Positions 1 through 64,000 of a stretch of DNA of 64,000 nucleotides are shown here, piece by piece. The stretch spans positions 186,001-250,000 of the IMG/VR virus record IMGVR_UViG_3300040801_001224; one strand, 5' to 3'. Within the stretch, counting starts at the first letter, position 1, and each line of letters opens with the position of its first letter. A model generated the notes under the pieces. That model saw only the letters and a program-made list of their open reading frames with translations. It did not search any database and was not told where the DNA came from. The translations under genes and the position numbers were made by a program.

Positions 1-1
1 T

Positions 2-307
2 CAGTCTGAAGATGAGTCTTTAATTGAGTTACGCCTAGCATTAGCTGGCTGGTCCAAAGATGATCTTGAAGTTGAAGTTGAAAAAGATCAACTAAAGATT
101 TCTGGATCTAAGACAAAAGAAGTCGAAGGTGAAGAAGAAACTACATTCTTACACAAGGGAATTTCAAACAAAGCATTTACACGCACATTCACGTTAGGTG
201 CTGGCGTTGAAGTAACTGATGTTAAGTACATAGATGGCATACTAACGGTATTCATGGAGAAAGTAATACCTGAAGAAGAGAAGCCACGCTTAATTAAAAT
301 TAAATAA
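2..307 (+). CDS. Small heat-shock protein (Hsp20/IbpA-like), 5'-truncated by window edge
   Basis: My translation of frame 2: ...LALAGWSKDDLEVEVEKDQLKISG...FLHKGISNKAFTRTFTLGAGVEVTDVKYIDGILTVFMEKVIPEEEKPRLIKIK*, an alpha-crystallin signature. Not in the ORF track because it lacks a start. Confidence 0.92.
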   Translation, partial: QSEDESLIELRLALAGWSKDDLEVEVEKDQLKISGSKTKEVEGEEETTFLHKGISNKAFTRTFTLGAGVEVTDVKYIDGILTVFMEKVIPEEEKPRLIKIK

Positions 308-325
308 AAAAGTAGGTGGGGGTGC

Positions 326-354
326 TTGACATCCCCACTTTTTTGTGTTATAAT
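326..354 (+). promoter_or_regulatory. sigma70 promoter embedded in the Hsp20 terminator hairpin
   Basis: TTGACA(326-331)-17 nt-TATAAT(349-354); overlaps GTGGGG...CCCCAC-T6 hairpin. Confidence 0.85.
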
Positions 355-395
355 TCGGGTTATGTAACAGTACTGTATTGTATGAAGGATATTGA

Positions 396-704
396 ATGAG
401 TGCCACTGACGTAATCGAAAAAACTGAAGCAAAAGAAGAAGTTGAAGTAAAAGAGCCTGGAAAATATAAGGTTGTTCTACACAATGATGACAAGACAACA
501 TTCGACTTTGTTATCTTTATATTAACTGAAGTATTTAATAAGTCAATGAAAGAAGCGGCTGAAATAACCATGTTTGTCCACGAAAAAGGCCAAGCAGTCG
601 CAGGTATTTACACGTATCAGATTGCAGAGATGAAAATTGACGAGTCGATTACCCTGGCAAGACGTGCCGGATTCCCACTCACACTGACCGCTGAAGAGCT
701 CTAA
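396..704 (+). CDS. clpS: ATP-dependent Clp protease adaptor ClpS
   Basis: YKVVLHNDDKTTFDFVIFILTEVF...ITMFVHEKGQAVAGIY...FPLTLTAE. Confidence 0.95.
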   Translation: MSATDVIEKTEAKEEVEVKEPGKYKVVLHNDDKTTFDFVIFILTEVFNKSMKEAAEITMFVHEKGQAVAGIYTYQIAEMKIDESITLARRAGFPLTLTAEEL

Positions 705-756
705 AACGATCACCGACCGGTAAATAATATTAGCACTACCTAAAAGGAGTGGTAAT

Positions 757-825
757 ATGCGAATACAACACACTTCCCTCATCACCCAAATTCTGGTAAC
801 CCAGAGTAACACCAATCAAAAATAA
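757..825 (+). CDS. Putative 22-aa small protein
   Basis: TAAATA box at 721-726, SD AAGGAG, ATG 757, TAA 823-825 (MRIQHTSLITQILVTQSNTNQK). Confidence 0.35.
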   Translation: MRIQHTSLITQILVTQSNTNQK

Positions 826-836
826 AAAGGACAGTT

Positions 837-1148
837 ATGAATATAATAGATTTAATGGAATTAGGAACTGAATTGGATGTATACAAATCAGGCAAGAGAC
901 TTGGCACAATATTAGTAATTCAGTATGAAGACTTAATTCATGAAACAATTGGTGAGTATGATGATCGATTTGAATCATATGCAGAGTATATGATGGAGCT
1001 ACATGCCCGCATCAAAGATCACGTATCATGCCCGTATAATATCACATGGTATACCCTACCGAATACCGAAACTCTTGATATTAATGACGTAGCAACACAA
1101 ACAGTACGTGAAGGCAATAATATAGTGGTCGTGGAATATCTTGACTAA
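837..1148 (+). CDS. Hypothetical protein
   Basis: 103-aa ORF with SD AAGGA. Confidence 0.75.
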   Translation: MNIIDLMELGTELDVYKSGKRLGTILVIQYEDLIHETIGEYDDRFESYAEYMMELHARIKDHVSCPYNITWYTLPNTETLDINDVATQTVREGNNIVVVEYLD

Positions 1149-1169
1149 ACCACTTTTTTAACGTATAAT
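1141..1169 (+). promoter_or_regulatory. sigma70 promoter (CCACT class)
   Basis: TTGACT-aaaCCACT...-TATAAT, 17-nt spacer. Confidence 0.8.
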
Positions 1170-1198
1170 TGTAAGCAGACAAACTAATAGGAGTATTT

Positions 1199-1465
1199 AT
1201 GAAACTTACGCAGCCTTGTCTGCTTATGACAATTGCTGACCAAGAAGTCGATTGGGCGATGCTTGTTGCCCCTGGGGAGGAATGGACTGAAGAGACCGTA
1301 TCCAATTATTGTGACACACTTAATACTGACGGTATATATGGATACCCAGTTATGATGGATGACCCGCGCCTCAAAAATGGCATTGTAAATCGAATTATTG
1401 AATCTTTAAACTCAGCACTCGTTGAGTACAAACCACTTGAAATTCCAGGAGTATTTAAACTATGA
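1199..1465 (+). CDS. Hypothetical protein
   Basis: 88-aa ORF with SD AGGAG downstream of promoter. Confidence 0.8.
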   Translation: MKLTQPCLLMTIADQEVDWAMLVAPGEEWTEETVSNYCDTLNTDGIYGYPVMMDDPRLKNGIVNRIIESLNSALVEYKPLEIPGVFKL

Positions 1466-1572
1466 TGACATTTGAACCAAGCATGACTTTTGGTGAAGCT
1501 GTATTAAATTTAGAAATTACTACGGTTGAATATACCTCTACCGGTGTAAATATCCGCTTAAGTTTTTCATAA
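1462..1572 (+). CDS. Putative 36-aa small protein
   Basis: ATGA overlap with previous stop; ends just before terminator. Confidence 0.4.
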   Translation: MMTFEPSMTFGEAVLNLEITTVEYTSTGVNIRLSFS

Positions 1573-1576
1573 AGAT

Positions 1577-1601
1577 GGGGCGGGCTTTGCCCGCTTCTTT
1601 T
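1577..1601 (+). terminator. Intrinsic terminator
   Basis: GGGGCGGGC-TTT-GCCCGCTTC followed by TTTT. Confidence 0.75.
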
Positions 1602-1660
1602 CCACTACCCAAATGCCCAACAATAGATAAATACTAATATTATTTAGTAGGAGATTTATT

Positions 1661-3103
1661 ATGTCAGACATGAAGAAATGGTTGAAGCTAATGGAAGATG
1701 CGGCGCCATCAAGCCCAAAAGCAGACCTATCCAAGCCTGAATCACCAATGGACGATGATCCAGAATTTACAAATGAAAAGGGTGAAGACAGCGTTGTTAC
1801 ACACATGGCCGAAGATGGCATGGAAGATTACGTTGAAGACACAAGTTTTGAAGAATGGTTAATGGATCCAGCAAACGAAGGCAAATCAATGCCGGTAGAA
1901 ATGATGATTGCTGACATTAACGAACACGGTCCAGATGCTACTGCGGCATATTGGATGGCAACAGAAGAGCAAATCCAATCCTGGATTGATGCTGGTAAAA
2001 TTCCAGAAGATTCGATGCACTACTTCCAGAACACTCAGGAAGAAAAAGCATATGAAATGCACCAAGCGGCAGAAGATGCGATGGGTGGATTTAACGGCTA
2101 CCACCATCAACAAGAAGGCATCAAGACTCCAACTGAAGAAGTTGAAGAAGAGCTAGGTCCAGAACATAGCGACAACCCAGACGCTGAAGAAGCCATGATC
2201 AACGACGAAGGCGAATTAAGCCCATTCTCAATGGACACTCAGGAAGTATGCGAAGATGATGATCTAGCAGAAATGTTAGCATTGGCCGGTATTCAGAAAG
2301 TCAATGAAGATGAGTTCGACGACGAAGAAGAACTTGAAGCTGATGATGACGCAATGGTTGATTTAGGTGAGCCTGACGATATTGATGCGATTGATCCAGA
2401 TGCGATGTCAGCAGACAAAGAGATTGGTGACGCAGTTGTTGGCTCGGCGCCAGAAAACGTTGATGAATTAATTGCGGCAATCATGGACGCACAGATGCTG
2501 GGCATGAGCCAGGCTAAAGCAACATACAGTGATGACATGCTAATCAACATGTCTCCAGAGCGTGTTAAGTCAGTATACGCAAAAGTTATGGGTGAAAGCC
2601 TAGAAGAAGACATGGGTGAAGAACACCCACTAGCTAAGTTCAACATTCATACACAGGATGATTTGGACATAGCACTAGACGATCCGGAGATCGTTGCAGA
2701 GCTAACTGAATACTTTGCAGACGAAATGCCATACGGTTACCAGAAAGCACGTACAGGAACTCCAGAAGAATGGTTATGGGACCATTTACACGCTGATCTA
2801 GAAGAGTCTTGCGGTGACGCAGTTGAAGAAAAACTGGTTAAAGATGGCCCTGGTGAAGGACACTTTGACGGTGAAGTGGATTGTACGACAGAGTTTGATG
2901 ATTCATGCTATGATGAAGTTGAAGAAGACGTTGCTGGTATTGATCCAGAGATTGAAGCGGCTATCCTAGACTTAGCAATGGCTTTGGGTTTAGAAGATGC
3001 TGATCAAGACGATGCAGAAGTAATTGGTAAGAAACTTGACGTGCCAGCAAGTGACGTACACAAAGTTATTAACCAAGACTTAACACAAGAATCTAAGAAG
3101 TAA
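1661..3103 (+). CDS. Highly acidic late protein (possible head internal/scaffold-type protein)
   Basis: 480 aa, very D/E-rich; GATAAATA box at 1626-1633 and SD AGGAG; function inferred only from composition and late promoter. Confidence 0.6.
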   Translation: MSDMKKWLKLMEDAAPSSPKADLSKPESPMDDDPEFTNEKGEDSVVTHMAEDGMEDYVEDTSFEEWLMDPANEGKSMPVEMMIADINEHGPDATAAYWMATEEQIQSWIDAGKIPEDSMHYFQNTQEEKAYEMHQAAEDAMGGFNGYHHQQEGIKTPTEEVEEELGPEHSDNPDAEEAMINDEGELSPFSMDTQEVCEDDDLAEMLALAGIQKVNEDEFDDEEELEADDDAMVDLGEPDDIDAIDPDAMSADKEIGDAVVGSAPENVDELIAAIMDAQMLGMSQAKATYSDDMLINMSPERVKSVYAKVMGESLEEDMGEEHPLAKFNIHTQDDLDIALDDPEIVAELTEYFADEMPYGYQKARTGTPEEWLWDHLHADLEESCGDAVEEKLVKDGPGEGHFDGEVDCTTEFDDSCYDEVEEDVAGIDPEIEAAILDLAMALGLEDADQDDAEVIGKKLDVPASDVHKVINQDLTQESKK

Positions 3104-3106
3104 TTC

Positions 3107-3135
3107 TTGACATCTTTACATCACTATAGTATAAT
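3107..3135 (+). promoter_or_regulatory. sigma70 promoter; predicted +1 coincides with ATG 3142 (leaderless)
   Basis: TTGACA(3107)-17-TATAAT(3130-3135). Confidence 0.8.
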
Positions 3136-3141
3136 ATTGGT

Positions 3142-4263
3142 ATGCGTTTTAAAGATATAACATTGAACACGATTAATGAAGGCGGTAGCTCAGGCAAGAC
3201 TCGATATAACAGCGAAGTCGCAACTTTATGTGCCTTCTGCGGCGTCAAACATTGGGATGACATTAGACCAGAACAACTAGCAAACCCAGAAGATACTAAG
3301 GCGCAGTTGCGTTATTGGATGGTAGAGAAAAAGAACTATGACGAAAAACTGTTTAACGAATGGCTTGTTCGCGGCAAGGAAATATATACTAAAATAAAAT
3401 CCCATTACAAAGGCCCAATGCCAACCTTGTATGGTTGGGTCGGCGGTGCGAATGTTGGGCCAGTAGCAGATGTTGAGTTTCATGATCATGAACTGTCGGG
3501 AGTCAGCATAAAAGCCAAGGGTGGGATTACACTCGCTAACTTGGGACCGAAGTCAGTCGGTTTACCAACTCCTAAGGGTGTAGATGCTCTACAGCAATAC
3601 GTTGGCAAAGAGTACTTAGAGTTCAAAAAGAACGTATTTACAAAAGTGTTGGCACTAGCAAAGAAACAACCAAACAAGCCATTGAACGGAAGATACACAA
3701 TTGCTTATGTGCCAGAAGTAGATAAGTTTTTATTGAGGCACAAAAAAACTGCTACTGCCGGCCCAGTAGTTGACACGTTGCTTACTGGTCAAGAAATAAT
3801 GACCTTAGGTATGAAAAGCAATAGCGCCTGGCAACGTCCGATTGGTGATTGGTTCCAGGATAACTTAGCCCAGGAGTTTGATTTGATGAAGCCCTTACTG
3901 GATAAGGTTGAAGTGGTTTTATTGGCACTAATAGAAAAGGCTATTGGCGCAAGTGACACTATGAAGTCTATATTACGATTTGAAGACAAGCCCTATTATT
4001 ACGCATCACCAACAAAAATATATTATGTGCCTTCGGCACAAGAAGATCCTGAGTTAGTTTTGAAAAAACTGACCCCAGTTAAAGCTAGGGGCACTGGAAT
4101 AATATTTAGGGCGTATGTGTCTAATGTAGATTCAACATCAAGCGATTATGCGACATACGATGTATATCTAAGATACAGAAATGGGCTGTTTGCTTCTAAC
4201 ATTACAGTGGCGGCACAAAATCTAAAAAATCCACAAAACCTAGCATGGGACGAGGTTGAATGA
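3142..4263 (+). CDS. Hypothetical protein, possible PD-(D/E)xK restriction-like nuclease
   Basis: 373 aa; ADVEF...GVSIK resembles a D...SxK nuclease core; overlaps MTase start (ATGA). Confidence 0.45.
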   Translation: MRFKDITLNTINEGGSSGKTRYNSEVATLCAFCGVKHWDDIRPEQLANPEDTKAQLRYWMVEKKNYDEKLFNEWLVRGKEIYTKIKSHYKGPMPTLYGWVGGANVGPVADVEFHDHELSGVSIKAKGGITLANLGPKSVGLPTPKGVDALQQYVGKEYLEFKKNVFTKVLALAKKQPNKPLNGRYTIAYVPEVDKFLLRHKKTATAGPVVDTLLTGQEIMTLGMKSNSAWQRPIGDWFQDNLAQEFDLMKPLLDKVEVVLLALIEKAIGASDTMKSILRFEDKPYYYASPTKIYYVPSAQEDPELVLKKLTPVKARGTGIIFRAYVSNVDSTSSDYATYDVYLRYRNGLFASNITVAAQNLKNPQNLAWDEVE

Positions 4264-5129
4264 CACACAACATCATATGTAGCGACAACATATCAGCTCT
4301 TAATAAAATAAACGAAAACACATTTGATTCCTGTATAACAGACCCACCGTATGGAATGGGCATGGATGACTGGGATCATACTGTCCCTCCAGTTGAGATC
4401 TGGGAGGCAGTATACCGAACACTAAAACCAGGTGCGTTTGTTTTAAGTTTCTGCTCTCCGGAATTATATCATAGAATGGCAATTAACGTTGAAGATGCTG
4501 GTTTCAGACCATTAGACATGATTACTTGGATTGTTACTACAAAGATGGCAAAAACAAATAGATTAAAGCCAGCACATGAACCTATATTTGTAGCACAAAA
4601 GCCACTACAAGGTTCCATTAAAGCTAATGTTGAAGCATGGGGTTGTGGCGAGATTGATATCGAAGACGCCAGAATACCGTGGGATAAAGAGCCCCCAACG
4701 TATCCTACTGGCGGACATCAGAGAAGAGCATTCGGTAAAGACGTATCTAAAGAAAAACAAGGCAAAAAGAAAGCTAATATCAAAGGAAGATACCCTTCTG
4801 ATGTCATTGGACACTTCGATGATCCGGATCATCAGAAGTATTTTTACGCACCTAGAGCTACAAGAAAAGAACGTGGTGAATACAATGATCACCCAACGCC
4901 TAAGCCTATTAGTTTAATGAGGTATTTGGTTAGAGTTTACTCTCCGAAGGGTGGACACGTACTAGATCCTTTCAATGGCAGTGGTTCAACAGGTATAGCC
5001 GCTATTCAAGAAGGTAGTGAATTTACAGGAATAGACATGTCACAACATTACTGTGATATTGCTGAAAAAAGAATAGCAGACCATTGTGCCGAAACACCTT
5101 TTGAAAAGTTATTTGATTACGAAAAATAA
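4260..5129 (+). CDS. DNA N6-adenine/N4-cytosine methyltransferase, beta class
   Basis: Motif IV TDPPY precedes motif I LDPFNGSGST; HPTPKP. Confidence 0.93.
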   Translation: MTHNIICSDNISALNKINENTFDSCITDPPYGMGMDDWDHTVPPVEIWEAVYRTLKPGAFVLSFCSPELYHRMAINVEDAGFRPLDMITWIVTTKMAKTNRLKPAHEPIFVAQKPLQGSIKANVEAWGCGEIDIEDARIPWDKEPPTYPTGGHQRRAFGKDVSKEKQGKKKANIKGRYPSDVIGHFDDPDHQKYFYAPRATRKERGEYNDHPTPKPISLMRYLVRVYSPKGGHVLDPFNGSGSTGIAAIQEGSEFTGIDMSQHYCDIAEKRIADHCAETPFEKLFDYEK

Positions 5130-5130
5130 C

Positions 5131-5159
5131 TTGACACCCTCCCTTTAATCTGTTATAAT
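5131..5159 (+). promoter_or_regulatory. sigma70 promoter
   Basis: TTGACA-17-TATAAT. Confidence 0.8.
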
Positions 5160-5183
5160 ACTCCAATAACATGGAGATTTAAT

Positions 5184-5363
5184 ATGCCTACGTATTCTTA
5201 CCGCTGTCAGGACTGTGGACACGAATTCGACATCAATCAACGCATGAGTGATGATCCACTGAAAGAATGCCCTGAGTGTAAAAAAGAAGCACTAAAGAAA
5301 ATTATCAAATCAACAGGCGGATTCCAATTGAAAGGATCTGGTTGGTTTAAGGACGGTTACTAA
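5184..5363 (+). CDS. FmdB-family zinc-ribbon protein
   Basis: My translation: MPTYSYRCQDCGHEFDINQRMSDDPLKECPECKKEALKKIIKSTGGFQLKGSGWFKDGY; SD GGAG. Confidence 0.9.
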   Translation: MPTYSYRCQDCGHEFDINQRMSDDPLKECPECKKEALKKIIKSTGGFQLKGSGWFKDGY

Positions 5364-6145
5364 TGGACGAATTATTAATGAACACAGTAGTCTTAGATAC
5401 TGAGACTACATCACTAGATTGTAAAGAAGCAGAAATCATTGAGTTTGGTTTTGTGCTAAAGATGGAAGATGACTGGCAACAGTTCGACGAGCTACACAAA
5501 CCATCACAACCTATTTCACCAATCATATCAGCAGTGACATATATTTCAAATAGAATGGTTGAAGATAAGCCGCCGTTTGAAGAGGCAGTTGATGATTTCG
5601 ACAAAATTTTAGAGACTATTGGTTCTCCTGATGATACACTAATTGTAGCACATAATGTAGACTATGATAAGGGAGTATTTGAAGCACGTTATAATACATC
5701 CAAGGCTCTGGACTATGACTGGGTATGTACTCTACGTATGGCACGTAAACTATTTAAGGATGATCCAACAGTTGAAAAATATACGTTAGGTTATTTGCGT
5801 TATCGCTTTGATTTGGATGTTGCTGATGATTTGCCCATGCACCGAGCATCAGCAGACGCTTATGTTGCGGCCAAACTATTTGAGTATTTACTAGAAGTAG
5901 CAGAAGAGCAAGGTGTATTTGACAATCTAATGGATACTCGTGCTAGACTAATTGAGTGGCTAGCAGAACCAATTGTGACAACTATTATGCCATTTGGCAA
6001 GCACAAGGGCAAGAAACTTACTGAAGTGCCAGCTGACTATTGGGCTTGGGCTTTAGATAACATGAACTCGTTAAACGAGAATCATGATGACTATGATGCA
6101 GATTTTGCGGCAAGTGTTATCAACGCATTTGATGGACAACTATAA
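5363..6145 (+). CDS. DEDDh 3'-5' exonuclease (exonuclease X-like)
   Basis: VLDTETT, AHNVDYD, HRASADA, C-terminal MPFGKHKG module. Confidence 0.9.
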   Translation: MDELLMNTVVLDTETTSLDCKEAEIIEFGFVLKMEDDWQQFDELHKPSQPISPIISAVTYISNRMVEDKPPFEEAVDDFDKILETIGSPDDTLIVAHNVDYDKGVFEARYNTSKALDYDWVCTLRMARKLFKDDPTVEKYTLGYLRYRFDLDVADDLPMHRASADAYVAAKLFEYLLEVAEEQGVFDNLMDTRARLIEWLAEPIVTTIMPFGKHKGKKLTEVPADYWAWALDNMNSLNENHDDYDADFAASVINAFDGQL

Positions 6146-6433
6146 ATGTTGAGCAATCTCTGGTCAGCATTAATTGACATACAAAGAGAACCAGAAAAGG
6201 AGAAGGTAGTGGAAGAGTGGCAAGGGTTTAGCGATACACAGGGTCCTACAAGTGATTATGAATCACAAATAATAATTTATAAGACATTCACATGGATGCC
6301 AAAGCGTTGTTACGATTCAGGACGTTGGATCTGGGGCAAGGCATTCGTTGACGGTTGGAAGCACTACTATCATCCTCAAGAAGCTCACTATGGTGTCCTG
6401 GCTGGTGAGTATAAGGTAGAAGAACGTGGGTAG
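6146..6433 (+). CDS. Small Trp-rich paralog 1 (F-x-W-x-P...W-x-W family)
   Basis: KTFTWMPKRCYDSGRWIWG. Confidence 0.65.
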   Translation: MLSNLWSALIDIQREPEKEKVVEEWQGFSDTQGPTSDYESQIIIYKTFTWMPKRCYDSGRWIWGKAFVDGWKHYYHPQEAHYGVLAGEYKVEERG

Positions 6434-6680
6434 CTATTCTGACGGTGGTGGTACGAGATGGGGTGATCTGGGTATAGCGAAAAATGGTTACATATTTGGC
6501 AAGCCAACCCTCCACAAAAAGTTCGTGTGGCTACCCAGGAAAACTGTTGAAAAGACGTGGACTTGGGGTAGTTGTTACGCATACCACGAGCATTATCGAA
6601 ATGGTAGCGATCTATACTATGTATCAAATGAAGATGCTCTTGCTGGCGTTTTAACTGAAAAATATAGGATGAAAGAATAG
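6426..6680 (+). CDS. Small Trp-rich paralog 2
   Basis: KKFVWLPRKTVEKTWTWG; GTG start overlapping previous gene. Confidence 0.65.
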   Translation: MGSYSDGGGTRWGDLGIAKNGYIFGKPTLHKKFVWLPRKTVEKTWTWGSCYAYHEHYRNGSDLYYVSNEDALAGVLTEKYRMKE

Positions 6681-6934
6681 TGGGCACCGGCTTTAAGAAT
6701 ATATTTGATGTGTATGTCCCCTATAAGTCTAAGATATTCACTAAATTTTTATGGTTCCCTGAAAGAGTCGGAGGCAAGTGGCACTGGGGTAAGACATATT
6801 ATTATCTTGAAAACTTCTATCAAGGCCATGCGAAAATTTATATGTCTAAAGAAGAAGCGTTTATGGAAGTTATGAAGGGCAATCTTACGTTCGCATCGGA
6901 CGAATGTGTTCACCCGGACGATCGTACTGCTTGA
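6680..6934 (+). CDS. Small Trp-rich paralog 3
   Basis: TKFLWFPERVGGKWHWG. Confidence 0.65.
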   Translation: MGTGFKNIFDVYVPYKSKIFTKFLWFPERVGGKWHWGKTYYYLENFYQGHAKIYMSKEEAFMEVMKGNLTFASDECVHPDDRTA

Positions 6935-7202
6935 ATTTTACGCCTGAACGTTGTTTAGCATTCTCGCCCCCACGATACCCTGGAGTTTGAAATTCATCAT
7001 CTGGATTGTCATGTGGATCATTTGACCAGTGATCTTCTTCAGCAGGTTCTTTTGTGATTACCGGTGTTTCACCTTTAGATTTAGCCGCGATCTGTTGGTA
7101 ACGCTCTTCTTCATCATGTCGAGCGTCAGAATTTTCTGGATTGAATTGATCATCAATTTCATTCCAAACTTGATCAATATCGTAAATTTCTTTTATTTTC
7201 AT
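6885..7202 (-). CDS. Late hypothetical protein (MKIKEI N-terminus)
   Basis: 105 aa; GATAAATA on minus strand at 7234-7241. Confidence 0.75.
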   Translation of the reverse strand: MKIKEIYDIDQVWNEIDDQFNPENSDARHDEEERYQQIAAKSKGETPVITKEPAEEDHWSNDPHDNPDDEFQTPGYRGGENAKQRSGVKFKQYDRPGEHIRPMRT

Positions 7203-7203
7203 G

Positions 7204-7232
7204 TTGACAAAACCACTAAATTGTTATATAAT
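7204..7232 (+). promoter_or_regulatory. sigma70 promoter (CCACT class) for clpP
   Basis: TTGACA-aaaCCACT-...TATAAT, 17-nt spacer. Confidence 0.85.
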
Positions 7233-7267
7233 GTATTTATCACAATTATACTTAAAGGAGAAGTGAA

Positions 7268-7885
7268 ATGGGATTAGTTCCAATGGTAGTAGAGAAAACA
7301 TCACAGGGTGAGCGTTCTTTCGATATTTTTAGTAGGTTATTGAAAGAGAGGACGGTTTTCTTTACAGGTGAGGTACGTGATGAGATGGCCAATCTAATTG
7401 TAGCACAGTTACTTTATTTAGAAGCCGAAGCACCCGAAGCAGACATTACTCTTTATATTAACAGCCCAGGCGGATCGGTGAGTGCAGGCCTCGCTGTATA
7501 TGACACGATGCAATTTATTAAGCCAGACGTTTCTACAATCGTAGCAGGCCAAGCATGTTCGATGGGTTCTTTCATTGCTCAAGCAGGCGCACCTGGCAAG
7601 CGCATGGTATTGCCACAGTCAAGAACAATGGTTCACCGTGTTAGCTCAGGCACACCGGCTACTCGAGGCTCAGTCCACGTGATGGAACATGAATTTGAAG
7701 ACGCCAGGCGCTCATTTGAAGAGTCAAAGCGTGTTAATGAGATCCTTACTCAATTGTACGCCAAGCACAACACAAAAGGTCAGACTTACGAACAGTTGCT
7801 TGAAACCCTTAAATTTGACACCTACCTTTCGGCACAAGAAGCAGTCGACTTTGGGTTAGCTGATCAGATTATCACAAATCGATAA
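7268..7885 (+). CDS. clpP: ATP-dependent Clp protease proteolytic subunit
   Basis: [31 protein letters not shown], catalytic S (GQACSMG), H (MVHR), D (FDTYL). Confidence 0.97.
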
Positions 7886-7913
7886 ATACTTGTAACATAC
7901 TATTATCACTTAT

Positions 7914-7941
7914 GACGGCGGAGCTTTTTCCGCCGTCTTTC
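7914..7941 (+). terminator. Intrinsic terminator after clpP
   Basis: GACGGCGGA-gctttt-TCCGCCGTC-TTTC. Confidence 0.8.
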
Positions 7942-8005
7942 TGATAAATACAAATAAGTATATGCTCACAACACAAACTAAATCGCATATATTAAAGGGA
8001 ATGTC

Positions 8006-8344
8006 ATGGAAGAAATAACATGGCCTGTGGCTATAAGTGCCTTGGGTACACTCGTCGTAATTGCTACGTTTATGTTCAAATGGTTCAGTAAGGATCAGAA
8101 ACCTTGGACAAGTGATTTACAGAAAACCGAAGATGAACTTAACAGTGGAATTCGGAATTTGGAACACCGAACTACCGTATCAGAAGGCAAACAACAAGAA
8201 TTGATACGTCGAGTTAACGAACTTAAAGATGAGGTAAAAGCCCAGGGTGAAACCTCAGAAAAGAAGATTGAGAAAATCGAAGAAAAAGTCGAGAAGATCA
8301 CTCAACTTATGATTGACATCTTACAAAACACCAACACTAGATAA
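8006..8344 (+). CDS. Late membrane-anchored coiled-coil protein
   Basis: N-terminal hydrophobic helix then coiled coil; TAAATA boxes at 7883 and 7945. Confidence 0.7.
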   Translation: MEEITWPVAISALGTLVVIATFMFKWFSKDQKPWTSDLQKTEDELNSGIRNLEHRTTVSEGKQQELIRRVNELKDEVKAQGETSEKKIEKIEEKVEKITQLMIDILQNTNTR

Positions 8345-8612
8345 ACGTTAGTGTTGCCGCTAAATAGTCCTCATTGTAGCGGAAGTAAATTTTTACTGAA
8401 TCATTACTGATATTTTGGCGAGTCCAATCAGTCCTACTTATATTGTTGTCCTTAATAAATTTCCAGAAAGAACGTAAACTTGTCCCAGGTATAGTGATTA
8501 CTCGATCCTGCCACTCCCTGCGCCATTGCTTGTAGACTTCGGCTCGGTGACCGATGTCATAGTCACCATCAAAATATTTTTGTATCTCTTCATCAGTATA
8601 TAACTTACTCAT
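8337..8612 (-). CDS. Hypothetical protein (start reassigned to MSKLYTDEE)
   Basis: ATG at 8612 lies exactly at predicted +1 of the minus-strand sigma70 promoter. Confidence 0.7.
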   Translation of the reverse strand: MSKLYTDEEIQKYFDGDYDIGHRAEVYKQWRREWQDRVITIPGTSLRSFWKFIKDNNISRTDWTRQNISNDSVKIYFRYNEDYLAATLTFI

Positions 8613-8618
8613 AGGACT

Positions 8619-8679
8619 ATTATACAATAAAAATAAAATCTTGTCAAGACTTGACAAAACCACTTATCTGTAGTATAAT
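8619..8679. promoter_or_regulatory. Back-to-back divergent sigma70 promoters sharing a palindrome TTGTCAAG-A-CTTGACAA
   Basis: Minus: -35 8642-8647, -10 8619-8624; plus: -35 8651-8656 (CCACT class), -10 8674-8679; both 17-nt spacers. Confidence 0.85.
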
Positions 8680-8705
8680 AGCCGTATAATAAAAATGGAG
8701 AGCTT

Positions 8706-9200
8706 ATGAGCAATTTTACTCAAGTATGTGATTTAAATAAGGCATTTGGCAGACCTAAGACAAACAGCCAAGAACAAGATTATACGAAGCTAGAGAATCA
8801 ATTTTCTTTAGTTTTAGAAGAAGTTGAAGAGTTACAACAGGCGATTAAAGATGAGAACTGGACGGAAGTTAAAGATGCGATTGGTGACATACTCGTTGTT
8901 ACATACGGGATGGGCTATGTTGCTGATATCAATTGCGATAGACTTATGGCCAATATAAGTGAGAGTAATTTCTCAAAGTTCTGTACGCCATTAGAGAAGA
9001 CACAGACCGTTGATTATTATGAGGGTCTTGGTGCAGAAGTAGTCGCAGAAGAAACAATGATTAATGGTATGCTAAGGTATGCTATAAAATCAGCTAAAGA
9101 TCAAACATACACCGAAAAGGGTGTGGAAAAAGCAGTAAAGAAAGGCAAGTTACTGAAGAACGTAAACTGGGAAGAACCTGAACTAGACGTGGAAAACTAA
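8706..9200 (+). CDS. MazG-like / phosphoribosyl-ATP pyrophosphohydrolase-like NTP pyrophosphatase
   Basis: LVLEEVEEL...EVKDAIGDILVVTYG...ISESNFSK. Confidence 0.85.
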   Translation: MSNFTQVCDLNKAFGRPKTNSQEQDYTKLENQFSLVLEEVEELQQAIKDENWTEVKDAIGDILVVTYGMGYVADINCDRLMANISESNFSKFCTPLEKTQTVDYYEGLGAEVVAEETMINGMLRYAIKSAKDQTYTEKGVEKAVKKGKLLKNVNWEEPELDVEN

Positions 9201-9201
9201 T

Positions 9202-10026
9202 ATGTGGCAAGGTGATGCAATATACGAGCTTTTCGAACATTATAATCATTATGATGACAGATACGAGAAGAAGAGTAGTGTGATGAGTAGATACAATAAC
9301 CGATATAACGAAAAGGATCTTTTTTATAAGATGCTTCTTGTACAGCCTCATCGACTGTTCCAGCTACATCCAGAGCTTTTTGGCACGTCACTGTTAAACC
9401 AAGAAGATATAGGTGGCTTGTATCAGAATAACCGGACACTATTTAAGGTGTTGGGATTTGAATATAAGGACCTGCCGTCATATGTCATGCTTGATGATAT
9501 GCTATATGATAGTGTGCCAATTGCTAGTTTGCGAAAGCATAGTGCGGCTATTCTAGAAAAAGTAACCACTAAAGAAGACATATCAAGTATAGCGTATCAA
9601 CGACCAGCATTATTTTTCCATCTTGGATTTAGTCTTGAAAAGGTGAACTCTGGCGAATCCATTGCTAAACTATTAAACTATTGTGATAGGTCTAAAAAGT
9701 TTAATGACCGGTATGATGATGTGTTCAGACAAGCAATGAAGTTAAACAAGACTGAGCTCAGAGAATTTATTCAGAAGTCACCAGCAACACTACGCAAATT
9801 GGATGCTGATTTGTTAGATGAGTCAACTCTAACTCACAAAGAATGGTTGCTACACATACTGAAACCAAAAAGTTTTAACAGGTTTTACAAGAATCATGTA
9901 ACACCAGAGTTAGTGGAAGATTTAAAAGAAGGTGTCTTCGTAGACGCCATATCAGGTAGTTCAATGGTAAACGTAAACAAATACCTGAAACATTACGAAG
10001 GAACGAAAAATTTATGGCCAGCATGA
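9202..10026 (+). CDS. Hypothetical protein
   Basis: 274-aa ORF in operon. Confidence 0.8.
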   Translation: MWQGDAIYELFEHYNHYDDRYEKKSSVMSRYNNRYNEKDLFYKMLLVQPHRLFQLHPELFGTSLLNQEDIGGLYQNNRTLFKVLGFEYKDLPSYVMLDDMLYDSVPIASLRKHSAAILEKVTTKEDISSIAYQRPALFFHLGFSLEKVNSGESIAKLLNYCDRSKKFNDRYDDVFRQAMKLNKTELREFIQKSPATLRKLDADLLDESTLTHKEWLLHILKPKSFNRFYKNHVTPELVEDLKEGVFVDAISGSSMVNVNKYLKHYEGTKNLWPA

Positions 10027-10439
10027 ACGGATTATATGCCCAACAGGAAAGAGCGGCACGTGAACAAAAAGCATTTCTTAATATGAGAGTTGAGTTTGTT
10101 GTAACTGTATATGGAGAAATTATACCATTTAACCAAATAGCCAGGCTGTCATTAAATCAATTTAATGATATTGACGGCATGGCAGATGCACTGGGATCCA
10201 CTGTGACACTTCCAGTGAATCATTTGTTTGCTGAATTGTCCAATGGACAACGATGTATTCTAGATTTAGATAACTTGGATTTTATGAATAGCATTAACCA
10301 GAATGAATATAGCATATACTTTTCTAATGATCAAGTTAAGAATTTTGTCATTAAATCATTTGTGAGGAACTATGAAACCAGTAAAGAAAACATTAAGCGT
10401 AGCAATTTCAACCAAGCAACAATTGAGCCAGCTGTCTAA
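10023..10439 (+). CDS. Hypothetical protein
   Basis: ATGA overlap with previous stop. Confidence 0.7.
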   Translation: MNGLYAQQERAAREQKAFLNMRVEFVVTVYGEIIPFNQIARLSLNQFNDIDGMADALGSTVTLPVNHLFAELSNGQRCILDLDNLDFMNSINQNEYSIYFSNDQVKNFVIKSFVRNYETSKENIKRSNFNQATIEPAV

Positions 10440-10653
10440 TATTCTTATAGAGAATCTAGGCAAACCACAGGAAACCTGGCGCTACCGGAAGATCGATTCA
10501 AATGGCAACCTCAACGTTGGCAAACGTTGTCGTATCGTAAAACACTTGGACAAAGGTAAGAATATTAATCTTGTGATCCAGGTATTTGAAAACGAAAACA
10601 ACATCTCTGATGAAGACATGTTGTTCTTTAGCTTATCGTCATGTGGAAACTAA
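10372..10653 (+). CDS. Hypothetical protein
   Basis: 93-aa ORF with SD GAGG. Confidence 0.6.
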   Translation: MKPVKKTLSVAISTKQQLSQLSNILIENLGKPQETWRYRKIDSNGNLNVGKRCRIVKHLDKGKNINLVIQVFENENNISDEDMLFFSLSSCGN

Positions 10654-11012
10654 AGCAAGGTAAGCAGATGCGTGATTACTCTGGTAAGATGAAATTCTAC
10701 CGGGTGACCATTACTGATGAAGACCTCGGGTCAAACACCCAGTCTAACACATTCCGAAATCATTTCATGACACAACGTAGAAAACAGCAGGCGTTCAAAA
10801 ACAAGTATAGGAAATGGGCTTGGGATAACTGTGGTGACACCTGGGCTATTTCGGAAATCGACACCATCTACAATCACGGTGACATTCAACATTTCTTTTA
10901 TATTGGTTTCACAAGTGGTGAAGATAAACTGATATTTAAGCTTTCACATGATCCTGAAGAAGTAATCATATACAAGGGTGGCATATCACTCTTTGTGCGT
11001 GAAAGAGCTTGA
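10641..11012 (+). CDS. Hypothetical protein
   Basis: 123-aa ORF in operon. Confidence 0.7.
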   Translation: MWKLKQGKQMRDYSGKMKFYRVTITDEDLGSNTQSNTFRNHFMTQRRKQQAFKNKYRKWAWDNCGDTWAISEIDTIYNHGDIQHFFYIGFTSGEDKLIFKLSHDPEEVIIYKGGISLFVRERA

Positions 11013-11037
11013 CACTACCACTTTATAATGTTAAAAT
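11009..11037 (+). promoter_or_regulatory. sigma70 promoter (CCACT class)
   Basis: TTGACA-ctaCCACT...-TAAAAT, 17-nt spacer. Confidence 0.7.
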
Positions 11038-11053
11038 ATACGTAATATAAATA

Positions 11054-11575
11054 ATGTTGGAAAAACTGATGATAAAAATTAAGAGCAAGATTGGCAATTT
11101 TATTGTTAATCGTGCGCTATCAATAACTGCTAAAAAGTTTGAAGATCACTATAATACGTGTGACCCCTTACGAACAGCAGAAGACATGGCTAATCATATC
11201 TATTTAGAGCAACAGGATTCTAACGTAGAAACATTTTATGCTTATTACATTGACATGGAAGGCTTTATTATTGACAGCTTCACTAAGTCAGGATCCAAGA
11301 ATTCAATTCAGATTTCCAATAAAGAGATTTTACAGCGAGCATTGGCGTGTGACGCACACAAGATTATAGTGGCACACACTCATGTCGCCCAATCACATGA
11401 ACCCAGTGATTCAGATATTTTGTTCACATACAATTTAATTAAAGCGGCCGGCCTATTAGACATGGTTGTGTATGATCATATTGTAGTGAGTAGACAAGGC
11501 TGGACGTCAATGAACGAACAGGGTTATATTGAGAATATGTACACTGAATTATTGTCAGAAAAGGAAGAAGCGTGA
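11054..11575 (+). CDS. RadC-like JAB/MPN domain protein
   Basis: Complete JAMM motif E...HTH-x7-SDSD; DHIVV. Confidence 0.85.
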   Translation: MLEKLMIKIKSKIGNFIVNRALSITAKKFEDHYNTCDPLRTAEDMANHIYLEQQDSNVETFYAYYIDMEGFIIDSFTKSGSKNSIQISNKEILQRALACDAHKIIVAHTHVAQSHEPSDSDILFTYNLIKAAGLLDMVVYDHIVVSRQGWTSMNEQGYIENMYTELLSEKEEA

Positions 11576-11928
11576 TAACAACTGACAGAGCCCAGGAGTT
11601 AATGTATTTGATTAGGACTAAGACTCCTATTCGACTAACTGACGAAGTCGGTGAAGAACGGCTGTCAGTAAAAATTCCTTTTACAGATAAAGTAGTAGAT
11701 ACTTCCGACATGTATTCTCTACGTGATTTATTTGAAGCCGGCGTTATTAACTTTGGTGAAGTGTCAATTGGAACTGCCGGCACGTATACTCTTGAAGTCA
11801 TATTTTATGATGACCTAATAGTAATGAATGATTATGGCGACCATTTAGAAGTGTTCAGAGATGAAACGATAAATGTTGCTATTGATGAAAACGTTTTTAT
11901 GGATATTCAACAATATTTGAGGTATTAA
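11572..11928 (+). CDS. Hypothetical protein
   Basis: 118-aa ORF, GTGA overlap, SD AAGGAAG. Confidence 0.7.
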   Translation: MITTDRAQELMYLIRTKTPIRLTDEVGEERLSVKIPFTDKVVDTSDMYSLRDLFEAGVINFGEVSIGTAGTYTLEVIFYDDLIVMNDYGDHLEVFRDETINVAIDENVFMDIQQYLRY

Positions 11929-11929
11929 A

Positions 11930-12466
11930 ATGTCAACAGTTACGATTGAACGATATAAGCCAGGCTTCTTTGAAGGCATCTTCTTGAAATTAGCATATAA
12001 GTTTCCAAAGTTTGGAACGGAGAAAGTTAACGTTTTTATGTTTATTAGCGTTATGTTTAAGTTAACCAGGCAGTTTTTCCACCGCACTTGGAATAAAATA
12101 AAAGCTATTCGTTTTGACAAACTGAGTTTGAAATTCTATTTCCATCATATGATGTTGAACCTAATGTTCTTCCTTAAAGGCTTAATCGGCTTGATTTCAT
12201 TAGGCTTATTTAGTCCTAACCTAACCGGCAAAGCAACTACTCGCTTGGCTAGAGCAAGACGTGACGTATCAGACGCTAGAGCTGAACGAGTACTTGAAGA
12301 AGTTGGTGAAGAAGAATTAGACGAACAGTTTGAGCATGGCGAGAAATCAAAGGTCAGTAAGATCCAGAAAAATCGTATTCGCAGGAGTAAGATGTCTGAT
12401 GAAGAGCTTAATGATGAAATTGATCAGAAGCTTGCGGCATTCCTGGACGAAAACGACGATAAGTAA
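11930..12466 (+). CDS. Hypothetical membrane protein
   Basis: Hydrophobic segments followed by charged tail; SD GAGG. Confidence 0.75.
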   Translation: MSTVTIERYKPGFFEGIFLKLAYKFPKFGTEKVNVFMFISVMFKLTRQFFHRTWNKIKAIRFDKLSLKFYFHHMMLNLMFFLKGLIGLISLGLFSPNLTGKATTRLARARRDVSDARAERVLEEVGEEELDEQFEHGEKSKVSKIQKNRIRRSKMSDEELNDEIDQKLAAFLDENDDK

Positions 12467-12470
12467 AAGT

Positions 12471-12728
12471 ATGGACCAGGAAGAATTAATAATGCTGATG
12501 CGATTGGGTCAGCACGTAAATTTAGATGACTACGATATTGACTTAACTGAGTACACTGATCTTATGTTAAAGAATGTGAACTTAAGTAAAGTGTATTATG
12601 ATGAGAGCGGGAGAGCTTCCTATGTGATTAATGAGGACATATCATATAGGTATAGGAACATTGACTTCCAGATGGGGTCAATAGCATATTCAGAGGGATT
12701 TAAGAATGACACATCATCCGTTTTATGA
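12471..12728 (+). CDS. Hypothetical protein (start reassigned to MDQEEL)
   Basis: In-frame ATG 4 nt after previous stop. Confidence 0.65.
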   Translation: MDQEELIMLMRLGQHVNLDDYDIDLTEYTDLMLKNVNLSKVYYDESGRASYVINEDISYRYRNIDFQMGSIAYSEGFKNDTSSVL

Positions 12729-12987
12729 TCCAAAGGATTTAAACGACATGCAACTTGCTGAAAAACTGGGTGAGTTGGTTGAAAAGCGTGGCCACGCATT
12801 TAGGATGGGCATGCCATCGCTTGTAGATAATATTGAAATGCTTATAGCTGAGATACACATGGAACAGGAAGCACGTACTTTTAAGGCTGAAAAAGAGTAT
12901 TATGAGAGGCAGGGCATTGATCCTAATGAGCCAATTACACTGGGTGAAGTAGAAGAAGTGGATATGAGGAAAGACGATAATGTTTAA
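12706..12987 (+). CDS. Hypothetical protein
   Basis: 93-aa ORF in operon. Confidence 0.75.
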   Translation: MTHHPFYDPKDLNDMQLAEKLGELVEKRGHAFRMGMPSLVDNIEMLIAEIHMEQEARTFKAEKEYYERQGIDPNEPITLGEVEEVDMRKDDNV

Positions 12988-13663
12988 TGAAATATCATTA
13001 TTGAAGATGAGTACAGGATTTTACGGTAATAGAATTAATGACACAACTATTTCACCGACATATTGGGAATTAACATATGAGATAATTCCTACTGAAGTAA
13101 GCGTTGAGGGCAAGATTAATCGTGGTGAGATTGCCTATGAGAAATTAAAGTTTTGGATTGATTACATCCTAAATGATTTGACGGTGAGCGAACACTCCAA
13201 TGAATTAGCCATGCAGATGTCATATATGTTTGAAAATCCAACTATGCTAACACCCTATTCGCCAACTAACAATCACTTAATACAGTTATTACATTCCAAG
13301 TTTTCAGCAATTGTTGGTGATGACCTGTATATTGGAAAGATGACACTGTCAAGCTCAGAAACTGACAGCGTGTGTGTGTTTAATACTGACGAAGGCGCAT
13401 ATAGCCTCCCGGAAGGCGATGAATACATTGTTGGCATGTACCACGATAAGCCATGGTGGCAACGCAAAACAATGGACTTTGCAGATTTTACTAAAGAAGA
13501 AATTGATAGCGATGAAGCGTTGCGTGAATTCATTGAGAATGAAGATCCACTAGTTACCTTTGAACGTGATATTATTGAGAGCGTGGCAGAAGCAACTAAC
13601 CGAAAACCACAGACAGCAGAAATCATTAAAGTACCTAAGAAATGGAAGCCAAAGATAGTTTAG
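12980..13663 (+). CDS. Conserved jumbo-phage hypothetical protein
   Basis: 227-aa ORF ending KWKPKIV immediately before the DnaE-like fragment. Confidence 0.75.
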   Translation: MFNEISLLKMSTGFYGNRINDTTISPTYWELTYEIIPTEVSVEGKINRGEIAYEKLKFWIDYILNDLTVSEHSNELAMQMSYMFENPTMLTPYSPTNNHLIQLLHSKFSAIVGDDLYIGKMTLSSSETDSVCVFNTDEGAYSLPEGDEYIVGMYHDKPWWQRKTMDFADFTKEEIDSDEALREFIENEDPLVTFERDIIESVAEATNRKPQTAEIIKVPKKWKPKIV

Positions 13664-14154
13664 GACGCATAACATTATCCGAGCAGGATTGTATAGACTT
13701 ATTGTTAAACGGCATTCAATTGCAGAATGTTTACGTTGACGATAAATCTGTGTCTGAAAAATATAACAGAAAAAACGACGAATACTTTCGCTATGACAGC
13801 GTTTTATCTGTGAAGGAGGACGTTTCTTTTGAAGAATTCCACCAGAATAATGTGGATACGTGGTTTATGCCAGATAAGTACAAGAACATAGATGTCAGAG
13901 AATACGTCTTAGATCGTGTCAGCACAGATGAAGAACGTGAGCGTGTTGAAATGGAATACGCCATGTACAAAGAACGAGATTTAGATGACGTATTGCGCCT
14001 TATGATTTTCCTTATAGAATTCTTTAGGGAAAACGACATTGTTTGGGGCGTAGGTCGTGGTTCAAGTGTAGCTTCATATATTTTATATATTATAGGCGTA
14101 CACAAGGTAAATTCAATCCTATACGATCTCGATATCAATGAATTTTTAAAGTAA
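13642..14154 (+). CDS. Stand-alone DNA polymerase III alpha (DnaE)-like fragment
   Basis: GVGRGSSVASYILYIIGVHKVN..YDL..EFL matches the DnaE GRGSxxxSLxxY motif; only 170 aa. Confidence 0.8.
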   Translation: MEAKDSLGRITLSEQDCIDLLLNGIQLQNVYVDDKSVSEKYNRKNDEYFRYDSVLSVKEDVSFEEFHQNNVDTWFMPDKYKNIDVREYVLDRVSTDEERERVEMEYAMYKERDLDDVLRLMIFLIEFFRENDIVWGVGRGSSVASYILYIIGVHKVNSILYDLDINEFLK

Positions 14155-14166
14155 ACGGAGATTACA

Positions 14167-14565
14167 ATGGCTAAAATGTATAGAACATCAAAAGGCAAAA
14201 TGATAGACATGGATGCTCTACGATTGCAGAGTGAAAAATCTACAGCAGTAGGCAACATGGGCGTCAATGGCCGTGGTGACAAATTAGGTAAAGGTGGTAA
14301 GGTAGAAGCCACGGTAGAACAACAGGCGAGAGCATACTACCGACATAACCCAAATGCCGCACCAAAGAAAGTAAATCTAAAAGAAGATTTAGTTGAAGAA
14401 GAAGTCAAGCAGGCTGAAGAAGAGCTTGAGGAAATTACTGAAAACATGCCAGAGAAAAAGTCTAAGCCTAAGAAAAAGAAGACTATTTCAAAGAAAAAAG
14501 AAGTTGAACTGGAAGATGGCTCAATACAAATTGTTGACGAGGACGTTGAGGTTGACGAAGATTAG
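14167..14565 (+). CDS. Hypothetical protein
   Basis: 132-aa ORF, SD GGAG; MYRTSKGKMIDM...VGNMGVNGRGDKLG. Confidence 0.8.
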   Translation: MAKMYRTSKGKMIDMDALRLQSEKSTAVGNMGVNGRGDKLGKGGKVEATVEQQARAYYRHNPNAAPKKVNLKEDLVEEEVKQAEEELEEITENMPEKKSKPKKKKTISKKKEVELEDGSIQIVDEDVEVDED

Positions 14566-14734
14566 GCAAGTAGCACACACTGGTTATCATAACGGTATAC
14601 CAACTACCGTGTTTGTCAACAACTCCGACGATGAGCGCAGGTATGCCTTCGAAAAAGCAGAAAAAATGAATAAGCATAACCCAATGACATTGCCGGGTGA
14701 TGAATGGTTAATTAAAGAAGGATGGTTAAAGTGA
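14552..14734 (+). CDS. Putative small protein (TTG start)
   Basis: 3' part of the 14393-14734 ORF; GAGG upstream of TTG; fills the gap before GroES. Confidence 0.4.
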   Translation: MTKIRQVAHTGYHNGIPTTVFVNNSDDERRYAFEKAEKMNKHNPMTLPGDEWLIKEGWLK

Positions 14735-15075
14735 ATCTAAAACCAATTAAAGACACAATATTGATACACAACTTAGAACGTGGTGGACGTACCTTAAGCT
14801 CAGGTATCATGCTACTAAATGATGATGGTAAAGAACATGGCGTAAGAGCTCGTTGGGCGCAAGTATACGCTAAAGGCCCAGAGATTGATTTTGTCACTGT
14901 AGGCGAATGGGTGTTGATTGAGCATGGTCGCTGGTCACGTGGTTTAGAAGTAGAAGAAGGTTTGACTGTATATAAGGTAGATAATGAGTCTATCCTGGCT
15001 ACAGCAGACGAAGAACCAAGCAATGAATATGTGAGACAAAGTACGTCCCACGGTTTCACAAAGGTTAGAGTTTAA
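14722..15075 (+). CDS. groES: GroES/Cpn10-like co-chaperonin
   Basis: LKPIKDTILI..ERGGRTLSSGIML..GPE..VTVGEWVL..YKVDNESILA. Confidence 0.85.
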   Translation: MVKVNLKPIKDTILIHNLERGGRTLSSGIMLLNDDGKEHGVRARWAQVYAKGPEIDFVTVGEWVLIEHGRWSRGLEVEEGLTVYKVDNESILATADEEPSNEYVRQSTSHGFTKVRV

Positions 15076-15111
15076 CAAGATAAATATATAGTAATATAGG
15101 AGATACATACA

Positions 15112-15588
15112 ATGTCAGAAGGGTTGATTTTAATAGGGGTTATAGCTGTAATAGTTGTTTTGATGACTGTGAAGCGTGGCAAGAAAGAGGACGATCACGG
15201 CGGCAACGAGGATGGTAGAGCACCATTGCGTAGTCCAGTTCAAGAAGCACCACGAGACGATGCTATTCGTGGTGAGGATGGAAACATCACTCCAGAGATG
15301 GAAGAAGCTCGCCGTAGAGTAGAAGAACAAGAACGTCAAGCTGAAGAAGATTCAATTCCAGAATTAACTGATGTAGTTGAGCCAACACCAAGTGGCGACT
15401 TAGATTTCAGCGGTACAGGTTCTGTTATTGATGCTGACTTACATGAAGAGTTGCAGATTGACATTTCAGCTTGGAAAAAGCTAAAAAAAGCTGACTTAGT
15501 CACTGAAGCTGGAAAGCAAGGCATTGAACTGAGCATGTCAATGACAAAAAATGACATGATTGCGAAAGTTGAAGAAAGCATTAAGTAA
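15112..15588 (+). CDS. Membrane-anchored protein with C-terminal HeH/Rho-N-like helical domain
   Basis: N-terminal TM; C-terminal KLKKADL...QGIELSMSMTKNDMI; late box at 15081. Confidence 0.6.
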   Translation: MSEGLILIGVIAVIVVLMTVKRGKKEDDHGGNEDGRAPLRSPVQEAPRDDAIRGEDGNITPEMEEARRRVEEQERQAEEDSIPELTDVVEPTPSGDLDFSGTGSVIDADLHEELQIDISAWKKLKKADLVTEAGKQGIELSMSMTKNDMIAKVEESIK

Positions 15589-15594
15589 GTACTG

Positions 15595-15879
15595 ATGCTA
15601 AAAAACAAAGTTGACCATCTACTTGCTACATTGGGCGAGGAGTGTGGTGAAGTACAGCAGAGCGTAGGCAAGGCCCTACGCTTCGGCTTATTTGAGCATA
15701 ACCCAAAGACACAAATGACACACTGGGTTAGTTTAAGGAATGAAGTACACGATCTAATAGCAGTTTACGAAATGTTATGTGACGACCTTGAATTGAGTTC
15801 AGAGTTCGATCGTGAAAAAATAGAAAATAAAATACACAAAGTAAACAAATACTACACTGAATTACAAGACAAGGAGTGA
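15595..15879 (+). CDS. MazG-like NTP pyrophosphatase domain protein
   Basis: LGEECGEVQQSVGKALRFG...NEVHDL. Confidence 0.7.
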   Translation: MLKNKVDHLLATLGEECGEVQQSVGKALRFGLFEHNPKTQMTHWVSLRNEVHDLIAVYEMLCDDLELSSEFDREKIENKIHKVNKYYTELQDKE

Positions 15880-15885
15880 CACACA

Positions 15886-16101
15886 ATGATACCACAGGGT
15901 ATCCGCAATTTGACTAAAGCACTGAAGCGAAAGTCAAAACCTTCCGAAGACCACTCCGAAGAATTCAAACACCTAATGCGTATGAAAAAGGATGACCTAT
16001 TCGTCCTGGCCGCTGAACATGACTGTGAAATACCGCCAGGTGCTACCAAAGCAAAATTAACAAATCTTATTTTAGACAAGAAAACACTTGACAATCACTA
16101 G
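15886..16101 (+). CDS. Small HeH/Rho-N-like protein
   Basis: MKKDDLFVLAAEHDCEIPPGATKAKL; SD AAGGAG. Confidence 0.55.
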   Translation: MIPQGIRNLTKALKRKSKPSEDHSEEFKHLMRMKKDDLFVLAAEHDCEIPPGATKAKLTNLILDKKTLDNH

Positions 16102-16116
16102 TATTTCTAGTATAAT
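16088..16116 (+). promoter_or_regulatory. sigma70 promoter
   Basis: TTGACA-17-TATAAT. Confidence 0.8.
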
Positions 16117-16142
16117 ACACACATCAACATAGGAATATATGA

Positions 16143-17072
16143 ATGAACAAGGTATGGTTCGATAAGTACAGGCCAGTTACTACTGAAGGTTATGTATTTA
16201 AAAATGATAATTTAAAATCACAAATTGCTACTTGGGTCAAAGAGCAAAACATTCCACACTTATTATTTTCAGGGCCAGCTGGCACAGGAAAGACAACACT
16301 AGCAAAAGTTATATTTAATGAGCTTGATGCTGATAAGGCAGACATTCTAGAAATTAACGCTTCTAGTGATAACGGTGTTGACTACATACGTGACACAACC
16401 ACAAACTTTGTAAGCACAATGTCATTCAGTGGTGGTATGCGTTACGTATTACTTGATGAGGCCGACTACTTGAGTCCAAATGCTCAAGCGGCATTGCGTG
16501 GTGTTATGGAACGGTTTATCAACACTTCACGTTTTATTCTAACGTGTAACTATCCAAGTAAAATTATTCCAGCTCTACATTCACGAGTACAGAGCATTAG
16601 TATTGATACCCTGGAGAAACCAGAGTTTGCTGGTAAGATGGCTGAAATTTTAATGTCTGAGGATGTTAAATTTGATGCTGATTCCCTGCAGACGTATATA
16701 GACGCTTACTACCCAGATATGCGTAAATGTATTAATGAGATGCAGTCAAACAGCTCATCTGGTGAACTGGTTATGCCAGACACAAGTACATCATCTAAAG
16801 ACTACATGCTAGAAATGGTTGCCTTATTCCGCAATAAGCAGTTTGAGCAAGCACGTAAGTTAGTCTGTAAGCAAGCGGCACCCGAAGAATATGAACAAAT
16901 ATTCCGTTTTTTATATGAGAACGTTGAGTTCTGGGGTGAGCAAGATCCAGTGAAAACCGGACAAGCAATTGTAACAATTAGAAATGGATTGGTAAATCAC
17001 ACATTAGTAGCAGACCCAGAGATCAATTTGGCCGCTTGTCTGTGTGACTTGGAATTAGTACAACAAGGATAA
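16143..17072 (+). CDS. Sliding-clamp loader AAA+ subunit (RFC small subunit / T4 gp44-like)
   Basis: WFDKYRP, SGPAGTGKTT, LEINASS, LLDEADYL, AQAALR, LHSRV. Confidence 0.95.
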   Translation: MNKVWFDKYRPVTTEGYVFKNDNLKSQIATWVKEQNIPHLLFSGPAGTGKTTLAKVIFNELDADKADILEINASSDNGVDYIRDTTTNFVSTMSFSGGMRYVLLDEADYLSPNAQAALRGVMERFINTSRFILTCNYPSKIIPALHSRVQSISIDTLEKPEFAGKMAEILMSEDVKFDADSLQTYIDAYYPDMRKCINEMQSNSSSGELVMPDTSTSSKDYMLEMVALFRNKQFEQARKLVCKQAAPEEYEQIFRFLYENVEFWGEQDPVKTGQAIVTIRNGLVNHTLVADPEINLAACLCDLELVQQG

Positions 17073-17076
17073 AATA

Positions 17077-17415
17077 ATGAAGAAAGGATACTACATAGTT
17101 TTAACACACTCATACCACGCGATGCCAACTAACCCGGGCAAGCACACTGTAAACGAAAAATGCGAATTTGTGACTTATGTTAAGGATCGTCATTTAGTTA
17201 ACGCAACTGTTATCATGGATATGGTTGAGCAGAAGTTAGTTAAGAGTCGTGTTGAAAATGCTACGTTTGATAAGTTTGTTAATCACGTAGAAAAAACACA
17301 TCCTGAATACCAGGAATTCAAGAAGCTCCTAAAAGAAGCACATCCTGATTTATACAAAGGCTTTGCTGATAAAGAAGTTTCTGTAACTGAAGATGGAGAA
17401 GTAAATGTTGAATAA
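17077..17415 (+). CDS. Hypothetical protein
   Basis: 112-aa ORF in operon. Confidence 0.75.
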   Translation: MKKGYYIVLTHSYHAMPTNPGKHTVNEKCEFVTYVKDRHLVNATVIMDMVEQKLVKSRVENATFDKFVNHVEKTHPEYQEFKKLLKEAHPDLYKGFADKEVSVTEDGEVNVE

Positions 17416-17677
17416 AGACTATTCCCAACTAAAAGAGTATCTGGATTTAGAAGGGACTGAGATATCAGATTACCTGTATACAGTGATTGAATTGTATGAG
17501 ATGTATGACATTGCTCACGGCATGTCGGAAGGATTCAAGGAATCAATTGAGCGAGAATTAGATTTCTGGCTCGAACGATTCGAGACTGAAACTGAAATTG
17601 TTGAAGAAGAGCATATCCGCCCGGCTATTCCTGAAAAGAAAACAGTTATCAGAACACTTGTCTGGAATGACGAGTAG
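17405..17677 (+). CDS. Hypothetical protein
   Basis: 90-aa ORF, SD GGAG. Confidence 0.7.
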   Translation: MLNKDYSQLKEYLDLEGTEISDYLYTVIELYEMYDIAHGMSEGFKESIERELDFWLERFETETEIVEEEHIRPAIPEKKTVIRTLVWNDE

Positions 17678-17706
17678 TTGACAAGGCCACTTTCTTGTGC
17701 TACAAT
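17678..17706 (+). promoter_or_regulatory. sigma70 promoter (CCACT class)
   Basis: TTGACA-aggCCACT...-TACAAT, 17-nt spacer. Confidence 0.8.
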
Positions 17707-17740
17707 GGTTCAATTGTTTATAAGGAAGGAACGATTATTT

Positions 17741-18847
17741 ATGTGTAAAGTATCTTTAAATTCAACTAGAAAATGTCGCAAGCATAAGGTGACCGGTGAA
17801 GTAATTGATCTGCCGGCTTGCGTTGTTTGTGGCAAAAAAGGCTCACCAATGACAGGCTGGGTTGAGTTAGATGATTCAGATTACCTTTACGCAAGATGGC
17901 GCCCAGTGAGCCAGAAAATTTCTGAAATGACTGGACACTCTACTGATGATTCTTGTTGCGAGAGTTGTAAGAGAAAGCTGAATAGGGAATGGCGTAGAGC
18001 TAATCCTGATGCCTATATCAATAGCATTGATGCAGAGCGTCACATTAAATTAAACGATTACGTTGGTGTTGAATTGACTATTGCTGAGTTTAACCACGTC
18101 ATGGCTCTGTCCAAAACGGGTGAGAAGGCTGCGGATCAATTCAAAGCAATGGTTGAATTGGGTATTGACTACAAAACGTTCAACAGTGTTGCAGAGTATA
18201 CATACTACACTCGTTATAATAACTACAACCCTGGCACAACTATTGAAGAGTTTCGTGAAATCCGCAAAGAAGGCATTAACTACGCTGAATTTGTGGAAAA
18301 AGAAAATAGCAAAATTATCGCATATATGCAACATGGTGATGAAACCAAATATATCGACTTCATCACAAAGAAGCCATTCCACGTAACTGATTACACCGAA
18401 GCAGGTAACGATCAGTTTAAGGAACTCCTTGGCTTCGATACTCTTGAAGAAAAGCCTGATCATCATCATTTTGTGATTTGTAAAAACATTTCTGTAACCA
18501 AAAACAACACAATGAATCCATCGGGTATTATGAAAACTGACATACTTGGTAATTCAGATTATTTTATTGAAATGATGGGTACTATTGCAATTGGCAAAAC
18601 CACCCACAAGCTCATGCATGGTGACAAACTTGGTGGCGATTTTGACATCAACGACATGATGGAATTGGGCATTGCTCCGTGGTGGGCACAGTGTAAAGAT
18701 AATTACGAAGCATTGCGATCTAAATACCCAGGTGTTATTGACCACATTGATTATGAAGAAATGATTGCTAGGCACACCCTATCTAACTACTTGGATGGCA
18801 CATACATGATGTCAGATAAAGCACAAGTAAGATTCCAATACATTTGA
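17741..18847 (+). CDS. Cys-rich protein with possible C-terminal HNH-like nuclease domain
   Basis: Start moved to ATG 17741 (SD AAGGA; the TTG start lies in the promoter); CxxC pairs; DHHHF...N...THKLMH. Confidence 0.45.
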   Translation: MCKVSLNSTRKCRKHKVTGEVIDLPACVVCGKKGSPMTGWVELDDSDYLYARWRPVSQKISEMTGHSTDDSCCESCKRKLNREWRRANPDAYINSIDAERHIKLNDYVGVELTIAEFNHVMALSKTGEKAADQFKAMVELGIDYKTFNSVAEYTYYTRYNNYNPGTTIEEFREIRKEGINYAEFVEKENSKIIAYMQHGDETKYIDFITKKPFHVTDYTEAGNDQFKELLGFDTLEEKPDHHHFVICKNISVTKNNTMNPSGIMKTDILGNSDYFIEMMGTIAIGKTTHKLMHGDKLGGDFDINDMMELGIAPWWAQCKDNYEALRSKYPGVIDHIDYEEMIARHTLSNYLDGTYMMSDKAQVRFQYI

Positions 18848-18872
18848 CATATCCACTTTCTTGTGCTATAAT
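18844..18872 (+). promoter_or_regulatory. sigma70 promoter (CCACT class)
   Basis: TTGACA-tatCCACT...-TATAAT, 17-nt spacer. Confidence 0.8.
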
Positions 18873-18902
18873 AGTGGCGATTCGAAATAAAGGAGAATCG
18901 TT

Positions 18903-19502
18903 TTGGAAAAAATTATATTAGTTGACGTTGATGGTGTATTGCTCGACTGGAACGCAGGTTTCTGTAATTGGATGGATAAGCAAGGCTTTCCGTTCATCCC
19001 AGGTACTGAACATGAATACGCTATTGAAAAGCGTCACGAGAATGTTACATTCACACAGGCACGTAAATTGATAGAAGAATTTAACACTTCTGACGAACTG
19101 CGTACCCTACAACCCAATAAAGACTCACAAGAATTTGTTGCCAAACTTGTTGATGAAGGTTTCCGGTTTATTGCTGTTACTGCGGTATCCGATGATCCGG
19201 TTGCTGGCATTAACAGACGTTATAACTTGGAGCAGGTGTTTGGCGATATATTTGATGAGATCCACTGTACTCCATTAGGTGAATCCAAGCAGGTCATCCT
19301 ACGTGAAAACTGGGGTGGTACAGGTTTGATATGGATCGAGGATCACTTCAAAAATGCTGAAGCGGGTTACGAAGAAGGCCTACGTTCTGTACTGGTGGAC
19401 ACACCATATAACAGGCACTTCATGACCGATCTGTTCCCCAGAGTGGACGCTGAAAAACCCTGGGCAGATATCTATAAAATTGTACATGATCTGTACAGAT
19501 AA
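18903..19502 (+). CDS. HAD-superfamily hydrolase, 5'(3')-deoxyribonucleotidase-like
   Basis: LVDVDGVLLDW, IWIEDH. Confidence 0.85.
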   Translation: MEKIILVDVDGVLLDWNAGFCNWMDKQGFPFIPGTEHEYAIEKRHENVTFTQARKLIEEFNTSDELRTLQPNKDSQEFVAKLVDEGFRFIAVTAVSDDPVAGINRRYNLEQVFGDIFDEIHCTPLGESKQVILRENWGGTGLIWIEDHFKNAEAGYEEGLRSVLVDTPYNRHFMTDLFPRVDAEKPWADIYKIVHDLYR

Positions 19503-19510
19503 ATAAACAC

Positions 19511-19582
19511 GTTGCTAGGGTGTGAACACTGGCTACCAGGTCTAATATCCTGTTCCGCCCTTGGAATCGCCCTAGCACACCA
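19511..19582 (+). ncRNA. Candidate 72-nt structured RNA ending in ACCA (tRNA-like, non-canonical)
   Basis: Starts 5 nt after TAAATA(19500-19505); closing stem TGCTAGGGTG/CGCCCTAGCA; internal hairpins; 3' CCA at 19580-19582; no canonical T or D loops. Confidence 0.35.
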
Positions 19583-19599
19583 AAAAATAAATCCCCTTT

Positions 19600-19621
19600 T
19601 AGTGTGAACTAGTTCACACTA
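19600..19621. promoter_or_regulatory. Perfect 22-bp palindrome matching the CRP box (TGTGA-N6-TCACA)
   Basis: TAGTGTGAACTAGTTCACACTA, centred about 60 bp upstream of the predicted +1. Confidence 0.65.
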
Positions 19622-19634
19622 TTACCTCAGAACG

Positions 19635-19663
19635 TTGACAATACCACTTTTTTCCAGTATAAT
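19635..19663 (+). promoter_or_regulatory. sigma70 promoter (CCACT class)
   Basis: TTGACA-ataCCACT...-TATAAT, 17-nt spacer. Confidence 0.85.
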
Positions 19664-19717
19664 GTATATAAATAGAGATATACATTTAAACTTAATTAAT
19701 CCGTAGGAGGATGAGTC

Positions 19718-21670
19718 ATGAAAACATCAATTTTTAAGAGTTTATTGATACTGACCACGTTGGTGATCCCACTGGTCGTTAACCCTTTATATGCCCACGG
19801 CAACAAGGGCAATAAGGGAAAGAACAAAGGCCAACAATGTTCTTATACAATTCAACAGGGTAACAAAGGTGAGAACTGCGTAGTAGTCACACCAGGTGCT
19901 ACAACTTTTGAAACTACAAGTAAAGGTGTGGTGGTATTCACTGATTTCACTATTAGTGAGCCAGTCAAGAAAACACTAAACACAATGTACAGCTTCGACA
20001 TTGACTTTGCTCAAGACAACAAAGTGTGTAATAAATTAGAAGCACAGATTGAAAAGCGTCCAGTTGGGCGATTTAAGGCAAAGAAGAAAAGTAAAGGTCT
20101 TGAATTCACGTCTAAAAAGATTTTTAAGAATAAAAGATTTTCTAAATGTGACATCACAGCAATAAGCGTCAAAGTTTTCAAAATCAATAAAGGCAACTTA
20201 GGCACTGCTAATACTACCCCAACAACTCCTCCGCCAGCACCTGAAATGTGTGAATGGAATGAAGCTATTGAAGCCACTGATCCTGCTTGCCAGGAACCAC
20301 CACGCTGTGAGTGGAACAGTGACATCTACGCTGATGACTCTTCATGTGTTGAACCACCACGCTGTGAGTGGAATCAGGATATTTATGCTGATGATCAGAA
20401 TTGTGTAGAGCCAGTTACATACGTTTCAAAGGCAGAGCAGATCGCAAACTTACGTCAAATCGTTTATACTAAAGCCTCTGAGCTTGGCTTAAACACTAGT
20501 GGCACACGTTTTGTGGGTCTTGACATTGGTAACGATGGCGATCAAGACATCCTGGCGATCTACGCATTCCACTGGGATGGTCAGGAAGGTCCTGCGGTAC
20601 TGTATATCAACGACACTACATCAGAGAACGGTTGGATTGAGCAAGACATCAACCTTAACACTAACTCTGGATACCGTTCAGCAGTAGTAGGTGACTTCAC
20701 TGGCGATGGTCAAGACGATGTGTTCATCTATAATGGTGCTGGATATAACGTTATGTTAACTCAGATGAATGGTAGCTTGTACAATAACGGTTACATTCCA
20801 GAAGAAGATGGCACAAGCACATATACTAAAGGTTATCAGAAGCACATGGTTAAGCACTCAGCGGCTGACTTTGATGGTGACGGCGATTTAGATGTATTTG
20901 TTGTAGCACAGAACGATTTCGACCAGTACAGAGCAGACAGCCACATTTGGTACATTAATGATGGCAATGGCAACTTTACGCCAGAGTACAGAACTGACCG
21001 CACACAACGTGGCATCTGGTACAACTACGTACTGTCTAGCGCAATCGCTGACTTTGACCGTGACGGCACTTTAGACGTGTATTTAGGTACTGCCAACAAT
21101 GACAATGGTTCCACAAACTATGGTTTAGGCAACCAGATGTTTGGTAACGTTGACGCACTGATTTGCTCAAAAGGTGGCAAGTATAAGAAGTTGATCTCAC
21201 GTACTACTAACCATGGTGTGTCAAGTTCTTCAGCAGAGCATATTGATGTTGTTGCTGACGATGTGAATGGTGACGGCAACCCTGACATTATTGCGCTGAA
21301 CTTTGATACTACTACTAAAGGCAACTCACGTGTAGAGATTAAACTTGGTAATGGTGATGGTACTTTTGAAACAGCTCAAGTACTGTGGAATAGTACACGT
21401 GGTGATGCTCGCATTGGCTATGAAGATGTTAACGGCGATGGCCTAAAGGATATTGTAACAATCCCACAGAGCCAGGCTTACACATACCGTAACTTAACAA
21501 ACGCAGGTACTTCTTATGTACTTAATAACACTAAGAGTACCGTCTACATTAACCAGGGTAATGGTCAATTTGTAGAAGATATGGGCGTAACTATTGACAA
21601 GGTTAGCATATTAACAGCAATGTTCTTTGTAACCGACAATAATGCTTACAACCCAATTGAACTCCATTAA
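19718..21670 (+). CDS. Secreted FG-GAP/VCBS-repeat (Ca-binding beta-propeller) protein
   Basis: Signal peptide (..PLYA); three CEWN..I.A.D..C.EP repeats; at least 6 DxxGDGxxD-type motifs. Confidence 0.85.
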   Translation: MKTSIFKSLLILTTLVIPLVVNPLYAHGNKGNKGKNKGQQCSYTIQQGNKGENCVVVTPGATTFETTSKGVVVFTDFTISEPVKKTLNTMYSFDIDFAQDNKVCNKLEAQIEKRPVGRFKAKKKSKGLEFTSKKIFKNKRFSKCDITAISVKVFKINKGNLGTANTTPTTPPPAPEMCEWNEAIEATDPACQEPPRCEWNSDIYADDSSCVEPPRCEWNQDIYADDQNCVEPVTYVSKAEQIANLRQIVYTKASELGLNTSGTRFVGLDIGNDGDQDILAIYAFHWDGQEGPAVLYINDTTSENGWIEQDINLNTNSGYRSAVVGDFTGDGQDDVFIYNGAGYNVMLTQMNGSLYNNGYIPEEDGTSTYTKGYQKHMVKHSAADFDGDGDLDVFVVAQNDFDQYRADSHIWYINDGNGNFTPEYRTDRTQRGIWYNYVLSSAIADFDRDGTLDVYLGTANNDNGSTNYGLGNQMFGNVDALICSKGGKYKKLISRTTNHGVSSSSAEHIDVVADDVNGDGNPDIIALNFDTTTKGNSRVEIKLGNGDGTFETAQVLWNSTRGDARIGYEDVNGDGLKDIVTIPQSQAYTYRNLTNAGTSYVLNNTKSTVYINQGNGQFVEDMGVTIDKVSILTAMFFVTDNNAYNPIELH

Positions 21671-21689
21671 GCGAGTAAAATAAAACTCT

Positions 21690-21716
21690 AAAAAGCCCGG
21701 CTTGTCCGGGCTTTTT
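21690..21716 (+). terminator. Intrinsic terminator
   Basis: AAAAGCCCGG-cttgt-CCGGGCTTTTT. Confidence 0.85.
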
Positions 21717-21763
21717 CGTGGATTCACGATAAATATAGATATTAAGCAGTTGGGGAATAAACT

Positions 21764-22459
21764 ATGGCAGTAAAAACGCAGGGTCTAAATACAACGAGAT
21801 TCAAAAATTTACGTATTAATAGACCAAAAGTACCAGCACGATTCAACGGGGAGAAGGATCCTGCCCACTATTCATATCACGCAGACTCACGCACAACTAC
21901 CATCATATTCAATAATGAGAATACCACCGGATGGATTTTAACTGACGACGAAGTACCACAGGGACAAAAAATATACTGGGAAATAGAAGTATTGAGTCCC
22001 GTGTCATCTTCAGATATAGGTATTGGCATAATGGCTATTAATTCTGGTAATCCGGCCGATGTGACAACCAGTAATATACGATTCAACACAAACGAATCGG
22101 TCTATTGGACGCCACTGGGAACGCATATTGTGAATGGTAACGAATCTGGTGGCAGTGATCCATGGATAATTTATGGACAAAATGACCGAGTAATGCTTGA
22201 ATTCGATCGAATCAACGGCACCATACGACCAGGACTAAATGGTGTATGGGAAGGTAGGACGTCTGGATTACCAGCATGGGGCTCAGGCCAAACTACGTCC
22301 AACTACAGTTGGTATCCAATGGTGGGGACTTACACTCCGTTGCCGCAAACGTTGAATATTCAGTTCAAGGAACATTTTTCACAGTCTAGTATGTTATATT
22401 TTAACCAAGCGGCAAATGATGCTGTGCCTTTTACTAGGTTTGCTGTTACAGGTGAATAA
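21764..22459 (+). CDS. Late SPRY/concanavalin-like domain protein
   Basis: QKIYWEIEVL...DIGIGI...QNDRVMLEFD; late box at 21730. Confidence 0.7.
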   Translation: MAVKTQGLNTTRFKNLRINRPKVPARFNGEKDPAHYSYHADSRTTTIIFNNENTTGWILTDDEVPQGQKIYWEIEVLSPVSSSDIGIGIMAINSGNPADVTTSNIRFNTNESVYWTPLGTHIVNGNESGGSDPWIIYGQNDRVMLEFDRINGTIRPGLNGVWEGRTSGLPAWGSGQTTSNYSWYPMVGTYTPLPQTLNIQFKEHFSQSSMLYFNQAANDAVPFTRFAVTGE

Positions 22460-22500
22460 TAGATAAATAAGACTAAATAACACTTCAGGAGACTTTTTCA

Positions 22501-23202
22501 ATGAGTTTAAAAATGACAGGCAACTTCCGCATACCATCAGGGAGTTTTAAGGCAGGTGATCCACCTCCACCACCACCAAGTTTTACACCAGCTACATGGG
22601 ATAGTTCACGCTTTGCGCTAAGTGCAAGTCATTACACGCTATCTAACGGTGATAGAGACGTTACTGGTATTATGAGCGGCAATGGTAACTTAGGTGGGTT
22701 CGCAACCAATGACGTAACAAGTGGAAAGTGGTACTGGGAAGTTACATTAACTTCTTTTGTAGGCACGTGGTCTAAGCAAGGAAAATACGGTATTGCGGCG
22801 TCGTCTTTTACGCAGTATGCCACACATCCAAATGGTGATCACCCAAATCCAGGCACTGTAATATTCAATAACCTTACATATGTGAATGATGTTTCGATTG
22901 GCGGCAATGGCCTTACGACTCAGGCGCAAGGAGACGTATTGATGTTTGCTCTTGATATGGATAACAAATATTTCTATGCCGGGCAAAATGGAACATGGGC
23001 TAATGGCGCGAGTATTGCTGATATTGAAGCTGGCTCGGGTGCGAACTCAACAGGGCCACAGTTAACTGAAAGTTCATATGCGCCGTATATAGGCAAGACA
23101 CCGGTCATTGCGAGTGCATCGTATACATTTACAGCTAGGATTAACGGTGGACAGGATGCGTTTACATACGCAGTGCCAACTGGATTTACCGCAGGTATTT
23201 AA
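22501..23202 (+). CDS. Late SPRY/B30.2-like domain protein (virion accessory candidate)
   Basis: TWD..LSNGD..SGKWYWEV..GDVLMFALDMDN..YFY.GQNGTW..NGGQDAFTYAVPTGF; late box at 22464. Confidence 0.8.
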   Translation: MSLKMTGNFRIPSGSFKAGDPPPPPPSFTPATWDSSRFALSASHYTLSNGDRDVTGIMSGNGNLGGFATNDVTSGKWYWEVTLTSFVGTWSKQGKYGIAASSFTQYATHPNGDHPNPGTVIFNNLTYVNDVSIGGNGLTTQAQGDVLMFALDMDNKYFYAGQNGTWANGASIADIEAGSGANSTGPQLTESSYAPYIGKTPVIASASYTFTARINGGQDAFTYAVPTGFTAGI

Positions 23203-23215
23203 GGAGAACTAACCC

Positions 23216-23404
23216 ATGATGAATAAAGATGAATTTATGGCTGAACACGCATCGACATTAGCATTTATCTCTAAGGTAGATGCGATTAAAGCAACTATTG
23301 GTACGCCTGGGAGTTTGACACTCTCGCAATTAGAGTCATTAGCACCACAATTTGAGAAATTAATACAAGACGAATATGACGCTTACGTAGCAGAAAATTC
23401 ATAA
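23216..23404 (+). CDS. Small hypothetical protein
   Basis: 62 aa, SD AAGGAG. Confidence 0.7.
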   Translation: MMNKDEFMAEHASTLAFISKVDAIKATIGTPGSLTLSQLESLAPQFEKLIQDEYDAYVAENS

Positions 23405-23410
23405 AAGACA

Positions 23411-23436
23411 AAAAAGCCCACATGAAGTGGGCTTTT
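23411..23436. terminator. Bidirectional terminator between convergent genes
   Basis: AAAAAGCCCAC-atgaa-GTGGGCTTTT. Confidence 0.85.
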
Positions 23437-23457
23437 CCAAGATACGGATCACCTCCT

Positions 23458-24195
23458 TTATAAGACTTCTCCGAATAATTCCAACGCCATCTTAGTCGTT
23501 TCAGAACGTTCAACATGTTCATGTTTAAACTCAACTAATCTAATGCCATTGATATTATCGCCTTTTCTTTCTCTCATATGTAGCATATGGAGAACATCGG
23601 CTAAGCCTTGTTTGCCTTGATCGGACTGTTTTGTATCGCCAGTAACAACAATGCGTGAACCAGATCCAGCTCTTGTTAGAGCCATTTTCATCTGATTCTG
23701 CGTTGTCAACTGTGCTTCGTCAATAATAATAAAAGAATTGACAAAAGTGCGGCCACGCATATATGCTAGTGGAGCAATTTCAATAATACGCTCTTCCATC
23801 ATACTTGCGATGTCCCTTGGTGAGTAATACTCCTCAAATACGTCATAGATAGGACGTACCCATGGAGCCATTTTTTCTTCTAATGTGCCAGGCAAGAAAC
23901 CGTGTTCTTCGTCCACAGAAACTGCTGGTCTTGTGATTACAATGCGGTCTACCTTGCCGTTTTGTAAATCCTGGATTGCTTTTGTGACTGCGAACATGGT
24001 CTTGCCTGTACCAGCAGACCCTGCGGCTATCACTATTTTATTTGCGTCATCCTCTAAGTATCTTAAATAATCCTCCTGTTTAGTATTACGGGGAATGAGC
24101 TTTACTTCACGTTTACGGATGCGCTTAATACGTGCATCACTAATATTAACCAAGTTATTTTGCTCATGACGAGCCTGTGTTTTACGTTTGGCCAT
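23458..24195 (-). CDS. phoH: PhoH-family ATPase
   Basis: GSAGTGKT, ITRPAV, GFLPG, PLAYMRGRT, IIDEAQ, GDTKQSD; start reassigned to MAKRK (SD AAAGGAG). Confidence 0.96.
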   Translation of the reverse strand: MAKRKTQARHEQNNLVNISDARIKRIRKREVKLIPRNTKQEDYLRYLEDDANKIVIAAGSAGTGKTMFAVTKAIQDLQNGKVDRIVITRPAVSVDEEHGFLPGTLEEKMAPWVRPIYDVFEEYYSPRDIASMMEERIIEIAPLAYMRGRTFVNSFIIIDEAQLTTQNQMKMALTRAGSGSRIVVTGDTKQSDQGKQGLADVLHMLHMRERKGDNINGIRLVEFKHEHVERSETTKMALELFGEVL

Positions 24196-24379
24196 TGATT
24201 CTCCTTTATTATTGTTGGATTCGGGTAGGTTTCGTGATGTGAATTTAGATATTTTTGTATACTTCACATTATTACTTATCGGTCTCCGGCCATATTGTAT
24301 AATTTAACAGCCTTTTCTTTATCTACAATGTATGTTATAAATTGTGATAAATAAGTTAAATAACAAAGGATTTTGGAGC

Positions 24380-24940
24380 ATGAAATACAGTCCTAATTTA
24401 GATTCTATTGGGCAGAACTTGGTTCGTATCGCACACGACGTAACACTAAAAGACATGTTAATGGCTTTTGATGAAGTATTGGAAGAGTCAGGTGTTTACG
24501 CATATCAAAACTGGATAGACGGTGAGCTATGTGAAGGTCCAGAAGTATCACGTTACTGGTTCACGACTACTTGGATGTGGCCAAAGCGTCTAATGCCTAA
24601 CCCGGACGCAGGTCTACGTTTAACTGACAAGGGTGCTAAAGTTTACTTCTACGAAGACAAGTACGTTGAGTCGATTAAAGTTAAGAGCCCACGTGACATC
24701 GACGCACAGACCCATAAAGCAAAAGAACTAGCACATGATGTCTGGTGCGTAAAGATTGAAATGCCTCGCAGATTAATTGATGGCAAGTTAGAAGATATTA
24801 TTGATCTAGAAGACACAATAGAGATTGACGTTTCTCATATTGATAGCGCATATGAGCAACAGGAACCAGAAGTTGTTGAACAAGAACAGCCTGAAGAGCC
24901 AGACTTCGACGACGATTTTGACTTAGAAGAAGAATTATAA
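24380..24940 (+). CDS. Conserved late hypothetical protein
   Basis: Start MKYSPN (SD GGAG); late box at 24348. Confidence 0.75.
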   Translation: MKYSPNLDSIGQNLVRIAHDVTLKDMLMAFDEVLEESGVYAYQNWIDGELCEGPEVSRYWFTTTWMWPKRLMPNPDAGLRLTDKGAKVYFYEDKYVESIKVKSPRDIDAQTHKAKELAHDVWCVKIEMPRRLIDGKLEDIIDLEDTIEIDVSHIDSAYEQQEPEVVEQEQPEEPDFDDDFDLEEEL

Positions 24941-25620
24941 TGGGATTACAATACGGTGATTTAAAAGGACTTGTAATGCCAATGGTTGGCATCGACAAGT
25001 TTCAACCTAAAGCTGGTACAGAAGCTGAAGTTATTGTTGTTAGCTTTTACGTTAAGGACGAACAGGCGGCACATGACTTAGAAAAGTTTTTAGAGATGAG
25101 TAACGTTGAAACACTGGATACTGAGACAAGTCCTAATCCAGATGATGACGGACATTACTTGGTGTTTATTGAGTTATACAGAAACCCACGCTTTTTTGTT
25201 AACTTACGTCTATTATTGCGTGAAATTGAAAACACAACAGAAGAAATGCGCTGGTTAGCAGATGTGTACAAGAATTCAGGCTTATACAGAATGAATGACC
25301 CCAAGCTTCCGGGATTAGTTATTACTGACAAAGCTGAATATGAAGCCAAGATCGTGCCGGAGGAAGATATGTTAGATGGTGAAATGGAAGAAACAGTGAG
25401 TATGCTTGCCAATAAACATGGCATACATATGGAAGCATTCACAGGCGATAAAGAAAAGATCGCATTAAAGTTTGACTTACAAGAACACGCAGTTGCTACA
25501 GACAGAGCATACGAGCAACGCATTATAGAACAATACGTGGGGCCAGTGAGTAAAGTTGGTGATTATTACGTATTGGAAACAGCAGACACATACACATTGT
25601 TCAGGAGAAAAGATGACTAG
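24940..25620 (+). CDS. Conserved late hypothetical protein
   Basis: TAATG overlap; 226 aa. Confidence 0.75.
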   Translation: MGLQYGDLKGLVMPMVGIDKFQPKAGTEAEVIVVSFYVKDEQAAHDLEKFLEMSNVETLDTETSPNPDDDGHYLVFIELYRNPRFFVNLRLLLREIENTTEEMRWLADVYKNSGLYRMNDPKLPGLVITDKAEYEAKIVPEEDMLDGEMEETVSMLANKHGIHMEAFTGDKEKIALKFDLQEHAVATDRAYEQRIIEQYVGPVSKVGDYYVLETADTYTLFRRKDD

Positions 25621-26026
25621 TCTAAAAATTTATCTTATACTTGGTGCCCTAATTGTGGCAATGGGTACTGGTTTTAAAATCTATTATGACTACGCCCAAG
25701 AAAAGATGATCTTATTGGCCGCTTCAGTTGAAAAAGCCAATGATCAGATTAAAGAGCAGGAAAAGACATTCAACGAATACAAGACTACTATTGCTACCCA
25801 GCTTGAGGGTTTGAAGATATTAGAAGAACGTCAATTAGCTGTCGAATCTGAAACCGGTGAACTGGCAAAAATGCTTGCTAGGCATCGCTTGGATCAACTA
25901 TCAGCAGGAAAGCCAGGCTTAATTGAGCGTAAGGCAAATGCGGCAACGAAAAAAGTATTTGCTGAAATTGAAGAAATATCAAAGCCAATAAAGAAAGAAG
26001 AAAAAGAAAGTGAGGGTGAACAATGA
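25613..26026 (+). CDS. Inner-membrane spanin (Rz-like)
   Basis: N-terminal TM plus coiled coil, followed by an overlapping lipoprotein gene; start MTSLK (SD AGGAG). Confidence 0.75.
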   Translation: MTSLKIYLILGALIVAMGTGFKIYYDYAQEKMILLAASVEKANDQIKEQEKTFNEYKTTIATQLEGLKILEERQLAVESETGELAKMLARHRLDQLSAGKPGLIERKANAATKKVFAEIEEISKPIKKEEKESEGEQ

Positions 26027-26442
26027 AATTATTAACGATTATCCTTGCCACATTATTCCTGTCGGGTTGTGCTATATTTGGGCCAGACATTCCGCCTAAT
26101 GCGACAGTCCAGACGCAAGAGTTTACCCTTGTTCCACCGAAACAAACACGCCCCATAACGATGAAGGAAGTAGAATTTAATGTCATAAGTAAGCAAGTAT
26201 TCATAGAAACGCTTATGGAAAAGTACAAGCTGGATTTGACTATTGCTGAAGACATTGCTAGTGAAGTATTTGAGGAAGACATTTCACTTTTCACAGTTAA
26301 CGCACAGTACTATGGTAATTTAGGCGAGAACATGCAGGAAATCATACGTTTCATCAAACAACAACAAAACGCACTCCAATATTATCGTGACAATGTGCCT
26401 GAACCTAAAGAGGGAACAGATACAGAGTCCGAAAATGAATGA
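26023..26442 (+). CDS. Outer-membrane spanin lipoprotein (Rz1-like)
   Basis: Lipobox LFLSG|C; directly after the i-spanin candidate. Confidence 0.75.
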   Translation: MKLLTIILATLFLSGCAIFGPDIPPNATVQTQEFTLVPPKQTRPITMKEVEFNVISKQVFIETLMEKYKLDLTIAEDIASEVFEEDISLFTVNAQYYGNLGENMQEIIRFIKQQQNALQYYRDNVPEPKEGTDTESENE

Positions 26443-27166
26443 TTACTATGACATATTGGGTGTAAGTAGAACTGCTAGTAAAAATGAAATTAAAATAGCT
26501 TATAAAAAGCTTGCGTCAATATACCACCCGGATAAAAACTCAGACCCAAGAGCAAAGGACTTTTTTGGATTAATCAAAGAAGCGTATACCACTCTTGGAA
26601 ATGAAAAGAAACGTGAAGCATACGACAAGCCGGCGTATGATGCGATGCTCAAGCACATATTTGACAACGGCCCAGTGTACAGAAAAGTACATGATATTTA
26701 TATTACCCTAGAAGATGCGTACAATGGGTGTAAACGTCCTTTAGGCGATGTCACAGCAGAGATACCACCTGGCGTACTCAACAAAGCACGTATGGCACTG
26801 GGTGATACGCTATATAATGTCAACGTCATAAAGCATGATGTGTTTAAACGCAATAGAGATGATTTGCTATTGGACATTGACATAGACGGTGTAGAAGCAC
26901 TGATGGGTAAGCGAGTTGAGATACATCATTTAAATGGTGAAAAACTCACAGTAACGTTAACAGAAACATTTACCGGCGACCTAATCAGACTAGAGGGCAA
27001 GGGTATGCCTAACCAGCTATCGGGTGAGTACGGCGATTTATACTTAAAGATCACAGTAAACCCAATTGATAAAAACACATTGACAAAGCCACTTATAGAT
27101 GCTATAATAGACGCATACGGTGAAAAAATCTTAGAACCAAGGGTGATAAATGAACCAAGAAATTAA
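26435..27166 (+). CDS. dnaJ: DnaJ/CbpA-class J-domain co-chaperone lacking a zinc finger
   Basis: DYYDILGV..YHPDKN..AY..L; C-terminal LEGKGMP..GDLY. Confidence 0.92.
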   Translation: MNDYYDILGVSRTASKNEIKIAYKKLASIYHPDKNSDPRAKDFFGLIKEAYTTLGNEKKREAYDKPAYDAMLKHIFDNGPVYRKVHDIYITLEDAYNGCKRPLGDVTAEIPPGVLNKARMALGDTLYNVNVIKHDVFKRNRDDLLLDIDIDGVEALMGKRVEIHHLNGEKLTVTLTETFTGDLIRLEGKGMPNQLSGEYGDLYLKITVNPIDKNTLTKPLIDAIIDAYGEKILEPRVINEPRN

Positions 27167-30100
27167 AGAAATACTTGAAAACGCAGTACAAGAAGCAGTA
27201 AACCGCAACCACATGTATGTGACACTTGAACACTTACTGTGGGCCATGCTTAATGATAGTGAAATTAAAGACATTATTGTTAAGATGAAAGGCAACCCTG
27301 CCGCAATCCAGGCTGACGTCCAGTCATATTTGGATAACAATGCTAGTGAACTTGCTACGCCAGACGGTTCACCGGCCACGCCAAAAGAGACAACAGCACT
27401 TCGCAGAGTTTTCCAGAGAATGGGTGCTCATGCGGCTCTAACTAACCAAGAGCAAGATACTGTTGATGGCGGGATGTTGCTTGCCAGCATGTTACAAGAA
27501 TTAAACAGTCACGCAGTAATGTATTTAAATAAAAATGATGTTACACGTGATAAACTTGTGAAACTATTGCGTAAAGAATATGATACACAAAACCCACAAT
27601 CACATGGCGGAATGCCAGGTGAAAATCCTCCAGTAACAGCACAAGATTTTGAGAAGTTTTGTTATAACCTAAACGAGCAATCCAAAGACGGTGACATCGA
27701 TCCTGTTATTGGGCGTGAAACAGAAATTAACAACACCATTGAAATTCTTGCTCGTAAGAAAAAGAACAACGTTATATATGTTGGTGATCCAGGTGTAGGC
27801 AAAACAGCACTTTCAGAAGGCCTAGCTAACATGATCGTAAATGATCAAGTACCAGAAGCACTAAAAGAGAAAGAAGTATACTCGTTAGACTTGGGTGCTA
27901 TGGTTGCAGGTACAAAATACCGTGGTGAATTTGAAGAACGCCTAAAGATGGTTATTGATGAGATAGAAAAGCGTGGTAACGTTATTTTATTCATTGATGA
28001 GATTCACATGTTAATGGGTGCTGGCGCAACGGGTGGCGGTTCAATGGATGCCGCTAACTTACTAAAGCCAGGGTTATCAAAGGGTAAGCTCTTATGTGTA
28101 GGCGCAACAACACATGATGAGTTCCACGAGCATATTGAGAAAGACAAAGCATTACTACGTCGATTTCAACGCATGGATATTGACGAACCAAGTGTAGAGA
28201 ACACAAAGCGTATTTTAAAAGGCCTAAAGCAATACTATGAAGAATTCCATGGTGTTACTTATGAAGATGAAGCACTTGATCTAGCAGTAGATCTAGCAGA
28301 CCGCTATATCAAATCAAAGTTCTTCCCAGACAAAGCCATTGATATTATGGATGCGGCAGGCGCAGTAGCTAAACTCACAAATGTCACAAACGTTGACAAC
28401 GAAGCAGTTAAAGCACAAGCGGCAAAACTAAGTAAAATGCCACTTGACATGATTGACATAAAAGTTAATGATTCTATTGAACATCTTGACAGTAAAGTAA
28501 AAGCAGAAGTTTACGGCCAGGATGAAGCAGTAGATAAAGTTACAGAAGCCATTATGGTTTCTAAAGCAGGGTTACGTGAACCTAACAAGCCAGTTGGTAG
28601 CTTCCTATTCGTAGGTCCTACTGGTACAGGTAAAGCCCAGCCGCTATATTCAAAAATCAAGACACCTACTGGTTGGACAACTATGGGTGAAATTAAAATT
28701 GGCGACAAAGTATCTACGCCAGACGGGAAAAGTGCAAACGTTATAGGCATTTTTCCGCAGGGTGAAAAAGATATATATGAGATAACATTTGCCGATGGGA
28801 GAAAGGCGCAATCTTGTAAAGAGCATATTTGGAAAGTATATAATAAGCATTGGCGACACAAATGGAAGAATATGACGCTCGAAGAGATTATGGAACTTTC
28901 AGAAGGTGTCAGAAAAGAATTGTATATTCCCCTTATTTTTAATGATAATGCTCCTGATGCTGATTTGCCGCTACCGGCATACTTCATGGGCGTTATGTTA
29001 GGAGATGGTTGCCTAATAAACAATAATTTTTCTACCGCAGATGAGGAAATTGTCGAATACATAAAAGAAAATTTACACGAAGGGTATGACGTTAATCGTA
29101 GAAATAAATATGACTATGCTATTACTTCTACAAAGACTAAAGCTGAAATTCAGTCGTTAAATAGCAGACAGATTCCGTGGAATCATTATGTCGAAATATT
29201 TAAAGATTTAGATTTACGTGGAAAGCGATCGCATGAAAAATTTATTCCCGAAATTTACAAAAATGGGTCGGTATCGCAAAGAATACAGCTTATTCAAGGC
29301 CTTATGGATACTGATGGCGAAGTTGACAAAAAGACAGGATCGCTGTCATATACTACTGTGAGCGAACAATTATGTGATGACTTTGTTGAAATTGTTCGCT
29401 CTATTGGGGGCATAGCTAAGGTAAGAACTAAAATCCCAACGTACACATACAATGGAGAAAAACGCCAAGGAAAATTGGCATATACAGTTCGGATCAGGTA
29501 TCCAGAACCAAGAAAATTAGTGTCTTTATCTAGAAAAGTGAATAGAACTCCTGAAAATTATCAGTATAAAGATTTGAAACTTCGTATAGAAACTATAGCG
29601 AAGGTAACCCCTGCAGAAGCACAGTGTATTATGATTGACCATGTAGACCATTTGTATATCACAGATGAGTATGTTGTTACGCACAACACATACCTATGTA
29701 AAAAATTAGCAGAACATACGGGTGCTAAGTTATTGAGATACGACATGAGTGAGTACCAGGAAAAACACACCGTGTCAAAGTTAATCGGTGCGCCCCCAGG
29801 TTATGTTGGTCATGGCGAGGGCAAAAATGGCGAAGGGCAACTTATTCAAGAAGTCGAAGCCAATCCTAACTGTATATTGCTACTCGACGAAGTTGAAAAA
29901 GCGGCAAGTGAAGTAACTACTATCCTACTACAAGTAATGGATGACGGCAGGCTTACATCGAGCAAGGGTAAGACCGTAGACTTCACAAATGTGACGCTTA
30001 TACTGACCTCGAACCTGGGTGCCGCCGATTCTGAACGCAAGCGTATTGGCTTTGGTGATCAAGCAAATACAATGGCATATGATGAAGCACTTAAAAAGCA

Positions 30101-30485
30101 CTTCACGCCAGAGTTCCGTAACCGTTTAGACGCAGTAGTACAGTTTAACAAACTTGAGGATCGTGAGATTAAGATGATTGTTAACGCTGAACTAAGCGAT
30201 TTACAGAATACTATCTTGGAACAACATATCACAATGTCTTACACGCCTAAGGCACGTACAATGTTGGCAAGAGAAGGCTTTGATGAGCTGATGGGCGCAA
30301 GACCTCTGAAACGTCTTATCCAGGATAAGATTAAAAAGCCTTTGAGTAAGGAAATACTGTTCAGTGATTTGGGACAGCATGGCGGAATTGTTAAAGTTGA
30401 TTATGTCAATGATGACTTTGTTCTGCAAGTGGCAAAGATAAATCCACCACCAGCAGAACCAACGGTCGCTAACGCTGAAGCCTAG
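27150..30485 (+). CDS. clpA: ClpA-type AAA+ unfoldase with an intein in the NBD2 Walker A motif
   Basis: NBD1 GDPGVGKT/FIDEIH; NBD2 GPTGTGK|T, LLDEVEK; ClpP-docking IGF loop; no ClpB M-domain. Confidence 0.93.
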   Translation: MNQEIKEILENAVQEAVNRNHMYVTLEHLLWAMLNDSEIKDIIVKMKGNPAAIQADVQSYLDNNASELATPDGSPATPKETTALRRVFQRMGAHAALTNQEQDTVDGGMLLASMLQELNSHAVMYLNKNDVTRDKLVKLLRKEYDTQNPQSHGGMPGENPPVTAQDFEKFCYNLNEQSKDGDIDPVIGRETEINNTIEILARKKKNNVIYVGDPGVGKTALSEGLANMIVNDQVPEALKEKEVYSLDLGAMVAGTKYRGEFEERLKMVIDEIEKRGNVILFIDEIHMLMGAGATGGGSMDAANLLKPGLSKGKLLCVGATTHDEFHEHIEKDKALLRRFQRMDIDEPSVENTKRILKGLKQYYEEFHGVTYEDEALDLAVDLADRYIKSKFFPDKAIDIMDAAGAVAKLTNVTNVDNEAVKAQAAKLSKMPLDMIDIKVNDSIEHLDSKVKAEVYGQDEAVDKVTEAIMVSKAGLREPNKPVGSFLFVGPTGTGKAQPLYSKIKTPTGWTTMGEIKIGDKVSTPDGKSANVIGIFPQGEKDIYEITFADGRKAQSCKEHIWKVYNKHWRHKWKNMTLEEIMELSEGVRKELYIPLIFNDNAPDADLPLPAYFMGVMLGDGCLINNNFSTADEEIVEYIKENLHEGYDVNRRNKYDYAITSTKTKAEIQSLNSRQIPWNHYVEIFKDLDLRGKRSHEKFIPEIYKNGSVSQRIQLIQGLMDTDGEVDKKTGSLSYTTVSEQLCDDFVEIVRSIGGIAKVRTKIPTYTYNGEKRQGKLAYTVRIRYPEPRKLVSLSRKVNRTPENYQYKDLKLRIETIAKVTPAEAQCIMIDHVDHLYITDEYVVTHNTYLCKKLAEHTGAKLLRYDMSEYQEKHTVSKLIGAPPGYVGHGEGKNGEGQLIQEVEANPNCILLLDEVEKAASEVTTILLQVMDDGRLTSSKGKTVDFTNVTLILTSNLGAADSERKRIGFGDQANTMAYDEALKKHFTPEFRNRLDAVVQFNKLEDREIKMIVNAELSDLQNTILEQHITMSYTPKARTMLAREGFDELMGARPLKRLIQDKIKKPLSKEILFSDLGQHGGIVKVDYVNDDFVLQVAKINPPPAEPTVANAEA
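28635..29687 (+). mobile_element. 351-aa class-3 type intein with LAGLIDADG homing endonuclease
   Basis: Starts AQPL, ends VVTHN before +1 Thr; W (HIW), C (AQCI) and T (VTHN) triplet; LGDG and LMDTDG motifs. Confidence 0.9.
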
Positions 30486-31039
30486 TATCCTAGGCCTGAG
30501 AAAGTACCATGTTTGTTAATCGTCAGCACTTGCTGGCGATTTTCATCATGCTGTGTGTAACTGACATGAACCCAGCCCATATTAGGATCACCGTCTGGAT
30601 TCTTTTCTTCATCATCTGGATCATACCAGAATTCTAGAATAAGTTGATCAAATACTAGGTTATCCTTTATCCACTCAGCTAGTTCATAGTTACTGACACC
30701 ATAAATTTCAATGTCTGCCGCTTCACCCTTTGTGTGCTGTGAACGATCACTTGATCCTAATTTACGGTTTAACTCTAAACAACGAAACCCTGAGTTAACG
30801 TTTACTGAGCGTCCGAAGTGATCACGAACTGGCTGTAATACGTTTTCTGCAAGTGCTATCATGTTATCGACTTCATCCTCATAAGGTGTGTTGTCGATGC
30901 CATGTCTCGCCGCTGTCTGACTCTTAAGCATTTCGCCTAATGTAAAATTTGCTGATAATCTCATAGTTCTATCAATCTCCTTTGTGTGTATTTCAGGCTG
31001 AAATAAGCCTTTGAGTAATTTTCTTAAAAATTCTATCAT
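30482..31039 (-). CDS. Peptidase M15 endolysin (Zn D-Ala-D-Ala/L-Ala-D-Glu peptidase fold)
   Basis: LSANFTLGE, VNSGFRC, SQHTKGEAAD, WVHVS; late box on minus strand at 31044-31051. Confidence 0.9.
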   Translation of the reverse strand: MIEFLRKLLKGLFQPEIHTKEIDRTMRLSANFTLGEMLKSQTAARHGIDNTPYEDEVDNMIALAENVLQPVRDHFGRSVNVNSGFRCLELNRKLGSSDRSQHTKGEAADIEIYGVSNYELAEWIKDNLVFDQLILEFWYDPDDEEKNPDGDPNMGWVHVSYTQHDENRQQVLTINKHGTFSGLGY

Positions 31040-31116
31040 ATTGTATTTATCGTAGTTTTTATATAAATCGTAAATAGCAAAATAGTGATAAATAACATAA
31101 ATTAAGGAGTTTTTAC

Positions 31117-31551
31117 ATGTCTCGACGTTCGATCAAGATGATGACAAACACAACAGGTAAGATTGAAGAAGTTGGACCAGCAATTAGAGCTGACAGCTAC
31201 TTTGGATACACCGATGGTTTACATACAGTAGCCGTTCATGTGAATAATTTTACTGGGCGTTTTGTTCTACAAGGCACTCTTGCCCTAGAGCCAACAGAAA
31301 GCGATTGGTTTGACATCTATTTACAAGGCAACCCATGCGGTAATGAGCCATTCGTTCAATATCCAAAAGATCCAGCGAATCCTACTACTAGCGTTACATC
31401 AGGCTTTGTTGGTGACACAGGCGTTGATGCTTTCACATTCATAGGCAACTTTACGTTCCTACGTGCTAAGTTAGAACGTGAGTATTTAGGTGAAGTAGAC
31501 TATGGCAACAATACCCTTGGTGTTATTGATAAAGTATTATTAAGTTTATAG
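31117..31551 (+). CDS. Late structural protein candidate
   Basis: Late box at 31089, SD AAGGAG, first gene of the fibre operon. Confidence 0.7.
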   Translation: MSRRSIKMMTNTTGKIEEVGPAIRADSYFGYTDGLHTVAVHVNNFTGRFVLQGTLALEPTESDWFDIYLQGNPCGNEPFVQYPKDPANPTTSVTSGFVGDTGVDAFTFIGNFTFLRAKLEREYLGEVDYGNNTLGVIDKVLLSL

Positions 31552-31558
31552 GATAAAT

Positions 31559-32653
31559 ATGTATATTAGCGCACAAAATACAATACTAAATAAAGACGTG
31601 CCAAACTTTTGTTTTGAAGACTTAGGTGATGGGCAGGTTTTAACGTGGGATAAAGACAAAAGAGCTTTTGTCAACACAAACGTTATTGATCTTAACCTTG
31701 AAGTACCTTTAGGTGTTGATGATATACGTATATTTGAAGCATTTGGTAATGGTACGCAGAGTTTGTACCCTATTCCATGGCCAGCGATTAGCCCAGAATC
31801 CCTAATCATTACATTGGGTGGTGTTAAGCAGGAAAATGCGGCATATGACATTACGACATTTGAAACGTTTACCAATGTACAGTTCGCAGAGCCAATTCCA
31901 ACAGGATTAAAAATTGAGATTGTTGGTTTAATTGTTGAAGATGCGTCAAGCATTAAGTTTTTTGAAACACAGGGTGATGGATCATCATTCCAATACACAC
32001 TACCGTGGATTGCCCCTGGTAAAGAATCATTAATTGTCACTATTGAAGGCATTAAACAAGAACAAGCGGCATATGATATCACTGTAATAGGTAACGATAC
32101 ACTATTTACATTTAATGGTATCCCGCAGGTTACGGATACAATTGAAATTGTTGGTATTACTGGTAACTTTGGCACAACTAATTACGGCGTTGAAGCTGTA
32201 TTTGGCGCAAACTTAAGTCCATTGGGCGAAGGTGTGTTTGCCAGTGAGTCAGTAGCTGGTAAAGAGACAACATTAAACTTTAAGAATCTACTTCCAGGGT
32301 GGGGCATTGAATTATCAAGTGACGCCACTGGAATCACTATTGCCAAAACAGCAGATAGTGTGTCTTACACTGCTAATCCGGTTTATCCGTTAGTAGCAAC
32401 AGACGAAGTAAAAGTATTTGAAGCATCATCACCAGTATCATGTGTTGTTCCACTAAACAGCACAGTGGCGTTTCCAATAGGATACGAAATTGAAATCATA
32501 CAGCGTGGTACAGGCGTTGTAGTGATTACTGGTGATACTGGCGTGATAGTTGAATCACTTAACGGTGCCAACATAACTACTGGTCCTGGATCAGTAGCAA
32601 GGTTACGCAAAATTTATGATGATGTTTGGTCACTAAGTGGCGACATAATTTAA
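31559..32653 (+). CDS. Virion fibre-associated protein with duplicated beta domain
   Basis: Two Y.(L/I)PW.A...ESLI.T..G.KQE..AYDIT repeats; C-terminal AFPIGYEIEIIQRGTG fibre module. Confidence 0.7.
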   Translation: MYISAQNTILNKDVPNFCFEDLGDGQVLTWDKDKRAFVNTNVIDLNLEVPLGVDDIRIFEAFGNGTQSLYPIPWPAISPESLIITLGGVKQENAAYDITTFETFTNVQFAEPIPTGLKIEIVGLIVEDASSIKFFETQGDGSSFQYTLPWIAPGKESLIVTIEGIKQEQAAYDITVIGNDTLFTFNGIPQVTDTIEIVGITGNFGTTNYGVEAVFGANLSPLGEGVFASESVAGKETTLNFKNLLPGWGIELSSDATGITIAKTADSVSYTANPVYPLVATDEVKVFEASSPVSCVVPLNSTVAFPIGYEIEIIQRGTGVVVITGDTGVIVESLNGANITTGPGSVARLRKIYDDVWSLSGDII

Positions 32654-32667
32654 AAAGGAAAATAATA

Positions 32668-35600
32668 ATGGCATTAACAAGAGTTACTACAGGTGTAATT
32701 GAAACAAACACTATTTTAGGGCAAGACATTTCGGACGGAACAGTCAGCCTAGATAAATTGGACATTTCTGGCGCACAACCTGGCGACGCGATTGTATTCA
32801 CATCAGGCGGAGCATTAGCATACCAGCCAGTGAACTTGGATAACATTGGTGACGTATCAACTTCAGGTGCTGACATCGGTGACGCATTAGTATGGAATGG
32901 TACAGGTTGGGCTCCAGGCACTCCAGTTGGTGGTGGCTCAGGTGGTTCAGGTATTGACACTTTAGACGAGCTATTAGATGTATCATTAACACCATTGAGC
33001 GCAGGACAGTACCTAAAGTGGAATGGTAGTGTATGGACTAATGACGTTATTGATTATAGTGAAATTGCTAACACACCATTTATCCCATTGAACTTTGGTG
33101 ATTTGGGTGATGTAACATTAACAGGGCCTGTAGCGAATCAGGTAGCAGTATTTGACGGTACTAACTGGGTTAACCTAGCTGTAACTAAATCGTTAATAAG
33201 CGACTTCAATGACGCTGACTATGCCACACAAGCGCAGGGCGCATTGGCTGATACAGCACTACAGGGTGGCGAGAACATAAGCATTTTTGCTAACGATGCC
33301 GGCTACCTAACGGCAGGTACAGCAGTTGGCGCAATAGGATTAGAGCCAGTGGCATTAAGCGGTTCATATAATGACTTAACTGATGTTCCAACAGAGTTTA
33401 ATCCAACGGTACACGCCCATGTTAAAGCAGACATTACGGATTTTGACGATGCTGATTACGCAACATCAGCACAAGGTGCTCTAGCAGATACAGCACTACA
33501 AGGTGGCGAAAATATTAGTATATTTGCTAACGACGCCGGTTACTTAACATCAGCAACGGGCGGTGCTTCATTAGGTCTTGCTCCTGTAGCTACATCTGGT
33601 GATTATGCGGATTTAACAAACATTCCAAGCACATTTGCTCCGTCAGCACACACCCACGTTAAAGCACAGATTACAGACTTTAGCGATAGTGACTATGCGA
33701 CAGCGGCCCAAGGTGCTCTAGCAACTTCAGCAGTACAACCAGGTGATTTAAGTACAGTTGCTACAACAGGCGACTACAATGATTTAGCAAATATTCCAGC
33801 GACAGCTACGCCATCTGCTCATACACATACTAAGTCAGATATTACAGACTTTGATGACGCAGATTACGCTACAGCAATACAAGGGCTAAAGGCAGACACT
33901 GCTCTACAATCAGGTGATGTTGCTACATTAGCTTTAAGTGGACTATGGGGTGACATTATCGGTAAACCAACAACGTTTACACCAGATGCTCATACTCACT
34001 TAAAAGCAGATATTACAGATTTTAATGACGCTGACTACGCTTCAGCGGCACAGGGTGTTCTTGCTAATACAGCAGTTCAACCAGGTGAAAACATTAGCAT
34101 ATTTGCTAATGACGAAGGCTTCCTAAGCACAAACATCGCAGGATCACTACCAGGACAGTTTGTTTACTTTGATGGTACTGATTGGACTAACAAGACACTT
34201 GCTAAGTCAGACATTTCAAACTTCGATGACAGCGATTACGCAACATCAGCACAGGGTGTCCTAGCAACAACAGCCTTACAGCCAGGCGACAACGTAAGTG
34301 ATCTAGTTAATGATGCTGGTTACTTCAGTGACGTTGCCGTTAACACCGGGACATTATCATCAGGTGATGCTCTATTGTTTGACGGTACTATTTGGAGAAA
34401 CCGTCCAATTGAATTAGCTGATATCGTTGATTATGATGGCAATATTTATGCTACAGCGGCACAAGGTGCTCTGGCTGATAGCTCATTACAGCCAGGATCG
34501 GATGTTTCGGTCCTTACGAACAATGTTGGTTACTTAACAGGCGACAGTATTCTAAATGACTTATTAGACGTTATCGCTGTTACACCAGACGCTGGTGACG
34601 TACTACGGTGGGATGGCAGTGAGTGGGTTAACAGCCCAGATAGTATTGATACACTAACCCTAGACGACGTTACGGACGTTGATGTTAGTGGCGCAGTACC
34701 AGGACAGATACTAACGTTCGACGGCACAGGCTGGATTGCTTCAGGCGCTAATGGTGGCACTGGTGAAACTAACACAGCAAGCAACATTGGTCCAGGTGAA
34801 GGCATATTTGCTACTAAGACTGGTGTTGATTTAGAATTTAAGTCAATCCTAGCAGGTTCAGGCGTAAGTGTTACTGATTTTGGCAATAACCTAACACTAG
34901 CATTGGACGCAGGTTTAAGCAACTTAGATGACGTTGACACAAGTGGCGCAGTTGCTAACCAAATCCTACGTTTCAATGGTACTGAGTGGGTTGCTTCTAC
35001 AGAATCACCAACAGCAGGCGAGGCTAACACATTTAGTTCACGTCCAGGCACTGGTGAAGAAGTAATTGCCAGTAAAATTGGCGTGGACCTACAGTTCAAG
35101 AGATTACGTGCTTCAGGTAACATTGTGTTATCTTCAGATGGTAACGAAATTACTATTGGCACAGCATCTAACGTTGGTGAAGCAAATACAGCAAGTAACG
35201 TTGGCACAGGTGCTGGCCTATTCTTACAGAAAACTGGCACTGACTTAGAATTTAAGACATTACTAGCAGGTCCTAACGTTACATTAACGCAAGGCGCAAC
35301 AGAAGTACAGATTGAGTCATTTAACCCATTAGAAAGTGTGAGTAACTTACAGGAAGGTGATGGCTTAATTTACGAATCAGGTGCTTGGAACAATCGTCCA
35401 CTACTAAAAGCAGACATTAGCAACTTCAGTGATGCTGATTATGCGACAGCGGCACAAGGTGCTCTAGCTGATAGTGCGGCACAGCCAGGCGATAGCATTA
35501 GCATATTCGACAATGACACAGGTTACTTAACAGGTAGCTCAATCCTTAACGACTTACTAGATGTTGACGTTGATGGTAACCCTGACCCTCTAGTAGCAGG

Positions 35601-38600
35601 ACAAATCCTACGCTGGAACGGCGTACAGTGGGTTAACGACAACGAGTCTACTGACCTAACAGCAAGTAACTTGGGTGATGGTGAAGATGTATTCTTCCAG
35701 AAGAACGTTAATGACTTGGAATTTAGAACAATTAAAGCGGGTTCAGGCATTAACATCACTGTTAACGGCAACAATGCTCTAGAGATTGAATCTACAGCAT
35801 CAGGCGCAGGTGAAGCAAACACAGCAAGCAACCGTGGCGCAGGTGAAGGCGTGTTCTTCCAGAAGACAGGCGCAGATTTAGAATTTAAGTCATTAATTGC
35901 TGGCGCAAACATTACGCTATCAAGCGATGATGATGGCATTACTATTGAGTCAACAGGTGGTGGTAGTGCTTCAGAGCTGGATGACCTAACGGACGTTACA
36001 ATTGTTGGCACACCAGCGGCTAACAACGTATTATTCCACAATGGTTCAGTATGGCGTAACGGAACAATTTTGGAAGCAGGTTTAGCTACTGCGGCACAAG
36101 GCGCCCTAGCAGAATCGGCACTACAGAATATTAATTCAGAATCAATTACTGAACTATTAGACGTTGACACAACAGGCGCAACAACTAACGATGTATTAAC
36201 ATTTAATGGTACAAGTTGGGTGCCAGGCGCTCCTGCTACTGGCGGCATTGACTGGACTGTAGATCAGAATGGTTCAGCAGTAATTCACCCAGGCAACTAC
36301 ACCAATACTGATGCTTTTGCTGACTTAACTGATGTAGACTTAGGTGGAGGAGCTATTGCTCTAGCACCAGGCCAGATTCCAGTATACAATGGCATAAATT
36401 GGGTTAATACTGGCGGTGTTAGTTCTTTTGATGGTACTGCTACGTACTTAACATACAATACGCCAGCAGTTGGCGAAGTCCTAGTCACAGCAAGTGTGTC
36501 AGGAAGCAATGTTATAATGCAGAACCAAGCGTTCACATTAGAAAATTTAACTGATACAGACAACACTGGTACAGCGGCAGATGGCGAAGTACTAACGTGG
36601 ATTGCGGCAAACAACAAATGGGAACCACAAGCAGTAAGTGGCAACCAATTCCCTGACCCACTTGACGCTTACGAATATATCGTTGGTGGTGAGCAAGGTG
36701 GTGAAGATAATGGCTGGGATATCAGAGATGTTCGTGAACTGCCAAGAAGAAGGAAAGATTTCCAGGTATCACGTTCAGTAGAAGACACTGACATAAATGC
36801 TCTATTGATCGCAGAAGGCGCAGGTGCCAAAACATATACTCTGGACGAATTAAACTTCCCAGGTTTTGAAGGTACTGACTTTTACCAGATAACGATGCAC
36901 AACAGAGGTGTCGACCCAGTGACAATAACATCGGGTCTTAACGCAGAAGTAATTTCGCCAAATGGTCGAGCACCAGTATTGAATCAAGGTGAAACAGTTA
37001 CGATATCAAGAATTTCACTAGGCGGCTTTGATCGTTGGGTATTAGACTTCAGCACACAAACTATCAATGATCTAGTTGGCACTCAAAACTTATCAACGGC
37101 CGCAGATGGCCAAGTTATTGCTTGGAACCAGACTGCTGGTTTATGGGAGCCACAGACTGTGTCAGCTGGTGGCGGTGGTGTCACAGAATTAACGGCACTT
37201 AACGATACAATTGGCACAGCAGTAGCTAATGGTTTCCTACGTTGGAACGCAGGCGGAACAACCGTTGAGTACGTTTCAATTGTTAAAGCAGATATTACAG
37301 ATTTTAATGACGCTGACTATGCGACGGCCGCACAAGGTGCTCTAGCAGATACAGCACTACAGTCAGGCGCAAACATTAGCTTATTAACTAATGATGCCGG
37401 TTATCTAACAACAGCTATCCAACAGAATGATAACATTAGTCTGCTAACAAACGATGCTGGTTATATAACATCGGCACCGAGCGTTATTGATGACTTAGGT
37501 GATGTTGATACGACTTCAGTAGTTCCTAACAATGGTGAAGTACTAGGTTGGGACGGTTCTAATTGGGTACCAACAGCAGTATCATCAGGTGTTACAAACT
37601 TAACATGGAATCCTGCTACACAATCTGTGAACAGTGATACTGGTACGGACGCAGTTATTCCAAACGTACTTCCAGCAGGCACATCAGGCTTAATGAGTGG
37701 CGCTGACAAGACTAAGTTAGATAATATACAAGATGGTGCTGAAATAAACCAGAACGCATTCACAAGCGTAGCATTAACGGGCAACGTAACAGGTGACGCT
37801 AGTATAGACGCTGATGCGAAGACAGATACGCTAAATATAGTAGCAGGCACAAACGTAAGTATTGTGGGCGATGGTTCTACTGATACGATTACAATTAATG
37901 CGGCTCCAGGCGGTGGTGCTACAAACTTAAGTACTACTAATGTTACGGCAACTAACGTGGATGTAGCAAGTGACACTGGCACAGACGCAACTCTACCAGC
38001 AGTGACTACAACTACAGCAGGTCTAATGACAGCATCAGATAAGACTGCTCTAGATGGACTTGCAGGTGCAGAAGCTAACCAGAACGCATTCAGTAACTTT
38101 GCGTTAACTGGCAACACGGCAGGTGACACAACTATATCGGCAGACACGCCTACTGACAGTGTTACACTTGTTGGTGGCTCAAACGTCACACTAACAGGTA
38201 ACGCGGCCGGTGACCAGATCATAATTGATGCCGCAGGCGGTGGTGCTGGTGGTGGCGCACAGACTGAGGATCTAGTGGTACGCTATACTTCGGGCTCAGG
38301 CGGTACACTAAACGCAGGTGACGTAATTGTAAGTACAACATCAGGCATTAGTGCTACGGTTGTTGACGGTGCTAACTCAATTGTTGAGATATCATTCACT
38401 GGTTATAACTTACCGCCAGCAAGTATTGTGGCTTATGGTCAGAACTACTCAAGTAATGTTTGGTCTATTAAGGGCTTAGGTAGCTTAGTGGCAAGTGCGT
38501 CTCAAACAGTGAACGACACAGGCTCAGCGGCTAACCCAGATATACTGAATACTGGTGTAGCATGTCCACCAATACGTTTACAGATTAGAATGTCAGATAC

Positions 38601-38664
38601 AGGCAGTTCAGCAGGCTTCGGCCAACGTGCTCAAGCACTAATTAGACTAGTAATGTTAGGATAA
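32668..38664 (+). CDS. Large repetitive tail-fibre/spike protein (about 1998 aa)
   Basis: Start reassigned to MALTRV (SD AAGGA); about 9-10 D(F)xDADYATxAQG repeats, five DLxF(K/R) repeats, many LxDLxDV repeats. Confidence 0.85.
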   Translation: MALTRVTTGVIETNTILGQDISDGTVSLDKLDISGAQPGDAIVFTSGGALAYQPVNLDNIGDVSTSGADIGDALVWNGTGWAPGTPVGGGSGGSGIDTLDELLDVSLTPLSAGQYLKWNGSVWTNDVIDYSEIANTPFIPLNFGDLGDVTLTGPVANQVAVFDGTNWVNLAVTKSLISDFNDADYATQAQGALADTALQGGENISIFANDAGYLTAGTAVGAIGLEPVALSGSYNDLTDVPTEFNPTVHAHVKADITDFDDADYATSAQGALADTALQGGENISIFANDAGYLTSATGGASLGLAPVATSGDYADLTNIPSTFAPSAHTHVKAQITDFSDSDYATAAQGALATSAVQPGDLSTVATTGDYNDLANIPATATPSAHTHTKSDITDFDDADYATAIQGLKADTALQSGDVATLALSGLWGDIIGKPTTFTPDAHTHLKADITDFNDADYASAAQGVLANTAVQPGENISIFANDEGFLSTNIAGSLPGQFVYFDGTDWTNKTLAKSDISNFDDSDYATSAQGVLATTALQPGDNVSDLVNDAGYFSDVAVNTGTLSSGDALLFDGTIWRNRPIELADIVDYDGNIYATAAQGALADSSLQPGSDVSVLTNNVGYLTGDSILNDLLDVIAVTPDAGDVLRWDGSEWVNSPDSIDTLTLDDVTDVDVSGAVPGQILTFDGTGWIASGANGGTGETNTASNIGPGEGIFATKTGVDLEFKSILAGSGVSVTDFGNNLTLALDAGLSNLDDVDTSGAVANQILRFNGTEWVASTESPTAGEANTFSSRPGTGEEVIASKIGVDLQFKRLRASGNIVLSSDGNEITIGTASNVGEANTASNVGTGAGLFLQKTGTDLEFKTLLAGPNVTLTQGATEVQIESFNPLESVSNLQEGDGLIYESGAWNNRPLLKADISNFSDADYATAAQGALADSAAQPGDSISIFDNDTGYLTGSSILNDLLDVDVDGNPDPLVAGQILRWNGVQWVNDNESTDLTASNLGDGEDVFFQKNVNDLEFRTIKAGSGINITVNGNNALEIESTASGAGEANTASNRGAGEGVFFQKTGADLEFKSLIAGANITLSSDDDGITIESTGGGSASELDDLTDVTIVGTPAANNVLFHNGSVWRNGTILEAGLATAAQGALAESALQNINSESITELLDVDTTGATTNDVLTFNGTSWVPGAPATGGIDWTVDQNGSAVIHPGNYTNTDAFADLTDVDLGGGAIALAPGQIPVYNGINWVNTGGVSSFDGTATYLTYNTPAVGEVLVTASVSGSNVIMQNQAFTLENLTDTDNTGTAADGEVLTWIAANNKWEPQAVSGNQFPDPLDAYEYIVGGEQGGEDNGWDIRDVRELPRRRKDFQVSRSVEDTDINALLIAEGAGAKTYTLDELNFPGFEGTDFYQITMHNRGVDPVTITSGLNAEVISPNGRAPVLNQGETVTISRISLGGFDRWVLDFSTQTINDLVGTQNLSTAADGQVIAWNQTAGLWEPQTVSAGGGGVTELTALNDTIGTAVANGFLRWNAGGTTVEYVSIVKADITDFNDADYATAAQGALADTALQSGANISLLTNDAGYLTTAIQQNDNISLLTNDAGYITSAPSVIDDLGDVDTTSVVPNNGEVLGWDGSNWVPTAVSSGVTNLTWNPATQSVNSDTGTDAVIPNVLPAGTSGLMSGADKTKLDNIQDGAEINQNAFTSVALTGNVTGDASIDADAKTDTLNIVAGTNVSIVGDGSTDTITINAAPGGGATNLSTTNVTATNVDVASDTGTDATLPAVTTTTAGLMTASDKTALDGLAGAEANQNAFSNFALTGNTAGDTTISADTPTDSVTLVGGSNVTLTGNAAGDQIIIDAAGGGAGGGAQTEDLVVRYTSGSGGTLNAGDVIVSTTSGISATVVDGANSIVEISFTGYNLPPASIVAYGQNYSSNVWSIKGLGSLVASASQTVNDTGSAANPDILNTGVACPPIRLQIRMSDTGSSAGFGQRAQALIRLVMLG

Positions 38665-38670
38665 AATTAA

Positions 38671-40641
38671 ATGGCAATTAACATACCTTCAAGAGTTATC
38701 AATGGTGATATTATATCTTCAGTTGGCGTAGAGTTTTGGCCCTATGATGACGGAACTGGCGACCCATGGTGGGCTGGTGGTGGAACACCACGTGACTATC
38801 GTTGGTCATTAGAGATCAGTATCATCCCACAAACTCACTCAAGTCACTTAACGAGAGATGACTATGAATTTAACGGGTATGACGTAAGACTGGGTGACTG
38901 GATTGCTAGTTCTACAACGGGTACAACAGTACAGATCGTTGAAGTGACGTCAAAAACAGCATCTAGTATTACGGTTATTGTTGAAGACGTTGTTCGTTAT
39001 AACACATTTAGAGCACCAGGTGCTACTGGTAACGGTAGCATTGGTGTTGGTCAGTGTATTATCTTTGAACTAAACGAAGAGGGTGAACCAATGGTTGACC
39101 CGATTCCACCAGCAGGTGTTAGTGCTGTTTTCTTCAGTAACTTAATGTCACGCTTTCAGAACATCAACGAACAATTTGATTTTAACCTAACACAAGTTGG
39201 CCATACTTTTCAGAAGGGTGATATTATAAGTGTAGATTCAGACTCAGGTAACTTTGTTTTATCTGATAATACATTTACAACAGTTATTGGCCAAGTAACT
39301 GACGTTGGTCCTACTCCGGACCAGTTCTTTATCAATCCGGTGCAAAAGATTGTTAATGACTTCGATACTCTCCCGGGAGCAATCACTGATATACTATATA
39401 CTGATAACGCAGGCGGTTTAACCACAAGTCCTTCATCAGGTAAGATGATGTATATTAAATTGCGTGAGAATACGCAGAGTACAGCAGTGGGACAAGTAAT
39501 CGATGGTACAACAACACCAGGCAATGTAATTGAAATTAATGGATCACCAATCACAATCAGTGGCGCAGGTGATATTCCGGCGGCTATTTCAGCGATTAAC
39601 TTAAATACTGGCGTTACAGGGATTACGGCAGATTCAGTAACAGCTCCGACGCAGGTAGACACATCTCTACCATTATTTTACGGTGAGCCAGCATTATATA
39701 CAGTGCCAACCCCAGCAACGGCAACAATCAATGGTGTGACGGTTACATTTGATATTGATACAGTGGGCTTGTCAACATATGCTCTAAATCTAGCATTAGA
39801 AGAAGATATGGCGGCCGCCATTAATCGTGACATGCTTGCGGCGGGCAATACAGATATTGTTGCGACTACAAATACAAATAATTTAATTATATCAAACAAC
39901 TCAGGTGGTGCGATTACAATAAGTAATGGCGCAGTTGATCAATCTGGTGTGGCATTTGCCGGTAATAACTCAGGCTCAGGGGTTGAACTATTGACTCCTG
40001 CTGGCTCCGGTTCATACTTACGTTTAACCGCACCGGACGCAAGACCAATTGACATTTTTGATGTCGCAGGAACACCAAGTGTTGATTACGGCATATACAG
40101 CGCAGAAAACGGCGCAAAGGCCGCGGCAATATATGTTGAACAAGGGCTACGTACTGGCGGTACCACAGTAGTAGCTGATATTCCATCCAGGGACGCACTA
40201 AATCCTTTCATTGGAGACCAAGTAATGGTACTAGACAAAGGCAACGGAGAATGGGAACTATATTTATATGACGGCAGTGTGTACATTCCAGTAGCCAACC
40301 AAGACTCGGCGAGAACAGACGCTAACTCAGTAGACTTGATTGTTGATTTCAATGATCCAGCACTACAGGAGATAGTAACGGTGAGTTCACAGTCGAGAAT
40401 CACACTCATCACAGTAGAAGTAATTACGCCATTTGATGGCTCACCAACATTGACAGTGGGCATAAGCCCAGATCTAGATTTGTTGTTCACAGATGATCTG
40501 CATGATTTAAGCACAGTCGGTTCATATGCTTATCAGACAGATTACTACTTTGACACAGGCGTCGACACAGATATATTAGTTAATTACATTGCCAATGGCG
40601 CAACACAAGGCCAGGCAAGAATTATTGTAAGTTACATGTAA
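38671..40641 (+). CDS. Virion structural protein
   Basis: 656 aa, G/T/D-rich beta composition, within the fibre operon. Confidence 0.75.
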   Translation: MAINIPSRVINGDIISSVGVEFWPYDDGTGDPWWAGGGTPRDYRWSLEISIIPQTHSSHLTRDDYEFNGYDVRLGDWIASSTTGTTVQIVEVTSKTASSITVIVEDVVRYNTFRAPGATGNGSIGVGQCIIFELNEEGEPMVDPIPPAGVSAVFFSNLMSRFQNINEQFDFNLTQVGHTFQKGDIISVDSDSGNFVLSDNTFTTVIGQVTDVGPTPDQFFINPVQKIVNDFDTLPGAITDILYTDNAGGLTTSPSSGKMMYIKLRENTQSTAVGQVIDGTTTPGNVIEINGSPITISGAGDIPAAISAINLNTGVTGITADSVTAPTQVDTSLPLFYGEPALYTVPTPATATINGVTVTFDIDTVGLSTYALNLALEEDMAAAINRDMLAAGNTDIVATTNTNNLIISNNSGGAITISNGAVDQSGVAFAGNNSGSGVELLTPAGSGSYLRLTAPDARPIDIFDVAGTPSVDYGIYSAENGAKAAAIYVEQGLRTGGTTVVADIPSRDALNPFIGDQVMVLDKGNGEWELYLYDGSVYIPVANQDSARTDANSVDLIVDFNDPALQEIVTVSSQSRITLITVEVITPFDGSPTLTVGISPDLDLLFTDDLHDLSTVGSYAYQTDYYFDTGVDTDILVNYIANGATQGQARIIVSYM

Positions 40642-40724
40642 ATGTAATTTAAGCATCTTATAACTTATCTGCAAGATTCCGATAAATAACTGTAACAATG
40701 GGCGGGACTCATTGGAGTCCTACT

Positions 40725-40746
40725 TTATTGTTATCGATAACAATAA
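40725..40746. repeat. Perfect 22-bp palindrome in the leader of the 916-aa structural gene
   Basis: TTATTGTTATCGATAACAATAA, between the late box at 40683 and the SD. Confidence 0.8.
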
Positions 40747-40773
40747 TTTTACATAAATAGGAGATTAAAATTT

Positions 40774-43524
40774 ATGGCAACTTCAAAACAATTCGGTCTA
40801 CGTGGTATAGGTTCGGACGTACAGCTAGGTAAAGCTGGCGGTCGTTTCGTATTCGACGGTACAGACTTCAACATGACAGGCACTGACGGCTCTACGCTAG
40901 TCAACGTTTCTGGTGCTGAGCCTACATTAGGCACTCACTTAACTACAAAGAACTACGTTGATTCAGTAAGCTCAGGCCTAGATCCGAAAGAATCGGTACG
41001 TGTTGCTACAACAGCTAACATCGACTTAGGCACAGGCGGTCTATTAACAATTGACGGTGTTACTCTACAGGCAGGCGATCGTGTTCTTGTTAAAGATCAG
41101 ACAACAGCTACAGAAAATGGTATCTACGTTGCGGCGGCAGGTGCATGGTCTCGTTCAGAGGACATGGACGGTACTCCAGCTTCTGAAGTATCAGGTGGTA
41201 ACTTCACATTCGTTGAGCAAGGTACAGCTAACATCAACAGTGGTTGGGTTGTACAGGGTGACGGCATCCTAACGTTAGGTACTAACGCCATCACTTGGGT
41301 ACAGTTCTCAGGTGCTGGTTCAATTACAGCAGGTGTAGCATTAACAAAAGTTGGTGAAACATTAAACGTTGACTTATTCGACGGTGACGTTCCAAACCAA
41401 ATCCCAACAATGACTGCTACGGTTGATTCTGCAGATTTACTGATGATTGGTGATACTTCGGAATCTACTACATTAGTTAAGTCAGTAGGTGACGTACTAA
41501 ACGACTTAGACGTTCCTCAATTCCCAGCTTTTGCTCAATCTGCATTAATTACACGTACTGCTGATGACGTTTACGTTGAGACAGTATTTGGTGCTTCTAC
41601 AACAGCTGGTCAGGAAGGCTTAGTGTTCAACGCTTCTAACACTGCTCCATCATTTGGTCTAAACATTGATGGTCTAACAGGTGCCGGTACACTAACAGGT
41701 GCAGAAGAAATTGCGGTATTTGACGGTAATAACAACGTTAAAGCTTCAATCAACGACATCATTGCTGATCGTGACCTAGTTACAGCGGCTGACGCTCTAA
41801 CAGGTATGGTACAGATCACTGGTGGCGTACTTACTTCAACTTCAGTCACTGCTTCATCAGCGGCTAACCGTTTAGGTATTGACGTACAGAACGGTGGTAC
41901 TGCTCCAGTAGTTGGTTTAAACATCAACGGCTTAACTGGTACTACACTAGAATTAACTGACGAACTAGCAGTTTACAGTACTTCTAATGCTACTAACGAA
42001 AAAGCTACAATCCAGAACATCGTTGACTTAGTTGCGGCTAACTCTTCAGATAACGAAATTTCAGAAGGCGATAGCTCTGTAACAGTTACAGACGCAGGTA
42101 CTGGTACAATTACAACTACTGTTGACAATACAGTTGTAATGACAGCTACAGCAGGTGGCGTAGACGTTACTTCACTAACAGTTGACAGCTTAACAGCAGG
42201 TCAGGTTGTTTACGCAGGTACAGACGGTCTACTAACTACAGAAGCTGGTTTCGAGTACAATGACACTACTGATACTTTATCAGCGGCTAACATCTCAGCA
42301 ACTACTTCTGGTACGTTCGCAAGCGCGGCAGTAAGCGACTTAACATCAGGTCGTGTTGTACTAGCAGGTACAGCTGGTGAGTTAGAAGATTCAGCAGACT
42401 TAACGTTCAACGGCACTAACTTAGTTGTTGGCGGCACAGCTGGTCTACAGGTTGCAGGCAACATTGCTACAACTTCTGGTTCAATCACAGCGGCTGGCGG
42501 TTTAATCGACAGCACATTATCAGTTAACAACGGTGTTGTAACTACAAACGCTTCAGGTGCTTTACAGCAGTCAGCTAACTTCACATTCGATGGTTCTACA
42601 ATGACTATCGCTGGTGACGTTGACATTACTGGTTCACTAGACGTTGATAACATTGCTATTGACGGCAACACAATTAGCTCAACTGATACAGATGGCGACA
42701 TCATCATTGCTCCTAACGGCAACGGCGAAGTAATCATTGGTAACGCTGGTAGCCCAGCTCAGTTAATCGCTGAAGACGATCAGTCACTAACAGTTGCTGG
42801 TGGTGCTGGTACATCTACAGCAGGCGGTGATCTAAACCTATTCGGTGGTGACGGCGCAGGCGCAATTGACGGTGGCGACGTAACTATCCAGGCTGGTTCT
42901 TCAGCTTCAGGTACTGCGGGTACTACACTATTCCTAGACGCTAACGACAACGTTGTAGCACAGATCCTTAACTCTGCGGCTTCAACTGACGGCACTCTAG
43001 ACTTATCAGCTGGCGCAAGCATTGCGGCTTCTGGTACAGCGGCTAACATTGACATTACTCTTGATCCTAAGGGTACTGGCACTGTTATCGTTGGTGACGA
43101 GGCTACTTACTCAGCTAACATGGTTGACGCAAGTCTTACAACTAAGGCATACCTTGACTCACAGATTAGTGCTAACGTAGTTCCTGGTTCACTAGCAAGT
43201 GTATCTGGCACAATCGACCTAAGCTCAGCAGGCGCACAGAACATTGGCGCGGCAGACGGCATCCCAGCTAACGCAACGATCCTAGAAGTTACAATGGACG
43301 TTACAGCGGCTTCGAATGCGGCTACAACAGTTACTTTTGGTGACAGTTCAAACGGTGCGGCAAGCTACATGGCTGACACTGAGAACGATCCAGAAACTAC
43401 TGGCCTATACATTGGTGACGCTCGCGTTACTAACGGCGGTACTGCTCAGCAAGCTCAAGCAACAGTTGCTACACCAGGCGCATCTGGTAGCGCATTTGTT
43501 GTTATTACTTTTAGAAATGCCTAA
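40774..43524 (+). CDS. Virion fibre/whisker-like structural protein
   Basis: HLTTKNYVD..GLDPKESVRVAT..GDRVLVKDQT..ENGIY..WSRSED module typical of jumbo-phage fibres; late promoter; followed by terminator. Confidence 0.8.
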   Translation: MATSKQFGLRGIGSDVQLGKAGGRFVFDGTDFNMTGTDGSTLVNVSGAEPTLGTHLTTKNYVDSVSSGLDPKESVRVATTANIDLGTGGLLTIDGVTLQAGDRVLVKDQTTATENGIYVAAAGAWSRSEDMDGTPASEVSGGNFTFVEQGTANINSGWVVQGDGILTLGTNAITWVQFSGAGSITAGVALTKVGETLNVDLFDGDVPNQIPTMTATVDSADLLMIGDTSESTTLVKSVGDVLNDLDVPQFPAFAQSALITRTADDVYVETVFGASTTAGQEGLVFNASNTAPSFGLNIDGLTGAGTLTGAEEIAVFDGNNNVKASINDIIADRDLVTAADALTGMVQITGGVLTSTSVTASSAANRLGIDVQNGGTAPVVGLNINGLTGTTLELTDELAVYSTSNATNEKATIQNIVDLVAANSSDNEISEGDSSVTVTDAGTGTITTTVDNTVVMTATAGGVDVTSLTVDSLTAGQVVYAGTDGLLTTEAGFEYNDTTDTLSAANISATTSGTFASAAVSDLTSGRVVLAGTAGELEDSADLTFNGTNLVVGGTAGLQVAGNIATTSGSITAAGGLIDSTLSVNNGVVTTNASGALQQSANFTFDGSTMTIAGDVDITGSLDVDNIAIDGNTISSTDTDGDIIIAPNGNGEVIIGNAGSPAQLIAEDDQSLTVAGGAGTSTAGGDLNLFGGDGAGAIDGGDVTIQAGSSASGTAGTTLFLDANDNVVAQILNSAASTDGTLDLSAGASIAASGTAANIDITLDPKGTGTVIVGDEATYSANMVDASLTTKAYLDSQISANVVPGSLASVSGTIDLSSAGAQNIGAADGIPANATILEVTMDVTAASNAATTVTFGDSSNGAASYMADTENDPETTGLYIGDARVTNGGTAQQAQATVATPGASGSAFVVITFRNA

Positions 43525-43548
43525 TTGTAAGTAAGGATTTAGATATTT

Positions 43549-44370
43549 TTACAGTATCATAAATTCAAAGTTAAAGCCTGCTTTTTTGCAGGCTTTTTCT
43601 TTTGCTAAGTTTTTTTCTAAATCTGCTTGGAAAGTATATTTTGATTTTACTTCGATGATGAGATTTTCCTTTGGAATGTAGAAGTCCGGGTAATAGCGTT
43701 TTGTTTGGCCATTTATTTCATACCATATGTCGGGCGTTTCATTATCCTTATATACGATGTCTTTTTCAGAAAATTTTTCTAATAGAATATCCAATGCTTG
43801 GCATTCATATCCCTGCACGTCAATCTTATTCCCAGACGGAAGAATATATTCTTTGAACTTGTACATCTTGTGCTTTATCTTTTCGTATAGTTCTTTATTC
43901 TGCATGTGATTCTCTACACCATATTTTTTCAAACACGTCTTCTTTTTCTTTTCTTTAATTTTTTCTGAGATATTGGGGTTATCAACACCATATTTAGTTT
44001 TCCATGTTTCTTTTCTTTTCGCATTGAGTTCAGGAACCTGGCCGGTGTGTTTGTATCCATATTTTTCTAAATTACTTGCTATTGTCGCTTCTTTTATTTC
44101 GTCTGATTGTTGAGGATATTCAACACCATATTTTTGTAGATTAGTGTCTTTTATTTTATTCTGAACACCCTTATTGCCTAATGGAGAAATTGAACCATAT
44201 TTCTTTAGACATGTTTTTTCACGCTGTTCTTTTCCGTTAATGTAAGATAGCTTGCCGGCACAGGATCTTGAACATGCCTTTTTGTATTTATTGTTCCATT
44301 TGTCCCATTCTACAAGATTAGAACAATCGGGATTCGCACATTCGGGTGGGTTGTTGCGGTAAATATTCAT
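43549..44370 (-). CDS. Free-standing homing-endonuclease-like gene (KYGxxN repeats plus PD-(D/E)xK domain)
   Basis: N-terminal CxxxxC, repeated KKYGV(E/D)(N/Y), C-terminal YYPDFYIPKENLIIEVKS; AT-rich, antisense; late box at 44432-44439. Confidence 0.8.
   Translation of the reverse strand: MNIYRNNPPECANPDCSNLVEWDKWNNKYKKACSRSCAGKLSYINGKEQREKTCLKKYGSISPLGNKGVQNKIKDTNLQKYGVEYPQQSDEIKEATIASNLEKYGYKHTGQVPELNAKRKETWKTKYGVDNPNISEKIKEKKKKTCLKKYGVENHMQNKELYEKIKHKMYKFKEYILPSGNKIDVQGYECQALDILLEKFSEKDIVYKDNETPDIWYEINGQTKRYYPDFYIPKENLIIEVKSKYTFQADLEKNLAKEKACKKAGFNFEFMIL
43573..43599. terminator. Bidirectional terminator
   Basis: AAAGCCTGC-ttttt-TGCAGGCTTTTT. Confidence 0.8.
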
Positions 44371-44557
44371 AGCTGATACTCCTTTCCAGTATTAGAGTAG
44401 TCAGATGTTGGCGCATCGTGGACTACACTTCTATTTATCATTATTGAACCCATTGTCTGAGCAAAGTTGATTTTAGGCCCTTTTCTTTTTGTCTGACATT
44501 TCTGATATATTAGAAAATTATGGTAAATAAGAGTAACAAGCCCAAGAGGAACAAATC

Positions 44558-45721
44558 ATGACTTTAAAATTATCAGGAAGCTTTAAGATACCAAGCGGAA
44601 GCTTCAAGGCCGGAGATCTATCATTAATAGATGCCGGAGCTCACCGTTATTGGCGAGTAAATGGGGTGCCTGACGCAGGCAGTAATGATTTAGATATCAT
44701 TGAGATTGAAATGTTTGAAGAAACTAGTGGTGGTTCTGACGTAACAAGCACTTCTTTTGCTATTGCTGATAGTGAGTTAGATAGTAGGTTCTTAAAAGAA
44801 AATGCGTTTAACGATGTAATTAACAAAAGCAACGTTGGCGCCAGTGGCAACCGTTGGAGCTCAGTTAGAAATGACGGCCAAGGATGGGTTGGTCAAGATT
44901 TTGGTGCTGGTAACGAGAAAAATATTAAACGTGTGAACTTAATTAATGGTTGGAGACCACCAGGTTATCCAGCAGATAAACCAGCTGGATCAGGATGGCA
45001 AGTACAGTACTCGGATGACGGAACAACGTGGACTGATATTGGCCCACTAACACCAGCAAGTGCTTTTGAGGATGTCGAAGTGTTACTAGTTGCACCACCG
45101 GCTCCAACATTAACCCCAACTACTTGGGATCCAGTGGGAAGTGCTTCTAACTGGACATTATCAAACGGTAACTTAACTGCGGCACATACAAACGTTGGCG
45201 GTTCATTTGGTTATGTTGAAACAGTGGATTCCTTTTCATCTGGCAAATTTTACTTTGAAATTACAGATGATAACTCAGTTGATTCAGCACCATCTATTGG
45301 TATTACTGATTACACTGGTCCAAATACGCCAACTACTAACCTATTTGGTGCTCAGCCAGGCAACAACACTACAGCAGTATATGGCCCAGACGGTGTATGT
45401 TATTTTGAAAGCGGTAGCGCGGCATGTTTCCCATCAGGTTGGACTAGTGGTGACGTGATTGGCGTTGCGCTTGATTTAGACAACAACGCTATCTGGTTTT
45501 CTAAAAATGGTGTCTGGGGTGGCGGTGCCAGTCAAGCAGAAATTGAAGCTGGCAACACTACAAACGCTATTAGAACTGGTTTAACAGGAACTTACCAAGT
45601 TGTTATCACTGACAGTACAGGTGATAGTGCTGTGCACCAACACACTGCTAATTTTGGACAGAATGCTTTCTCATACACAGTTCCAGCAGGATTTACAGCA
45701 GGCCTTGGCACTGTTAGCTAA
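44558..45721 (+). CDS. Late discoidin(F5/8)-like plus SPRY-domain protein
   Basis: HRYWRV..IIEIEM..W.GQDFG..WQVQYSDDGTTWT then SGKFYFE..GDVIGVALDLDN..ANFGQNAF. Confidence 0.8.
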   Translation: MTLKLSGSFKIPSGSFKAGDLSLIDAGAHRYWRVNGVPDAGSNDLDIIEIEMFEETSGGSDVTSTSFAIADSELDSRFLKENAFNDVINKSNVGASGNRWSSVRNDGQGWVGQDFGAGNEKNIKRVNLINGWRPPGYPADKPAGSGWQVQYSDDGTTWTDIGPLTPASAFEDVEVLLVAPPAPTLTPTTWDPVGSASNWTLSNGNLTAAHTNVGGSFGYVETVDSFSSGKFYFEITDDNSVDSAPSIGITDYTGPNTPTTNLFGAQPGNNTTAVYGPDGVCYFESGSAACFPSGWTSGDVIGVALDLDNNAIWFSKNGVWGGGASQAEIEAGNTTNAIRTGLTGTYQVVITDSTGDSAVHQHTANFGQNAFSYTVPAGFTAGLGTVS

Positions 45722-45740
45722 AACTTTTTCAAACTAACGC

Positions 45741-45768
45741 AAAGGGTTCTTAGGAGCCCTTTTCTTTT
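45741..45768 (+). terminator. Intrinsic terminator
   Basis: AAAGGGTTCT-tagg-AGCCCTTTTCTTTT. Confidence 0.7.
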
Positions 45769-45801
45769 GATTTCACATTCACAAACAAGATAAATATTAT
45801 T

Positions 45802-46299
45802 ATGCGTGTAGAAGAAGTTAAAGATGATGATACATACAAGATTAAGTATACTAAATTGGACTATGGCGATTTCTGTGACATGTTTGGAGAAAATGTTGCT
45901 ATACACGTATACGCAGAATATATAATATCAGAGTGCAATCTTTTGGAGAGTAATAGCGAAGAATCTATTGCTGAATTTGATTCACTCGAAGGCGAGAAGC
46001 CAGTTGTCGGAAATATCTATTATGGTTTACACATTGGATTAACCAATGGAAAAATACAACCCCTAGGTAATTTTAAAGGAAAAGTGGATAGTGTAATCTC
46101 CAATCCATTTGGTGATACATATATTATAGAACTTAAGGACGGCACCAAGGCCCCCTATCCACAATATGATACACAAGAAATCTTAAAATCAAAAGTTTTG
46201 CTATCATCGTCCAAGGAAGATCATGAATCAGAGATGATGTCTATGAAATTAAAATTCGGTATAGATTTTGACGCAATAAGAGAGCAAATGGTAGTCTAA
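45802..46299 (+). CDS. Late hypothetical protein (leaderless; MRVEEV)
   Basis: ATG 5 nt after TAAATA(45791-45796). Confidence 0.7.
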   Translation: MRVEEVKDDDTYKIKYTKLDYGDFCDMFGENVAIHVYAEYIISECNLLESNSEESIAEFDSLEGEKPVVGNIYYGLHIGLTNGKIQPLGNFKGKVDSVISNPFGDTYIIELKDGTKAPYPQYDTQEILKSKVLLSSSKEDHESEMMSMKLKFGIDFDAIREQMVV

Positions 46300-46383
46300 A
46301 AAAATTTGACTTCAATTTCACTAGACTACGCTATCTGTCATTCCAATGATAAATACTAATATAATAAAAATAGGGCAAACACC

Positions 46384-46773
46384 ATGAGTACATTTAAAGC
46401 AGGCGCTAGACCTCACGTAATCGAGGAACATGAGAAGCCAGTAGAAGAAACAAACGTATTAGGAAAACATTGGAGAACAGCGTGTGCTATAATCTACCTA
46501 GTTATCTGTGTGTTCGATTTCTTAATAATGCCAGCAATGTTAACTCAGTATAGTAAAGAGCAAGATTACTCTCAATTATTTATTGAGATTTCAAAGCTAG
46601 AAAGTCCACAGGCACAAACGGCATTAATCAACAAGATTGATTATAGCGTACAAACATGGGATCCTATTACACTACAGGGCGCAGGAATGTTCCATGTAGC
46701 ATTTGGTGCTATTTTAACAGGTGTTGTGTTATCACGTACAGGAAGGGAAAGAATCACTAGAAGGGTTGATTAA
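46384..46773 (+). CDS. Holin-like membrane protein (3TM/GTA-holin-like)
   Basis: HWRTACAIIYLVICVFDFLIMP...W.PITLQGAGMFHVAFGAIL; late box at 46350. Confidence 0.65.
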   Translation: MSTFKAGARPHVIEEHEKPVEETNVLGKHWRTACAIIYLVICVFDFLIMPAMLTQYSKEQDYSQLFIEISKLESPQAQTALINKIDYSVQTWDPITLQGAGMFHVAFGAILTGVVLSRTGRERITRRVD

Positions 46774-47225
46774 TGAGACTGTATGAGATTGATAGTGAGC
46801 CGGGAACATATGTTTCTGTAAGGTTTACTAAAGACACAAATAAAAAATTACGTGAGTTTGCTCTAAGTTTGGGTTTAAAGCCTATTGACAAATTTCACAT
46901 TACTGTAGTTTATTCACCAAAACCATTAGGTGTAGAATTTGGCGAGAGCAGATTTAACGGATCTGCTAAAATAACTGGCATAGATTATTTAGGTGATATT
47001 GACTCTGAGTACAGGGCAGTTGTATTGCACGTTGATTCAAAAGAAGTACAAAATTTATATGATACGTATGAAGTAATACATGGGTACAAACACACATATG
47101 ATGAGTTTATCCAGCACGTGAGTTTAGCTTATCGGCCACCAGAGGATTTGGATTTAAGTCAAGTAGATTTACCAGACTTTGAAATAGAATTTAGTTACGT
47201 AAAAATTGAGGCATTAAAAGAATGA
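46773..47225 (+). CDS. 2H phosphoesterase, T4 gp57B/Acb1 (anti-CBASS)-like
   Basis: GTYVSVRF, FHITVVYS, HTYDEFIQHVSLAY and terminal EALK parallel the T4 57B pattern. Confidence 0.85.
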   Translation: MRLYEIDSEPGTYVSVRFTKDTNKKLREFALSLGLKPIDKFHITVVYSPKPLGVEFGESRFNGSAKITGIDYLGDIDSEYRAVVLHVDSKEVQNLYDTYEVIHGYKHTYDEFIQHVSLAYRPPEDLDLSQVDLPDFEIEFSYVKIEALKE

Positions 47226-47806
47226 GAGCAAGCGAATTATTAAACGAAAGCATGGATTTTTCTGTATCTGAGTTGAAAGACTACAAAGGCACACATCCTA
47301 AATTTCAGGGTAAGAAAATATGGTACCCAGTTGGACAAGAAGAAGACGTTGAATGTTGGGCATGTAAAGGCCAGGGTTGGGAAGACTTTGGGCCTGAATA
47401 CGGCAAGGAAGAATGTCGTGTATGTGACGGAGAAGGCACACGCAATGAATTCGTTAGTGTTGGTCCAGAGTTTAACGTGTCTAATTCCAATGGTTATGAG
47501 ATACAGCGTATGATGGGATTAGATCCAGACTACAGTGGTTCACTACAGGGTGAAGAAATAACGACTGTTTTGCGTAGATTAATTAAATTAAAGAATACAG
47601 ATAGTTCAGCACATACTCGTGACGTGTCAGATGAACGTGGCGAAGCACGAGCCGTTAAGGGTGATGATGGCGTAGACCGCATACAGCGTGGTCCTAGAAT
47701 GGTGGATTTTGGTCGCACTCAAGAACAGGTAAATCGTTACCTAGACGATATGATTGAACTGCTACAGTTTGCCAAAAAGAACGGATATGGAGTGACTTGG
47801 GGCTAA
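47222..47806 (+). CDS. Late protein with DnaJ-type zinc finger
   Basis: CWACKGQG...CRVCDGEG; N-terminus MRASELLNE. Confidence 0.65.
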   Translation: MRASELLNESMDFSVSELKDYKGTHPKFQGKKIWYPVGQEEDVECWACKGQGWEDFGPEYGKEECRVCDGEGTRNEFVSVGPEFNVSNSNGYEIQRMMGLDPDYSGSLQGEEITTVLRRLIKLKNTDSSAHTRDVSDERGEARAVKGDDGVDRIQRGPRMVDFGRTQEQVNRYLDDMIELLQFAKKNGYGVTWG

Positions 47807-47807
47807 T

Positions 47808-48119
47808 ATGTACGCAACATTAAAAACGCAGAGTGAAATGGGTGAAGAATTATTCCAGGACGTATTCATTGTAATGGATGATGCCCTAGAGATAACAAAT
47901 GTGTTGACTTTCGATGATGAAGGCAATAGAATAGAGACAGTAGCAACACTAGACTATTTGAGTGACAAAGATGACTATGGTGTTGAATACGAGTTCGATG
48001 TAAACAAGAAATTAACTGTTGAAGAAGGTGAGCAGTTAATGGACGCATTAAACCAAGTTTTAAAATATGATTACGAATTAGATTTACCTATAGATAAGGA
48101 TAGTTACAATGAAAGTTAA
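47808..48119 (+). CDS. Acidic hypothetical protein
   Basis: 103-aa ORF in operon. Confidence 0.7.
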   Translation: MYATLKTQSEMGEELFQDVFIVMDDALEITNVLTFDDEGNRIETVATLDYLSDKDDYGVEYEFDVNKKLTVEEGEQLMDALNQVLKYDYELDLPIDKDSYNES

Positions 48120-48528
48120 CGATATTATTTACGAGTCAGACGAAGCTCATAGAGAAAAAGTCAAAAAGATGATGGACACGATGGACCGAGAGCGTGAACG
48201 TGCGGCTCAAATGAAAGCCAAGCGTAAAGAACGTGAGGAGCAGGAACGTCCAGAACGTGAACGTCGAGCTAAAGCCCATAAAGAAAAGATGATCAAGCAA
48301 CAGAATCGTCTGGACACAATTGCTAAAGGTCACAACGACTATGAAACGTTTGAGCAGGCAGTAGAGCGTGAAATGGGTGAAAAAGTATCCAACAACTATG
48401 GACTGATGCAGAGTACATGGCACAAGATCCATCCAATGGGTGACGAAGAAACCAAAGACTATTACACTGGATGGGCAAATTCTCACAGTGATCTAGCCAG
48501 AAAAACAGGTGGCTGGACTGGAGATTAA
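48109..48528 (+). CDS. Late charged coiled-coil protein (MKVNDI N-terminus)
   Basis: 139-aa ORF overlapping previous gene. Confidence 0.7.
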   Translation: MKVNDIIYESDEAHREKVKKMMDTMDRERERAAQMKAKRKEREEQERPERERRAKAHKEKMIKQQNRLDTIAKGHNDYETFEQAVEREMGEKVSNNYGLMQSTWHKIHPMGDEETKDYYTGWANSHSDLARKTGGWTGD

Positions 48529-48531
48529 TAC

Positions 48532-48560
48532 TTGACAAAGGATATAGATTGTAGTATAAT
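48532..48560 (+). promoter_or_regulatory. sigma70 promoter
   Basis: TTGACA-17-TATAAT. Confidence 0.8.
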
Positions 48561-48593
48561 ACATTCTATAACAAGTCAAGGAGTACCCAAAAA

Positions 48594-48866
48594 ATGACAG
48601 ATAGAGAATACAACTCTAAAAGTTTCAAACAGGAAGATATCGTTCGTTTAAAGCAGTTAATGACTGAAGGCTGTCAAGTGATGCAGGAAGTTGATGACCT
48701 AAACGAAGGCTTAAACGATACAATTAAAGCGATTGCTGAAGAGATTGAAGTTAAACCAGCCCAATTGAAAAAAGCAATTAAAATCGCATACAAGAACTCA
48801 ATGATCGAAGAGCGTGATAAGCTTGACGAAATTGATGACATATTACAGGCGGCTGGCCGAGGATAA
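48594..48866 (+). CDS. Small helical dsDNA-binding protein (T4 DsbA/GapR-like, tentative)
   Basis: EVDDLNEGLNDTIKAIAEEIEVKPAQLKKAIKIAYK pattern; upstream of polymerase. Confidence 0.55.
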   Translation: MTDREYNSKSFKQEDIVRLKQLMTEGCQVMQEVDDLNEGLNDTIKAIAEEIEVKPAQLKKAIKIAYKNSMIEERDKLDEIDDILQAAGRG

Positions 48867-48872
48867 TGAGAG

Positions 48873-49241
48873 GTGGCAAAACATATCGTAATAGTAGACG
48901 ACGACCCTACGGTTATTCAGATACTAAAAGCGTTTATTCGCCAGGCCATTAATGGCAATGGTCATTACGATATTGTCACCTTTGATAACATAACTGAAGC
49001 CTGTGATTATATAACTGAACATCCTGTGGATTTATTATTCCAGGATGTTCACGTTCAAAGCGACTTAGACGGATTAATTGCCGCTCGAATAGCCAAAAAC
49101 TTTGGTGTTCCGGTAGTTGTTATCACTTCTGATATCTGTCTATCAATAGTTGAAAGAGTCGCTAAGGGTAGATACGACAAGCTAATACTAAAGCCCATCA
49201 GTATTGGTGAAGTGAAACACGCCCTAGATCTTTGTAAATAA
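48873..49241 (+). CDS. Stand-alone CheY-like receiver domain protein
   Basis: IVIVDDD, phospho-acceptor D (LFQD), T/S (VITSD) and K (LKP) all present. Confidence 0.88.
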   Translation: MAKHIVIVDDDPTVIQILKAFIRQAINGNGHYDIVTFDNITEACDYITEHPVDLLFQDVHVQSDLDGLIAARIAKNFGVPVVVITSDICLSIVERVAKGRYDKLILKPISIGEVKHALDLCK

Positions 49242-49245
49242 TCAC

Positions 49246-49274
49246 TTGACAAAACCCCCGTTATATAGTATACT
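49246..49274 (+). promoter_or_regulatory. sigma70 promoter for polB
   Basis: TTGACA-17-TATACT. Confidence 0.75.
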
Positions 49275-49300
49275 ATAGCACTATAGTAGGAAAGGATTCT

Positions 49301-51670
49301 ATGTACGTACACGCACGATATTCTAAAGAAGAAGACATAATCAACATCGTTGAACGGGTAGACGGTGAAAGAGTTTATAAAGAATTTAAGCCCGACCATT
49401 CATTTTACGTTGAAGATCCACGTGGCACATATACGAGTATCTTTGGCGACACAATCACAAAGTTACAACCTAACAGCTACAAAGACAAGCGTAGGCTAGG
49501 CAAATTACATGGCGCAAAGAAAACATTTGAGTTTGACTTGCCACCAATTGCTCGTTGTATTGAACAACACTACAGTGACTCAGATCCCGCAGATTTACAT
49601 GTTGCTTTCTTCGATATTGAGACCGACTTCGACAAGGAGTTGGGCTACTCTAGTCCTGATGAAGCCTTTAATCCAATTACATCTATCGCTGTATATTTAC
49701 AGTGGATGGAGCAGATGATATGTCTAGCAGTTCCGCCCAAAACCCTAACCTGGGAAGAAGCACAGGAGATAGCAGGTGAAGTACCTGACGTTATTTTATG
49801 TAAAACAGAAAATGAAATGCTTCAGATGTTTTTAACAATTATTGATGACGCAGATGTGCTTAGTGGTTGGAACTCAGAATTTTACGATATTCCATACACA
49901 ATTCATAGAATTATGAATCAATTAGGAAAGCATGAAGCACGTAAAATGTGTTTATGGGATGAAATGCCACGCAAGAAGACCATTGAGCGTTTTGAAAAGC
50001 AGGAAGTAGTATATGAGTTAACTGGTCGTGTACATCTAGATTACTTAGAACTATACAAGAAGTACACATATGAGGAACGACAATCCTATAAACTGGATGC
50101 TATTGCTGAATTTGAGTTAGGTGAGAAAAAGGTCGAATATCCTGGAACACTTGATCAATTGTACAAAGAAGATTTTAAGAAGTTCCTGGAATACAACATC
50201 CAGGATACCATGCTCCTGGAAAAGCTGGATAAAAAATTAGACTTTATATCACTAGCCAACACAATTGCCCTGGGCTCAAGCGTATTGATGCCAGCAACGA
50301 TGGGTGCGGTAGCAGTAACAGAACAATCCATCATTAAAGAAGCGCACAGACGTGACATGATGGTGCCTGACAAGAAGCAAGGCGATAAAGGTGATACCCG
50401 AGCGGCAGGGGGCTGGGTACAGCAACCTAAGAAAGGCTTACATCATTGGGTAGGCAGTTCGGATTTGAACTCACTGTATCCATCAGTTATCCGTGCGTTA
50501 AATATGAGTCCAGAAACAATTGTGGGACAGCTAGTAACTGACAAGACGAATCAGGAAATTGCTGAATGGATTGCCAGTGCTAAGTCACGTACTTTCGCAG
50601 GATGGTGGAATGATAAATTTAATACCCTGGAGATGGATGATTTTATCAACAAGAACAGTAGTAACAAACACACATTCCAGATGGAGGATGGCTCAAAGAG
50701 TCCTATAACTGGCGCAGAGTTACATGAGATTGTTTTTAAGAGTGGGCAACCCTGGTGTATTAGTGCTAACGGCACAATATTTAGGACAGACATTGATGGT
50801 ATTATTCCTGGACTACTAGCAGGCTGGTACGCAGATCGTAAAGCAATGAAGAAAATTCTCTGGAATCTAATTCAATTGCGTACGGGTCTAATCGATGCTA
50901 AAATTGACAACTCTGATATTACAGTGCCAAGCGAAGTGCCTAACTTGCGTAAACTGGCATATGGTGAGCTTGACAAGTGCTTTGAATTGGAAGGCTCTGA
51001 ACGTGCGGCATTTGCCAGCAAGTTTGGGTTAGAAGTTAGAGACGGAAAGTTTTGGGCAAGAGATGAATTTGTTAAAGACTACAAAGACGCTGAAGGCTAC
51101 TGGGACAAACGTCAGCTGGTACGTAAGATTAACCTTAACTCACTATACGGCGGATTGCTTAATGAGCATTGTAGATTTTATGACCATAGATTAGGACAAT
51201 CAACTACACTAACCGGACGTAGTATTACAAGACATATGGCGGCAAAAACAAATGAATTTTTAACTGGTGAATACTCAGAGAAAGGCAAGACTATTATATA
51301 TGGTGACACCGACAGTCTGACAGGTGATTCGATTATTGAAACTTCATTAGGTCAGATGACCATCGAAGAATTGTACGAAAAATGTGAATCATATACAGAA
51401 AACGAAGACAAAGAATATGGGCATGATAATGATATGATGGTCATGTCGTATGATGAAAGTAGAGATGAACCATACATGGGACACTTCGATTATGTGTACC
51501 GCCATAAAGTGTCAAAAGATTTATATGAAATAGAAGATGATAACGGCAACGTAGTGACTGTGACAGAAGATCATTCGGTTATGGTTGAGCGTGATGGAAA
51601 GTTAATAGAAATGAAGCCAGCAGATATACAGGAAGCCGATATCATTATTTCACTTGAAATTACTAAATAA
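49301..51670 (+). CDS. Family B DNA polymerase N-terminal half fused to split intein N-fragment
   Basis: Exo DIETD, SDLNSLYPS, KINLNSLYG, YGDTD followed by intein block A SLTGDSII. Confidence 0.95.
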   Translation: MYVHARYSKEEDIINIVERVDGERVYKEFKPDHSFYVEDPRGTYTSIFGDTITKLQPNSYKDKRRLGKLHGAKKTFEFDLPPIARCIEQHYSDSDPADLHVAFFDIETDFDKELGYSSPDEAFNPITSIAVYLQWMEQMICLAVPPKTLTWEEAQEIAGEVPDVILCKTENEMLQMFLTIIDDADVLSGWNSEFYDIPYTIHRIMNQLGKHEARKMCLWDEMPRKKTIERFEKQEVVYELTGRVHLDYLELYKKYTYEERQSYKLDAIAEFELGEKKVEYPGTLDQLYKEDFKKFLEYNIQDTMLLEKLDKKLDFISLANTIALGSSVLMPATMGAVAVTEQSIIKEAHRRDMMVPDKKQGDKGDTRAAGGWVQQPKKGLHHWVGSSDLNSLYPSVIRALNMSPETIVGQLVTDKTNQEIAEWIASAKSRTFAGWWNDKFNTLEMDDFINKNSSNKHTFQMEDGSKSPITGAELHEIVFKSGQPWCISANGTIFRTDIDGIIPGLLAGWYADRKAMKKILWNLIQLRTGLIDAKIDNSDITVPSEVPNLRKLAYGELDKCFELEGSERAAFASKFGLEVRDGKFWARDEFVKDYKDAEGYWDKRQLVRKINLNSLYGGLLNEHCRFYDHRLGQSTTLTGRSITRHMAAKTNEFLTGEYSEKGKTIIYGDTDSLTGDSIIETSLGQMTIEELYEKCESYTENEDKEYGHDNDMMVMSYDESRDEPYMGHFDYVYRHKVSKDLYEIEDDNGNVVTVTEDHSVMVERDGKLIEMKPADIQEADIIISLEITK
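51314..51667 (+). mobile_element. Split intein N-fragment (118 aa, Ser1)
   Basis: SLTGDSIIET..TIEEL; block B VTVTEDHSV; stop immediately afterwards. Confidence 0.9.
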
Positions 51671-51708
51671 TGGTAAATACTATGGAGCTTGTTGCGTAAA
51701 GGAGTATT

Positions 51709-52668
51709 ATGCCGAAATGTTTAGAATGTGGTTTTGAAGCACCACGACTACAATGGACACACTTCCGATACAAATGTACCGGAAAATTTAAGAACGGCCG
51801 CGAGTATATGGCGGCATATCCGGGCGCAAAGGTAGTTGATGATGATTTGGCCAAAAAGACTGCGGTGACTGAAGAAAATCTTATCAAAAAATATGGTGAA
51901 GAAGAAGGCATTCAACGATTCAAGGAATACAAGGAAAAACAAGCGTACACTAACAGTCTCGAATATAAGGCAGAAAAAAATGGCTGGACAAAAAGCCAAT
52001 TTGATGAGTATAACCAAAGTAGAGCATGTACGTTGGAAAATTTAATCGAACGTCATGGCGAAGAAGTTGGTGTAGCTAAATGGGATGATTATATTGAGCG
52101 ACAACGTTATACAACTACAATCGAATATTTCAAAGAAAAATATGGTGCGGAAGGTGAAGAAAAATGGAATGAATTCTGTCGTGAACGAGGCAAATCAAGC
52201 AGTATAGAATTTATTCAGAAAAAATATAATGTAACAAAAGAAGAAGCCGAAACACTATTGGCTGGAAGATACCGTAATAGATATACTTCACAGATGGAAA
52301 TGGACTTCGTTGATGATATCCAAAAATGTGTAGGTGATATTAAATATACGGCACAAACGAACCAATTCTGTATATGGTCATATGAGTTAGATGCTCCTGT
52401 ATTTTATGATGTAGTTGATAGTGATAAAATGAAAGTTATAGAATTCAATGGTGATTATTGGCATCAAAACCCAAAGAAATATTCGGCTGATTCAAAAATA
52501 TCTCAATCTGGAAAAACCGCCAAAGATGTGTGGGAAAGAGACAGGATAAAATTAAATGAAGCTAAGAAACGCGGTTTTGATGTTATGGTAGTGTGGGAAA
52601 GTGATTATCAAAATAATCCAACTCAAGTATTAGATAATGTGGTGAAGTGGTGGAATAATGAAGGATAA
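51709..52668 (+). CDS. Free-standing Vsr/EDxHD-like homing endonuclease between the split polymerase halves
   Basis: N-terminal CxxC..H, KYGxEEG repeats, C-terminal FYD..VIEFNGDYWH..VVWE; TAAATA boxes at 51664/51674. Confidence 0.88.
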   Translation: MPKCLECGFEAPRLQWTHFRYKCTGKFKNGREYMAAYPGAKVVDDDLAKKTAVTEENLIKKYGEEEGIQRFKEYKEKQAYTNSLEYKAEKNGWTKSQFDEYNQSRACTLENLIERHGEEVGVAKWDDYIERQRYTTTIEYFKEKYGAEGEEKWNEFCRERGKSSSIEFIQKKYNVTKEEAETLLAGRYRNRYTSQMEMDFVDDIQKCVGDIKYTAQTNQFCIWSYELDAPVFYDVVDSDKMKVIEFNGDYWHQNPKKYSADSKISQSGKTAKDVWERDRIKLNEAKKRGFDVMVVWESDYQNNPTQVLDNVVKWWNNEG

Positions 52669-52885
52669 GTTGTTAAATATATTAAAAGCTAAAACTCCAG
52701 AAGAAGTTGATAAAGCCAGTAGAGAGTTTATGTCAAATGTGGGTACAGATCAGATATCATTAAAGCGAGCTAAAGTTAGAAAAGTTAGAAAAGTTAGAAA
52801 AGCAAATGATGAATATGTATATGATGTGGGTATGAAAAATAAAAATCATCCATGGTTTTTTGCGAATAATATCCTTGTCCACAAC
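52658..52885 (+). mobile_element. Split intein C-fragment (blocks F and G)
   Basis: YVYD (block F), LVHN (block G), +1 Ser. Confidence 0.9.
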
Positions 52886-53770
52886 TCAGTTTATTTTTCA
52901 GCATACCCAGCGTATAAAGAGCAGATTGAAGCAGGTGAACTGGAATGGAATAAAGAAAAGGCTGTTGAACTGTATGATGAAATATCTTCAATGGTGAGTG
53001 ACACGTTCCCGCAGTTTATGTTGGATGCGTTTAATGTACCCTATGCGAGATCTGAAGGTGTTATTGCCGCAGGTCGTGAAATTGTAGCAAGCACAGGCTT
53101 GTTTATTAAGAAGAAACGTTATGCGGCAATGGTGTATGACAACGAGGGTGAACGCAAGGATGTAGATGGTAAGCCGGGTAAAATGAAAGCAATGGGCCTG
53201 GATCTAAGACGTGCTGACACACCGGTATTCGTACAAGAGTTCCTATCCAAAGTATTAACAATGGTGTTAACAGAACACACTGAAGAAGAATGTATCCAGT
53301 TCATCAAGGAATTTAAGGAATTGTATGACGACATGGCACCCTGGGAAAAGGGTACACCCAAAGCAGTAAACGGCGTAACCAAGTACATGAATAAGATTGA
53401 AGAACGTAATAAGCAGATTGCCCGTGGCCAAACGCCTAAGACTCTAATGGTTCCCGGTCACGTACAAGGCAGTTTCAACTGGAACTTATTGCGTGAGCGT
53501 CACAATGACTTACACAGAGCAAAGATCACAGACGGATCAAAGGTGATATTGTGTTACTTAAAGGATAATGATTATAAATTTAAGAACATTGCTTATCCTG
53601 TAGAAGAAAACCATTTGCCAGACTGGTTCTTAGAACTTCCATTTGATGAAGAACGCATGATGGAGAGTGGTGTGGATAAGAAAATTGAGAATATGCTTGG
53701 CGTAATGAAGTGGGATTTAAGCAAAGCAAGTAAACAAGCAGATCACTTTGGATCACTATTTGAATTTTAG
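52658..53770 (+). CDS. Split intein C-fragment fused to family B DNA polymerase C-terminal half
   Basis: YVYDVGM..FFANNILVHN|SVYF then IKKKRYA, MGLDLRRADTP; alternative start ATG 52730. Confidence 0.93.
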   Translation: MKDKLLNILKAKTPEEVDKASREFMSNVGTDQISLKRAKVRKVRKVRKANDEYVYDVGMKNKNHPWFFANNILVHNSVYFSAYPAYKEQIEAGELEWNKEKAVELYDEISSMVSDTFPQFMLDAFNVPYARSEGVIAAGREIVASTGLFIKKKRYAAMVYDNEGERKDVDGKPGKMKAMGLDLRRADTPVFVQEFLSKVLTMVLTEHTEEECIQFIKEFKELYDDMAPWEKGTPKAVNGVTKYMNKIEERNKQIARGQTPKTLMVPGHVQGSFNWNLLRERHNDLHRAKITDGSKVILCYLKDNDYKFKNIAYPVEENHLPDWFLELPFDEERMMESGVDKKIENMLGVMKWDLSKASKQADHFGSLFEF

Positions 53771-53778
53771 GAGCTATT

Positions 53779-54111
53779 ATGCAGTGGAATACAATTAGCA
53801 AAGAAGAGAAAGAAAAGCGTAAACAGGAATGGCACGTAATCTTTGCGTGGTTACCACATAAAATCACACGTAATCGCAACGGCATAAACCGTTGGGCATG
53901 GTTAGAAAATATTGGCCGTAAATACGTGAAAGAAGTAGGCTGGTTAGACAATATGCCTGCAGATGTCTGGATTAAAGAATATGCTAGTAAAGAAGACGCA
54001 GTTTTTTACGCAATGGGTGGCCAGGAACCTGAAAAAGATCAAGACATAAGGTCAATAAGGCCATTAGGTCCACCACCTATGCCAACCGTAAAACCACCAA
54101 AGAAAAAATAA
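53779..54111 (+). CDS. Trp-rich paralog 4 (FAWLP...WAWLE)
   Basis: HVIFAWLPHK..RWAWLENI; SD AGGAG, TTG start. Confidence 0.7.
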   Translation: MQWNTISKEEKEKRKQEWHVIFAWLPHKITRNRNGINRWAWLENIGRKYVKEVGWLDNMPADVWIKEYASKEDAVFYAMGGQEPEKDQDIRSIRPLGPPPMPTVKPPKKK

Positions 54112-54112
54112 C

Positions 54113-54141
54113 TTGACACAACCAATACACTATGTTATAAT
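54113..54141 (+). promoter_or_regulatory. sigma70 promoter
   Basis: TTGACA-17-TATAAT. Confidence 0.8.
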
Positions 54142-54167
54142 GTGTAAATTAACAGGAGAACTTTTGA

Positions 54168-54911
54168 ATGATTAGGGATAGTTTTAAAGATATTTTAGGC
54201 CATACACATGGCTTAAGTTTCATCACAGACGTAAAGTTAACAGGCGAATCAGATAAGACACGCATTGAAGCAATTGCTGAAGACAAGTCAGTTGTTTTAA
54301 TGGGTGAAACTAAAGAGCCAATTGCTGACTTAACAGACCACGTTGTTGGTTTACATCGCATGAGCGTACTGAGCGGTTACATTAGTGGCCCAATGTTTGA
54401 CACAGACGAAGCAGAGATTTCTATTGTTGAGCAGACACGTGGCGACACAACCCAGCCTACAGAAATCAAGTTTGATTCTAAGAAAGGCCACAAGGCGTTT
54501 TATCGTTTTATGGGTGAAGAAGCCGCAAGCCAGATTGAAATGCCAAAGTTTAAAGGTGTTGAGTGGAATGTAGCATTCCAGCCCACAATTGATAACTTAA
54601 AAGAGCTTTCATACTTTGCTGGTATTTTAGGATCTTATGAACCTTCTTTTGAAGTACACATGCAGGATGGAAATTTACAGTTCCATATCGGTACTGGTGC
54701 AAGTGACCGCACAGTATTACCAATTGCTTCGGACTTAGAAGGTAACTTAAATACAGCACACCATTATCCATTAGCACAGGTACTGAGTATCCTTAAGTTA
54801 AGTGATAGCGAGCAGTGTGTGATCCAGTTCAGTGATGTTGGCTGTATGCAGATTACACTAGACAGTGGTTTGGGCATTTACGACTTTATCCTACCAGCAA
54901 AGATGCGATAA
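54168..54911 (+). CDS. DNA polymerase sliding clamp (gp45/PCNA-like)
   Basis: 247 aa two-domain beta-rich layout, adjacent to polB, C-terminal YDFILPA. Confidence 0.75.
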   Translation: MIRDSFKDILGHTHGLSFITDVKLTGESDKTRIEAIAEDKSVVLMGETKEPIADLTDHVVGLHRMSVLSGYISGPMFDTDEAEISIVEQTRGDTTQPTEIKFDSKKGHKAFYRFMGEEAASQIEMPKFKGVEWNVAFQPTIDNLKELSYFAGILGSYEPSFEVHMQDGNLQFHIGTGASDRTVLPIASDLEGNLNTAHHYPLAQVLSILKLSDSEQCVIQFSDVGCMQITLDSGLGIYDFILPAKMR

Positions 54912-55084
54912 TGACAGTAACAAAGTACACACCATTAATGCTTAAATGTTTTCTCAGAGGACTGAGTCCTTTTGAGTGTTATGATGTACTTTCTGAAGAA
55001 TACCCGGGAGATGAACTCCCAACGCTTGAATGTATTCGAGCGATATATCAAGGATTTGAGAAAAAAGATAATGACGAATTTTAA
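54911..55084 (+). CDS. 57-aa protein, possible helix-turn-helix
   Basis: My translation: MTVTKYTPLMLKCFLRGLSPFECYDVLSEEYPGDELPTLECIRAIYQGFEKKDNDEF; TAATG overlap with clamp stop. Confidence 0.55.
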   Translation: MTVTKYTPLMLKCFLRGLSPFECYDVLSEEYPGDELPTLECIRAIYQGFEKKDNDEF

Positions 55085-56612
55085 CGACCAATATGATGAA
55101 AGCTGGGCAAGATTTTTGCCTGCTATCTCTGGCTTTTACACATCATTGCTTGGAGCAATGGAACGAGATCCACACTACACCGATAATGACCGACCTAATG
55201 GCTTGCCAGCAGGTATGGACAAAGGCTTCGAAGGATTGGATTACCTCACTGATCAAGGATATTTCCAGTATGACTACTCGTTATATTCTGCAGGTCATGC
55301 GGCATTGGATCTCGAAAAGAGTAAAGAGAAAGAAGGCATGGTGTCACGACGTGGCGGTCACACTACTCTGGTAGGCGACTCCGGCGGATTCCAGATTGGT
55401 AAGGGCGTTATTAAATTAGACTGGGAACGTTTCTACGAAATGGAAGATGATCCAAGCACATGGATTGGCGGCAAGTATGTTGGCGATGCCGACAAAGTAC
55501 GCATGAAGATCTTACGTTGGTTAGAAGCTACCGCAGATTGGTCAATGACCCTCGATGTTCCGTCTTGGGCGGCCTTACCTCAAAACCAAGCACGTACAGG
55601 ACTAAAGAACTTTGCGGACTGTTTACGTGCTACCTTACACAACAATGACTTCTTTGTTAAGAATCGTGAGCCAGGCGCTACGAAATTCCTTAACGTGTTA
55701 CAGGGCGGTAACTGGACAGAAGCAGAAGCATGGTATCAAGCGGTTAAAGACTATCCGTTTGAGGGCTGGGCTTTTGGTGCGGCAAATGTGCGTAACATGT
55801 ATATCGCACTAAGACGTCTAATTATCATGCGTGATGAAAAGATGCTTGAAGGTAAGGATTGGATTCACATCCTGGGTATTTCTAAATTGGATTGGGCTTG
55901 TATGGCTACTGCTATTCAGCGTGAACTACGTAAGGAAGCTAATCCTAACATTACTGTTAGCTTTGATTGTGCGAGCCCTTTCATTAGTGCGGCCAACGGG
56001 CTAATGTATACTGATTCAGTTACTACTGGTGATAAGTTCGCTTACCCAATGGAGAGTTTTCCGGATCAGAAGATGTTTAAGGGCAGTAACTTGCCTTTCC
56101 CTAACAAGAGTCCTATTGGCGATATGCTGACAATGGGTGATCTCTGTGTTCGTGGTGAAGGTGACTTAAACAAGAACGGCAAGGAGACTAAAACTTCTTG
56201 GGACACATTTAGTTATGGACTTATTATGGCACACAACACTGCCAAGCACATTGAGTCTGTTATTAAGGCTAACCGGTTGGTTGATATTGAAAGTTCTTAC
56301 ATCAAGCCAGATATCAGAGACTGGAAAAAGCTTAAGTCGAGTGATAAGTCAGACAACTTGTCAGTATATGTTCCACGCAATATCTTATACTTCAACCACT
56401 TTGTTGAAGAACTATTCCAGAGTGAAAAGCCAATGGATCTATTAGAAAAGAACCATAGATTCCTGGATTCGATAAGTAACAATGTACAGCTTCAAAACAG
56501 TGATGTCGCATTCGCAAACTTGTTTGAGATGCCTGAAACAGCAAATGTTACAGCAGACACAATGGATGAAGAAAAACTGAACGAACTTGAACGATCTATT
56601 ATGGGAGATTAA
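55071..56612 (+). CDS. tRNA-guanine transglycosylase-fold protein (DpdA-like DNA 7-deazaguanine insertase)
   Basis: GDSGGFQI, MTLDVP, LNVLQGG, WIHILG, SFDCASP; next to queD and near queE; start reassigned to MTNFND. Confidence 0.85.
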   Translation: MTNFNDQYDESWARFLPAISGFYTSLLGAMERDPHYTDNDRPNGLPAGMDKGFEGLDYLTDQGYFQYDYSLYSAGHAALDLEKSKEKEGMVSRRGGHTTLVGDSGGFQIGKGVIKLDWERFYEMEDDPSTWIGGKYVGDADKVRMKILRWLEATADWSMTLDVPSWAALPQNQARTGLKNFADCLRATLHNNDFFVKNREPGATKFLNVLQGGNWTEAEAWYQAVKDYPFEGWAFGAANVRNMYIALRRLIIMRDEKMLEGKDWIHILGISKLDWACMATAIQRELRKEANPNITVSFDCASPFISAANGLMYTDSVTTGDKFAYPMESFPDQKMFKGSNLPFPNKSPIGDMLTMGDLCVRGEGDLNKNGKETKTSWDTFSYGLIMAHNTAKHIESVIKANRLVDIESSYIKPDIRDWKKLKSSDKSDNLSVYVPRNILYFNHFVEELFQSEKPMDLLEKNHRFLDSISNNVQLQNSDVAFANLFEMPETANVTADTMDEEKLNELERSIMGD

Positions 56613-56613
56613 T

Positions 56614-56892
56614 ATGAAGAAGGTAGTATTTTTGCTTGTAGTACTTCTAACACTCATGCCGGTTAAGACTGAAGCTAATGACTTTTTGGTTCTCGCAACA
56701 TCACTATGCGAGAACACTAAAGTTGACAATAAGTCAGGCATTCGTAAAGCACTCAAAAAGCATGGTGTTAAGATACGTAGAATATATGATGACATCAAGT
56801 GTAATGACATGAGTCTACATGCGTTTGCTAAAGCTAATGGTGCTGAAGAAGTAGCCGCTTGGTACGAAAAGAAGGTTAAGAAAAATCTATGA
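56614..56892 (+). CDS. Secreted DUF3718-like protein
   Basis: Signal peptide then SLCENTKVDNKSGIRKALKKHGVKIRRIYDDIKCNDMSLHAFA. Confidence 0.7.
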   Translation: MKKVVFLLVVLLTLMPVKTEANDFLVLATSLCENTKVDNKSGIRKALKKHGVKIRRIYDDIKCNDMSLHAFAKANGAEEVAAWYEKKVKKNL

Positions 56893-56908
56893 TAAAAGGA
56901 CGCAGATA

Positions 56909-57274
56909 ATGAAAACTGAAACGAAAATGATATGGGTGACTTTCCAGAAAGCTGGGATACATTATTACCCTGCGGCGAAAACTGATAAAAATCTTAATGA
57001 TGTCAGTTATCTTGGCAACAAGCATAGACATTTGTTTAAATTTAAAGTTTCCATTGAAGTATTCCATAATGATCGAGACATTGAGTTTCATCAATTTTTG
57101 AATTGGATAGAAGGGCTTTATGAATCACAAGTACTGTCATTAGATAGTCGCAGTTGTGAAATGATTTCAGATGAACTAGCTGAGAAAATTACAAGCAAGT
57201 ATGCAGGAAGAAAATTAGTCATAGAGGTCTCCGAAGACGGAGAATGCGGAAGTACAATCGAGTATTGTTCTTAA
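56909..57274 (+). CDS. queD: QueD-like 6-carboxy-tetrahydropterin synthase (T-fold)
   Basis: HYYP..HRHLF.F.V..HNDRDIEF..SCEM..EVSEDGECG. Confidence 0.8.
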   Translation: MKTETKMIWVTFQKAGIHYYPAAKTDKNLNDVSYLGNKHRHLFKFKVSIEVFHNDRDIEFHQFLNWIEGLYESQVLSLDSRSCEMISDELAEKITSKYAGRKLVIEVSEDGECGSTIEYCS

Positions 57275-58042
57275 AATTTCATTATCATTAGAGTTATTAA
57301 TATAAGATTCAGACATTCGCAGAATTCGGTATCCGAAGTCATTTGCTACATACGAACAAGTTGTATCCCAGTTTTTCACTTCGATACTTGAGTGCCAATA
57401 GTCACCATCGACTTCTATGATTAAGTTATGATCAGGTAAGAGAAAGTCATATAGATGTCTAAAGAATAGTTTGTTTCTCCTATGCTCTTTAGTTTGTATT
57501 AAAAATTGAAATTCATGACGTATATTATTATGGATGAGGATTTCTAATATTCTTTTTTCAATAGAAGTCATTTTAAACTTATTCGATTTTCGTGTTTCAG
57601 TAATTGTTTTGGACAACATTTCTCTATGCTTATCAGTTCGAACATAACGTCCCATTTTTGATGTGTCTGATTTGGGCTTTCTCATTTTTTTCCGAATTTC
57701 TGGATCGTTTGTGAATTTCCCTTCAAAATTTGGGTTCTTTTCGCCTTGAGATAGTCCTAATCTAATTCTCGTTTCTGATATTTTGGATCCGACCCGTTCC
57801 TTATATGATTTTGTTTTTCTTATATTCGAGTTATTGCCTTTTATTGACATTGATTTCATATGAGCTTCTTTGGAACCTGGTTTCTGTCTCCACGTTTCTT
57901 CTCTCGACTTTTGCTGTTTTTTTATAACTCCTGGGCATTTCGTTACCTTGTATTCACATCTGAATACCTTCGTATTCACGGATTGAAATTTTGCTGGAGA
58001 CCCACAATACTCACATACCTTTCCTTCAATAAAATCTGTCAT
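57215..58042 (-). CDS. Free-standing Vsr/DUF559-like homing endonuclease with NUMOD3-like segments
   Basis: YDFLLPDHNLIIEVDGDYWH; CEYCG zinc knuckle; antisense, AT-rich; late box at 58079-58086. Confidence 0.85.
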   Translation of the reverse strand: MTDFIEGKVCEYCGSPAKFQSVNTKVFRCEYKVTKCPGVIKKQQKSREETWRQKPGSKEAHMKSMSIKGNNSNIRKTKSYKERVGSKISETRIRLGLSQGEKNPNFEGKFTNDPEIRKKMRKPKSDTSKMGRYVRTDKHREMLSKTITETRKSNKFKMTSIEKRILEILIHNNIRHEFQFLIQTKEHRRNKLFFRHLYDFLLPDHNLIIEVDGDYWHSSIEVKNWDTTCSYVANDFGYRILRMSESYINNSNDNEILRTILDCTSAFSVFGDLYD

Positions 58043-58151
58043 GTAGTTTACCTATTAATTCTAGTTCGCTATCATTGTTATTTATCTTTTTTTAGGTTAT
58101 AATTAAATCAATATTGAACAGACATAGAGTATACTCCAGATAAATAACAGT

Positions 58152-58808
58152 ATGAAGAGGTATATAGGAAAAATAACACCATTCGCATATGCGGCATTTG
58201 CGGCAATTGTTTCAATGTGGCTATTGGCAATGTTCATGTCTATTTCTCAAGAAATTCAGTTGTCAATTACATTATTAATATCCTTCCTCATCGGTTTAAT
58301 GGCTTTCAACATAGCAGGAGCTATAGATGCCAGAAGTTATAAAAAAATGACTCGTGATCCAGAATCCGGAGCTCGGACAAGGCAATATTTCATTGATATA
58401 TCAGAACGTGAAATATCAAGGAGCATAAGAAGCCAGACACCAATTTATGCGATTGCGTTTAAGTTGGACCAATACGAAGAAATTCATAGTGAAGCTCCCA
58501 AATGTATTGCTACTATCTTTGAGCAGATGACTATACATTTAAGAAAAAATACACGAAAAAATGATGTCCTAGCTAGACTAAGTGATAATGCCTTTGTACT
58601 ATTGCTGTCAGACGACACTAAAGAAGAACATACCGGAATGCTTGCTGAACGAGTTCAGAATACTGTGAACTCACTAATGTGTACCGCAAATAATAAAACA
58701 TACCAAAATCTAACAGCCACTACATTCGTTGAACCATATGATATGGATAACGACATGAGCTCTGAAGACTTTACAACTCGCCTAGAAAACATCTTAGAAA
58801 ACGCTTGA
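58152..58808 (+). CDS. Two-TM membrane protein with degenerate GGDEF domain
   Basis: DPESGARTRQYF, RKND-x5-SDNAF (intact I-site, dead A-site); leaderless after TAAATA at 58141. Confidence 0.8.
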   Translation: MKRYIGKITPFAYAAFAAIVSMWLLAMFMSISQEIQLSITLLISFLIGLMAFNIAGAIDARSYKKMTRDPESGARTRQYFIDISEREISRSIRSQTPIYAIAFKLDQYEEIHSEAPKCIATIFEQMTIHLRKNTRKNDVLARLSDNAFVLLLSDDTKEEHTGMLAERVQNTVNSLMCTANNKTYQNLTATTFVEPYDMDNDMSSEDFTTRLENILENA

Positions 58809-58833
58809 CAAACACACCAATTTATAGTATAAT
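58805..58833 (+). promoter_or_regulatory. sigma70 promoter
   Basis: TTGACA-17-TATAAT. Confidence 0.8.
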
Positions 58834-58860
58834 GACTATAACTATAAATACAGGTGACTA

Positions 58861-59961
58861 ATGAACACAATTTTTATTATACCTATCGAACCTATCGATA
58901 CACGTTATACCCGTCATTGGTATGAACACATACCGGAATTACTTAAAGCCGCTGGAGATGACCGATACAGAGTCATAACAATTGATGGCACAGACGTCCC
59001 ACCAGTTCCTACTCCAGGCGCATTCTTAGACTTTGGCGCAACGAATATTTATAAGAGTTCACAGCTCATTAAAATTGCTGACAAGTTCCGCCGTGGTGAG
59101 GTTAAGGATGGTGATAAGTTTTTATTTACTGATGCGTGGAATACAAGTATCTTACAAGTAAAGTATATGAGTGAACTATTGGGCGTTAAAACTGAGTTAC
59201 ATGGCTTATGGCATGCTGGTTCTTATGATCCACAAGATTTCTTAGGACGTTTAATCAAGGACAAACGTTGGACAAATAACACGGAAAAGGCAATCTTTTA
59301 TTCATTGGATAAGAATTGGTTTGCTACTGAGTTTCATGTTGAAATGTTTATGGCTAACGTATTTTTAGAAACTGATGTATTTAAAAATGATCAAGACTTA
59401 TCACACAGTGACAGGACAAGGCGTATTGGCATAACTGGTTGGCCAATGGAATACATGACTGAAATGTTAGAGCGTTATGAAGCTCCAAAGAAAGACCTCA
59501 TACTATTTCCGCATCGTCTAGCACCTGAGAAGCAGTTGGATATCTTCAAGGACTTAGAAAAGGAACTGCCCGAATACGAATGGGTTGTCTGTCAGGAAAA
59601 GAAACTGACCAAGAACGAATACCATAAATTATTGGGTAGAGCTAAGATGGTGTTTAGTGCTAACTTACAGGAAACCCTGGGTATTAGTGTTCCTGAAGGA
59701 ATGGCGACAGGCGCTATACCCTGTGTTCCAGACCGTTTAAGTTATGCGGAAATGTACAGAGATGAATGGAAGTATCCAAGTGAATGGACTGAAAGCTTTG
59801 ATTCATATACACGATACAAAGAGAAACTGGTTTCTAGAATTAAAGAACATATGGAATCATATGATGAAAAAATGCGTGAAGTTATTTATGATGACTACAA
59901 AGTTCTACATGAAAAATTCTTTAGCGCAGGACCATTAGTAGAGAGTTTAGTTAGTGAGTAA
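58861..59961 (+). CDS. GT-B (GT4-like) glycosyltransferase
   Basis: ILFPHRLAPEKQ, ANLQETLGISVPEG (E-x7-E), VPDRLSYAE. Confidence 0.85.
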   Translation: MNTIFIIPIEPIDTRYTRHWYEHIPELLKAAGDDRYRVITIDGTDVPPVPTPGAFLDFGATNIYKSSQLIKIADKFRRGEVKDGDKFLFTDAWNTSILQVKYMSELLGVKTELHGLWHAGSYDPQDFLGRLIKDKRWTNNTEKAIFYSLDKNWFATEFHVEMFMANVFLETDVFKNDQDLSHSDRTRRIGITGWPMEYMTEMLERYEAPKKDLILFPHRLAPEKQLDIFKDLEKELPEYEWVVCQEKKLTKNEYHKLLGRAKMVFSANLQETLGISVPEGMATGAIPCVPDRLSYAEMYRDEWKYPSEWTESFDSYTRYKEKLVSRIKEHMESYDEKMREVIYDDYKVLHEKFFSAGPLVESLVSE

Positions 59962-60889
59962 AATTTTAGTAACTGGTGGAAGTGGCTTCATAGGCACTTC
60001 AGTCTGCAATATGTTGGTTAAGGAAGGCTATGAAGTCCATAACTTAGATCGTGTTAAGAAAGTCATTCCTGGCACCAAGCAACATTGGATGGATTTAGGC
60101 AATACAGAACTGCTCGATCAGATCCTATGCGAACATCAGTATGACGCAGTAATACATCTAGCTTCAGAACATGAAGTTGGGAGGAGTATTGTTGAACCAG
60201 AACTCTATTATGAAAACAACGTTGTTAATACGATTAGCTTGCTTCGTCTCATGAAGAAGCATGGCATTGACAAATTAATTATGAGTAGCAGTAGCTCTGT
60301 GTATGGTGACGCTGATTGTTATCCAACACATGAAGAAATGCCAAAAAAGCCATTGAGTCCTTATGCGAGAACTAAGGCTATTATGGAAGATATGCTACAA
60401 GACTTTGATCGTGCTTATGGCATTCAATATACAGCACTAAGATATTTTAATGCTGTAGGCGCAGGGTATACGCAGGAGCCTGCAACACATATTATGCCCA
60501 AGCTATGTCAGAAAGTTTTATCGGGTGAGACATTCAATGTTTATGGTGGTGATTACGATACTGCTGATGGAACGTGTGAACGTGATTATACTCATTTAGA
60601 AGATATAGCAGAAGCGCATATATTGGCGCTGAATTATTTGTTTAATGGTGGCACCAGCCAGATACTAAACATTGGCGAAGGGTATACTTGGAGTGTACTT
60701 GAAATATTAGAAAAATTTGAAGAAGTTACTGGTGAAGAAGTAAAATACGAATTCACTGACAGGAGAGAAGGTGATGTTATGACGACATCTTCCGATTCGA
60801 GCAAAGCAAAGGACTTACTTGGTTGGGAACCTTCTTATAATATAGAAGACATGATAAAAGACGCATGGGAATGGGAGAAAAACAAATGA
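59954..60889 (+). CDS. galE: UDP-glucose 4-epimerase
   Basis: VTGGSGFIG, SSSSSVYG, YARTK, LRYFN, RDYTH, RREGD. Confidence 0.93.
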   Translation: MSKILVTGGSGFIGTSVCNMLVKEGYEVHNLDRVKKVIPGTKQHWMDLGNTELLDQILCEHQYDAVIHLASEHEVGRSIVEPELYYENNVVNTISLLRLMKKHGIDKLIMSSSSSVYGDADCYPTHEEMPKKPLSPYARTKAIMEDMLQDFDRAYGIQYTALRYFNAVGAGYTQEPATHIMPKLCQKVLSGETFNVYGGDYDTADGTCERDYTHLEDIAEAHILALNYLFNGGTSQILNIGEGYTWSVLEILEKFEEVTGEEVKYEFTDRREGDVMTTSSDSSKAKDLLGWEPSYNIEDMIKDAWEWEKNK

Positions 60890-61353
60890 CCGTCAAGAAA
60901 GACATAAGCTACGAACAGATTGAAGATTACGTTAATCTACTCATTAAAGAGATTGAAGCTAAAGAATGGAAGCCAGACTTAATTGTGGGACTTACTCGTG
61001 GTGGCCTATTGCCAGCAGTACGCCTAAGTCATAAGATGGGTATTCCGATGCAGTCGCTCCAGTGGACCACAAGAGATCATACAAATAGAAATTGTCATGA
61101 TGCGGCATTGGCGGAGGACATGGTTGACGGTATGAAAATACTCATCGTTGATGATATTTGTGACAGTGGTGAAACATTTAAGACCCTTATCAAAGACATG
61201 AACACAAGTGTAGTGGATGATATTGCCTGGCATGAACAAGTACGTTTCGCGGCATTGTTACATAAGAATGGATCACATTTCCATACGGATTTTAAAGCAA
61301 CTACAGTATTAGACGAAAGCATCTGGTGGGTATTTCCCTGGGAGAAAGAATAA
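60886..61353 (+). CDS. Type I phosphoribosyltransferase (Gpt/Hpt-like)
   Basis: VGLTRGG, ILIVDDICDSGET, WWVFPWE. Confidence 0.92.
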   Translation: MTVKKDISYEQIEDYVNLLIKEIEAKEWKPDLIVGLTRGGLLPAVRLSHKMGIPMQSLQWTTRDHTNRNCHDAALAEDMVDGMKILIVDDICDSGETFKTLIKDMNTSVVDDIAWHEQVRFAALLHKNGSHFHTDFKATTVLDESIWWVFPWEKE

Positions 61354-61553
61354 TGGCAGAATCAATAGCCACAATACAATTACTATTAACGCCTGAAGAA
61401 TTAGAAACGTTATATAAAGTAATAGGACATGTTAGCGATGCTGACTTCGAAAAGAAGTTTAAGTTAGATGATGATCAAGTAGAAATTATACATGATATCA
61501 TAAACGAAGTATTTTCATATGAGATGTTATGGAGTGAAGAATGGATTCTATAG
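61353..61553 (+). CDS. Small hypothetical protein
   Basis: TAATG overlap; start MAESIA. Confidence 0.6.
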   Translation: MAESIATIQLLLTPEELETLYKVIGHVSDADFEKKFKLDDDQVEIIHDIINEVFSYEMLWSEEWIL

Positions 61554-61801
61554 ATGATTTTGAAGAACGATTATCTGAGAATTATAATCCTGAAGTAGGT
61601 GACTATTTGATGCCTGCAAGGGATAATGGAATGAATTGGGAGTCTAGTAGAATTATTGACAAGAATAAACCGCACATGTATAAGGTTAATTATGATGATA
61701 GATGGTACGCGGTTTTACCTAAAGATATACAATCTTTCAATTATACTGAATGTGGAAATAAAATGTATAAAATAATTGCTATTACACAGATGTCGAGATA
61801 A
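61541..61801 (+). CDS. Hypothetical protein
   Basis: 86-aa ORF in operon. Confidence 0.65.
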   Translation: MDSIDDFEERLSENYNPEVGDYLMPARDNGMNWESSRIIDKNKPHMYKVNYDDRWYAVLPKDIQSFNYTECGNKMYKIIAITQMSR

Positions 61802-61810
61802 GGAAATAAA

Positions 61811-62155
61811 ATGAAGTTTGAAGATATACCATGGAAAGACATAGTTGTTGAGACTAAGAACTTCGTCATATTTAACGACGGGTTTCCGGTTAGCGAAGGG
61901 CATGAGTTAATTGTGCCACGAGACCCAAAGAATGTGCGTCATTTAGAAGAGTGTATGTTGACAGCATATAAACGTGGCCGAGATTTAATTCGGAGAGGGT
62001 TGGCCACAGGTTTCAATGTTGGCATGAATTATGGCGAATCTGCTGGCCAGACTGTTCCATATCCACATATACACTTAATTCCACGTAGAGATGGTGATAC
62101 TGAAAACCCACGTGGTGGGATCCGTAACTGTATTCCAGGCAAGGGAGATTATTAA
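61811..62155 (+). CDS. HIT-family nucleotide hydrolase
   Basis: DGFPVSEGHELIVP, GFNVGMNYGESAGQTVPYPHIHLIPR. Confidence 0.93.
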   Translation: MKFEDIPWKDIVVETKNFVIFNDGFPVSEGHELIVPRDPKNVRHLEECMLTAYKRGRDLIRRGLATGFNVGMNYGESAGQTVPYPHIHLIPRRDGDTENPRGGIRNCIPGKGDY

Positions 62156-62334
62156 TGTCAGAACCCAGGACATTTGACCATGAAGGTGGCACTGGTATTA
62201 GTGCTTCTCCCATGTTAGCAAAGAAAGTTGCCGTATCTATTACGGAAGAACAAGCAAGGGAGTTGCTTGGGTTAGTTGATAGGGTAGCCGAATTAGAAAG
62301 ACGAGTTAAGGAGCTATCTGATGAAAAGAGTTGA
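62155..62334 (+). CDS. 59-aa coiled-coil hypothetical protein
   Basis: My translation MSEPRTFDHE...VAELERRVKELSDEKS; TAATG overlap. Confidence 0.55.
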   Translation: MSEPRTFDHEGGTGISASPMLAKKVAVSITEEQARELLGLVDRVAELERRVKELSDEKS

Positions 62335-62560
62335 GCGTTGGGCACCGGTATTTCTAATACTGCCTAAGAAAATATTAGGAGAATGGTATTGGCTCAGACG
62401 TGTGATGCGTAAGGGTAATGTTTATATGACTGAAAAAGACTATTTGGGTATGGTTGAATCTCAAGAGCCAACTAAAGAGGATATATCAAAATTGTATCCG
62501 TACACTGCGGATGACATATTAGAAATGGAGGACGATGATGAGTGTGAACAAAGACAATAG
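62321..62560 (+). CDS. Trp-rich paralog 5 (divergent)
   Basis: VFLILPKKILGEWYWLRRV. Confidence 0.6.
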   Translation: MKRVERWAPVFLILPKKILGEWYWLRRVMRKGNVYMTEKDYLGMVESQEPTKEDISKLYPYTADDILEMEDDDECEQRQ

Positions 62561-62945
62561 TCTTGAAGCTATCAGAAAGAAAATCAAAGATTTCAATAAG
62601 AAGTATAGTGAAGAACGTACAACTTGGGCATCAAGCGGAACAAATACTGATCCATTTGGCCTAGGATCTGGCGGTAACGCTGGTTGGCCATATGGTAATG
62701 ATCCTTATATAGGATATCCACAGTATCCAGGGAACAGTGGATGGGATAGTTCAGGAACCGGAACTGTTGATATGACTGCCCTTCAACTCACACAGATCAT
62801 GGCACGCCTAGACGCTATTGAAAAACGTTTGAGGATTATGGAAGATGCTGATCCAGATCTAGTGGAAGCACTCAAGGAAGCTTATGACCATTATAAATTC
62901 ATTGAAAAACTTTGTGAAGATTCCCTGGCGGGGAGGGAAGACTAA
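62535..62945 (+). CDS. Hypothetical protein with G/P/Y-rich linker and C-terminal coiled coil
   Basis: 136 aa; ALKEAYDHYKFIEKLC. Confidence 0.7.
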   Translation: MMSVNKDNSLEAIRKKIKDFNKKYSEERTTWASSGTNTDPFGLGSGGNAGWPYGNDPYIGYPQYPGNSGWDSSGTGTVDMTALQLTQIMARLDAIEKRLRIMEDADPDLVEALKEAYDHYKFIEKLCEDSLAGRED

Positions 62946-62946
62946 C

Positions 62947-63393
62947 ATGTCAGCCAAGCAATCTAGATATACTGTATTGGGACAAAATACTTGGAATAGT
63001 AGCAATAGCGGCACTGTAACAATAAATACAGGAACAACTACACCAGCCGGAACTGTATCTATCGGCACTACTAGTCAAAGACATCTGGCGATAGAGCCAA
63101 AAGATGATGAAGATAAGTTTTTTGAAAAACTGGGTGGCGGAGAATTAGCCTTAGAGATTTTGTCCTTTGATTTTGATCTAGTTAATAAAACAGCTAGGAT
63201 GGTATGTAGCTCAGCTAATAATATCGATATTGAATTATTTGTTGAAAGACTGGAAGGTTACAATGTTATTATGGGTGGGAATGTGATGGGTATTGATAAA
63301 GTGACAAGCGCATCGGCTAGGACAACAACATCAATATACGATGAAATAGAATGGACAATTGAATTTAAATATAACATTGACAAGCCACGTTAA
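62947..63393 (+). CDS. Hypothetical protein
   Basis: Start reassigned to MSAKQS (SD GGGAGG). Confidence 0.6.
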   Translation: MSAKQSRYTVLGQNTWNSSNSGTVTINTGTTTPAGTVSIGTTSQRHLAIEPKDDEDKFFEKLGGGELALEILSFDFDLVNKTARMVCSSANNIDIELFVERLEGYNVIMGGNVMGIDKVTSASARTTTSIYDEIEWTIEFKYNIDKPR

Positions 63394-63406
63394 CATATGT
63401 TATAAT
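63377..63406 (+). promoter_or_regulatory. sigma70 promoter for queE
   Basis: TTGACA-18-TATAAT. Confidence 0.7.
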
Positions 63407-63426
63407 ACGCTATTAATGGAGAAAGT

Positions 63427-64000
63427 ATGAACAAGCATTATTATTCAGAAATATTTAGAAGTCTACAAGGCGAAGGCACATACACTGGTGCTAACAGCTT
63501 GTGGATTCGTTGGTTTCATTGTAACCTACAGTGTGACGGATTTGGACAAGATGATCCCACTAATCCAGACAGTTATGAACTACCCTACAAAGACTATGAT
63601 TTGATCAACACAAAGACAGTTGAAGATTTGCCAGTATTTGACAAAGGCTGTGATAGCTCATACACATGGAGTAAAAAGTACAAGCACTTAATGGCACACG
63701 AAGATGCGGTAACTATTGTTGACAAGCTAGAAGACACACTACGTGGCCCAGGTAATCCAAATGGCACGTTCCTACATCCAGTCAGTCATCAGGAAACCCA
63801 TATGTGTTTTACCGGTGGTGAGCCCATGCTTAAAAAGAATCAATTAGCTATTGTGGAAACAATGGAAGAGTTTGCTAAAAGACGCAATGCTCCACGTTTT
63901 GTGACTGTTGAAACTAATGGTACACAGAAACTTACAGATGATATGCTCAAACTTATAGGCGGGCATAACAGTTTATTTCCTTCAGGCACTACTAGTGAAT
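63427..64000 (+). CDS. queE: QueE 7-carboxy-7-deazaguanine synthase (radical SAM), 3'-truncated
   Basis: My translation: YSEIFRSLQGEG.YTG..WIRWFHCNLQC...GCDS...CFTGGEPML...TVETNGT. Confidence 0.92.
   Translation, partial: MNKHYYSEIFRSLQGEGTYTGANSLWIRWFHCNLQCDGFGQDDPTNPDSYELPYKDYDLINTKTVEDLPVFDKGCDSSYTWSKKYKHLMAHEDAVTIVDKLEDTLRGPGNPNGTFLHPVSHQETHMCFTGGEPMLKKNQLAIVETMEEFAKRRNAPRFVTVETNGTQKLTDDMLKLIGGHNSLFPSGTTSE

What the first reader, a model, noticed from the sequence alone, without database searches (positions are those of the whole stretch)
28635..29687. Ala-start class-3 intein with LAGLIDADG endonuclease in the second Walker A of ClpA
Seen: GPTGTGK|AQPL...VVTHN|TYLCKK. The intein is 351 aa, has no N-terminal nucleophile, shows the Trp/Cys/Thr triplet (HIW, AQCI, VTHN) and two LAGLIDADG-like motifs, and is AT-richer than its flanks. 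Established: class-3 inteins use the block-F Cys as nucleophile, and P-loop K|T sites are intein hot spots in replication ATPases. A Clp unfoldase is an unusual host. Inference: Cys-dependent splicing could make ClpA activity redox- or stress-conditional.
Basis: partly seen in the sequence, partly recalled or inferred. Interest (0 to 1): 0.62.

Follow-up and report, generated by a model that had tools for sequence, protein, structure and literature searches.

The report
Class-3 intein in jumbo-phage ClpA
A jumbo phage's ClpA unfoldase gene is interrupted, exactly inside its second ATP-binding loop, by a typical mobile class-3 intein that must splice itself out before ClpA can work; the kind is well known, and only this host protein seems not to have been described before.

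Summary
Window 27150-30485 (+) encodes a 1111-aa ClpA. Its D2 Walker A is split (GPTGTGK|T) by a 351-aa insert at 28635-29687. The insert has every sequence hallmark of a class-3 intein: Ala1, His-B10, Trp-B12, Cys-F4, Thr-G5, His-Asn, Thr+1. These residues are invariant in 142 relatives. It also holds a PI-SceI-like LAGLIDADG endonuclease (AF2 pLDDT 93; Foldseek E 2.5e-19).

The genome is a 328-kb uncultured jumbo phage that also encodes ClpS, ClpP and DnaJ. The closest ClpA orthologue (90% identity) and a marine-sediment contig carry the precise empty site GTGK|TYLCKK. The element is therefore sporadically distributed, as a mobile element would be.

It belongs to a large family of class-3 inteins that target P-loops. 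Hosts include ClpA D1 and D2, ClpX, ClpB, PhoH, SF2 helicases, MoxR and terminases. Homing of class-3 inteins to P-loops of non-homologous proteins is already published.

- "Unusual host" holds for the literature I could search, for 50,697 deposited phages (none) and for cellular genomes (2 of the 80 best loci, both at D1). It does not hold for metagenomes.
- "AT-richer" is not significant (z = -1.2).
- Redox control is untested. The disulfide partner Cys of the M. smegmatis precedent is Ile here; a block-B Cys61 is a candidate substitute.

Verdict: a new member of a known kind.

The parts
27150..30485 (+). clpA precursor ORF (1111 aa with stop codon): Clp_N, D1 AAA, AAA_lid_9, D2 AAA_2 split by the intein, ClpB_D2-small
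   Evidence: TIGR02639 ClpA E 5.5e-257 in two stretches. phrog_4871 E 2.5e-243.
27150..28634 (+). N-extein (495 aa), ending in GPTGTGK of the D2 Walker A (28614-28634). Holds an intact D1 Walker A GDPGVGKT (27783-27806) and D1 Walker B ILFIDEIH (27984-28007).
   Evidence: 90% identical to the intein-free P0123.
28635..29687 (+). Intein, 351 aa, from Ala1 to Asn351
28635..28676 (+). Splicing block A (AQPLYSKIKTPTGW). Position 1 is Ala, so there is no N-terminal nucleophile.
   Evidence: Position 1 is Ala in 121 of 142 relatives, Pro in 13 and Cys in 4.
28797..28838 (+). Splicing block B (GRKAQSCKEHIWKV): Cys61 at B7, His64 at B10, Trp66 at B12
   Evidence: H64 and W66 are in 142 of 142 relatives, C61 in 120 of 142. 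HMMER aligns it to the HQW of the class-3 DnaB inteins 6rix and 6bs8.
28980..29015 (+). LAGLIDADG motif 1 (endonuclease block C), catalytic Asp124
   Evidence: D124 in 135 of 142 relatives. Pfam LAGLIDADG_3 and Hom_end.
29232..29261 (+). Endonuclease block D with invariant Lys202 (KFIPEIY)
   Evidence: K202 is invariant; P205 and Y208 are in at least 90% of the 29 rows of A1.
29289..29321 (+). LAGLIDADG motif 2 (block E), Asp225 and Asp227
   Evidence: D225 in 140 of 142 and D227 in 138 of 142 relatives. Both are invariant in A1.
29616..29663 (+). Splicing block F (EAQCIMIDHVDHLYIT). Cys331 at F4 is the predicted initiating nucleophile.
   Evidence: C331 in 142 of 142 relatives. Aligned to the Cys of VRCVEVD in 6rix.
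29667..29690 (+). Splicing block G (YVVTHN) with Thr349 (G5), His350 and Asn351, plus the Thr+1 codon (29688-29690), which is the Walker A Thr
   Evidence: T349, H350 and N351 in 142 of 142 relatives. The +1 residue is Thr or Ser at nearly every site listed; one of three inteins in P0119 has Cys.
29688..30482 (+). C-extein (265 aa): rest of D2 with pore loop GAPPGYVG (29787-29810), Walker B ILLLDEVEKA (29874-29903), the IGF ClpP-docking loop (30042-30056) and the D2-small domain
   Evidence: Aligned to E. coli ClpA 6uqe at E 2.3e-62, with IGF opposite IGL.
26387..27166 (+). DnaJ-like co-chaperone gene that overlaps the clpA start by 17 nt. It is conserved upstream of clpA in related phage contigs.
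   Evidence: Synteny in L004-L007, L133 and L134.
7268..7885 (+). Phage clpP, the likely proteolytic partner of the spliced ClpA
   Evidence: PF00574 E 9.7e-63. Ser, His and Asp motifs are present.
396..704 (+). Phage clpS, the adaptor for the ClpA N-domain
   Evidence: PF02617 E 1.3e-27.

Best explanation
This is a mobile class-3 intein with an apparently intact LAGLIDADG homing endonuclease. It sits between Lys495 and Thr of the D2 Walker A (GPTGTGK|T) of the ClpA unfoldase of an uncultured 328-kb jumbo phage.

Shown:
- The insertion is precise.
- The class-3 signature is complete.
- The fold combines a HINT domain with a PI-SceI-like endonuclease.
- Empty-site alleles exist in close relatives.
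- It belongs to a large intein family that sits almost only in P-loops of unrelated ATPases.

Inferred mechanism:
1. The 1111-aa precursor cannot bind or hydrolyse ATP in D2.
2. Cys331 (block F, position 4) attacks the Lys495-Ala1 peptide bond and forms a block-F branched thioester.
3. The N-extein passes to the hydroxyl of Thr+1.
4. Asn351 cyclises, helped by His350, and releases the intein.
5. An O-to-N shift restores GPTGTGKT and yields a 760-aa ClpA. That ClpA can dock on the phage ClpP through its IGF loop.
6. The freed intein, as an endonuclease, cuts intein-free clpA alleles of co-infecting related phages at the P-loop-coding DNA. Repair copies the intein in.

Over longer times the family also jumps between P-loops of different ATPases. 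Its main 'function' is its own spread. Any regulatory effect on ClpA would be secondary.
For: Coordinates and flanks.

ClpA identity:
- Family scans.
- C-extein aligned to E. coli ClpA.

Class-3 signature:
- In 142 family members Ala1 is present in 121. His64, Trp66, Cys331, Thr349, His350 and Asn351 are present in all 142.
- The same residues are invariant or near-invariant in 29 viral-contig sequences.
- The published definition is no A1 nucleophile plus Trp, Cys and Thr at B12, F4 and G5 (PMC5050341; PMC4031507).

Homology to solved class-3 DnaB inteins: 6rix E 6.7e-11 and 6bs8 E 2.1e-8.

Structure: the AF2 model has pLDDT 93.3 and pTM 0.91. Its best PDB match is PI-SceI at E 2.5e-19 and TMq 0.78, and its HINT part matches 'the class 3 DnaB intein' 6bs8.

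Endonuclease residues D124, K202, D225 and D227 are conserved.

Mobility:
- The closest orthologue P0123 (90% identity over the N-extein, same gene order) is intein-free, with the identical joined sequence.
- A marine-sediment contig at about 95-98% identity skips exactly 1053 nt.
- On the intein tree the host label needs 29-30 changes. The minimum is 10 and the shuffled mean is 94.

Other support:
- Homing to P-loops of non-homologous proteins is published for class-3 inteins shared with phages (PMC10710043).
- Both junctions are covered by independent contigs at 100% identity.
Against: - No experiment shows that this precursor splices, that Cys331 is the nucleophile, or that the endonuclease cuts.
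- Class assignment rests on sequence signature and homology.
- Four of the 142 relatives start with Cys and 13 with Pro, so position 1 is not uniform in the family.
- The intein is no more conserved than its exteins between the window and P0008 (72% against 65% and 70%). That comparison does not by itself show recent transfer. The pattern could be one old gain followed by precise losses.
- The tree is a FastTree tree with many weakly supported forks.
Confidence: 0.85

Rival explanations
1. Conditional protein splicing. The intein has been co-opted as a post-translational switch. Oxidation, zinc or another stress signal reversibly blocks Cys331, possibly through a disulfide or metal site with the block-B Cys61. 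This holds the phage ClpA, and so phage ClpAP proteolysis, inactive until conditions or the timing of infection are right.
For: - The M. smegmatis class-3 DnaBi1, also in a P-loop, is reversibly inhibited by H2O2 through a Cys48-Cys118 disulfide (PMC6195587). The abstracts of PMC7360933 and PMC8557812 report inhibition by zinc and reactive chlorine.
- This intein uses the same catalytic Cys position.
- A second Cys sits at B7 beside the scissile bond in 120 of 142 relatives.
- In the wider family Cys47 and Cys61 are mutually exclusive: 10 rows against 11 rows, with no overlap. This fits a second Cys that is usually kept but can move.
- D2 carries the P-loop, so the precursor should be inactive in D2.
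Against: - The residue equivalent to DnaBi1 Cys48 is Ile47 here.
- I could not measure the Cys61-Cys331 distance, because the tool returns no coordinates.
- Five of the 29 rows of A1 have no second Cys at positions 47, 60 or 61.
- The closest orthologues do without the intein, so it is dispensable for the phage.
- The same intein family sits in dozens of unrelated ATPases. That fits a selfish element better than a ClpA-specific regulator.
Confidence: 0.1
2. A splicing-dead or decaying insertion. The intein no longer splices, so this clpA is effectively a pseudogene, or it yields only cleavage products.
For: - Splicing has not been tested.
- Thr+1 is a weaker nucleophile than Cys.
- Related phages live without the three genes next to clpA, and others without the intein. 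This shows the region is plastic.
Against: - The 3336-nt frame is fully open.
- Every residue known to be needed is present and matches the family consensus. These are H-B10, W-B12, C-F4, T-G5, H-G6, N-G7 and Thr+1.
- The ClpA exteins keep Walker A and B, the pore loops and the IGF loop.
- The partners ClpP and ClpS are intact.
- Thr or Ser at +1 is the rule at nearly every family site listed.
Confidence: 0.04
3. A class-2 intein (Mja KlbA type), or a class-1 intein that merely lost its first nucleophile. Splicing would then start with a direct attack of the +1 residue on the N-terminal junction, without a block-F intermediate.
For: Ala1 is shared with class-2 inteins.
Against: Per PMC4031507, class-2 inteins are KlbA orthologues with Ser at G6, Asp at F4, Thr at B7 and Cys+1. 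This intein has His at G6, Cys at F4, Cys at B7 and Thr+1. Its solved relatives by sequence are class-3 DnaB inteins.
Confidence: 0.01

Closest known systems
Mycobacterial class-3 DnaB inteins in the DnaB P-loop (M. smegmatis DnaBi1, PDB 6bs8; MchDnaB-1, PDB 6rix/6riy)
   Same: - Ala1 start with His-x-Trp in block B, Cys at F4 and Thr-His-Asn at the end.
- Inserted after the P-loop Lys, with Ser or Thr at +1.
- Direct sequence homology at E 6.7e-11 and 2.1e-8 and structural matches.
   Different: - Those are mini-inteins of 139-146 aa without an endonuclease, in a bacterial replicative helicase.
- This one is 351 aa with an apparently intact LAGLIDADG domain, in a phage ClpA.
- Block B7 is Asp there (DxxH) and Cys here (CxxH).
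- The DnaBi1 redox partner Cys48 is Ile47 here.
Phage terminase and helicase P-loop inteins (mycobacteriophage TerL1-a 'classic P-loop insertion'; PHROG 19299 and 36964 terminase inteins; SF2, SNF2 and 'DarB-like' helicase inteins of jumbo phages such as PhiPA3, SA002 and N1M2)
   Same: - Same intein family: phrog_19299 E 4.4e-33 over the whole intein.
- 864 deposited phage records hold relatives at up to 44.5% identity.
- Same K|T or K|S insertion point and the same LAGLIDADG endonuclease.
   Different: The host protein differs. None of the 50,697 deposited phage records has it in ClpA: no record covers 80% or more of the precursor.
Anaeramoeba / phage 'cluster 1' class-3 inteins that home to P-loops of non-homologous proteins (PMC10710043)
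   Same: Class-3 signature, exclusive P-loop location, and presence in many unrelated ATPases. This implies non-allelic spread (compared).
   Different: Those were described in a eukaryote's nuclear genes. I did not compare the sequences directly. Clp proteins are not mentioned in that paper (0 occurrences).
PI-SceI (yeast VMA1 intein, PDB 1lwt/1vde)
   Same: Bifunctional architecture: a HINT splicing domain plus a two-motif LAGLIDADG endonuclease. It is the best structural match (E 2.5e-19, TMq 0.78) and has sequence similarity over the endonuclease part (E 7e-5).
   Different: PI-SceI is a class-1 intein (Cys1) of 454 aa with only about 16% identity. Its host is the V-ATPase catalytic subunit A (VMA1).
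Chlamydomonas eugametos ClpP intein
   Same: It is the only Clp-system intein named in the surveys I could read (PMC4760082).
   Different: It lies in the peptidase ClpP of a chloroplast, not in the unfoldase, and not at a P-loop. The phage's own ClpP here has no intein.

Membership tests
Class-3 intein | No Cys, Ser or Thr nucleophile at intein position 1 | tested here: met
   Position 1 is Ala. It is Ala in 121 of 142 relatives.
Class-3 intein | Trp at block B position 12, two residues after His B10 | tested here: met
   KEH64-I-W66. H64 and W66 are in 142 of 142 relatives and align to the HQW of 6rix and 6bs8.
Class-3 intein | Cys at block F position 4 | tested here: met
   AQC331IMID. C331 is in 142 of 142 relatives and aligns to the Cys of VRCVEVD in 6rix.
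Class-3 intein | Thr at block G position 5, followed by His-Asn and a +1 nucleophile | tested here: met
   VVT349-H350-N351|T. All three are in 142 of 142 relatives. The +1 residue is Thr or Ser at nearly every family site listed.
Class-3 intein | Splicing goes through a block-F branched thioester and is abolished by mutating Cys F4 | not testable with these tools
   This needs expression and mutagenesis. The mechanism is inferred from homologues (PMC4031507, PMC6195587).
Intein (HINT domain) in general | In-frame insertion whose removal restores the conserved host sequence; HINT fold | tested here: met
   The intein-free orthologue reads GTGK|TYLCKK, identical to the joined flanks. A contig in X4 skips exactly 1053 nt. 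The model matches intein and hedgehog HINT structures.
LAGLIDADG homing endonuclease (intein-borne, PI-SceI type) | Two LAGLIDADG motifs, each with a catalytic acidic residue, plus the block D Lys | tested here: met
   D124, D227 (with D225) and K202 are conserved. Pfam LAGLIDADG_3 E 1.1e-6 and Hom_end E 1.5e-4.
LAGLIDADG homing endonuclease (intein-borne, PI-SceI type) | Endonuclease fold | tested here: met
   AF2 pLDDT 93.3. PI-SceI TMq 0.78; I-DmoI matches over the endonuclease part.
LAGLIDADG homing endonuclease (intein-borne, PI-SceI type) | Site-specific cleavage of the intein-free allele | not testable with these tools
   Only indirect support: empty and occupied alleles coexist in one phage lineage.
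ClpA (Hsp100 class I unfoldase that partners ClpP) | Clp_N domain, two AAA+ modules (D1 AAA, D2 AAA_2) and D2-small, without the ClpB middle domain | tested here: met
   Pfam architecture. TIGR02639 E 5.5e-257, 854.7 bits. This is below the 993-bit cut-off, and the match is split in two by the intein. The exteins total 760 aa, like the 753-759-aa intein-free orthologues.
ClpA (Hsp100 class I unfoldase that partners ClpP) | IG(F/L) loop in D2 for docking on ClpP | tested here: met
   ERKRIGFGDQ aligns to ERKSIGLIHQ of E. coli ClpA.
Class-2 intein (KlbA type) | Ala1 with Ser G6, Asp F4 and Cys+1 (PMC4031507) | tested here: not met
   This intein has His G6, Cys F4 and Thr+1.

The most novel reading that the evidence does not exclude
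In one lineage of uncultured jumbo phages that carry their own DnaJ-ClpA(-ClpP-ClpS) proteostasis module, the Walker A loops of ClpA are recurrent landing sites for class-3 inteins: D1, D2 or both. The intein's catalytic Cys331, paired with the family-specific block-B Cys61, would act as a redox or metal-sensitive gate. The gate would time the activation of phage-encoded ClpAP proteolysis during infection. That would be a post-translational switch on a viral protease machine, not just a parasite.
Probability: 0.08. Interest if true: 0.6.

Novelty: new member of a known kind. Interest (0 to 1): 0.32.

Why it matters
The finding extends the host list of the class-3 inteins that target P-loops to the Hsp100/Clp unfoldases. 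Metagenomic relatives also sit in ClpA D1, ClpX and ClpB. In one jumbo-phage lineage the clpA gene occurs with no intein, with one, or with two.

That lineage offers a natural system for three questions:
- homing between co-infecting phages;
- jumps between P-loops of unrelated ATPases;
- how an AAA+ hexamer copes with unspliced subunits.

For protein engineers it adds a full-length class-3 intein with native Lys(-1) and Thr(+1) junctions and a CxxH block B. It does not change what is known about how inteins work.

Tried and rejected
- **Composition anomaly.** Rejected. The intein's GC is at the 12th percentile of same-size windows (z = -1.16). GC3 is 0.31 against 0.34 for the exteins.
- **Assembly chimera.** Rejected. 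Contigs at 100% identity cross both junctions, and an independent sample has an intein at the same site (P0008).
- **Other inteins in the same genome.** None were found, either with an HMM of this family over all six frames or with Pfam LAGLIDADG_3. I did not scan for inteins without LAGLIDADG domains.
- **A second, intein-free clpA copy in the phage.** None (tblastn).
- **Co-conversion signature near the junctions.** Neither the window against L004 nor the window against L007 shows a clear rise of extein identity next to the insertion.
- **Conservation of the M. smegmatis redox pair.** The Cys48 equivalent is Ile47.
- **RNA evidence.** No RNA run holds the locus, and RNA would say nothing about protein splicing.
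- **Tori & Perler 2011 (PMC3133030).** Not held in the library. I took the class-3 definition from PMC5050341, PMC4031507 and PMC6195587.
- **Cys61-Cys331 distance.** Not measured. The structure tool returns no coordinates.
- **Joined (spliced) ClpA sequence.** I never sent one to a search or folding tool. In scripts the two parts were concatenated only to count length and GC.
- **Large representative-protein search.** Not used, because the word search and the family scans already settled the identity.
Full report
**1. What is there**

The window lies at 186001-250000 of a 328,096-bp virus record with direct terminal repeats, so it comes from an uncultured jumbo phage. The ORF at 27150-30485 (+) encodes 1111 aa.

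Pfam finds Clp_N, AAA (D1), AAA_lid_9, AAA_2 (D2, resuming at residue 846) and ClpB_D2-small. Inside the gap it finds LAGLIDADG_3 and Hom_end. NCBIfam gives ClpA TIGR02639 at E 5.5e-257 in two stretches. PHROGs gives the phage 'ATP-dependent protease' family at E 2.5e-243.

The insert is aa 496-846, which is window 28635-29687 and 351 aa long.

**2. It is a true, precise insertion**

- The closest ClpA in the 5.8-billion-protein collection is P0123. It has 759 aa and is 90% identical over the N-extein. It has no insert and reads SFLFVGPTGTGK|TYLCKKLAEHTG, which is identical to the window's two flanks placed side by side.
- P0123 lies on phage-like contigs with the same gene order: spanin, DnaJ, ClpA ... 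M15 peptidase.
- A marine-sediment contig (run X4, about 95-98% identical in the flanks) skips exactly 1053 nt at this point. It reads GGT AAG|ACG TAC, which is G K|T Y.
- In the microbial-mat runs that hold the phage, separate contigs at 100% identity cross both junctions. The insertion is therefore not an assembly artefact.

**3. Class**

The published definition of class 3 has two parts. There is no nucleophile at position 1, and Trp, Cys and Thr stand at B12, F4 and G5 (PMC5050341; mechanism in PMC4031507, and PMC6195587).

This intein has Ala1, His64-Ile-Trp66, Cys331 in AQCIMID, and Thr349-His350-Asn351 followed by Thr+1. I cut 141 relatives out of the hits and aligned them with the window's intein. 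His64, Trp66, Cys331, Thr349, His350 and Asn351 are present in all 142 sequences, and Ala1 in 121. The same columns are invariant or near-invariant in an independent set of 29 sequences taken by reference from viral contigs.

HMMER aligns the intein to the solved class-3 DnaB inteins 6rix (E 6.7e-11) and 6bs8 (E 2.1e-8), with HxW and the block-F Cys in register.

Class 2 is excluded. It needs Ser at G6, Asp at F4 and Cys+1.

**4. Endonuclease and fold**

Both LAGLIDADG motifs keep their acidic residues (D124; D225 and D227), and the block D Lys202 is invariant. An AlphaFold2 model built on the 29-row alignment has mean pLDDT 93.3 and pTM 0.91. Foldseek ranks PI-SceI first (E 2.5e-19, TMq 0.78). 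The HINT part matches MchDnaB-1 and 'the class 3 DnaB intein from M. smegmatis', and the middle part matches I-DmoI. The endonuclease looks intact, but its activity is not shown.

**5. The family and its habits**

The relatives are numerous.
- The deposited phage collection holds 864 records with a relative at up to 44.5% identity, mostly in SF2 or SNF2 helicases and terminases of jumbo phages.
- The protein collection gives 1894 hits.
- IMG/VR gives 45 loci.

Almost all of them sit after the Lys of a GxxGxGK|T/S P-loop. Hosts include ClpA/B D1 (31 instances among the 141), ClpA/B D2 (18), ClpX (16), PhoH, SF2 helicases, MoxR-type AAA, SbcC-like ATPases, TraD and DnaB. Five ClpA proteins carry two inteins, one in each Walker A (P0003-P0007).

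On a FastTree tree of the 142 inteins the host label needs 29-30 changes. The minimum is 10 and the shuffled mean is 94. Inheritance is therefore mainly site-faithful, with repeated jumps between P-loops. The window's intein is sister to that of P0008 (ClpA D2, 72% identity, support 99), and the next neighbours are two helicase inteins. The query region included 10 extein residues on each side, which favours Clp hosts somewhat.

The literature already describes three of these points:
- the 'classic' K|T P-loop insertion;
- a phage origin of class-3 inteins;
- homing of class-3 inteins to P-loops of non-homologous proteins (PMC10710043).

**6. How unusual is the host?**

I found no paper that reports an intein in ClpA, ClpX or ClpB. 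The 2015 survey names only the chloroplast ClpP intein. In 50,697 deposited phage genomes no record covers 80% or more of the precursor. The ClpAs of PA5oct, RaK2, Atu_ph07 and similar phages are intein-free. In one genome for each of 185,579 prokaryote species, the pattern GWTTMGEI found 149 intein loci. Among the 80 best, only two are in a Clp/Hsp100 protein: Thiorhodospira sibirica ATCC 700588 and a Planctomycetota MAG. Both are at D1.

The three other D2-site carriers whose contigs I inspected lie in the same jumbo-phage lineage, with DnaJ just upstream of clpA and, on L133 and L134, PhoH further upstream. One contig is 346 kb long. The host is therefore new to the literature and rare in reference genomes, but common in metagenomic phage contigs.

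**7. Context**

- The phage encodes ClpS (396-704) and ClpP (7268-7885, with Ser, His and Asp motifs present).
- A DnaJ gene (26387-27166) overlaps the clpA start.
- The C-extein aligns to E. coli ClpA at E 2.3e-62, with IGF opposite the ClpP-docking IGL.
- Walker B motifs and pore loops are intact.
- There is no second clpA and no second intein of this family in the genome.

**8. Mechanism**

Shown: the anatomy, the signature, the fold, the empty-site alleles and the family-wide P-loop targeting.

Inferred from homologues:
1. The precursor lacks a functional D2 P-loop.
2. Cys331 attacks the Lys495-Ala1 bond.
3. The N-extein moves to Thr+1.
4. Asn351 cyclises.
5. An O-to-N shift restores GPTGTGKT.
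6. The free intein cuts empty alleles in co-infecting phages and is copied in by repair.

**9.

The precedent is real. Its specific disulfide partner is not conserved, because DnaBi1 Cys48 aligns to Ile47. However, this subfamily has Cys at B7 (CxxH, 120 of 142), where DnaBi1 has Asp. In the broader set Cys47 and Cys61 never co-occur: 10 rows against 11.

That pattern fits a second Cys that is usually kept but can move. It is only a correlation. Five of the 29 rows have no Cys at positions 47, 60 or 61, and I could not measure distances. I give conditional splicing a probability of about 0.1.

**10. Smaller points**

- 'AT-richer than its flanks' is numerically true (0.370 against 0.415) but unremarkable (z = -1.16).
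The exteins were searched separately by reference.

**11. Verdict**

The interpretation as a class-3 LAGLIDADG intein in the D2 Walker A of ClpA is supported by sequence, homology and fold. The regulatory inference is untested, and its closest precedent is only partly transferable. The finding is a new member of a known kind, of moderate to low interest.

Noticed in passing
window 396-704, 7268-7885, 26387-27166, 27150-30485: The phage carries a full proteostasis set of its own: ClpS, ClpP (catalytic Ser, His and Asp motifs present), a DnaJ-like co-chaperone overlapping the clpA start, and ClpA with an IGF ClpP-docking loop. The DnaJ-ClpA pair is conserved in related contigs.
   Followed up: partly
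L134:8001-12359 (P0003); also P0004-P0007: Related jumbo-phage contigs encode ClpA with two inteins of this family. One is in the D1 Walker A (GEPGVGK|AQPL...THN|TALAEG) and one in the D2 Walker A.
   Followed up: partly
intein aa 47 and 61 (window 28773-28775 and 28815-28817); alignment A1: The M. smegmatis DnaBi1 redox partner Cys48 corresponds to Ile47 here, while block B7 is Cys61 (CxxH, 120 of 142 relatives). In the 29-row viral set, Cys at 47 (10 rows) and Cys at 61 (11 rows) never co-occur. This may mean that a second active-site Cys is usually kept but can move.
   Followed up: partly
window 28632-28634 and 29688-29690 (run X4, record 27): A marine-sediment contig at about 95-98% identity is a precise intein-free allele. 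It has synonymous changes in both codons that flank the insertion point (AAG|ACG instead of AAA|ACA). Whether this affects endonuclease recognition is unknown.
   Followed up: no
P0009, P0010, P0012, P0013, P0021, P0023, P0026 and others: PhoH-family proteins carry two related inteins. One is at the P-loop (GK|AQPL). The other is at a downstream site (LPG|PQPL...THN|T) and starts with Pro.
   Followed up: no
L004:12317-14566 compared with window 30482-31039: The intein-free relative has three extra minus-strand genes between clpA and the M15 peptidase gene: a 260-aa Laminin_G_3 protein, a 208-aa protein and a 268-aa protein. The window lacks all three.
   Followed up: no
L133:375-2402: In a 346-kb related phage contig the thymidylate synthase gene is in two pieces (292 aa and 99 aa) separated by a GIY-YIG ORF. 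It looks like an intron with its own homing endonuclease.
   Followed up: no
L054 (Thiorhodospira sibirica ATCC 700588) and L053 (Planctomycetota MAG), intein at 1501-2574 and 1501-2586: These are the only two of the 80 best cellular-genome loci where this intein sits in a Clp/Hsp100 protein. It is in the D1 Walker A, and D2 is uninterrupted.
   Followed up: partly
window 28511-29062 (-): A 183-aa antisense ORF overlaps the N-extein/intein junction. No evidence was sought, and it is probably a chance ORF.
   Followed up: no

Follow-up and report, generated by a model that had tools for sequence, protein, structure and literature searches.

A Ser1/Ser+1 split intein and a Vsr-like endonuclease gene within the sole PolB gene of a jumbo phage

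The single PolB gene of a complete 328-kb jumbo phage genome, obtained from a microbial mat, is cut in two within the codons of its YGDTDS motif. The fractured PolB is the only PolB, and its split intein the only intein, in the complete genome, in which no PolA was found. Since the only DNA polymerase gene is the one that is cut in two, the enzyme would have to be joined as protein.

Layout and boundaries of the insertion

The locus lies in the window, i.e. the whole 64,000-nt stretch of DNA that was analysed, and comprises three ORFs, all on the plus strand: 49301-51670 (789 aa), 51709-52668 (319 aa) and 52658-53770 (370 aa). Gene 1 encodes PolB residues 1-671 followed by a 118-aa IntN, gene 2 a 319-aa endonuclease, and gene 3 a 76-aa IntC followed by PolB residues 672-965. 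With a slash marking the extein-intein junctions, gene 1 reads ...IIYGDTD/SLTGDSII...TEDH... and then stops, while gene 3 carries ...YVYDVGM...LVHN/SVYF. An ORF check returned this three-ORF anatomy (49301-53770) just as the first-pass annotation had given it. The features are as follows.

49246-49274, plus strand: sigma-70-like promoter, TTGACA-17-TATACT, 11/12 matches, 27 nt upstream of gene 1; a consensus match only
49301-51313, plus strand: PolB N-extein, residues 1-671, exonuclease domain and polymerase domain to YGDTD (PF03104, PF00136; phrog_262, 3e-144)
51314-52885, plus strand: complete cassette of 1,572 nt (IntN, spacer, endonuclease gene, IntC), missing from the uninterrupted allele L009 by DNA and protein comparison
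51314-51670, plus strand: IntN, 118 aa and stop; Ser1; NX motif RH at IntN 63-64 (nt 51500-51505); N3/block B motif TEDH at IntN 84-87 (nt 51563-51574)
51671-51708, plus strand: spacer of 38 nt, the only non-coding space in the cassette, with the endonuclease RBS AAGGAG at 51699-51704
51709-52668, plus strand: putative free-standing EDxHD/Vsr-like homing endonuclease, 319 aa (phrog_22677, 7.6e-52; alignments, AF2 model)
52658-52885, plus strand: IntC, 76 aa; block F VYDVGM, block G LVHN; PF14890 positions 118-155
52772-52802, plus strand: perfect 9-nt tandem repeat AAAGTTAGA, 3.4 copies, encoding KVRKVRKVRK
52886-53770, plus strand: PolB C-extein, 294 aa and stop, from the +1 Ser of YGDTD-S (palm remainder, thumb; phrog_262 positions 581-851)

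The extent of the insertion follows from the homologue L009, whose polB is uninterrupted, reads YGDTDSVYF and is 73-75% identical to the PolB of the window. N-extein residues 54-671 match L009 residues 1-618 (73% identity, no gaps) and C-extein residues 1-293 match residues 619-911 (75% identity, no gaps), such that both exteins align to the adjacent L009 residues 618 and 619 and the insertion amounts to exactly 1,572 nt (51314-52885). Further empty sites occur in L099 and L100. Matches to the PolB profiles run colinearly through genes 1 and 3, and the fractured arrangement is seen again in dozens of independent loci; given this recurrence and the gap-free exteins, the three-gene arrangement is beyond chance. 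DNA contigs from a public run span the left junction and the boundary between gene 1 and the endonuclease gene at 99% identity or more, but as they possibly come from the same sample as the window's assembly they do not count as independent support.

The two polymerase halves keep their original order and orientation at a single locus, each with one intein half, and at the endonuclease position of the intein stands a free-standing gene with its own start signals, notably its own AAGGAG RBS, in a different frame. This is the organisation of fractured genes, of which Dassa et al. 2009 describe eight enzyme types (PMC2677866). A class of such genes with Cys-independent split PolB inteins does exist, as had been proposed, its members including Aes123 PolB1, CP21 and PA5oct/MIJ3 (2019); the arrangement is real, but its kind is known from other phages and is not new.

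The physical interruption of polB, together with a DnaE-like Pfam match elsewhere in the window, could also be read as the mark of a dead pseudogene, broken by a mobile element in a phage which uses another polymerase. This is highly improbable, since neither extein is truncated or frameshifted, both align gap-free to an intact homologue, and the arrangement is stable in many lineages, including the cultured and viable phages PA5oct/MIJ3, Aes123 and CP21. The DnaE-like match, the only one in the genome, is to a conserved 170-aa protein (phrog_11127) and was rejected as an alternative replicase.

The intein halves and restoration of the polymerase

Intein profiles match both halves, TIGR01445 with 36.2 bits (cut-off 24.5) and, in a six-frame search, PF14890 with 38.1 bits (cut-off 35.8). 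The solved inteins homologous by sequence are 9HTH, Pho RadA, Mja TFIIB and PolB16; the best PDB match of IntN is 9HTH, the Aes123 PolB1 intein (E = 1.5e-13), and that of IntC the PolB16 intein. With the boundaries set by the empty-site homologue, Ser occupies both nucleophile positions (YGDTD/S672 and LVHN76/S77), and the splicing motifs comprise TEDH (TxxH), the block F Asp and the block G His-Asn. The RH of the NX motif aligns with KH of Aes123 and RH of MIJ3, its His being invariant in the IntN alignment; an NX motif of the form (R/K)-His is a signature of Ser1 inteins (PMC10189870). Catalytic positions are without cysteine in both halves: IntC contains no Cys, and the single Cys of IntN, C24, is non-catalytic, MIJ3 and Aes123 having Ser or Thr in its place; these counts agree with the first-pass annotation. 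Motifs, profiles and the L009 junction likewise bear out its proposal that PolB is fractured in YGDTDS by a naturally split Ser1/Ser+1 intein. As judged from the sequence, this is a class-1 cysteine-less Ser1/Ser+1 split intein, which would act by trans-splicing.

The two halves differ in charge, as had also been noticed: IntN is acidic (net charge -21, pI 4.2) and IntC basic (+8, pI 10.0), the polarity being the reverse of that in Aes123. The KVRKVRKVRK repeat is the chief contributor to the positive charge of IntC. Because relatives have a stretch of equal length, KVKRVTKVRK, the underlying 9-nt repeat reflects homogenisation and not expansion. Of the 76 IntC residues, about 44 (~33-76) make up the canonical IntC, and the first 32 are a conserved extension for which two short helices are predicted; an AF2 model of gene 3 has helices at 2-10 and 14-26 with pLDDT of only about 45-60, residues 25-82 being of low confidence (<50). 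IntC itself had been recognised earlier, its canonical part and its extension having been taken as one.

We consider it very probable that a selfish 1,572-nt cassette, made of a class-1 cysteine-independent split intein and an EDxHD/Vsr-like endonuclease gene, occupies the PolB YGDTD/S codons and that the polymerase is restored by trans-splicing. The acidic IntN (-21) and the basic IntC (+8) would pair electrostatically and form a HINT domain. Oxyester splicing would then proceed by an N-O acyl shift at Ser1, attack by Ser+1, cyclisation of Asn76 and an O-N shift, yielding a 965-aa PolB with an intact YGDTDSVYF. Trans-splicing in vitro is on record for the homologous inteins Aes123 PolB1, CP21 and LCGC14 (PMC11923092, PMC12707363), and in the case of Aes123 PolB1 both trans-splicing and thiol independence have been demonstrated experimentally, and engineered CL and CLm variants of it exist (PMC11923092). 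In some natural relatives splicing is incomplete owing to aggregation of IntN (PMC11923092).

The intein halves might instead serve as a non-covalent dimerisation module, such that the PolB fragments assemble unspliced in the manner of the mobE-split Aeh1 NrdA or the T4-like gp43A/gp43B. Non-covalent split polymerase subunits are indeed known, and the polB of Aes123 itself has a gp43A/gp43B break without an intein (PMC3045599). An unspliced complex would, however, retain 194 aa between the catalytic Asp and Ser of motif C, and all residues of the splicing chemistry are conserved: Ser1, TxxH, the NX His, the block F Asp, HN and Ser or Thr at +1 persist in the window and in over 60 loci, among them loci that have lost the endonuclease. 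Unspliced assembly is, on this evidence, very unlikely.

The endonuclease gene and expression of the locus

The nuclease domain of the middle protein (aa ~190-316, nt 52276-52656) carries E197, D234, E245, N247, H252 and D278, six EDxHD/Vsr positions which are invariant or at least 90% conserved across 31-32 homologues. E197, D234, N247, H252 and D278 correspond to Vsr E25, D51, H64, H69 and D97, E245 to the position of F62, and the spacing of D234 and E245 equals that of Vsr D51 and F62. In a Foldseek search with the AF2 model (pLDDT 93.3) the top four matches are to I-Bth0305I (3R3P, chains A and B; prob 0.99-1.0 with TM by target of 0.60-0.68) and to Vsr (1CW0, 1VSR), although with modest E-values of 0.04-0.13, and in the ESM Atlas DUF559/MTES_1575/Vsr clusters are matched with TM 0.77-0.87. 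This residue mapping and these structures confirm the Vsr-like endonuclease that had been proposed between the halves. As an EDxHD/Vsr-like homing endonuclease that retains every catalytic residue, the middle protein would cleave DNA.

The best structural match, I-Bth0305I (PMC3239194; 3R3P), is the prototype of the EDxHD family and has the same catalytic pattern, with Asn where Vsr has His64 and an additional acidic residue where Vsr has Phe62; a sequence profile of the window's endonuclease family did not reach 3R3P at E <= 10. I-Bth0305I is encoded in a recA group I intron and has N-terminal NUMOD motifs, whereas the N-terminal part of the window's protein contains a conserved CCHC cluster (C4, C7, H18, C23) and three helical repeats (about aa 55-165). 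Profile searches gave no NUMOD Pfam match in it, and ESM points only weakly from its N-terminus to Ros/MucR zinc fingers (0.80).

The promoter call at 49246 rests on match quality and position only, because the total of promoter-like sites equals the expectation from shuffles. From this promoter all three genes are probably co-transcribed; no plus-strand terminator was found between genes 1 and 3, and the locus was not found in metatranscriptomes of the same sample. Gene 1 has the RBS GGAAAGGA 6 nt before its ATG. The endonuclease would be translated from its own RBS, and gene 3, whose first 11 nt overlap the end of the endonuclease gene, would be translationally coupled to it. The fold of 51630-51730 gave no significant hairpin upstream of the endonuclease gene (z = -0.12 versus shuffles). 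In this the window differs from the fractured genes of Dassa et al. 2009, among which such a hairpin is frequent and not defining (PMC2677866).

The 1.57 kb might also be removed as RNA by a group I or group II intron, or bypassed in translation, so that protein splicing would be unneeded. Group I introns interrupt polB in the close relatives L092 and L094, and Vsr-like endonucleases also occur within such introns (PMC3239194). With covariance models, however, the region 48800-54300 yielded nothing from Rfam at a threshold as loose as E <= 1, and hence no group I or II core, while the same method recovers RF00028 at 93-95 bits in the polB of these relatives (L092 4100-4314, L094 4026-4240). 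The cassette offers just its 38 non-coding nt, without significant structure, and an excised RNA would not need 118-aa and 76-aa segments conserved as protein with intein motifs. Removal or bypass at the RNA level is accordingly extremely unlikely, and trans-splicing remains the preferred reading.

Distribution of the cassette among phage polymerases

The split point is identical in all homologues compared. Together with the insertion site it is common to Aes123 PolB1, CP21, PA5oct/MIJ3 and at least 76 of the 80 metagenomic loci examined, and in this respect the first-pass claim of a distinct allele does not hold. What does stand is the divergence of the lineage, IntN identity being 33-36% to Aes123, 51-56% to MIJ3 and 68-71% to the metagenomic loci L092-L094.

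The closest cultured polymerase relative (52.7% identity) is that of PA5oct/MIJ3 (Wroclawvirus; Imam et al. 2019, PMC6892783), whose intein shares with the window the insertion DTD/S...HN/S, the split point, the lack of Cys, a long IntC (85 aa) and an acidic IntN with a basic IntC (-14/+4). Its IntN is merely 51-56% identical, as given above, and its middle gene product, of 560 aa and annotated as HNH, is of a different architecture, having only the nuclease core in common with the window's (IEYNGLYWH; hhalign E = 7.5e-5). Aes123 PolB1 (PMC11923092; 9HTH) agrees with the window in insertion site, Ser1/Ser+1 and the NX and N3 motifs, and its halves likewise flank a Vsr-like endonuclease gene. 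The phage that carries it is T4-like and has the extra 43A/43B break in polB; its IntC (39 aa) lacks the extension, and the charges are +8 for IntN and -11 for IntC, against -21 and +8 in the window. The charge polarity opposite to Aes123 and the conserved 32-aa IntC extension of the window's lineage are new here.

Two insertion registers, 6 nt apart, are found, and the register label requires 8-9 changes on the polymerase tree as against 1-2 on the intein and endonuclease trees. In the polymerase tree the window adjoins the empty allele L009 (support 100/98), whereas it groups with L093 and L010 in the endonuclease tree (100/99) and with L010 and L092-L094 in the intein tree (91/90). In AU tests with groups chosen after the trees had been seen, the polymerase data reject the grouping of the intein and endonuclease trees (p-AU 4.9e-5), while shared vertical descent with MIJ3 is not rejected by the intein data taken alone (p-AU 0.083). 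That the intein and the endonuclease diverge together and travel between polymerase lineages as one unit is an observation new here. No co-conversion gradient was found beside the junctions, so any transfer is old. Among relatives the endonuclease is intact, decayed or lost with the split intein kept, a remnant being present in L094 and nothing in L092; this too is new here.

This distribution fits a selfish mobile cassette. Its polymorphism for presence or absence, and the disagreement of the endonuclease and intein trees with the polymerase tree, bear only indirectly on homing by double-strand cleavage. The endonuclease would be dispensable for splicing and would spread the cassette by cutting cassette-free alleles, its presumed target, during co-infection. 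The first-pass annotation had suggested a post-translational checkpoint for replication, a suggestion for which we find no support. Co-option of the split intein to time or gate replication would add to the selfish cassette and not exclude it; the intein does lie at the catalytic centre of the phage's sole replicase, its split form outlasts loss of the endonuclease, and for replisome inteins conditional protein splicing has been discussed (PMC4760082). Once split, however, the intein would be expected to persist regardless, since it is then removable by precise deletion only. The closest polymerase relative, L009, functions without an intein, the distribution tracks mobility and not host phylogeny, and there is no redox-sensitive Cys to act as a switch; we therefore regard such co-option as unlikely.

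A contiguous counterpart of the intein is found in Salicola phage SCTP-2, whose PolB mini-intein (about 148 aa, one ORF, without endonuclease) is homologous, with 41% identity to IntN, and lies in the same catalytic motif. It occupies the other register, YGD/S...KN/TDS, with Lys in place of the penultimate His.

The organisation of the polB locus

The PolB of this jumbo phage is encoded in two pieces, and the first-pass annotation, which described a polymerase split by a Ser/Ser intein with a Vsr-like endonuclease gene between the halves, was correct in its interpretation: the finding is real. On re-checking, the positions that it gave for the three open reading frames agreed exactly.

49301-51670, + strand: gene 1 (PolB residues 1-671, then IntN), 789 aa
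51709-52668, + strand: endonuclease ORF, 319 aa
52658-53770, + strand: gene 3 (IntC, then the remainder of PolB), 370 aa

By profile, gene 1 is PolB (exonuclease and polymerase domains) as far as motif C, after which it matches the N-terminal part of an intein (PF14890, TIGR01445); gene 3 matches the C-terminal end of an intein followed by the rest of PolB. The last residue of the N-extein is D671 (nt 51313) and the first of the C-extein is S77 (nt 52886). The composition first reported for the intein halves was reproduced by script, with 118 aa, a single Cys, a net charge of -21 and a pI of 4.2 for IntN, and 76 aa, no Cys, a net charge of +8 and a pI of 10.0 for IntC.

The limits of the insertion are set by an uninterrupted allele. 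The closest relative found to the window PolB, on the IMG/VR contig L009, has polB in a single unbroken frame, which reads ...IVYGDTDSVYFSAY... Residues 54-671 of the N-extein align without gaps to L009 1-618 (73% identity), as do residues 1-293 of the C-extein to L009 619-911 (75% identity), which puts the insertion at exactly 51314-52885 (1,572 nt). Splicing is predicted to yield a PolB of 965 aa in which motif C is normal. Two other compared loci, L099 and L100, carry additional empty alleles; a megablast search of the locus against phage records, among which the window's own was probably masked, gave no match.

The class-1 intein motifs are complete, comprising Ser1, the N3 block TEDH (IntN 84-87), block F VYDVGM and block G LVHN followed by Ser+1, and the NX motif, described by Pasch et al. 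as a signature of Ser1 inteins (PMC10189870), is Arg-His at IntN 63-64. Among solved structures IntN comes closest to the Aes123 PolB1 intein (9HTH, E = 1.5e-13), with other HINT inteins next, and the best match of IntC is the cysteine-less PolB16 intein. The loci of the window, Pseudomonas phage MIJ3 and Aeromonas phage Aes123 align as one intein family with a common insertion point (DTD/S...HN/S, the slash marking the junction) and a common split point.

Whether the middle gene might instead be removed at the level of RNA bears directly on this reading. No intron was found between 48800 and 54300 when this segment was scanned against Rfam at a permissive threshold (E <= 1), and the same tool, as a positive control, recovered group I introns in full (RF00028, 93-95 bits) in motif B of polB in loci L092 and L094. 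The cassette contains only 38 nt of non-coding space, the structure of which is not significant, and the endonuclease gene overlaps gene 3 by 11 nt. A hairpin upstream of the endonuclease, of the type in the loci of Dassa 2009, was sought at the window locus and not found. Metatranscriptomes from the same microbial-mat sample yielded nothing from the locus, a result that is uninformative rather than negative. Upstream of gene 1 is a promoter that fits the consensus well, and there is no + strand terminator inside the cassette; we infer that the two polymerase genes and the endonuclease gene are co-transcribed. On each side of the polB operon there is a perfect sigma-70 consensus promoter (TTGACA-17-TATAAT), at 48532-48560 and 54113-54141, upstream of the ORFs beginning at 48594 and 54168, which suggests a reliance of the polB gene block on the host sigma-70 holoenzyme.

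The source virus record is complete (328,096 bp, with terminal repeats), and within it PolB matches, intein matches and the endonuclease copy occur only at the polB locus; no PolA is present in the genome. A 170-aa ORF at 13642-14154 matches a palm fragment of DnaE, the pol III alpha subunit (PF07733, positions 17-94), but is neither a second replicase nor another broken gene, being a full-length member of phrog_11127 ('DNA polymerase', 171 positions), a family of conserved small phage proteins. The further proposal that splicing acts as a replication checkpoint is unsupported. Among neighbouring genes, an ORF at 46773-47225 (150 aa) matches the anti-CBASS protein Acb1 (PF23474, 9.5e-17, above cut-off) and is likely a counter-defence phosphodiesterase, and directly upstream of polB, at 48873-49241, lies a stand-alone response-regulator receiver domain protein (PF00072, 1.1e-13), unusual in phages.

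The endonuclease between the halves

The 319-aa protein is a member of phrog_22677 (7.6e-52) and matches the Vsr and MTES_1575 profiles only weakly. Searches of the PDB by sequence were weak as well, a single sequence giving spurious matches and a profile only Vsr (E = 0.45), so that a fold search was required. The four best PDB matches of an AlphaFold model (pLDDT 93.3) are to I-Bth0305I (3R3P, match probability 0.99-1.0) and Vsr (1CW0, 1VSR), and in the ESM Atlas the protein reaches TM scores of 0.77-0.87 to DUF559/MTES_1575 nuclease clusters. In an alignment of 31-32 homologues E197, D234, E245, N247, H252 and D278 are invariant or nearly so; profile alignment places these six at E25, D51, the F62 position, H64, H69 and D97 of E. 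coli Vsr, with a D-to-E spacing equal to that of Vsr. The same EDxHD pattern, with Asn at the H64 position and an extra acidic residue, characterises I-Bth0305I (PMC3239194).

The N-terminal half combines a conserved C-x2-C-x10-H-x4-C cluster with three helical repeats; it has no NUMOD match, and leads to Ros/MucR zinc fingers are weak. The conservation of this N-terminus supports the ATG at 51709, although one ESM Atlas copy begins at residue 34. The gene has its own AAGGAG ribosome binding site and lies in a frame different from those of genes 1 and 3.

The middle gene of MIJ3 (L001:7405-9087, orf154) has a nuclease core as in the window endonuclease, of the EDxHD/Vsr type (AIEYNGLYWH; hhalign E = 7.5e-5 to the window's endonuclease family), but in a different, 560-aa architecture. 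A swap to an unrelated HNH endonuclease family in MIJ3, as its annotation 'HNH homing endonuclease III' would imply, is thus rejected, and the HNH label is probably wrong. In L017-L019 (4001-4948) a homologue 52-53% identical to the window endonuclease is free-standing among unrelated small ORFs, both sides lacking an intein signature.

Charge polarity and the IntC extension

The combination of an acidic IntN with a basic IntC (-21/+8 in the window) recurs in MIJ3 (-14/+4) and L010 (-15/+3), and the reverse polarity is found in Aes123 (+8/-11) as well as in L012, L020, L078 and L087; in most other relatives IntC is acidic. Charge segregation is most extreme in the window among the compared set. 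In the Aes123 intein the N-terminal half, Aes-N, is the positively charged one and assembly is driven by electrostatic capture (PMC11923092; PMC12707363). Within the window IntC, a perfect 9-nt tandem repeat, AAAGTTAGA (52772-52802, 3.4 copies), encodes KVRKVRKVRK, a stretch equal in length to its less regular counterpart in relatives. Whereas canonical IntC fragments (35-46 aa) have no N-terminal extension, that of the window has one of 32 aa (52658-52753), which is conserved and common to L092-L094, with longer versions in L010, L062 and MIJ3. An AF2 model of gene 3, poor over IntC, predicts two short helices for the extension at low confidence.

The literature states outright that cysteine-less split inteins of good efficiency are scarce and sought after (PMC12707363). 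The earlier suggestion of a protein-engineering tool is plausible, and a charge-inverted relative of the Aes123 intein is a reasonable candidate for an orthogonal pair. A wider joint reading, which we offer tentatively and consider rather unlikely to hold as a whole, is that a natural sub-lineage of PolB1 cysteine-less split inteins comprises the window, L010 and L092-L094, has MIJ3 close to it, and is marked by a polarity opposite to that of Aes123 and its engineered variant CLm and by a conserved helical IntC extension of 32-45 aa. Should this polarity confer orthogonality to both Aes/CLm and LCGC14, and should the strong acidity of IntN protect it from aggregation, the sub-lineage would provide a third independent thiol-free trans-splicing pair. 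The extension may act as an accessory to the assembly of split inteins, of a type not described before.

Distribution, mobility and life cycle of the cassette

Endonuclease homologues occur at 289 places in IMG/VR, and at least 76 of the 80 loci fetched have intein signatures flanking the gene on one or both sides, the endonuclease being free-standing in three. The register of the window (YGDTD/S...HN/S) is found in 15 of the 80, and at least 60 (for example L013-L016, L023 and L025) have a second register 6 nt upstream (YGD/S...HN/TDS, with Thr at +1); a precedent for two such close registers is provided by the DnaB sites a and c, two residues apart (PMC4760082). The intein was also found in 48 phage records, its carriers including the PA5oct group, Salicola SCTP-2, Campylobacter CP21, Aeromonas Aes phages, Klebsiella KP13-7, Tenacibaculum PTm1/5, Vibrio VPALA and the Lak megaphages. 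Since several of these records are already annotated as intein-containing split polymerases, the split PolB intein of MIJ3 has been in the literature since 2019 (PMC6892783), and Aes123 PolB1, CP21 PolB1, LCGC14 PolB2 and GOM-OPS-1 PolB2 have been biochemically characterised, the class is already established. With class, site and a close cultured example all previously published, current understanding is unchanged.

The histories of polymerase and cassette are in conflict. In the tree of PolB C-exteins the window pairs with the empty allele L009 as its sister (100/98) and MIJ3 comes next (97/85), whereas the window groups with L093 and L010 in the endonuclease tree (100/99) and with L010 and L092-L094 in the intein tree (91/90). 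In topology tests, for which groups were named post hoc from the trees and three long-branch rows were excluded, the polymerase data reject the grouping of the window with L010 and L092-L094 (delta lnL 208, p-AU 4.9e-5), and the intein data favour it without rejecting window plus MIJ3 (p-AU 0.083). The two registers, interspersed on the polymerase tree, form two lineages on the intein and endonuclease trees, the register label requiring 8-9 changes on the former (6-8 forced by well-supported branches) as against 1-2 on the latter. For instance, L078 and L013 differ in register, and their polymerases are 82% identical, compared with 42% for the inteins and 39% for the endonucleases. Intein and endonuclease therefore behave as one co-diverging mobile unit with two lineages, and the trees show them moving jointly between polymerases up to 84% identical. 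The difference between the window and L009 could reflect either a horizontal gain by the window phage or a precise loss in L009; extein identity toward cassette-bearing relatives is not raised near the junction, and hence there is no recent co-conversion tract.

The closest intein relatives of the window, loci L092, L093 and L094, all retain both intein halves (62-71% identity), with the endonuclease full length and 62% identical in L093, cut down in L094 (4813-4998) to a 62-aa C-terminal remnant that has no catalytic residue, and decayed in L092 (4880-5000) to a spacer of about 120 nt. Retention of a split intein after loss of the endonuclease is expected if splicing is essential. Unlike the split form in the window, Salicola SCTP-2 carries a contiguous mini-intein in one ORF, and this, together with the endonuclease states, agrees with the gene-breaking model of Dassa et al. 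2009 (PMC2677866). A single selfish element at a single catalytic motif thus presents a clean natural series, from empty sites through a contiguous mini-intein to split inteins with an intact, a decayed or no endonuclease, which illustrates how protein splicing becomes permanently indispensable to an essential replicase.

Judged by sequence, the L092 and L094 polymerase loci are mosaics of intron, intein and endonuclease genes. The group I introns in motif B (KINLNS/.YG; L092:4100-4314, L094:4026-4240) are ORF-less, and farther upstream in the polB of L094 a 397-aa ORF with a weak NUMOD3 match is inserted (2656-3849). In L093 (1836-4011) the N-terminal part of polB is divided between two frames that overlap (1836-3332 and 3283-4011), for which a frameshift, an error of assembly or a further break could be responsible.

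What the first reader, a model, noticed from the sequence alone, without database searches (positions are those of the whole stretch)
55071..64000. 7-deazaguanine pathway interleaved with glycosyltransferase, GalE, PRTase and HIT: candidate new (sugar-bearing or pre-replicative) guanine hypermodification
Seen: a large (513-aa) TGT-fold gene and QueD directly after PolB and the clamp, then a GT4-like enzyme, GalE, a Gpt-like PRTase and HIT in one sigma70 operon, then QueE. No QueC, QueF or FolE occurs within the window, though they may lie beyond the edge. Established: FolE-QueD-QueE make CDG, and phage DpdA enzymes insert 7-deazaguanines into DNA to block restriction. Inference: (a) the base may stay at CDG or be glycosylated using a GalE-made UDP-sugar, giving a glyco-deazaguanine; (b) the PRTase, HIT and the MazG/HAD enzymes elsewhere could route the base through the nucleotide pool for incorporation by the phage PolB instead of, or besides, base exchange.
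Basis: partly seen in the sequence, partly recalled or inferred. Interest (0 to 1): 0.78.

Follow-up and report, generated by a model that had tools for sequence, protein, structure and literature searches.

The report
Sugar-linked 7-deazaguanine DNA modification module
This jumbo phage carries a widespread, undescribed gene set in which the enzymes that put 7-deazaguanine into DNA always travel with a sugar-adding enzyme, which suggests a sugar-bearing guanine substitute not yet seen in any genome.

Summary
The genes are real, but two labels change. The 121-aa 'QueD' is DpdL, the QueD paralogue proposed to decarboxylate 7-carboxy-7-deazaguanine (CDG). It has the motif LxxxHRHxF and is 67% identical to ACP17 DpdL. 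The true QueD and FolE lie 3.6-5 kb upstream of the window. There is no QueF and no canonical QueC.

The 513-aa protein matches no Pfam, PHROG or NCBIfam model. Its AlphaFold model matches only TGT, QTRT and DpdA structures. It belongs to a family of at least 4,949 unannotated proteins.

The window is syntenic with Pseudomonas phage PA5oct. PA5oct DNA carries a modified G of unknown chemistry.

The GT4 glycosyltransferase sits beside DpdL:
- in 79 of 80 viral contigs seeded on the glycosyltransferase;
- in 44 of 45 contigs seeded on DpdL, counting two GT4-like types;
- in seven cultured phage groups (at least three classified taxa, and two DpdA types).

Sugar-nucleotide enzymes vary around it: GalE here, others elsewhere. 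A Gpt-type phosphoribosyltransferase (37 of 45 complete modules) and a HIT protein (23 of 45) are also conserved.

Best reading: CDG is converted to 7-deazaguanine, inserted by base exchange, and glycosylated. The phosphoribosyltransferase probably recycles the released guanine. The sugar adduct is inferred, not shown. A pre-replicative route is not supported but not excluded.

The parts
49301..51670 (+). Family-B DNA polymerase, N-terminal part (exonuclease and polymerase domains), with an intein-splicing-like domain at its C-terminal end. Marks the upstream border of the conserved block.
   Evidence: Pfam PF00136, PF03104 and PF14890. 52% identical to PA5oct DNA polymerase.
51709..52668 (+). 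Homing-endonuclease-like ORF that splits the polymerase gene.
   Evidence: Weak PF18741 REase hit. PA5oct has a Hef-like homing endonuclease at the same place.
52658..53770 (+). Family-B DNA polymerase, C-terminal part.
   Evidence: PF00136. 54-58% identical to the second PA5oct polymerase ORF.
54113..54141 (+). Perfect sigma-70 consensus promoter that starts the operon holding the 247-aa gene, the DpdA-like gene and DpdL.
   Evidence: 12 of 12 match. 14 such sites in the window against 0.09 expected.
54168..54911 (+). Conserved 247-aa protein. Its homologue is annotated as a virion structural protein in PA5oct and as a sliding clamp in Phosso.
   Evidence: No Pfam or NCBIfam hit. 47% identical to PA5oct EST35_0314. 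Present in 68 of 80 related loci.
55071..56612 (+). Divergent TGT-fold protein, the candidate DNA 7-deazaguanine transglycosylase (DpdA-like, a distant relative of DpdA3). An alternative ATG at 54981 would give 543 aa.
   Evidence: AlphaFold2 pLDDT 84. The only significant Foldseek PDB hits are TGT, QTRT and DpdA 7ui4. D103-S-G-G-x-Q108, D162 and D299 are invariant. hhalign against ACP17-type DpdA3: 87% probability, E 3.6e-6. 40.6% identical to PA5oct EST35_0316. The Vibrio phage 2.275.O homologue sits in the same locus as QueF, YhhQ, QueC, Gat and FolE.
56614..56892 (+). DUF3718 small protein. An insertion that is not part of the module.
   Evidence: PF12514, 55 bits. Found in 0 of 80 and 0 of 78 related loci.
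56909..57274 (+). DpdL, a QueD paralogue proposed to decarboxylate CDG to 7-deazaguanine.
   Evidence: Motif L-x3-H-R-H-x-F in place of C-x3-H-G-H (definition in PMC10516641). 67% identical to ACP17 DpdL and 31% to phiST DpdL. Matches phrog_17812. No PTPS Pfam hit.
57215..58042 (-). HNH/DUF559 homing endonuclease on the opposite strand. An insertion that is not part of the module.
   Evidence: PF04480 and phrog_559.
58152..58808 (+). GGDEF-domain protein. An accessory gene that is not part of the module.
   Evidence: PF00990 and TIGR00254. Present in 1 of 80 related loci.
58805..58833 (+). Perfect sigma-70 consensus promoter that starts the operon running from the glycosyltransferase through GalE and the phosphoribosyltransferase to HIT.
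   Evidence: 12 of 12 match.
58861..59961 (+). GT4-type retaining glycosyltransferase (GT-B fold). It is the conserved partner of DpdL and the candidate enzyme that adds a sugar to the deazaguanine.
   Evidence: AlphaFold2 pLDDT 87. Foldseek top hits are BshA, glycogen synthase, GlgM, MshA and PglA. tRNA-queuosine mannosyltransferase is at rank 18. R219/K224 and E271-x7-E279 are invariant. 44% identical to PA5oct EST35_0317, 48% to Phosso and 36% to ACP17. DpdL is adjacent in 79 of 80 loci.
59954..60889 (+). UDP-glucose 4-epimerase GalE, the likely supplier of the UDP-hexose donor. This slot of the module is variable.
   Evidence: TIGR01179, 337 bits against a 262-bit cut-off. Bona fide GalE recurs after the second GT4-like subtype in relatives. 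PA5oct has a 172-aa epimerase-like remnant at the same position.
60865..61353 (+). Small Gpt-type purine phosphoribosyltransferase, a conserved module member.
   Evidence: PF00156, 67 bits. The nearest solved structures are P. horikoshii purine PRT 1vdm, Sulfolobus GpT and E. coli XGPRT. Present in 37 of 45 complete modules. Also present in PA5oct and next to QueE in cyanophage BUCT-ZZ01.
61811..62155 (+). HIT-family nucleotide hydrolase or transferase, a frequent module member. Its role is unknown.
   Evidence: PF01230, 48 bits. PDB HIT, Fhit and Ap4A phosphorylase hits. Present in 23 of 45 complete modules. Y-x-H-x-H motif plus a conserved C-terminal GG-R..IPGKG.Y.
63377..63406 (+). Perfect sigma-70 consensus promoter in front of QueE.
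   Evidence: 12 of 12 match.
63427..64000 (+). 5' part of a divergent QueE (CDG synthase). The full gene is 305 aa and ends 344 bases past the window edge.
   Evidence: N-terminal matches to four NCBIfam QueE models, all below their cut-offs. 32% identical to the PA5oct gene annotated as 7-carboxy-7-deazaguanine synthase, and 39% to the Vibrio phage 2.275.O homologue.

Best explanation
The stretch is the core of a DNA guanine-replacement module shared by PA5oct-like jumbo phages. I give each step with my own probability.

(1) FolE and QueD, encoded 3.6-5 kb upstream of the window, and the divergent QueE turn GTP into 7-carboxy-7-deazaguanine (CDG). Gene identities are shown; about 0.9.

(2) With no QueC or QueF in the module, DpdL converts CDG to 7-deazaguanine. 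The 513-aa TGT-fold protein then swaps this base for guanine in finished DNA. Inferred from homology, fold and gene context; about 0.7.

(3) The GT4 glycosyltransferase almost never separates from DpdL. It adds a hexose from a UDP-sugar, which GalE interconverts in this phage. The acceptor would be the deazaguanine, either as the free base just before insertion or on the DNA. The product would be a sugar-bearing deazaguanine. Inferred from co-occurrence only; about 0.5. The attachment atom is unknown; C7 or N2 are the candidates.

(4) The Gpt-type phosphoribosyltransferase returns the guanine released by base exchange to GMP, and hence to GTP. This would feed FolE and pull the exchange forward. 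Inference; about 0.45.

The HIT protein belongs to the module, but I cannot assign it a step.
For: Synteny. The order PolB, 247-aa gene, DpdA-like, glycosyltransferase, DpdL, phosphoribosyltransferase, QueE matches PA5oct.

Experimental hints from the literature.
[quoted passage not shown] Its authors infer a modified G of unknown structure (PMC12191111).
- Expressing ACP17 dpdL with its dpdA alone in E. coli gave no dDG. [quoted passage not shown] In ACP17 the glycosyltransferase lies between those two genes.

Gene identities.
- The TGT fold and catalytic motifs of the 513-aa protein.
- Its homologue in Vibrio phage 2.275.O lies in the same locus as QueF, QueC, Gat, YhhQ and FolE.
- DpdL identity.
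- The glycosyltransferase has the GT-B fold, the R/K pair and the E-x7-E signature.

Co-occurrence.
- DpdL is present in 79 of 80 loci seeded on the glycosyltransferase, and the DpdA-like gene in 74 of 80.
- A GT4-like gene lies next to DpdL in 44 of 45 DpdL-seeded loci with enough flank. The median glycosyltransferase-DpdL distance is 282 bp.
- The same pair occurs in Busanvirus ACP17, Kyanoviridae BUCT-ZZ01, and in X1, BUDD, BCSR5 and Phosso. These use two different DpdA types.
- Vibrio phage 2.275.O has the same DpdA-like family with the QueC/QueF route. Its locus has neither DpdL nor the glycosyltransferase.

Sugar-nucleotide genes in the same slot.
- GalE in this phage.
- GalE in 12 of 45 DpdL-seeded relatives.
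- A GFO/MocA oxidoreductase plus an ADH-like gene in 20 of 45 complete modules.
- An epimerase remnant in PA5oct.

No competing acceptor. The genome has no thymidylate-synthase-like hydroxymethylase, so the usual hydroxymethyl-pyrimidine acceptor for phage DNA glycosyltransferases is absent.

Precedents. HuiG glycosylates the 2-amino group of a free 7-deazapurine (PMC7439116). The GT4 enzyme QTMAN glycosylates queuosine in tRNA.

Phosphoribosyltransferase. Its nearest structures are 6-oxopurine enzymes. The Asp that corresponds to HGPRT D137 is at least 95% conserved in 38 viral homologues.
Against: - No chemistry has been measured for this phage or for any glycosyltransferase-bearing relative.
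- 7-Deazaguanine has no hydroxyl or side-chain amine. A sugar would need a C-glycosidic bond at C7 or an N-glycosidic bond at N2. I know of no GT4 enzyme shown to make a C-glycoside.
- Phages proven to carry plain dDG (phiST and its relatives) have DpdL without a glycosyltransferase. DpdL therefore does not need the glycosyltransferase.
- DpdL's decarboxylase activity is itself only proposed (PMC10516641).
- The 513-aa protein fails Pfam TGT. It shows no BLASTP similarity to ACP17 DpdA3.
- The glycosyltransferase and the transglycosylase families are both acidic, with median pI about 5.4. That gives no sign of DNA binding.
- Most of the viral loci sampled belong to one broad clade (PolB 42-54% identical). 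Much of the co-occurrence is therefore shared ancestry.
- Rhizobium phage RHph_I1_18 has a close DpdL (56% identity) and no glycosyltransferase nearby.
Confidence: 0.5

Rival explanations
1. Plain 7-deazaguanine (dDG), or dCDG, is the final DNA base, as in Cellulophaga phage phiST. The glycosyltransferase, GalE and related genes serve another target and merely share the early or middle replication operons. That target could be a phage or host protein, a surface glycan, or a cofactor.
For: - phiST, phi19:2 and phi13:1 carry dDG, and have DpdL but no glycosyltransferase (PMC10516641).
- A vibriophage with full dDG replacement has been reported (bioRxiv 10.1101/2025.10.29.685425).
- 7-Deazaguanine offers no obvious acceptor atom for a sugar.
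- The glycosyltransferase's nearest structural neighbours are ordinary small-molecule and glycan GT4 enzymes.
Against: - The glycosyltransferase lies within a median of 282 bp of DpdL.
- It stays there across seven cultured phage groups that use two DpdA types.
- It is missing from the locus of a phage that uses the same DpdA-like family with the QueC/QueF route.
- ACP17 DpdL plus DpdA without the glycosyltransferase made no dDG in E. coli.
Confidence: 0.25
2. Pre-replicative route. The phosphoribosyltransferase acts like TubE and couples CDG or 7-deazaguanine to PRPP. DpdL acts on the base or on the nucleotide. Kinases and ribonucleotide reductase then make 7-deaza-dGTP, which the phage PolB incorporates. 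HIT and MazG would tidy the nucleotide pool. The TGT-fold protein would have a secondary or repair role.
For: - TubE uses PRPP and CDG in the QueC-less tubercidin pathway, which also has a decarboxylase and a GMP reductase (PMC6112128; bioRxiv 10.64898/2026.04.15.718813).
- The phosphoribosyltransferase is conserved in 37 of 45 complete modules and sits next to QueE in BUCT-ZZ01.
- A bona fide GMP reductase lies in the module of a few relatives.
- A MazG-like gene exists at window 8706-9200.
- The module sits directly after PolB.
Against: - A TGT-fold transglycosylase is present in 74 of 80 loci. Cui et al. argue that every 7-deazaguanine phage with a DpdA modifies DNA after replication.
- The PA5oct modification was inferred to be limited to GA/GG contexts, not total replacement.
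- The phosphoribosyltransferase resembles guanine/xanthine enzymes and keeps the Asp that I expect to contact N7, which a 7-deaza substrate lacks.
- 8 of 45 complete modules lack the phosphoribosyltransferase.
- The MazG-like gene lies 46 kb away from the module.
Confidence: 0.12
3. The glycosyltransferase and the PTPS-like DpdL make a glycosylated pterin or another small molecule from the FolE product, as cyanobacterial BGluT does with tetrahydrobiopterin. They would not make a DNA base.
For: - UDP-glucose:tetrahydrobiopterin glucosyltransferase (5zer) is among the significant fold matches, at rank 44 with E 2.7e-6.
- DpdL is a T-fold PTPS/QueD paralogue, and FolE is in the module.
- Many of the glycosyltransferase's top structural neighbours have small-molecule acceptors.
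Against: - QueE and a TGT-fold enzyme are constant companions.
- DpdL lacks the catalytic Cys of PTPS and QueD.
- BGluT is no closer than dozens of other GT4 enzymes.
- PA5oct DNA is demonstrably modified at G.
Confidence: 0.05

Closest known systems
Cellulophaga phage phiST dDG system (FolE, QueD, QueE, DpdL, DpdA3; Cui, Hutinet et al., NAR 2023, PMC10516641)
   Same: FolE, QueD and QueE with no QueC. A DpdL with the LxxxHRHxF motif (31% identical). A TGT-superfamily transglycosylase next to the replication genes.
   Different: phiST has a 259-aa DpdA3, a MazG and a small kinase-like ATPase, and no glycosyltransferase, phosphoribosyltransferase or HIT. The transglycosylase here is 513 aa and only remotely related. 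A GT4 enzyme, sugar-nucleotide genes, a phosphoribosyltransferase and HIT are added.
Acidovorax phage ACP17 dpdA-dpdL cluster (Busanvirus)
   Same: The order DpdA, GT4 glycosyltransferase, DpdL, QueE, with FolE and QueD nearby. DpdL is 67% identical and the glycosyltransferase 36%.
   Different: ACP17 uses a 424-aa DpdA3 with no BLASTP similarity to the 513-aa protein. It has the unknown 170-aa partner that this phage lacks. It has no phosphoribosyltransferase, HIT or GalE in the locus. The glycosyltransferase is not mentioned in the paper that tested its dpdA and dpdL (0 occurrences of 'glycosyl').
Pseudomonas phage PA5oct (Arenbergviridae, Wroclawvirus), modified G of unknown structure (PMC12191111)
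   Same: The closest cultured relative. It has the same gene order from the split PolB to the RNase H/FEN gene: DpdA-like 41% identical, glycosyltransferase 44%, DpdL 47%, phosphoribosyltransferase 25%, QueE 32%.
   Different: PA5oct has the glycosyltransferase before DpdL and only a 172-aa epimerase-like remnant in place of GalE. It has no HIT, GGDEF or DUF3718 in the locus. Only its QueE and a PTPS have been pointed out in print. The transglycosylase and the glycosyltransferase are annotated as hypothetical.
T4-type DNA glucosylation (alpha/beta-glucosyltransferases on 5-hydroxymethylcytosine)
   Same: A phage GT-B enzyme that would use a UDP-sugar to decorate an already non-canonical DNA base for protection against host nucleases.
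   Different: The acceptor would be a purine analogue with no hydroxymethyl group. The genome has no hydroxymethylase. The T4 enzymes are not among the 50 best fold matches listed in the PDB search.
tRNA-queuosine alpha-mannosyltransferase QTMAN/GTDC1 and huimycin HuiG
   Same: Glycosyltransferases that glycosylate a 7-deazaguanine derivative. QTMAN (GT4) acts on a nucleic acid and appears among the fold matches (rank 18). HuiG acts on a free 7-deazapurine base at N2 (PMC7439116).
   Different: QTMAN's acceptor is the cyclopentenediol of queuosine, which is absent here. HuiG works in actinomycete secondary metabolism on an O-methylated preQ0. No sequence-level relationship was detected beyond the GT4 fold.
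Tubercidin pathway TubE (CDG phosphoribosyltransferase)
   Same: A QueC-less CDG pathway combined with a type-I phosphoribosyltransferase and a decarboxylase. A GMP reductase is present in some phage relatives.
   Different: The phage enzyme is a 162-aa Gpt-like protein. The decarboxylase candidate is a T-fold protein rather than a UbiD enzyme. The phage module always carries a transglycosylase.

Membership tests
TGT / DpdA superfamily (513-aa protein) | TIM-barrel TGT fold | tested here: met
   The nine significant Foldseek PDB hits are all TGT, QTRT1/2 or DpdA 7ui4, at probability 1.00 and TM by target 0.38-0.52. Model pLDDT 84.
TGT / DpdA superfamily (513-aa protein) | Catalytic Asp in a D-S-G-G-x-Q motif, plus further conserved Asp residues | tested here: met
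   D103, S104, G105, G106, Q108, D162 and D299 are invariant in 24 homologues. hhalign aligns them with the DpdA3 motifs.
TGT / DpdA superfamily (513-aa protein) | Match to Pfam PF01702 (TGT) | tested here: not met
   No hit at E 0.01. No PF01702 match anywhere in the genome at E 1. A PDB profile search also found nothing.
TGT / DpdA superfamily (513-aa protein) | Encoded with 7-deazaguanine synthesis genes | tested here: met
   Found with DpdL, FolE and QueE in most of the 80 loci. Found in one locus with QueF, QueC, Gat, YhhQ and FolE in Vibrio phage 2.275.O.
TGT / DpdA superfamily (513-aa protein) | Exchanges guanine in DNA for a 7-deazaguanine | not testable with these tools
   Needs a biochemical or genetic assay.
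DpdA3 subfamily | Sequence similarity to ACP17- or phiST-type DpdA3 | tested here: inconclusive
   BLASTP E 0.17. Profile-profile comparison gives 87% probability, E 3.6e-6, over 280 columns. I treat it as a separate, remotely related subfamily.
DpdL (CDG decarboxylase candidate) | LxxxHRHxF in place of QueD's CxxxHGH | tested here: met
   L35, H39, R40, H41 and F43. L, H, H and F are invariant in 9 DpdL sequences. The motif is defined in PMC10516641.
DpdL (CDG decarboxylase candidate) | Homology to the named DpdL of phiST and ACP17 | tested here: met
   67% identity to ACP17. 31% identity to phiST, E 2e-5.
DpdL (CDG decarboxylase candidate) | Occurs with FolE, QueD, QueE and a DpdA, but without QueC | tested here: met
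   The only QueC-like gene is a divergent 200-aa protein 25 kb away, whose best NCBIfam match is QatC and which PA5oct lacks.
DpdL (CDG decarboxylase candidate) | Decarboxylates CDG | not testable with these tools
   Also unproven in the literature: heterologous expression gave no dDG.
GT4 retaining glycosyltransferases | GT-B two-Rossmann fold | tested here: met
   Model pLDDT 87. 136 PDB hits at E <= 0.001, led by BshA, glycogen synthase, GlgM and MshA, at TM about 0.6.
GT4 retaining glycosyltransferases | E-x7-E motif and an R/K pair that binds the donor diphosphate (features recalled from my knowledge of the family) | tested here: met
   R219, K224, E271 and E279 are invariant in 24 homologues.
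GT4 retaining glycosyltransferases | Pfam Glycos_transf_1 above its gathering score | tested here: not met
   17.5 bits against a 26.4-bit cut-off. A few homologues carry PF00534 in the precomputed table.
GT4 retaining glycosyltransferases | Identity of donor and acceptor | not testable with these tools
   Needs enzyme assays.
UDP-glucose 4-epimerase GalE | NCBIfam equivalog TIGR01179 above its cut-off | tested here: met
   336.8 bits against 262.3.
Xanthine-guanine phosphoribosyltransferase (Gpt) | Type-I PRT domain with a PRPP loop | tested here: met
   PF00156, 67.5 bits. The VDDI.D.G.T motif is conserved in 38 homologues.
Xanthine-guanine phosphoribosyltransferase (Gpt) | NCBIfam PRK09177 above its cut-off | tested here: not met
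   46 bits against 138. It is Gpt-like, not an equivalog.
HIT family | HIT domain and the H-x-H-x-H-x-x motif | tested here: inconclusive
   PF01230, 48 bits, above the cut-off. The motif reads Y-P-H-I-H-L-I, so the first His is replaced by Tyr while the second and third are conserved.
QueE (CDG synthase) | A curated QueE model above its cut-off | tested here: not met
   The best is TIGR04508 at 35 bits against 240, and only the N-terminal 30 residues match. No Pfam hit at E 0.001.
QueE (CDG synthase) | Homology to phage genes annotated as QueE within deazaguanine clusters | tested here: met
   32% identity to PA5oct, 32% to X1, 31% to BUCT-ZZ01 and 39% to Vibrio 2.275.O.

The most novel reading that the evidence does not exclude
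PA5oct-like jumbo phages, ACP17-like phages, some T4-like cyanophages and thousands of uncultured relatives replace guanine with a glycosylated 7-deazaguanine. DpdL would unmask the electron-rich C7 (or leave N2 free). The dedicated GT4 enzyme would then attach a hexose whose identity is diversified by swappable sugar-nucleotide genes. This would be the first sugar-bearing purine analogue found in a genome, and possibly the first C-glycosidic DNA base modification. A built-in guanine-to-GTP recycling loop through the Gpt-like enzyme would supply it.
Probability: 0.42. Interest if true: 0.9.

Novelty: new variant of a known kind. Interest (0 to 1): 0.78.

Why it matters
Eight 7-deazaguanine DNA bases are known, and none carries a sugar. 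As far as I know, the known DNA sugars all sit on pyrimidines. A glycosylated deazaguanine would be a new class of DNA hypermodification.

The two core families are large but unannotated. The capped searches returned at least 4,949 relatives of the transglycosylase and at least 8,000 of the glycosyltransferase. So the chemistry would be common in nature, not a curiosity.

The finding turns an open experimental question into a short list of genes to delete and masses to look for. That question is the identity of the modified G of the therapeutic-candidate phage PA5oct. It also offers a reason why ACP17 DpdL plus DpdA failed in E. coli.

It matters for three practical areas:
- defence and counter-defence, including END nucleases and anti-deazaguanine glycosylases;
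- restriction-resistant DNA for phage therapy;
- sequencing artefacts in jumbo phage genomes.

Tried and rejected
- Pfam, PHROG and NCBIfam scans of the 513-aa protein gave nothing. A PDB profile search also gave nothing. Only structure prediction identified the fold.
- Megablast of the region against the phage collection found no near relative.
I rebuilt the alignment without those rows.
- I first took the PP-loop gene at genome 179533-180279 for QueC. It is NAD synthase.
- I considered the QueC-like 200-aa gene at genome 275375-275977 as the missing QueC. I set it aside because PA5oct and all 158 viral loci lack it, and its best curated match is QatC.
- I tested whether the gene after the Vibrio phage 2.275.O transglycosylase is the glycosyltransferase. 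It is not.
- I looked for a specific structural link of the glycosyltransferase to DNA glycosyltransferases or to QTMAN. QTMAN is only one of many equally good GT4 matches.
- Overall charge gave no discrimination. Both the glycosyltransferase and the transglycosylase families are acidic.
- A BFVD viral fold search was not accepted by the tool at the time I tried.
- The supplementary tables of PMC10516641 are not held, so I could not see whether PA5oct was listed there.
- Literature searches for DpdA with glycosyltransferase or phosphoribosyltransferase, and for glycosylated 7-deazaguanine, found no description of this module.

Full report
WHAT THE WINDOW IS

The window is bases 186001-250000 of a 328,096-bp viral contig with direct terminal repeats, that is, a complete jumbo phage genome. 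It has no near relative by megablast in the phage collection. Protein searches show that the finding's region is syntenic with Pseudomonas phage PA5oct (Arenbergviridae). More distantly it resembles Sinorhizobium phage Phosso and Vibrio phage 2.275.O. The shared order is:
- a family-B polymerase split by a homing endonuclease;
- a conserved 247-aa protein;
- a roughly 500-aa hypothetical protein;
- a glycosyltransferase-like protein;
- a roughly 120-aa protein;
- a phosphoribosyltransferase;
- QueE;
- a 200-aa protein;
- an RNase H/FEN nuclease.

CHECK OF THE OBSERVATION

All ORFs exist as described.
- GalE is unambiguous: TIGR01179, 337 bits against a 262-bit cut-off.
- The phosphoribosyltransferase has PF00156 at 67 bits. 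Its nearest solved structures are archaeal purine PRTs and E. coli XGPRT.
- The HIT protein has PF01230 at 48 bits.
- The last ORF runs off the window and is 305 aa in full. It matches QueE models only over its first 30 or so residues, below their cut-offs. It is 32% identical to the PA5oct gene annotated as 7-carboxy-7-deazaguanine synthase.
Perfect TTGACA-N17/18-TATAAT promoters stand at 54113, at 58805 (28 bases before the glycosyltransferase start) and at 63377 (before QueE). The window has 14 such sites against 0.09 expected.
- Three genes in the stretch do not belong to the module: a DUF3718 gene, a minus-strand HNH/DUF559 homing endonuclease and a GGDEF protein. They are absent from almost all relatives.

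THE TGT-FOLD PROTEIN

The 513-aa protein has no hit in Pfam, PHROGs or NCBIfam. PF01702 is not found anywhere in the genome.

Its family is large. At least 4,949 proteins scored E <= 0.001 among the 8,000 candidates examined. None of those listed carries a Pfam domain or an informative name.

An AlphaFold2 model built on 24 homologues is confident, with pLDDT 84 and pTM 0.84. Its only significant PDB matches are bacterial TGT, eukaryotic QTRT1/2 and the DNA preQ0 insertase DpdA (7ui4), at E 1e-8 to 8e-5. Generic TIM barrels follow with E of 0.007 and above.

D103-S-G-G-x-Q108, D162 and D299 are invariant. A profile-profile comparison with ACP17-type DpdA3 gives 87% probability and E 3.6e-6 over 280 columns. 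It aligns those motifs. Plain BLASTP finds nothing.

In Vibrio phage 2.275.O, the homologue sits in one locus with QueF, a YhhQ-type transporter, QueC, a Gat domain protein and FolE.

I conclude that it is a transglycosylase of the DpdA kind, in a subfamily only remotely related to DpdA3. Its activity is inferred.

THE 'QueD' IS DpdL

The 121-aa protein has no PTPS hit. It carries L-x3-H-R-H-x-F where QueD has C-x3-H-G-H. Cui, Hutinet and colleagues define DpdL, their proposed CDG decarboxylase, by exactly this change (PMC10516641). The protein is 67% identical to the ACP17 DpdL they tested and 31% to phiST DpdL. The motif is invariant across nine DpdLs.

The real pathway genes lie just outside the window:
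- FolE at genome 180923-181600 (PF01227, 210 bits);
- a true PTPS/QueD at genome 181887-182378 (60 bits).

The PP-loop gene next to them is NAD synthase, not QueC. There is no QueF. A divergent QueC-like 200-aa gene lies 25 kb downstream. It is absent from PA5oct and from all 158 related viral loci, and its best curated match is QatC. I do not count it as part of the module.

The pathway therefore most likely runs GTP to CDG to 7-deazaguanine, not to preQ0.

THE GLYCOSYLTRANSFERASE AND ITS COMPANY

The 366-aa protein only grazes Glycos_transf_1 (17.5 bits). Its model (pLDDT 87) is a GT-B fold. Its best matches are GT4 enzymes: BshA, glycogen synthase, GlgM, MshA and PglA. R219, K224 and E271-x7-E279 are invariant. 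The family is again very large, with all 8,000 scored candidates significant.

The important result is where this gene lies. Seven cultured phage groups have the glycosyltransferase within 4 kb of DpdL, and usually adjacent:
- the PA5oct group;
- Phosso;
- ACP17 (Busanvirus);
- Xanthomonas phage X1;
- Xanthomonas phage BUDD;
- Burkholderia phage BCSR5;
- the T4-like cyanophage BUCT-ZZ01 (Kyanoviridae).

ACP17, X1 and BUCT-ZZ01 use the ACP17-type DpdA3, not the 513-aa family. The glycosyltransferase therefore follows DpdL, not a particular transglycosylase.

Among 80 IMG/VR loci seeded on the glycosyltransferase:
- DpdL is present in 79;
- the 513-aa family in 74;
- FolE in 60;
- QueE in 49;
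- the phosphoribosyltransferase in 49;
- HIT in 30.
Many of these loci are cut by contig ends. The usual order is PolB, 247-aa gene, transglycosylase, DpdL, glycosyltransferase, then FolE, the phosphoribosyltransferase and HIT in varying order, then QueE, the 200-aa gene and FEN. In the 45 loci that span the whole module, the phosphoribosyltransferase is in 37 and HIT in 23.

Seeding on DpdL instead gave 45 loci with enough flank, and 44 have a GT4-like gene beside DpdL. In 26 it is this glycosyltransferase type. In the rest it is a second GT4-like type of about 390 aa. That second type is followed by a bona fide GalE in 12 loci.

Other sugar-type genes occupy the same slot. A GFO/IDH/MocA oxidoreductase with an ADH-like protein is in 20 of 45 complete modules. 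A 172-aa epimerase-like remnant is in PA5oct.

Conversely, Vibrio phage 2.275.O uses the same transglycosylase family with the QueC/QueF route. Its locus has neither DpdL nor the glycosyltransferase.

Phages with DpdL but no glycosyltransferase also exist. They are the phiST group, Bakedbeans, Ahp1, D479, MA9V-3 and RHph_I1_18. phiST and two of its relatives are the ones proven to carry plain dDG.

One caveat applies to these counts. The IMG/VR samples are the best 80 matches, and most belong to one broad clade, with PolB 42-54% identical. The large counts partly reflect shared ancestry. The cross-lineage cases are the independent evidence.

MECHANISM

Shown:
- the gene identities listed above;
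- the conserved neighbourhoods.

Taken from the literature:
- PA5oct DNA resists five restriction enzymes in a pattern its authors read as a modified G in GA/GG. The chemistry is unknown (PMC12191111).
- A glycosyltransferase, HuiG, glycosylates the 2-amino group of a free 7-deazapurine (PMC7439116).
- QTMAN, a GT4 enzyme, glycosylates queuosine in tRNA.

Inferred:
- DpdL yields 7-deazaguanine.
- The glycosyltransferase adds a hexose to it. GalE supplies UDP-Gal or UDP-Glc here, and the donor differs between relatives.
- The transglycosylase places the base in DNA.

I cannot say whether the sugar goes on before or after insertion. I also cannot say which atom it is attached to. The tight DpdL-glycosyltransferase adjacency favours the free base weakly. 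So does the prediction that DpdL acts on the free base, and so do the small-molecule acceptors of the nearest GT4 structures. C7, which decarboxylation would free, and N2, the HuiG precedent, are the two chemically conceivable sites. This is my own reasoning.

The genome has no thymidylate-synthase-like hydroxymethylase. The classical hydroxymethyl-pyrimidine acceptor of phage DNA glycosyltransferases is therefore absent.

THE PHOSPHORIBOSYLTRANSFERASE AND HIT

The phosphoribosyltransferase is conserved in PA5oct, in most complete modules, and independently next to QueE in BUCT-ZZ01, at 30% identity. It resembles guanine/xanthine enzymes. It keeps the Asp of the D-x-G-x-T loop in at least 95% of 38 homologues. 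In HGPRT that Asp contacts N7 of the purine; I state this from my own knowledge of the enzyme.

I therefore prefer a recycling role. Base exchange releases one guanine per modified site, and the pathway consumes one GTP per site. Converting that guanine to GMP would close the loop and remove the competing base.

The alternative is a TubE-like CDG phosphoribosyltransferase feeding a nucleotide route. It has a real precedent in the QueC-less tubercidin pathway (PMC6112128). It is hinted at by a true GMP reductase in the module of a few relatives. Three observations argue against it:
- a transglycosylase is always present;
- the PA5oct pattern appears motif-limited;
- Cui et al. conclude that DpdA-bearing viruses modify DNA after replication.

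A MazG-like gene exists in the window at 8706-9200, but far from the module.

I cannot assign HIT a step. It keeps the second and third His of the triad and has a conserved C-terminal motif.

COMPARISON WITH WHAT IS KNOWN, AND NOVELTY

The system is a member of the DpdA/DpdL world described in 2019-2023. It differs in three ways:
- It uses an undescribed, Pfam-invisible transglycosylase subfamily.
- It has an obligatory GT4 partner of DpdL, with interchangeable sugar-nucleotide genes.
- It carries a purine phosphoribosyltransferase and often a HIT protein.

The paper that defined DpdL never mentions a glycosyltransferase or a phosphoribosyltransferase. Searches that combined DpdA, deazaguanine, phage and either enzyme found no description of this association. 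I rate it a new variant of a known kind. If the adduct is confirmed, the base itself would be new.

VERDICT

The sugar hypothesis is strengthened to roughly even odds. The hypothesis that the base stays at CDG is weakened, and so is the pre-replicative hypothesis. PA5oct and ACP17 are cultured, so the decisive experiments are straightforward.

Noticed in passing
window 49301-53770: The family-B DNA polymerase is in two ORFs in the same frame, separated by a 319-aa endonuclease-like ORF in another frame. The first ORF ends with an intein-splicing-like domain (PF14890). PA5oct has a Hef-like homing endonuclease at the same spot. It is unclear whether this is an intein, a split intein or a free-standing homing endonuclease.
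   Followed up: partly
window, 14 sites (for example 326, 3107, 5131, 7204, 8651, 16088, 18844, 19635, 27080, 48532, 54113, 58805, 63377): Perfect TTGACA-N17/18-TATAAT promoters occur 14 times against 0.09 expected, 13 of them on the + strand. Many share a CCACTT-like spacer. The phage appears to rely on idealised host sigma-70 promoters for these genes.
   Followed up: partly
L013-L092 (for example L054:984-1505), L011:5236-5718 (ACP17): A conserved protein of about 173 aa with no family match lies between the transglycosylase and DpdL in 45 of 45 complete uncultured modules. In ACP17 it lies just before DpdA3. It is absent from this genome, PA5oct, Phosso and Vibrio phage 2.275.O. Conserved residues include TLFV.G, an invariant His, a PY pair, YN, DD and NPGVW.
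   Followed up: partly
L174:12096-13217 and about six other related loci: A bona fide GMP reductase (PRK05096, 555 bits) sits inside the deazaguanine module of a few relatives. This recalls TubD of the tubercidin pathway.
   Followed up: partly
L172:9356-10621: A second radical-SAM protein of 421 aa lies between DpdL and the glycosyltransferase in one relative, and is present in about three other loci.
   Followed up: no
genome 275375-275977 (L008:7375-7977), 25 kb past the window end: A 200-aa PP-loop protein with a QueC-like C-terminal Cys cluster. Its best curated match is the QatC anti-phage QueC-like protein. Homologues occur in Mycobacterium phage DS6A, Saccharomonospora phage PIS 136, an Erwinia phage and a Burkholderia phage, but not in PA5oct.
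   Followed up: partly
window 58152-58808 and genome 253817-255694 (L001:4817-6694): The phage encodes a GGDEF diguanylate-cyclase-like protein and, nearby, a 625-aa hybrid sensor with PAS, histidine kinase and receiver domains. Host-type signalling genes are unusual in a phage replication region.
   Followed up: no
genome 178319-185445 (L007), just upstream of the window: A calcineurin-like phosphoesterase, an NAD synthase (NadE) and a ClpX-like AAA+ ATPase flank FolE and QueD.
   Followed up: no
L093 (phiST), L179 (Vibrio phage D479), L180 (MA9V-3): DpdL modules that lack the glycosyltransferase instead pair DpdL with a small nucleotide-kinase-like ATPase and a short transglycosylase candidate of about 260-285 aa. 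In MA9V-3 the DpdL match lies at the C-terminal end of a 293-aa ORF, which may be a fusion.
   Followed up: no
window 8706-9200: A MazG-like pyrophosphohydrolase gene (PF03819, 22.8 bits, just over the cut-off).
   Followed up: partly
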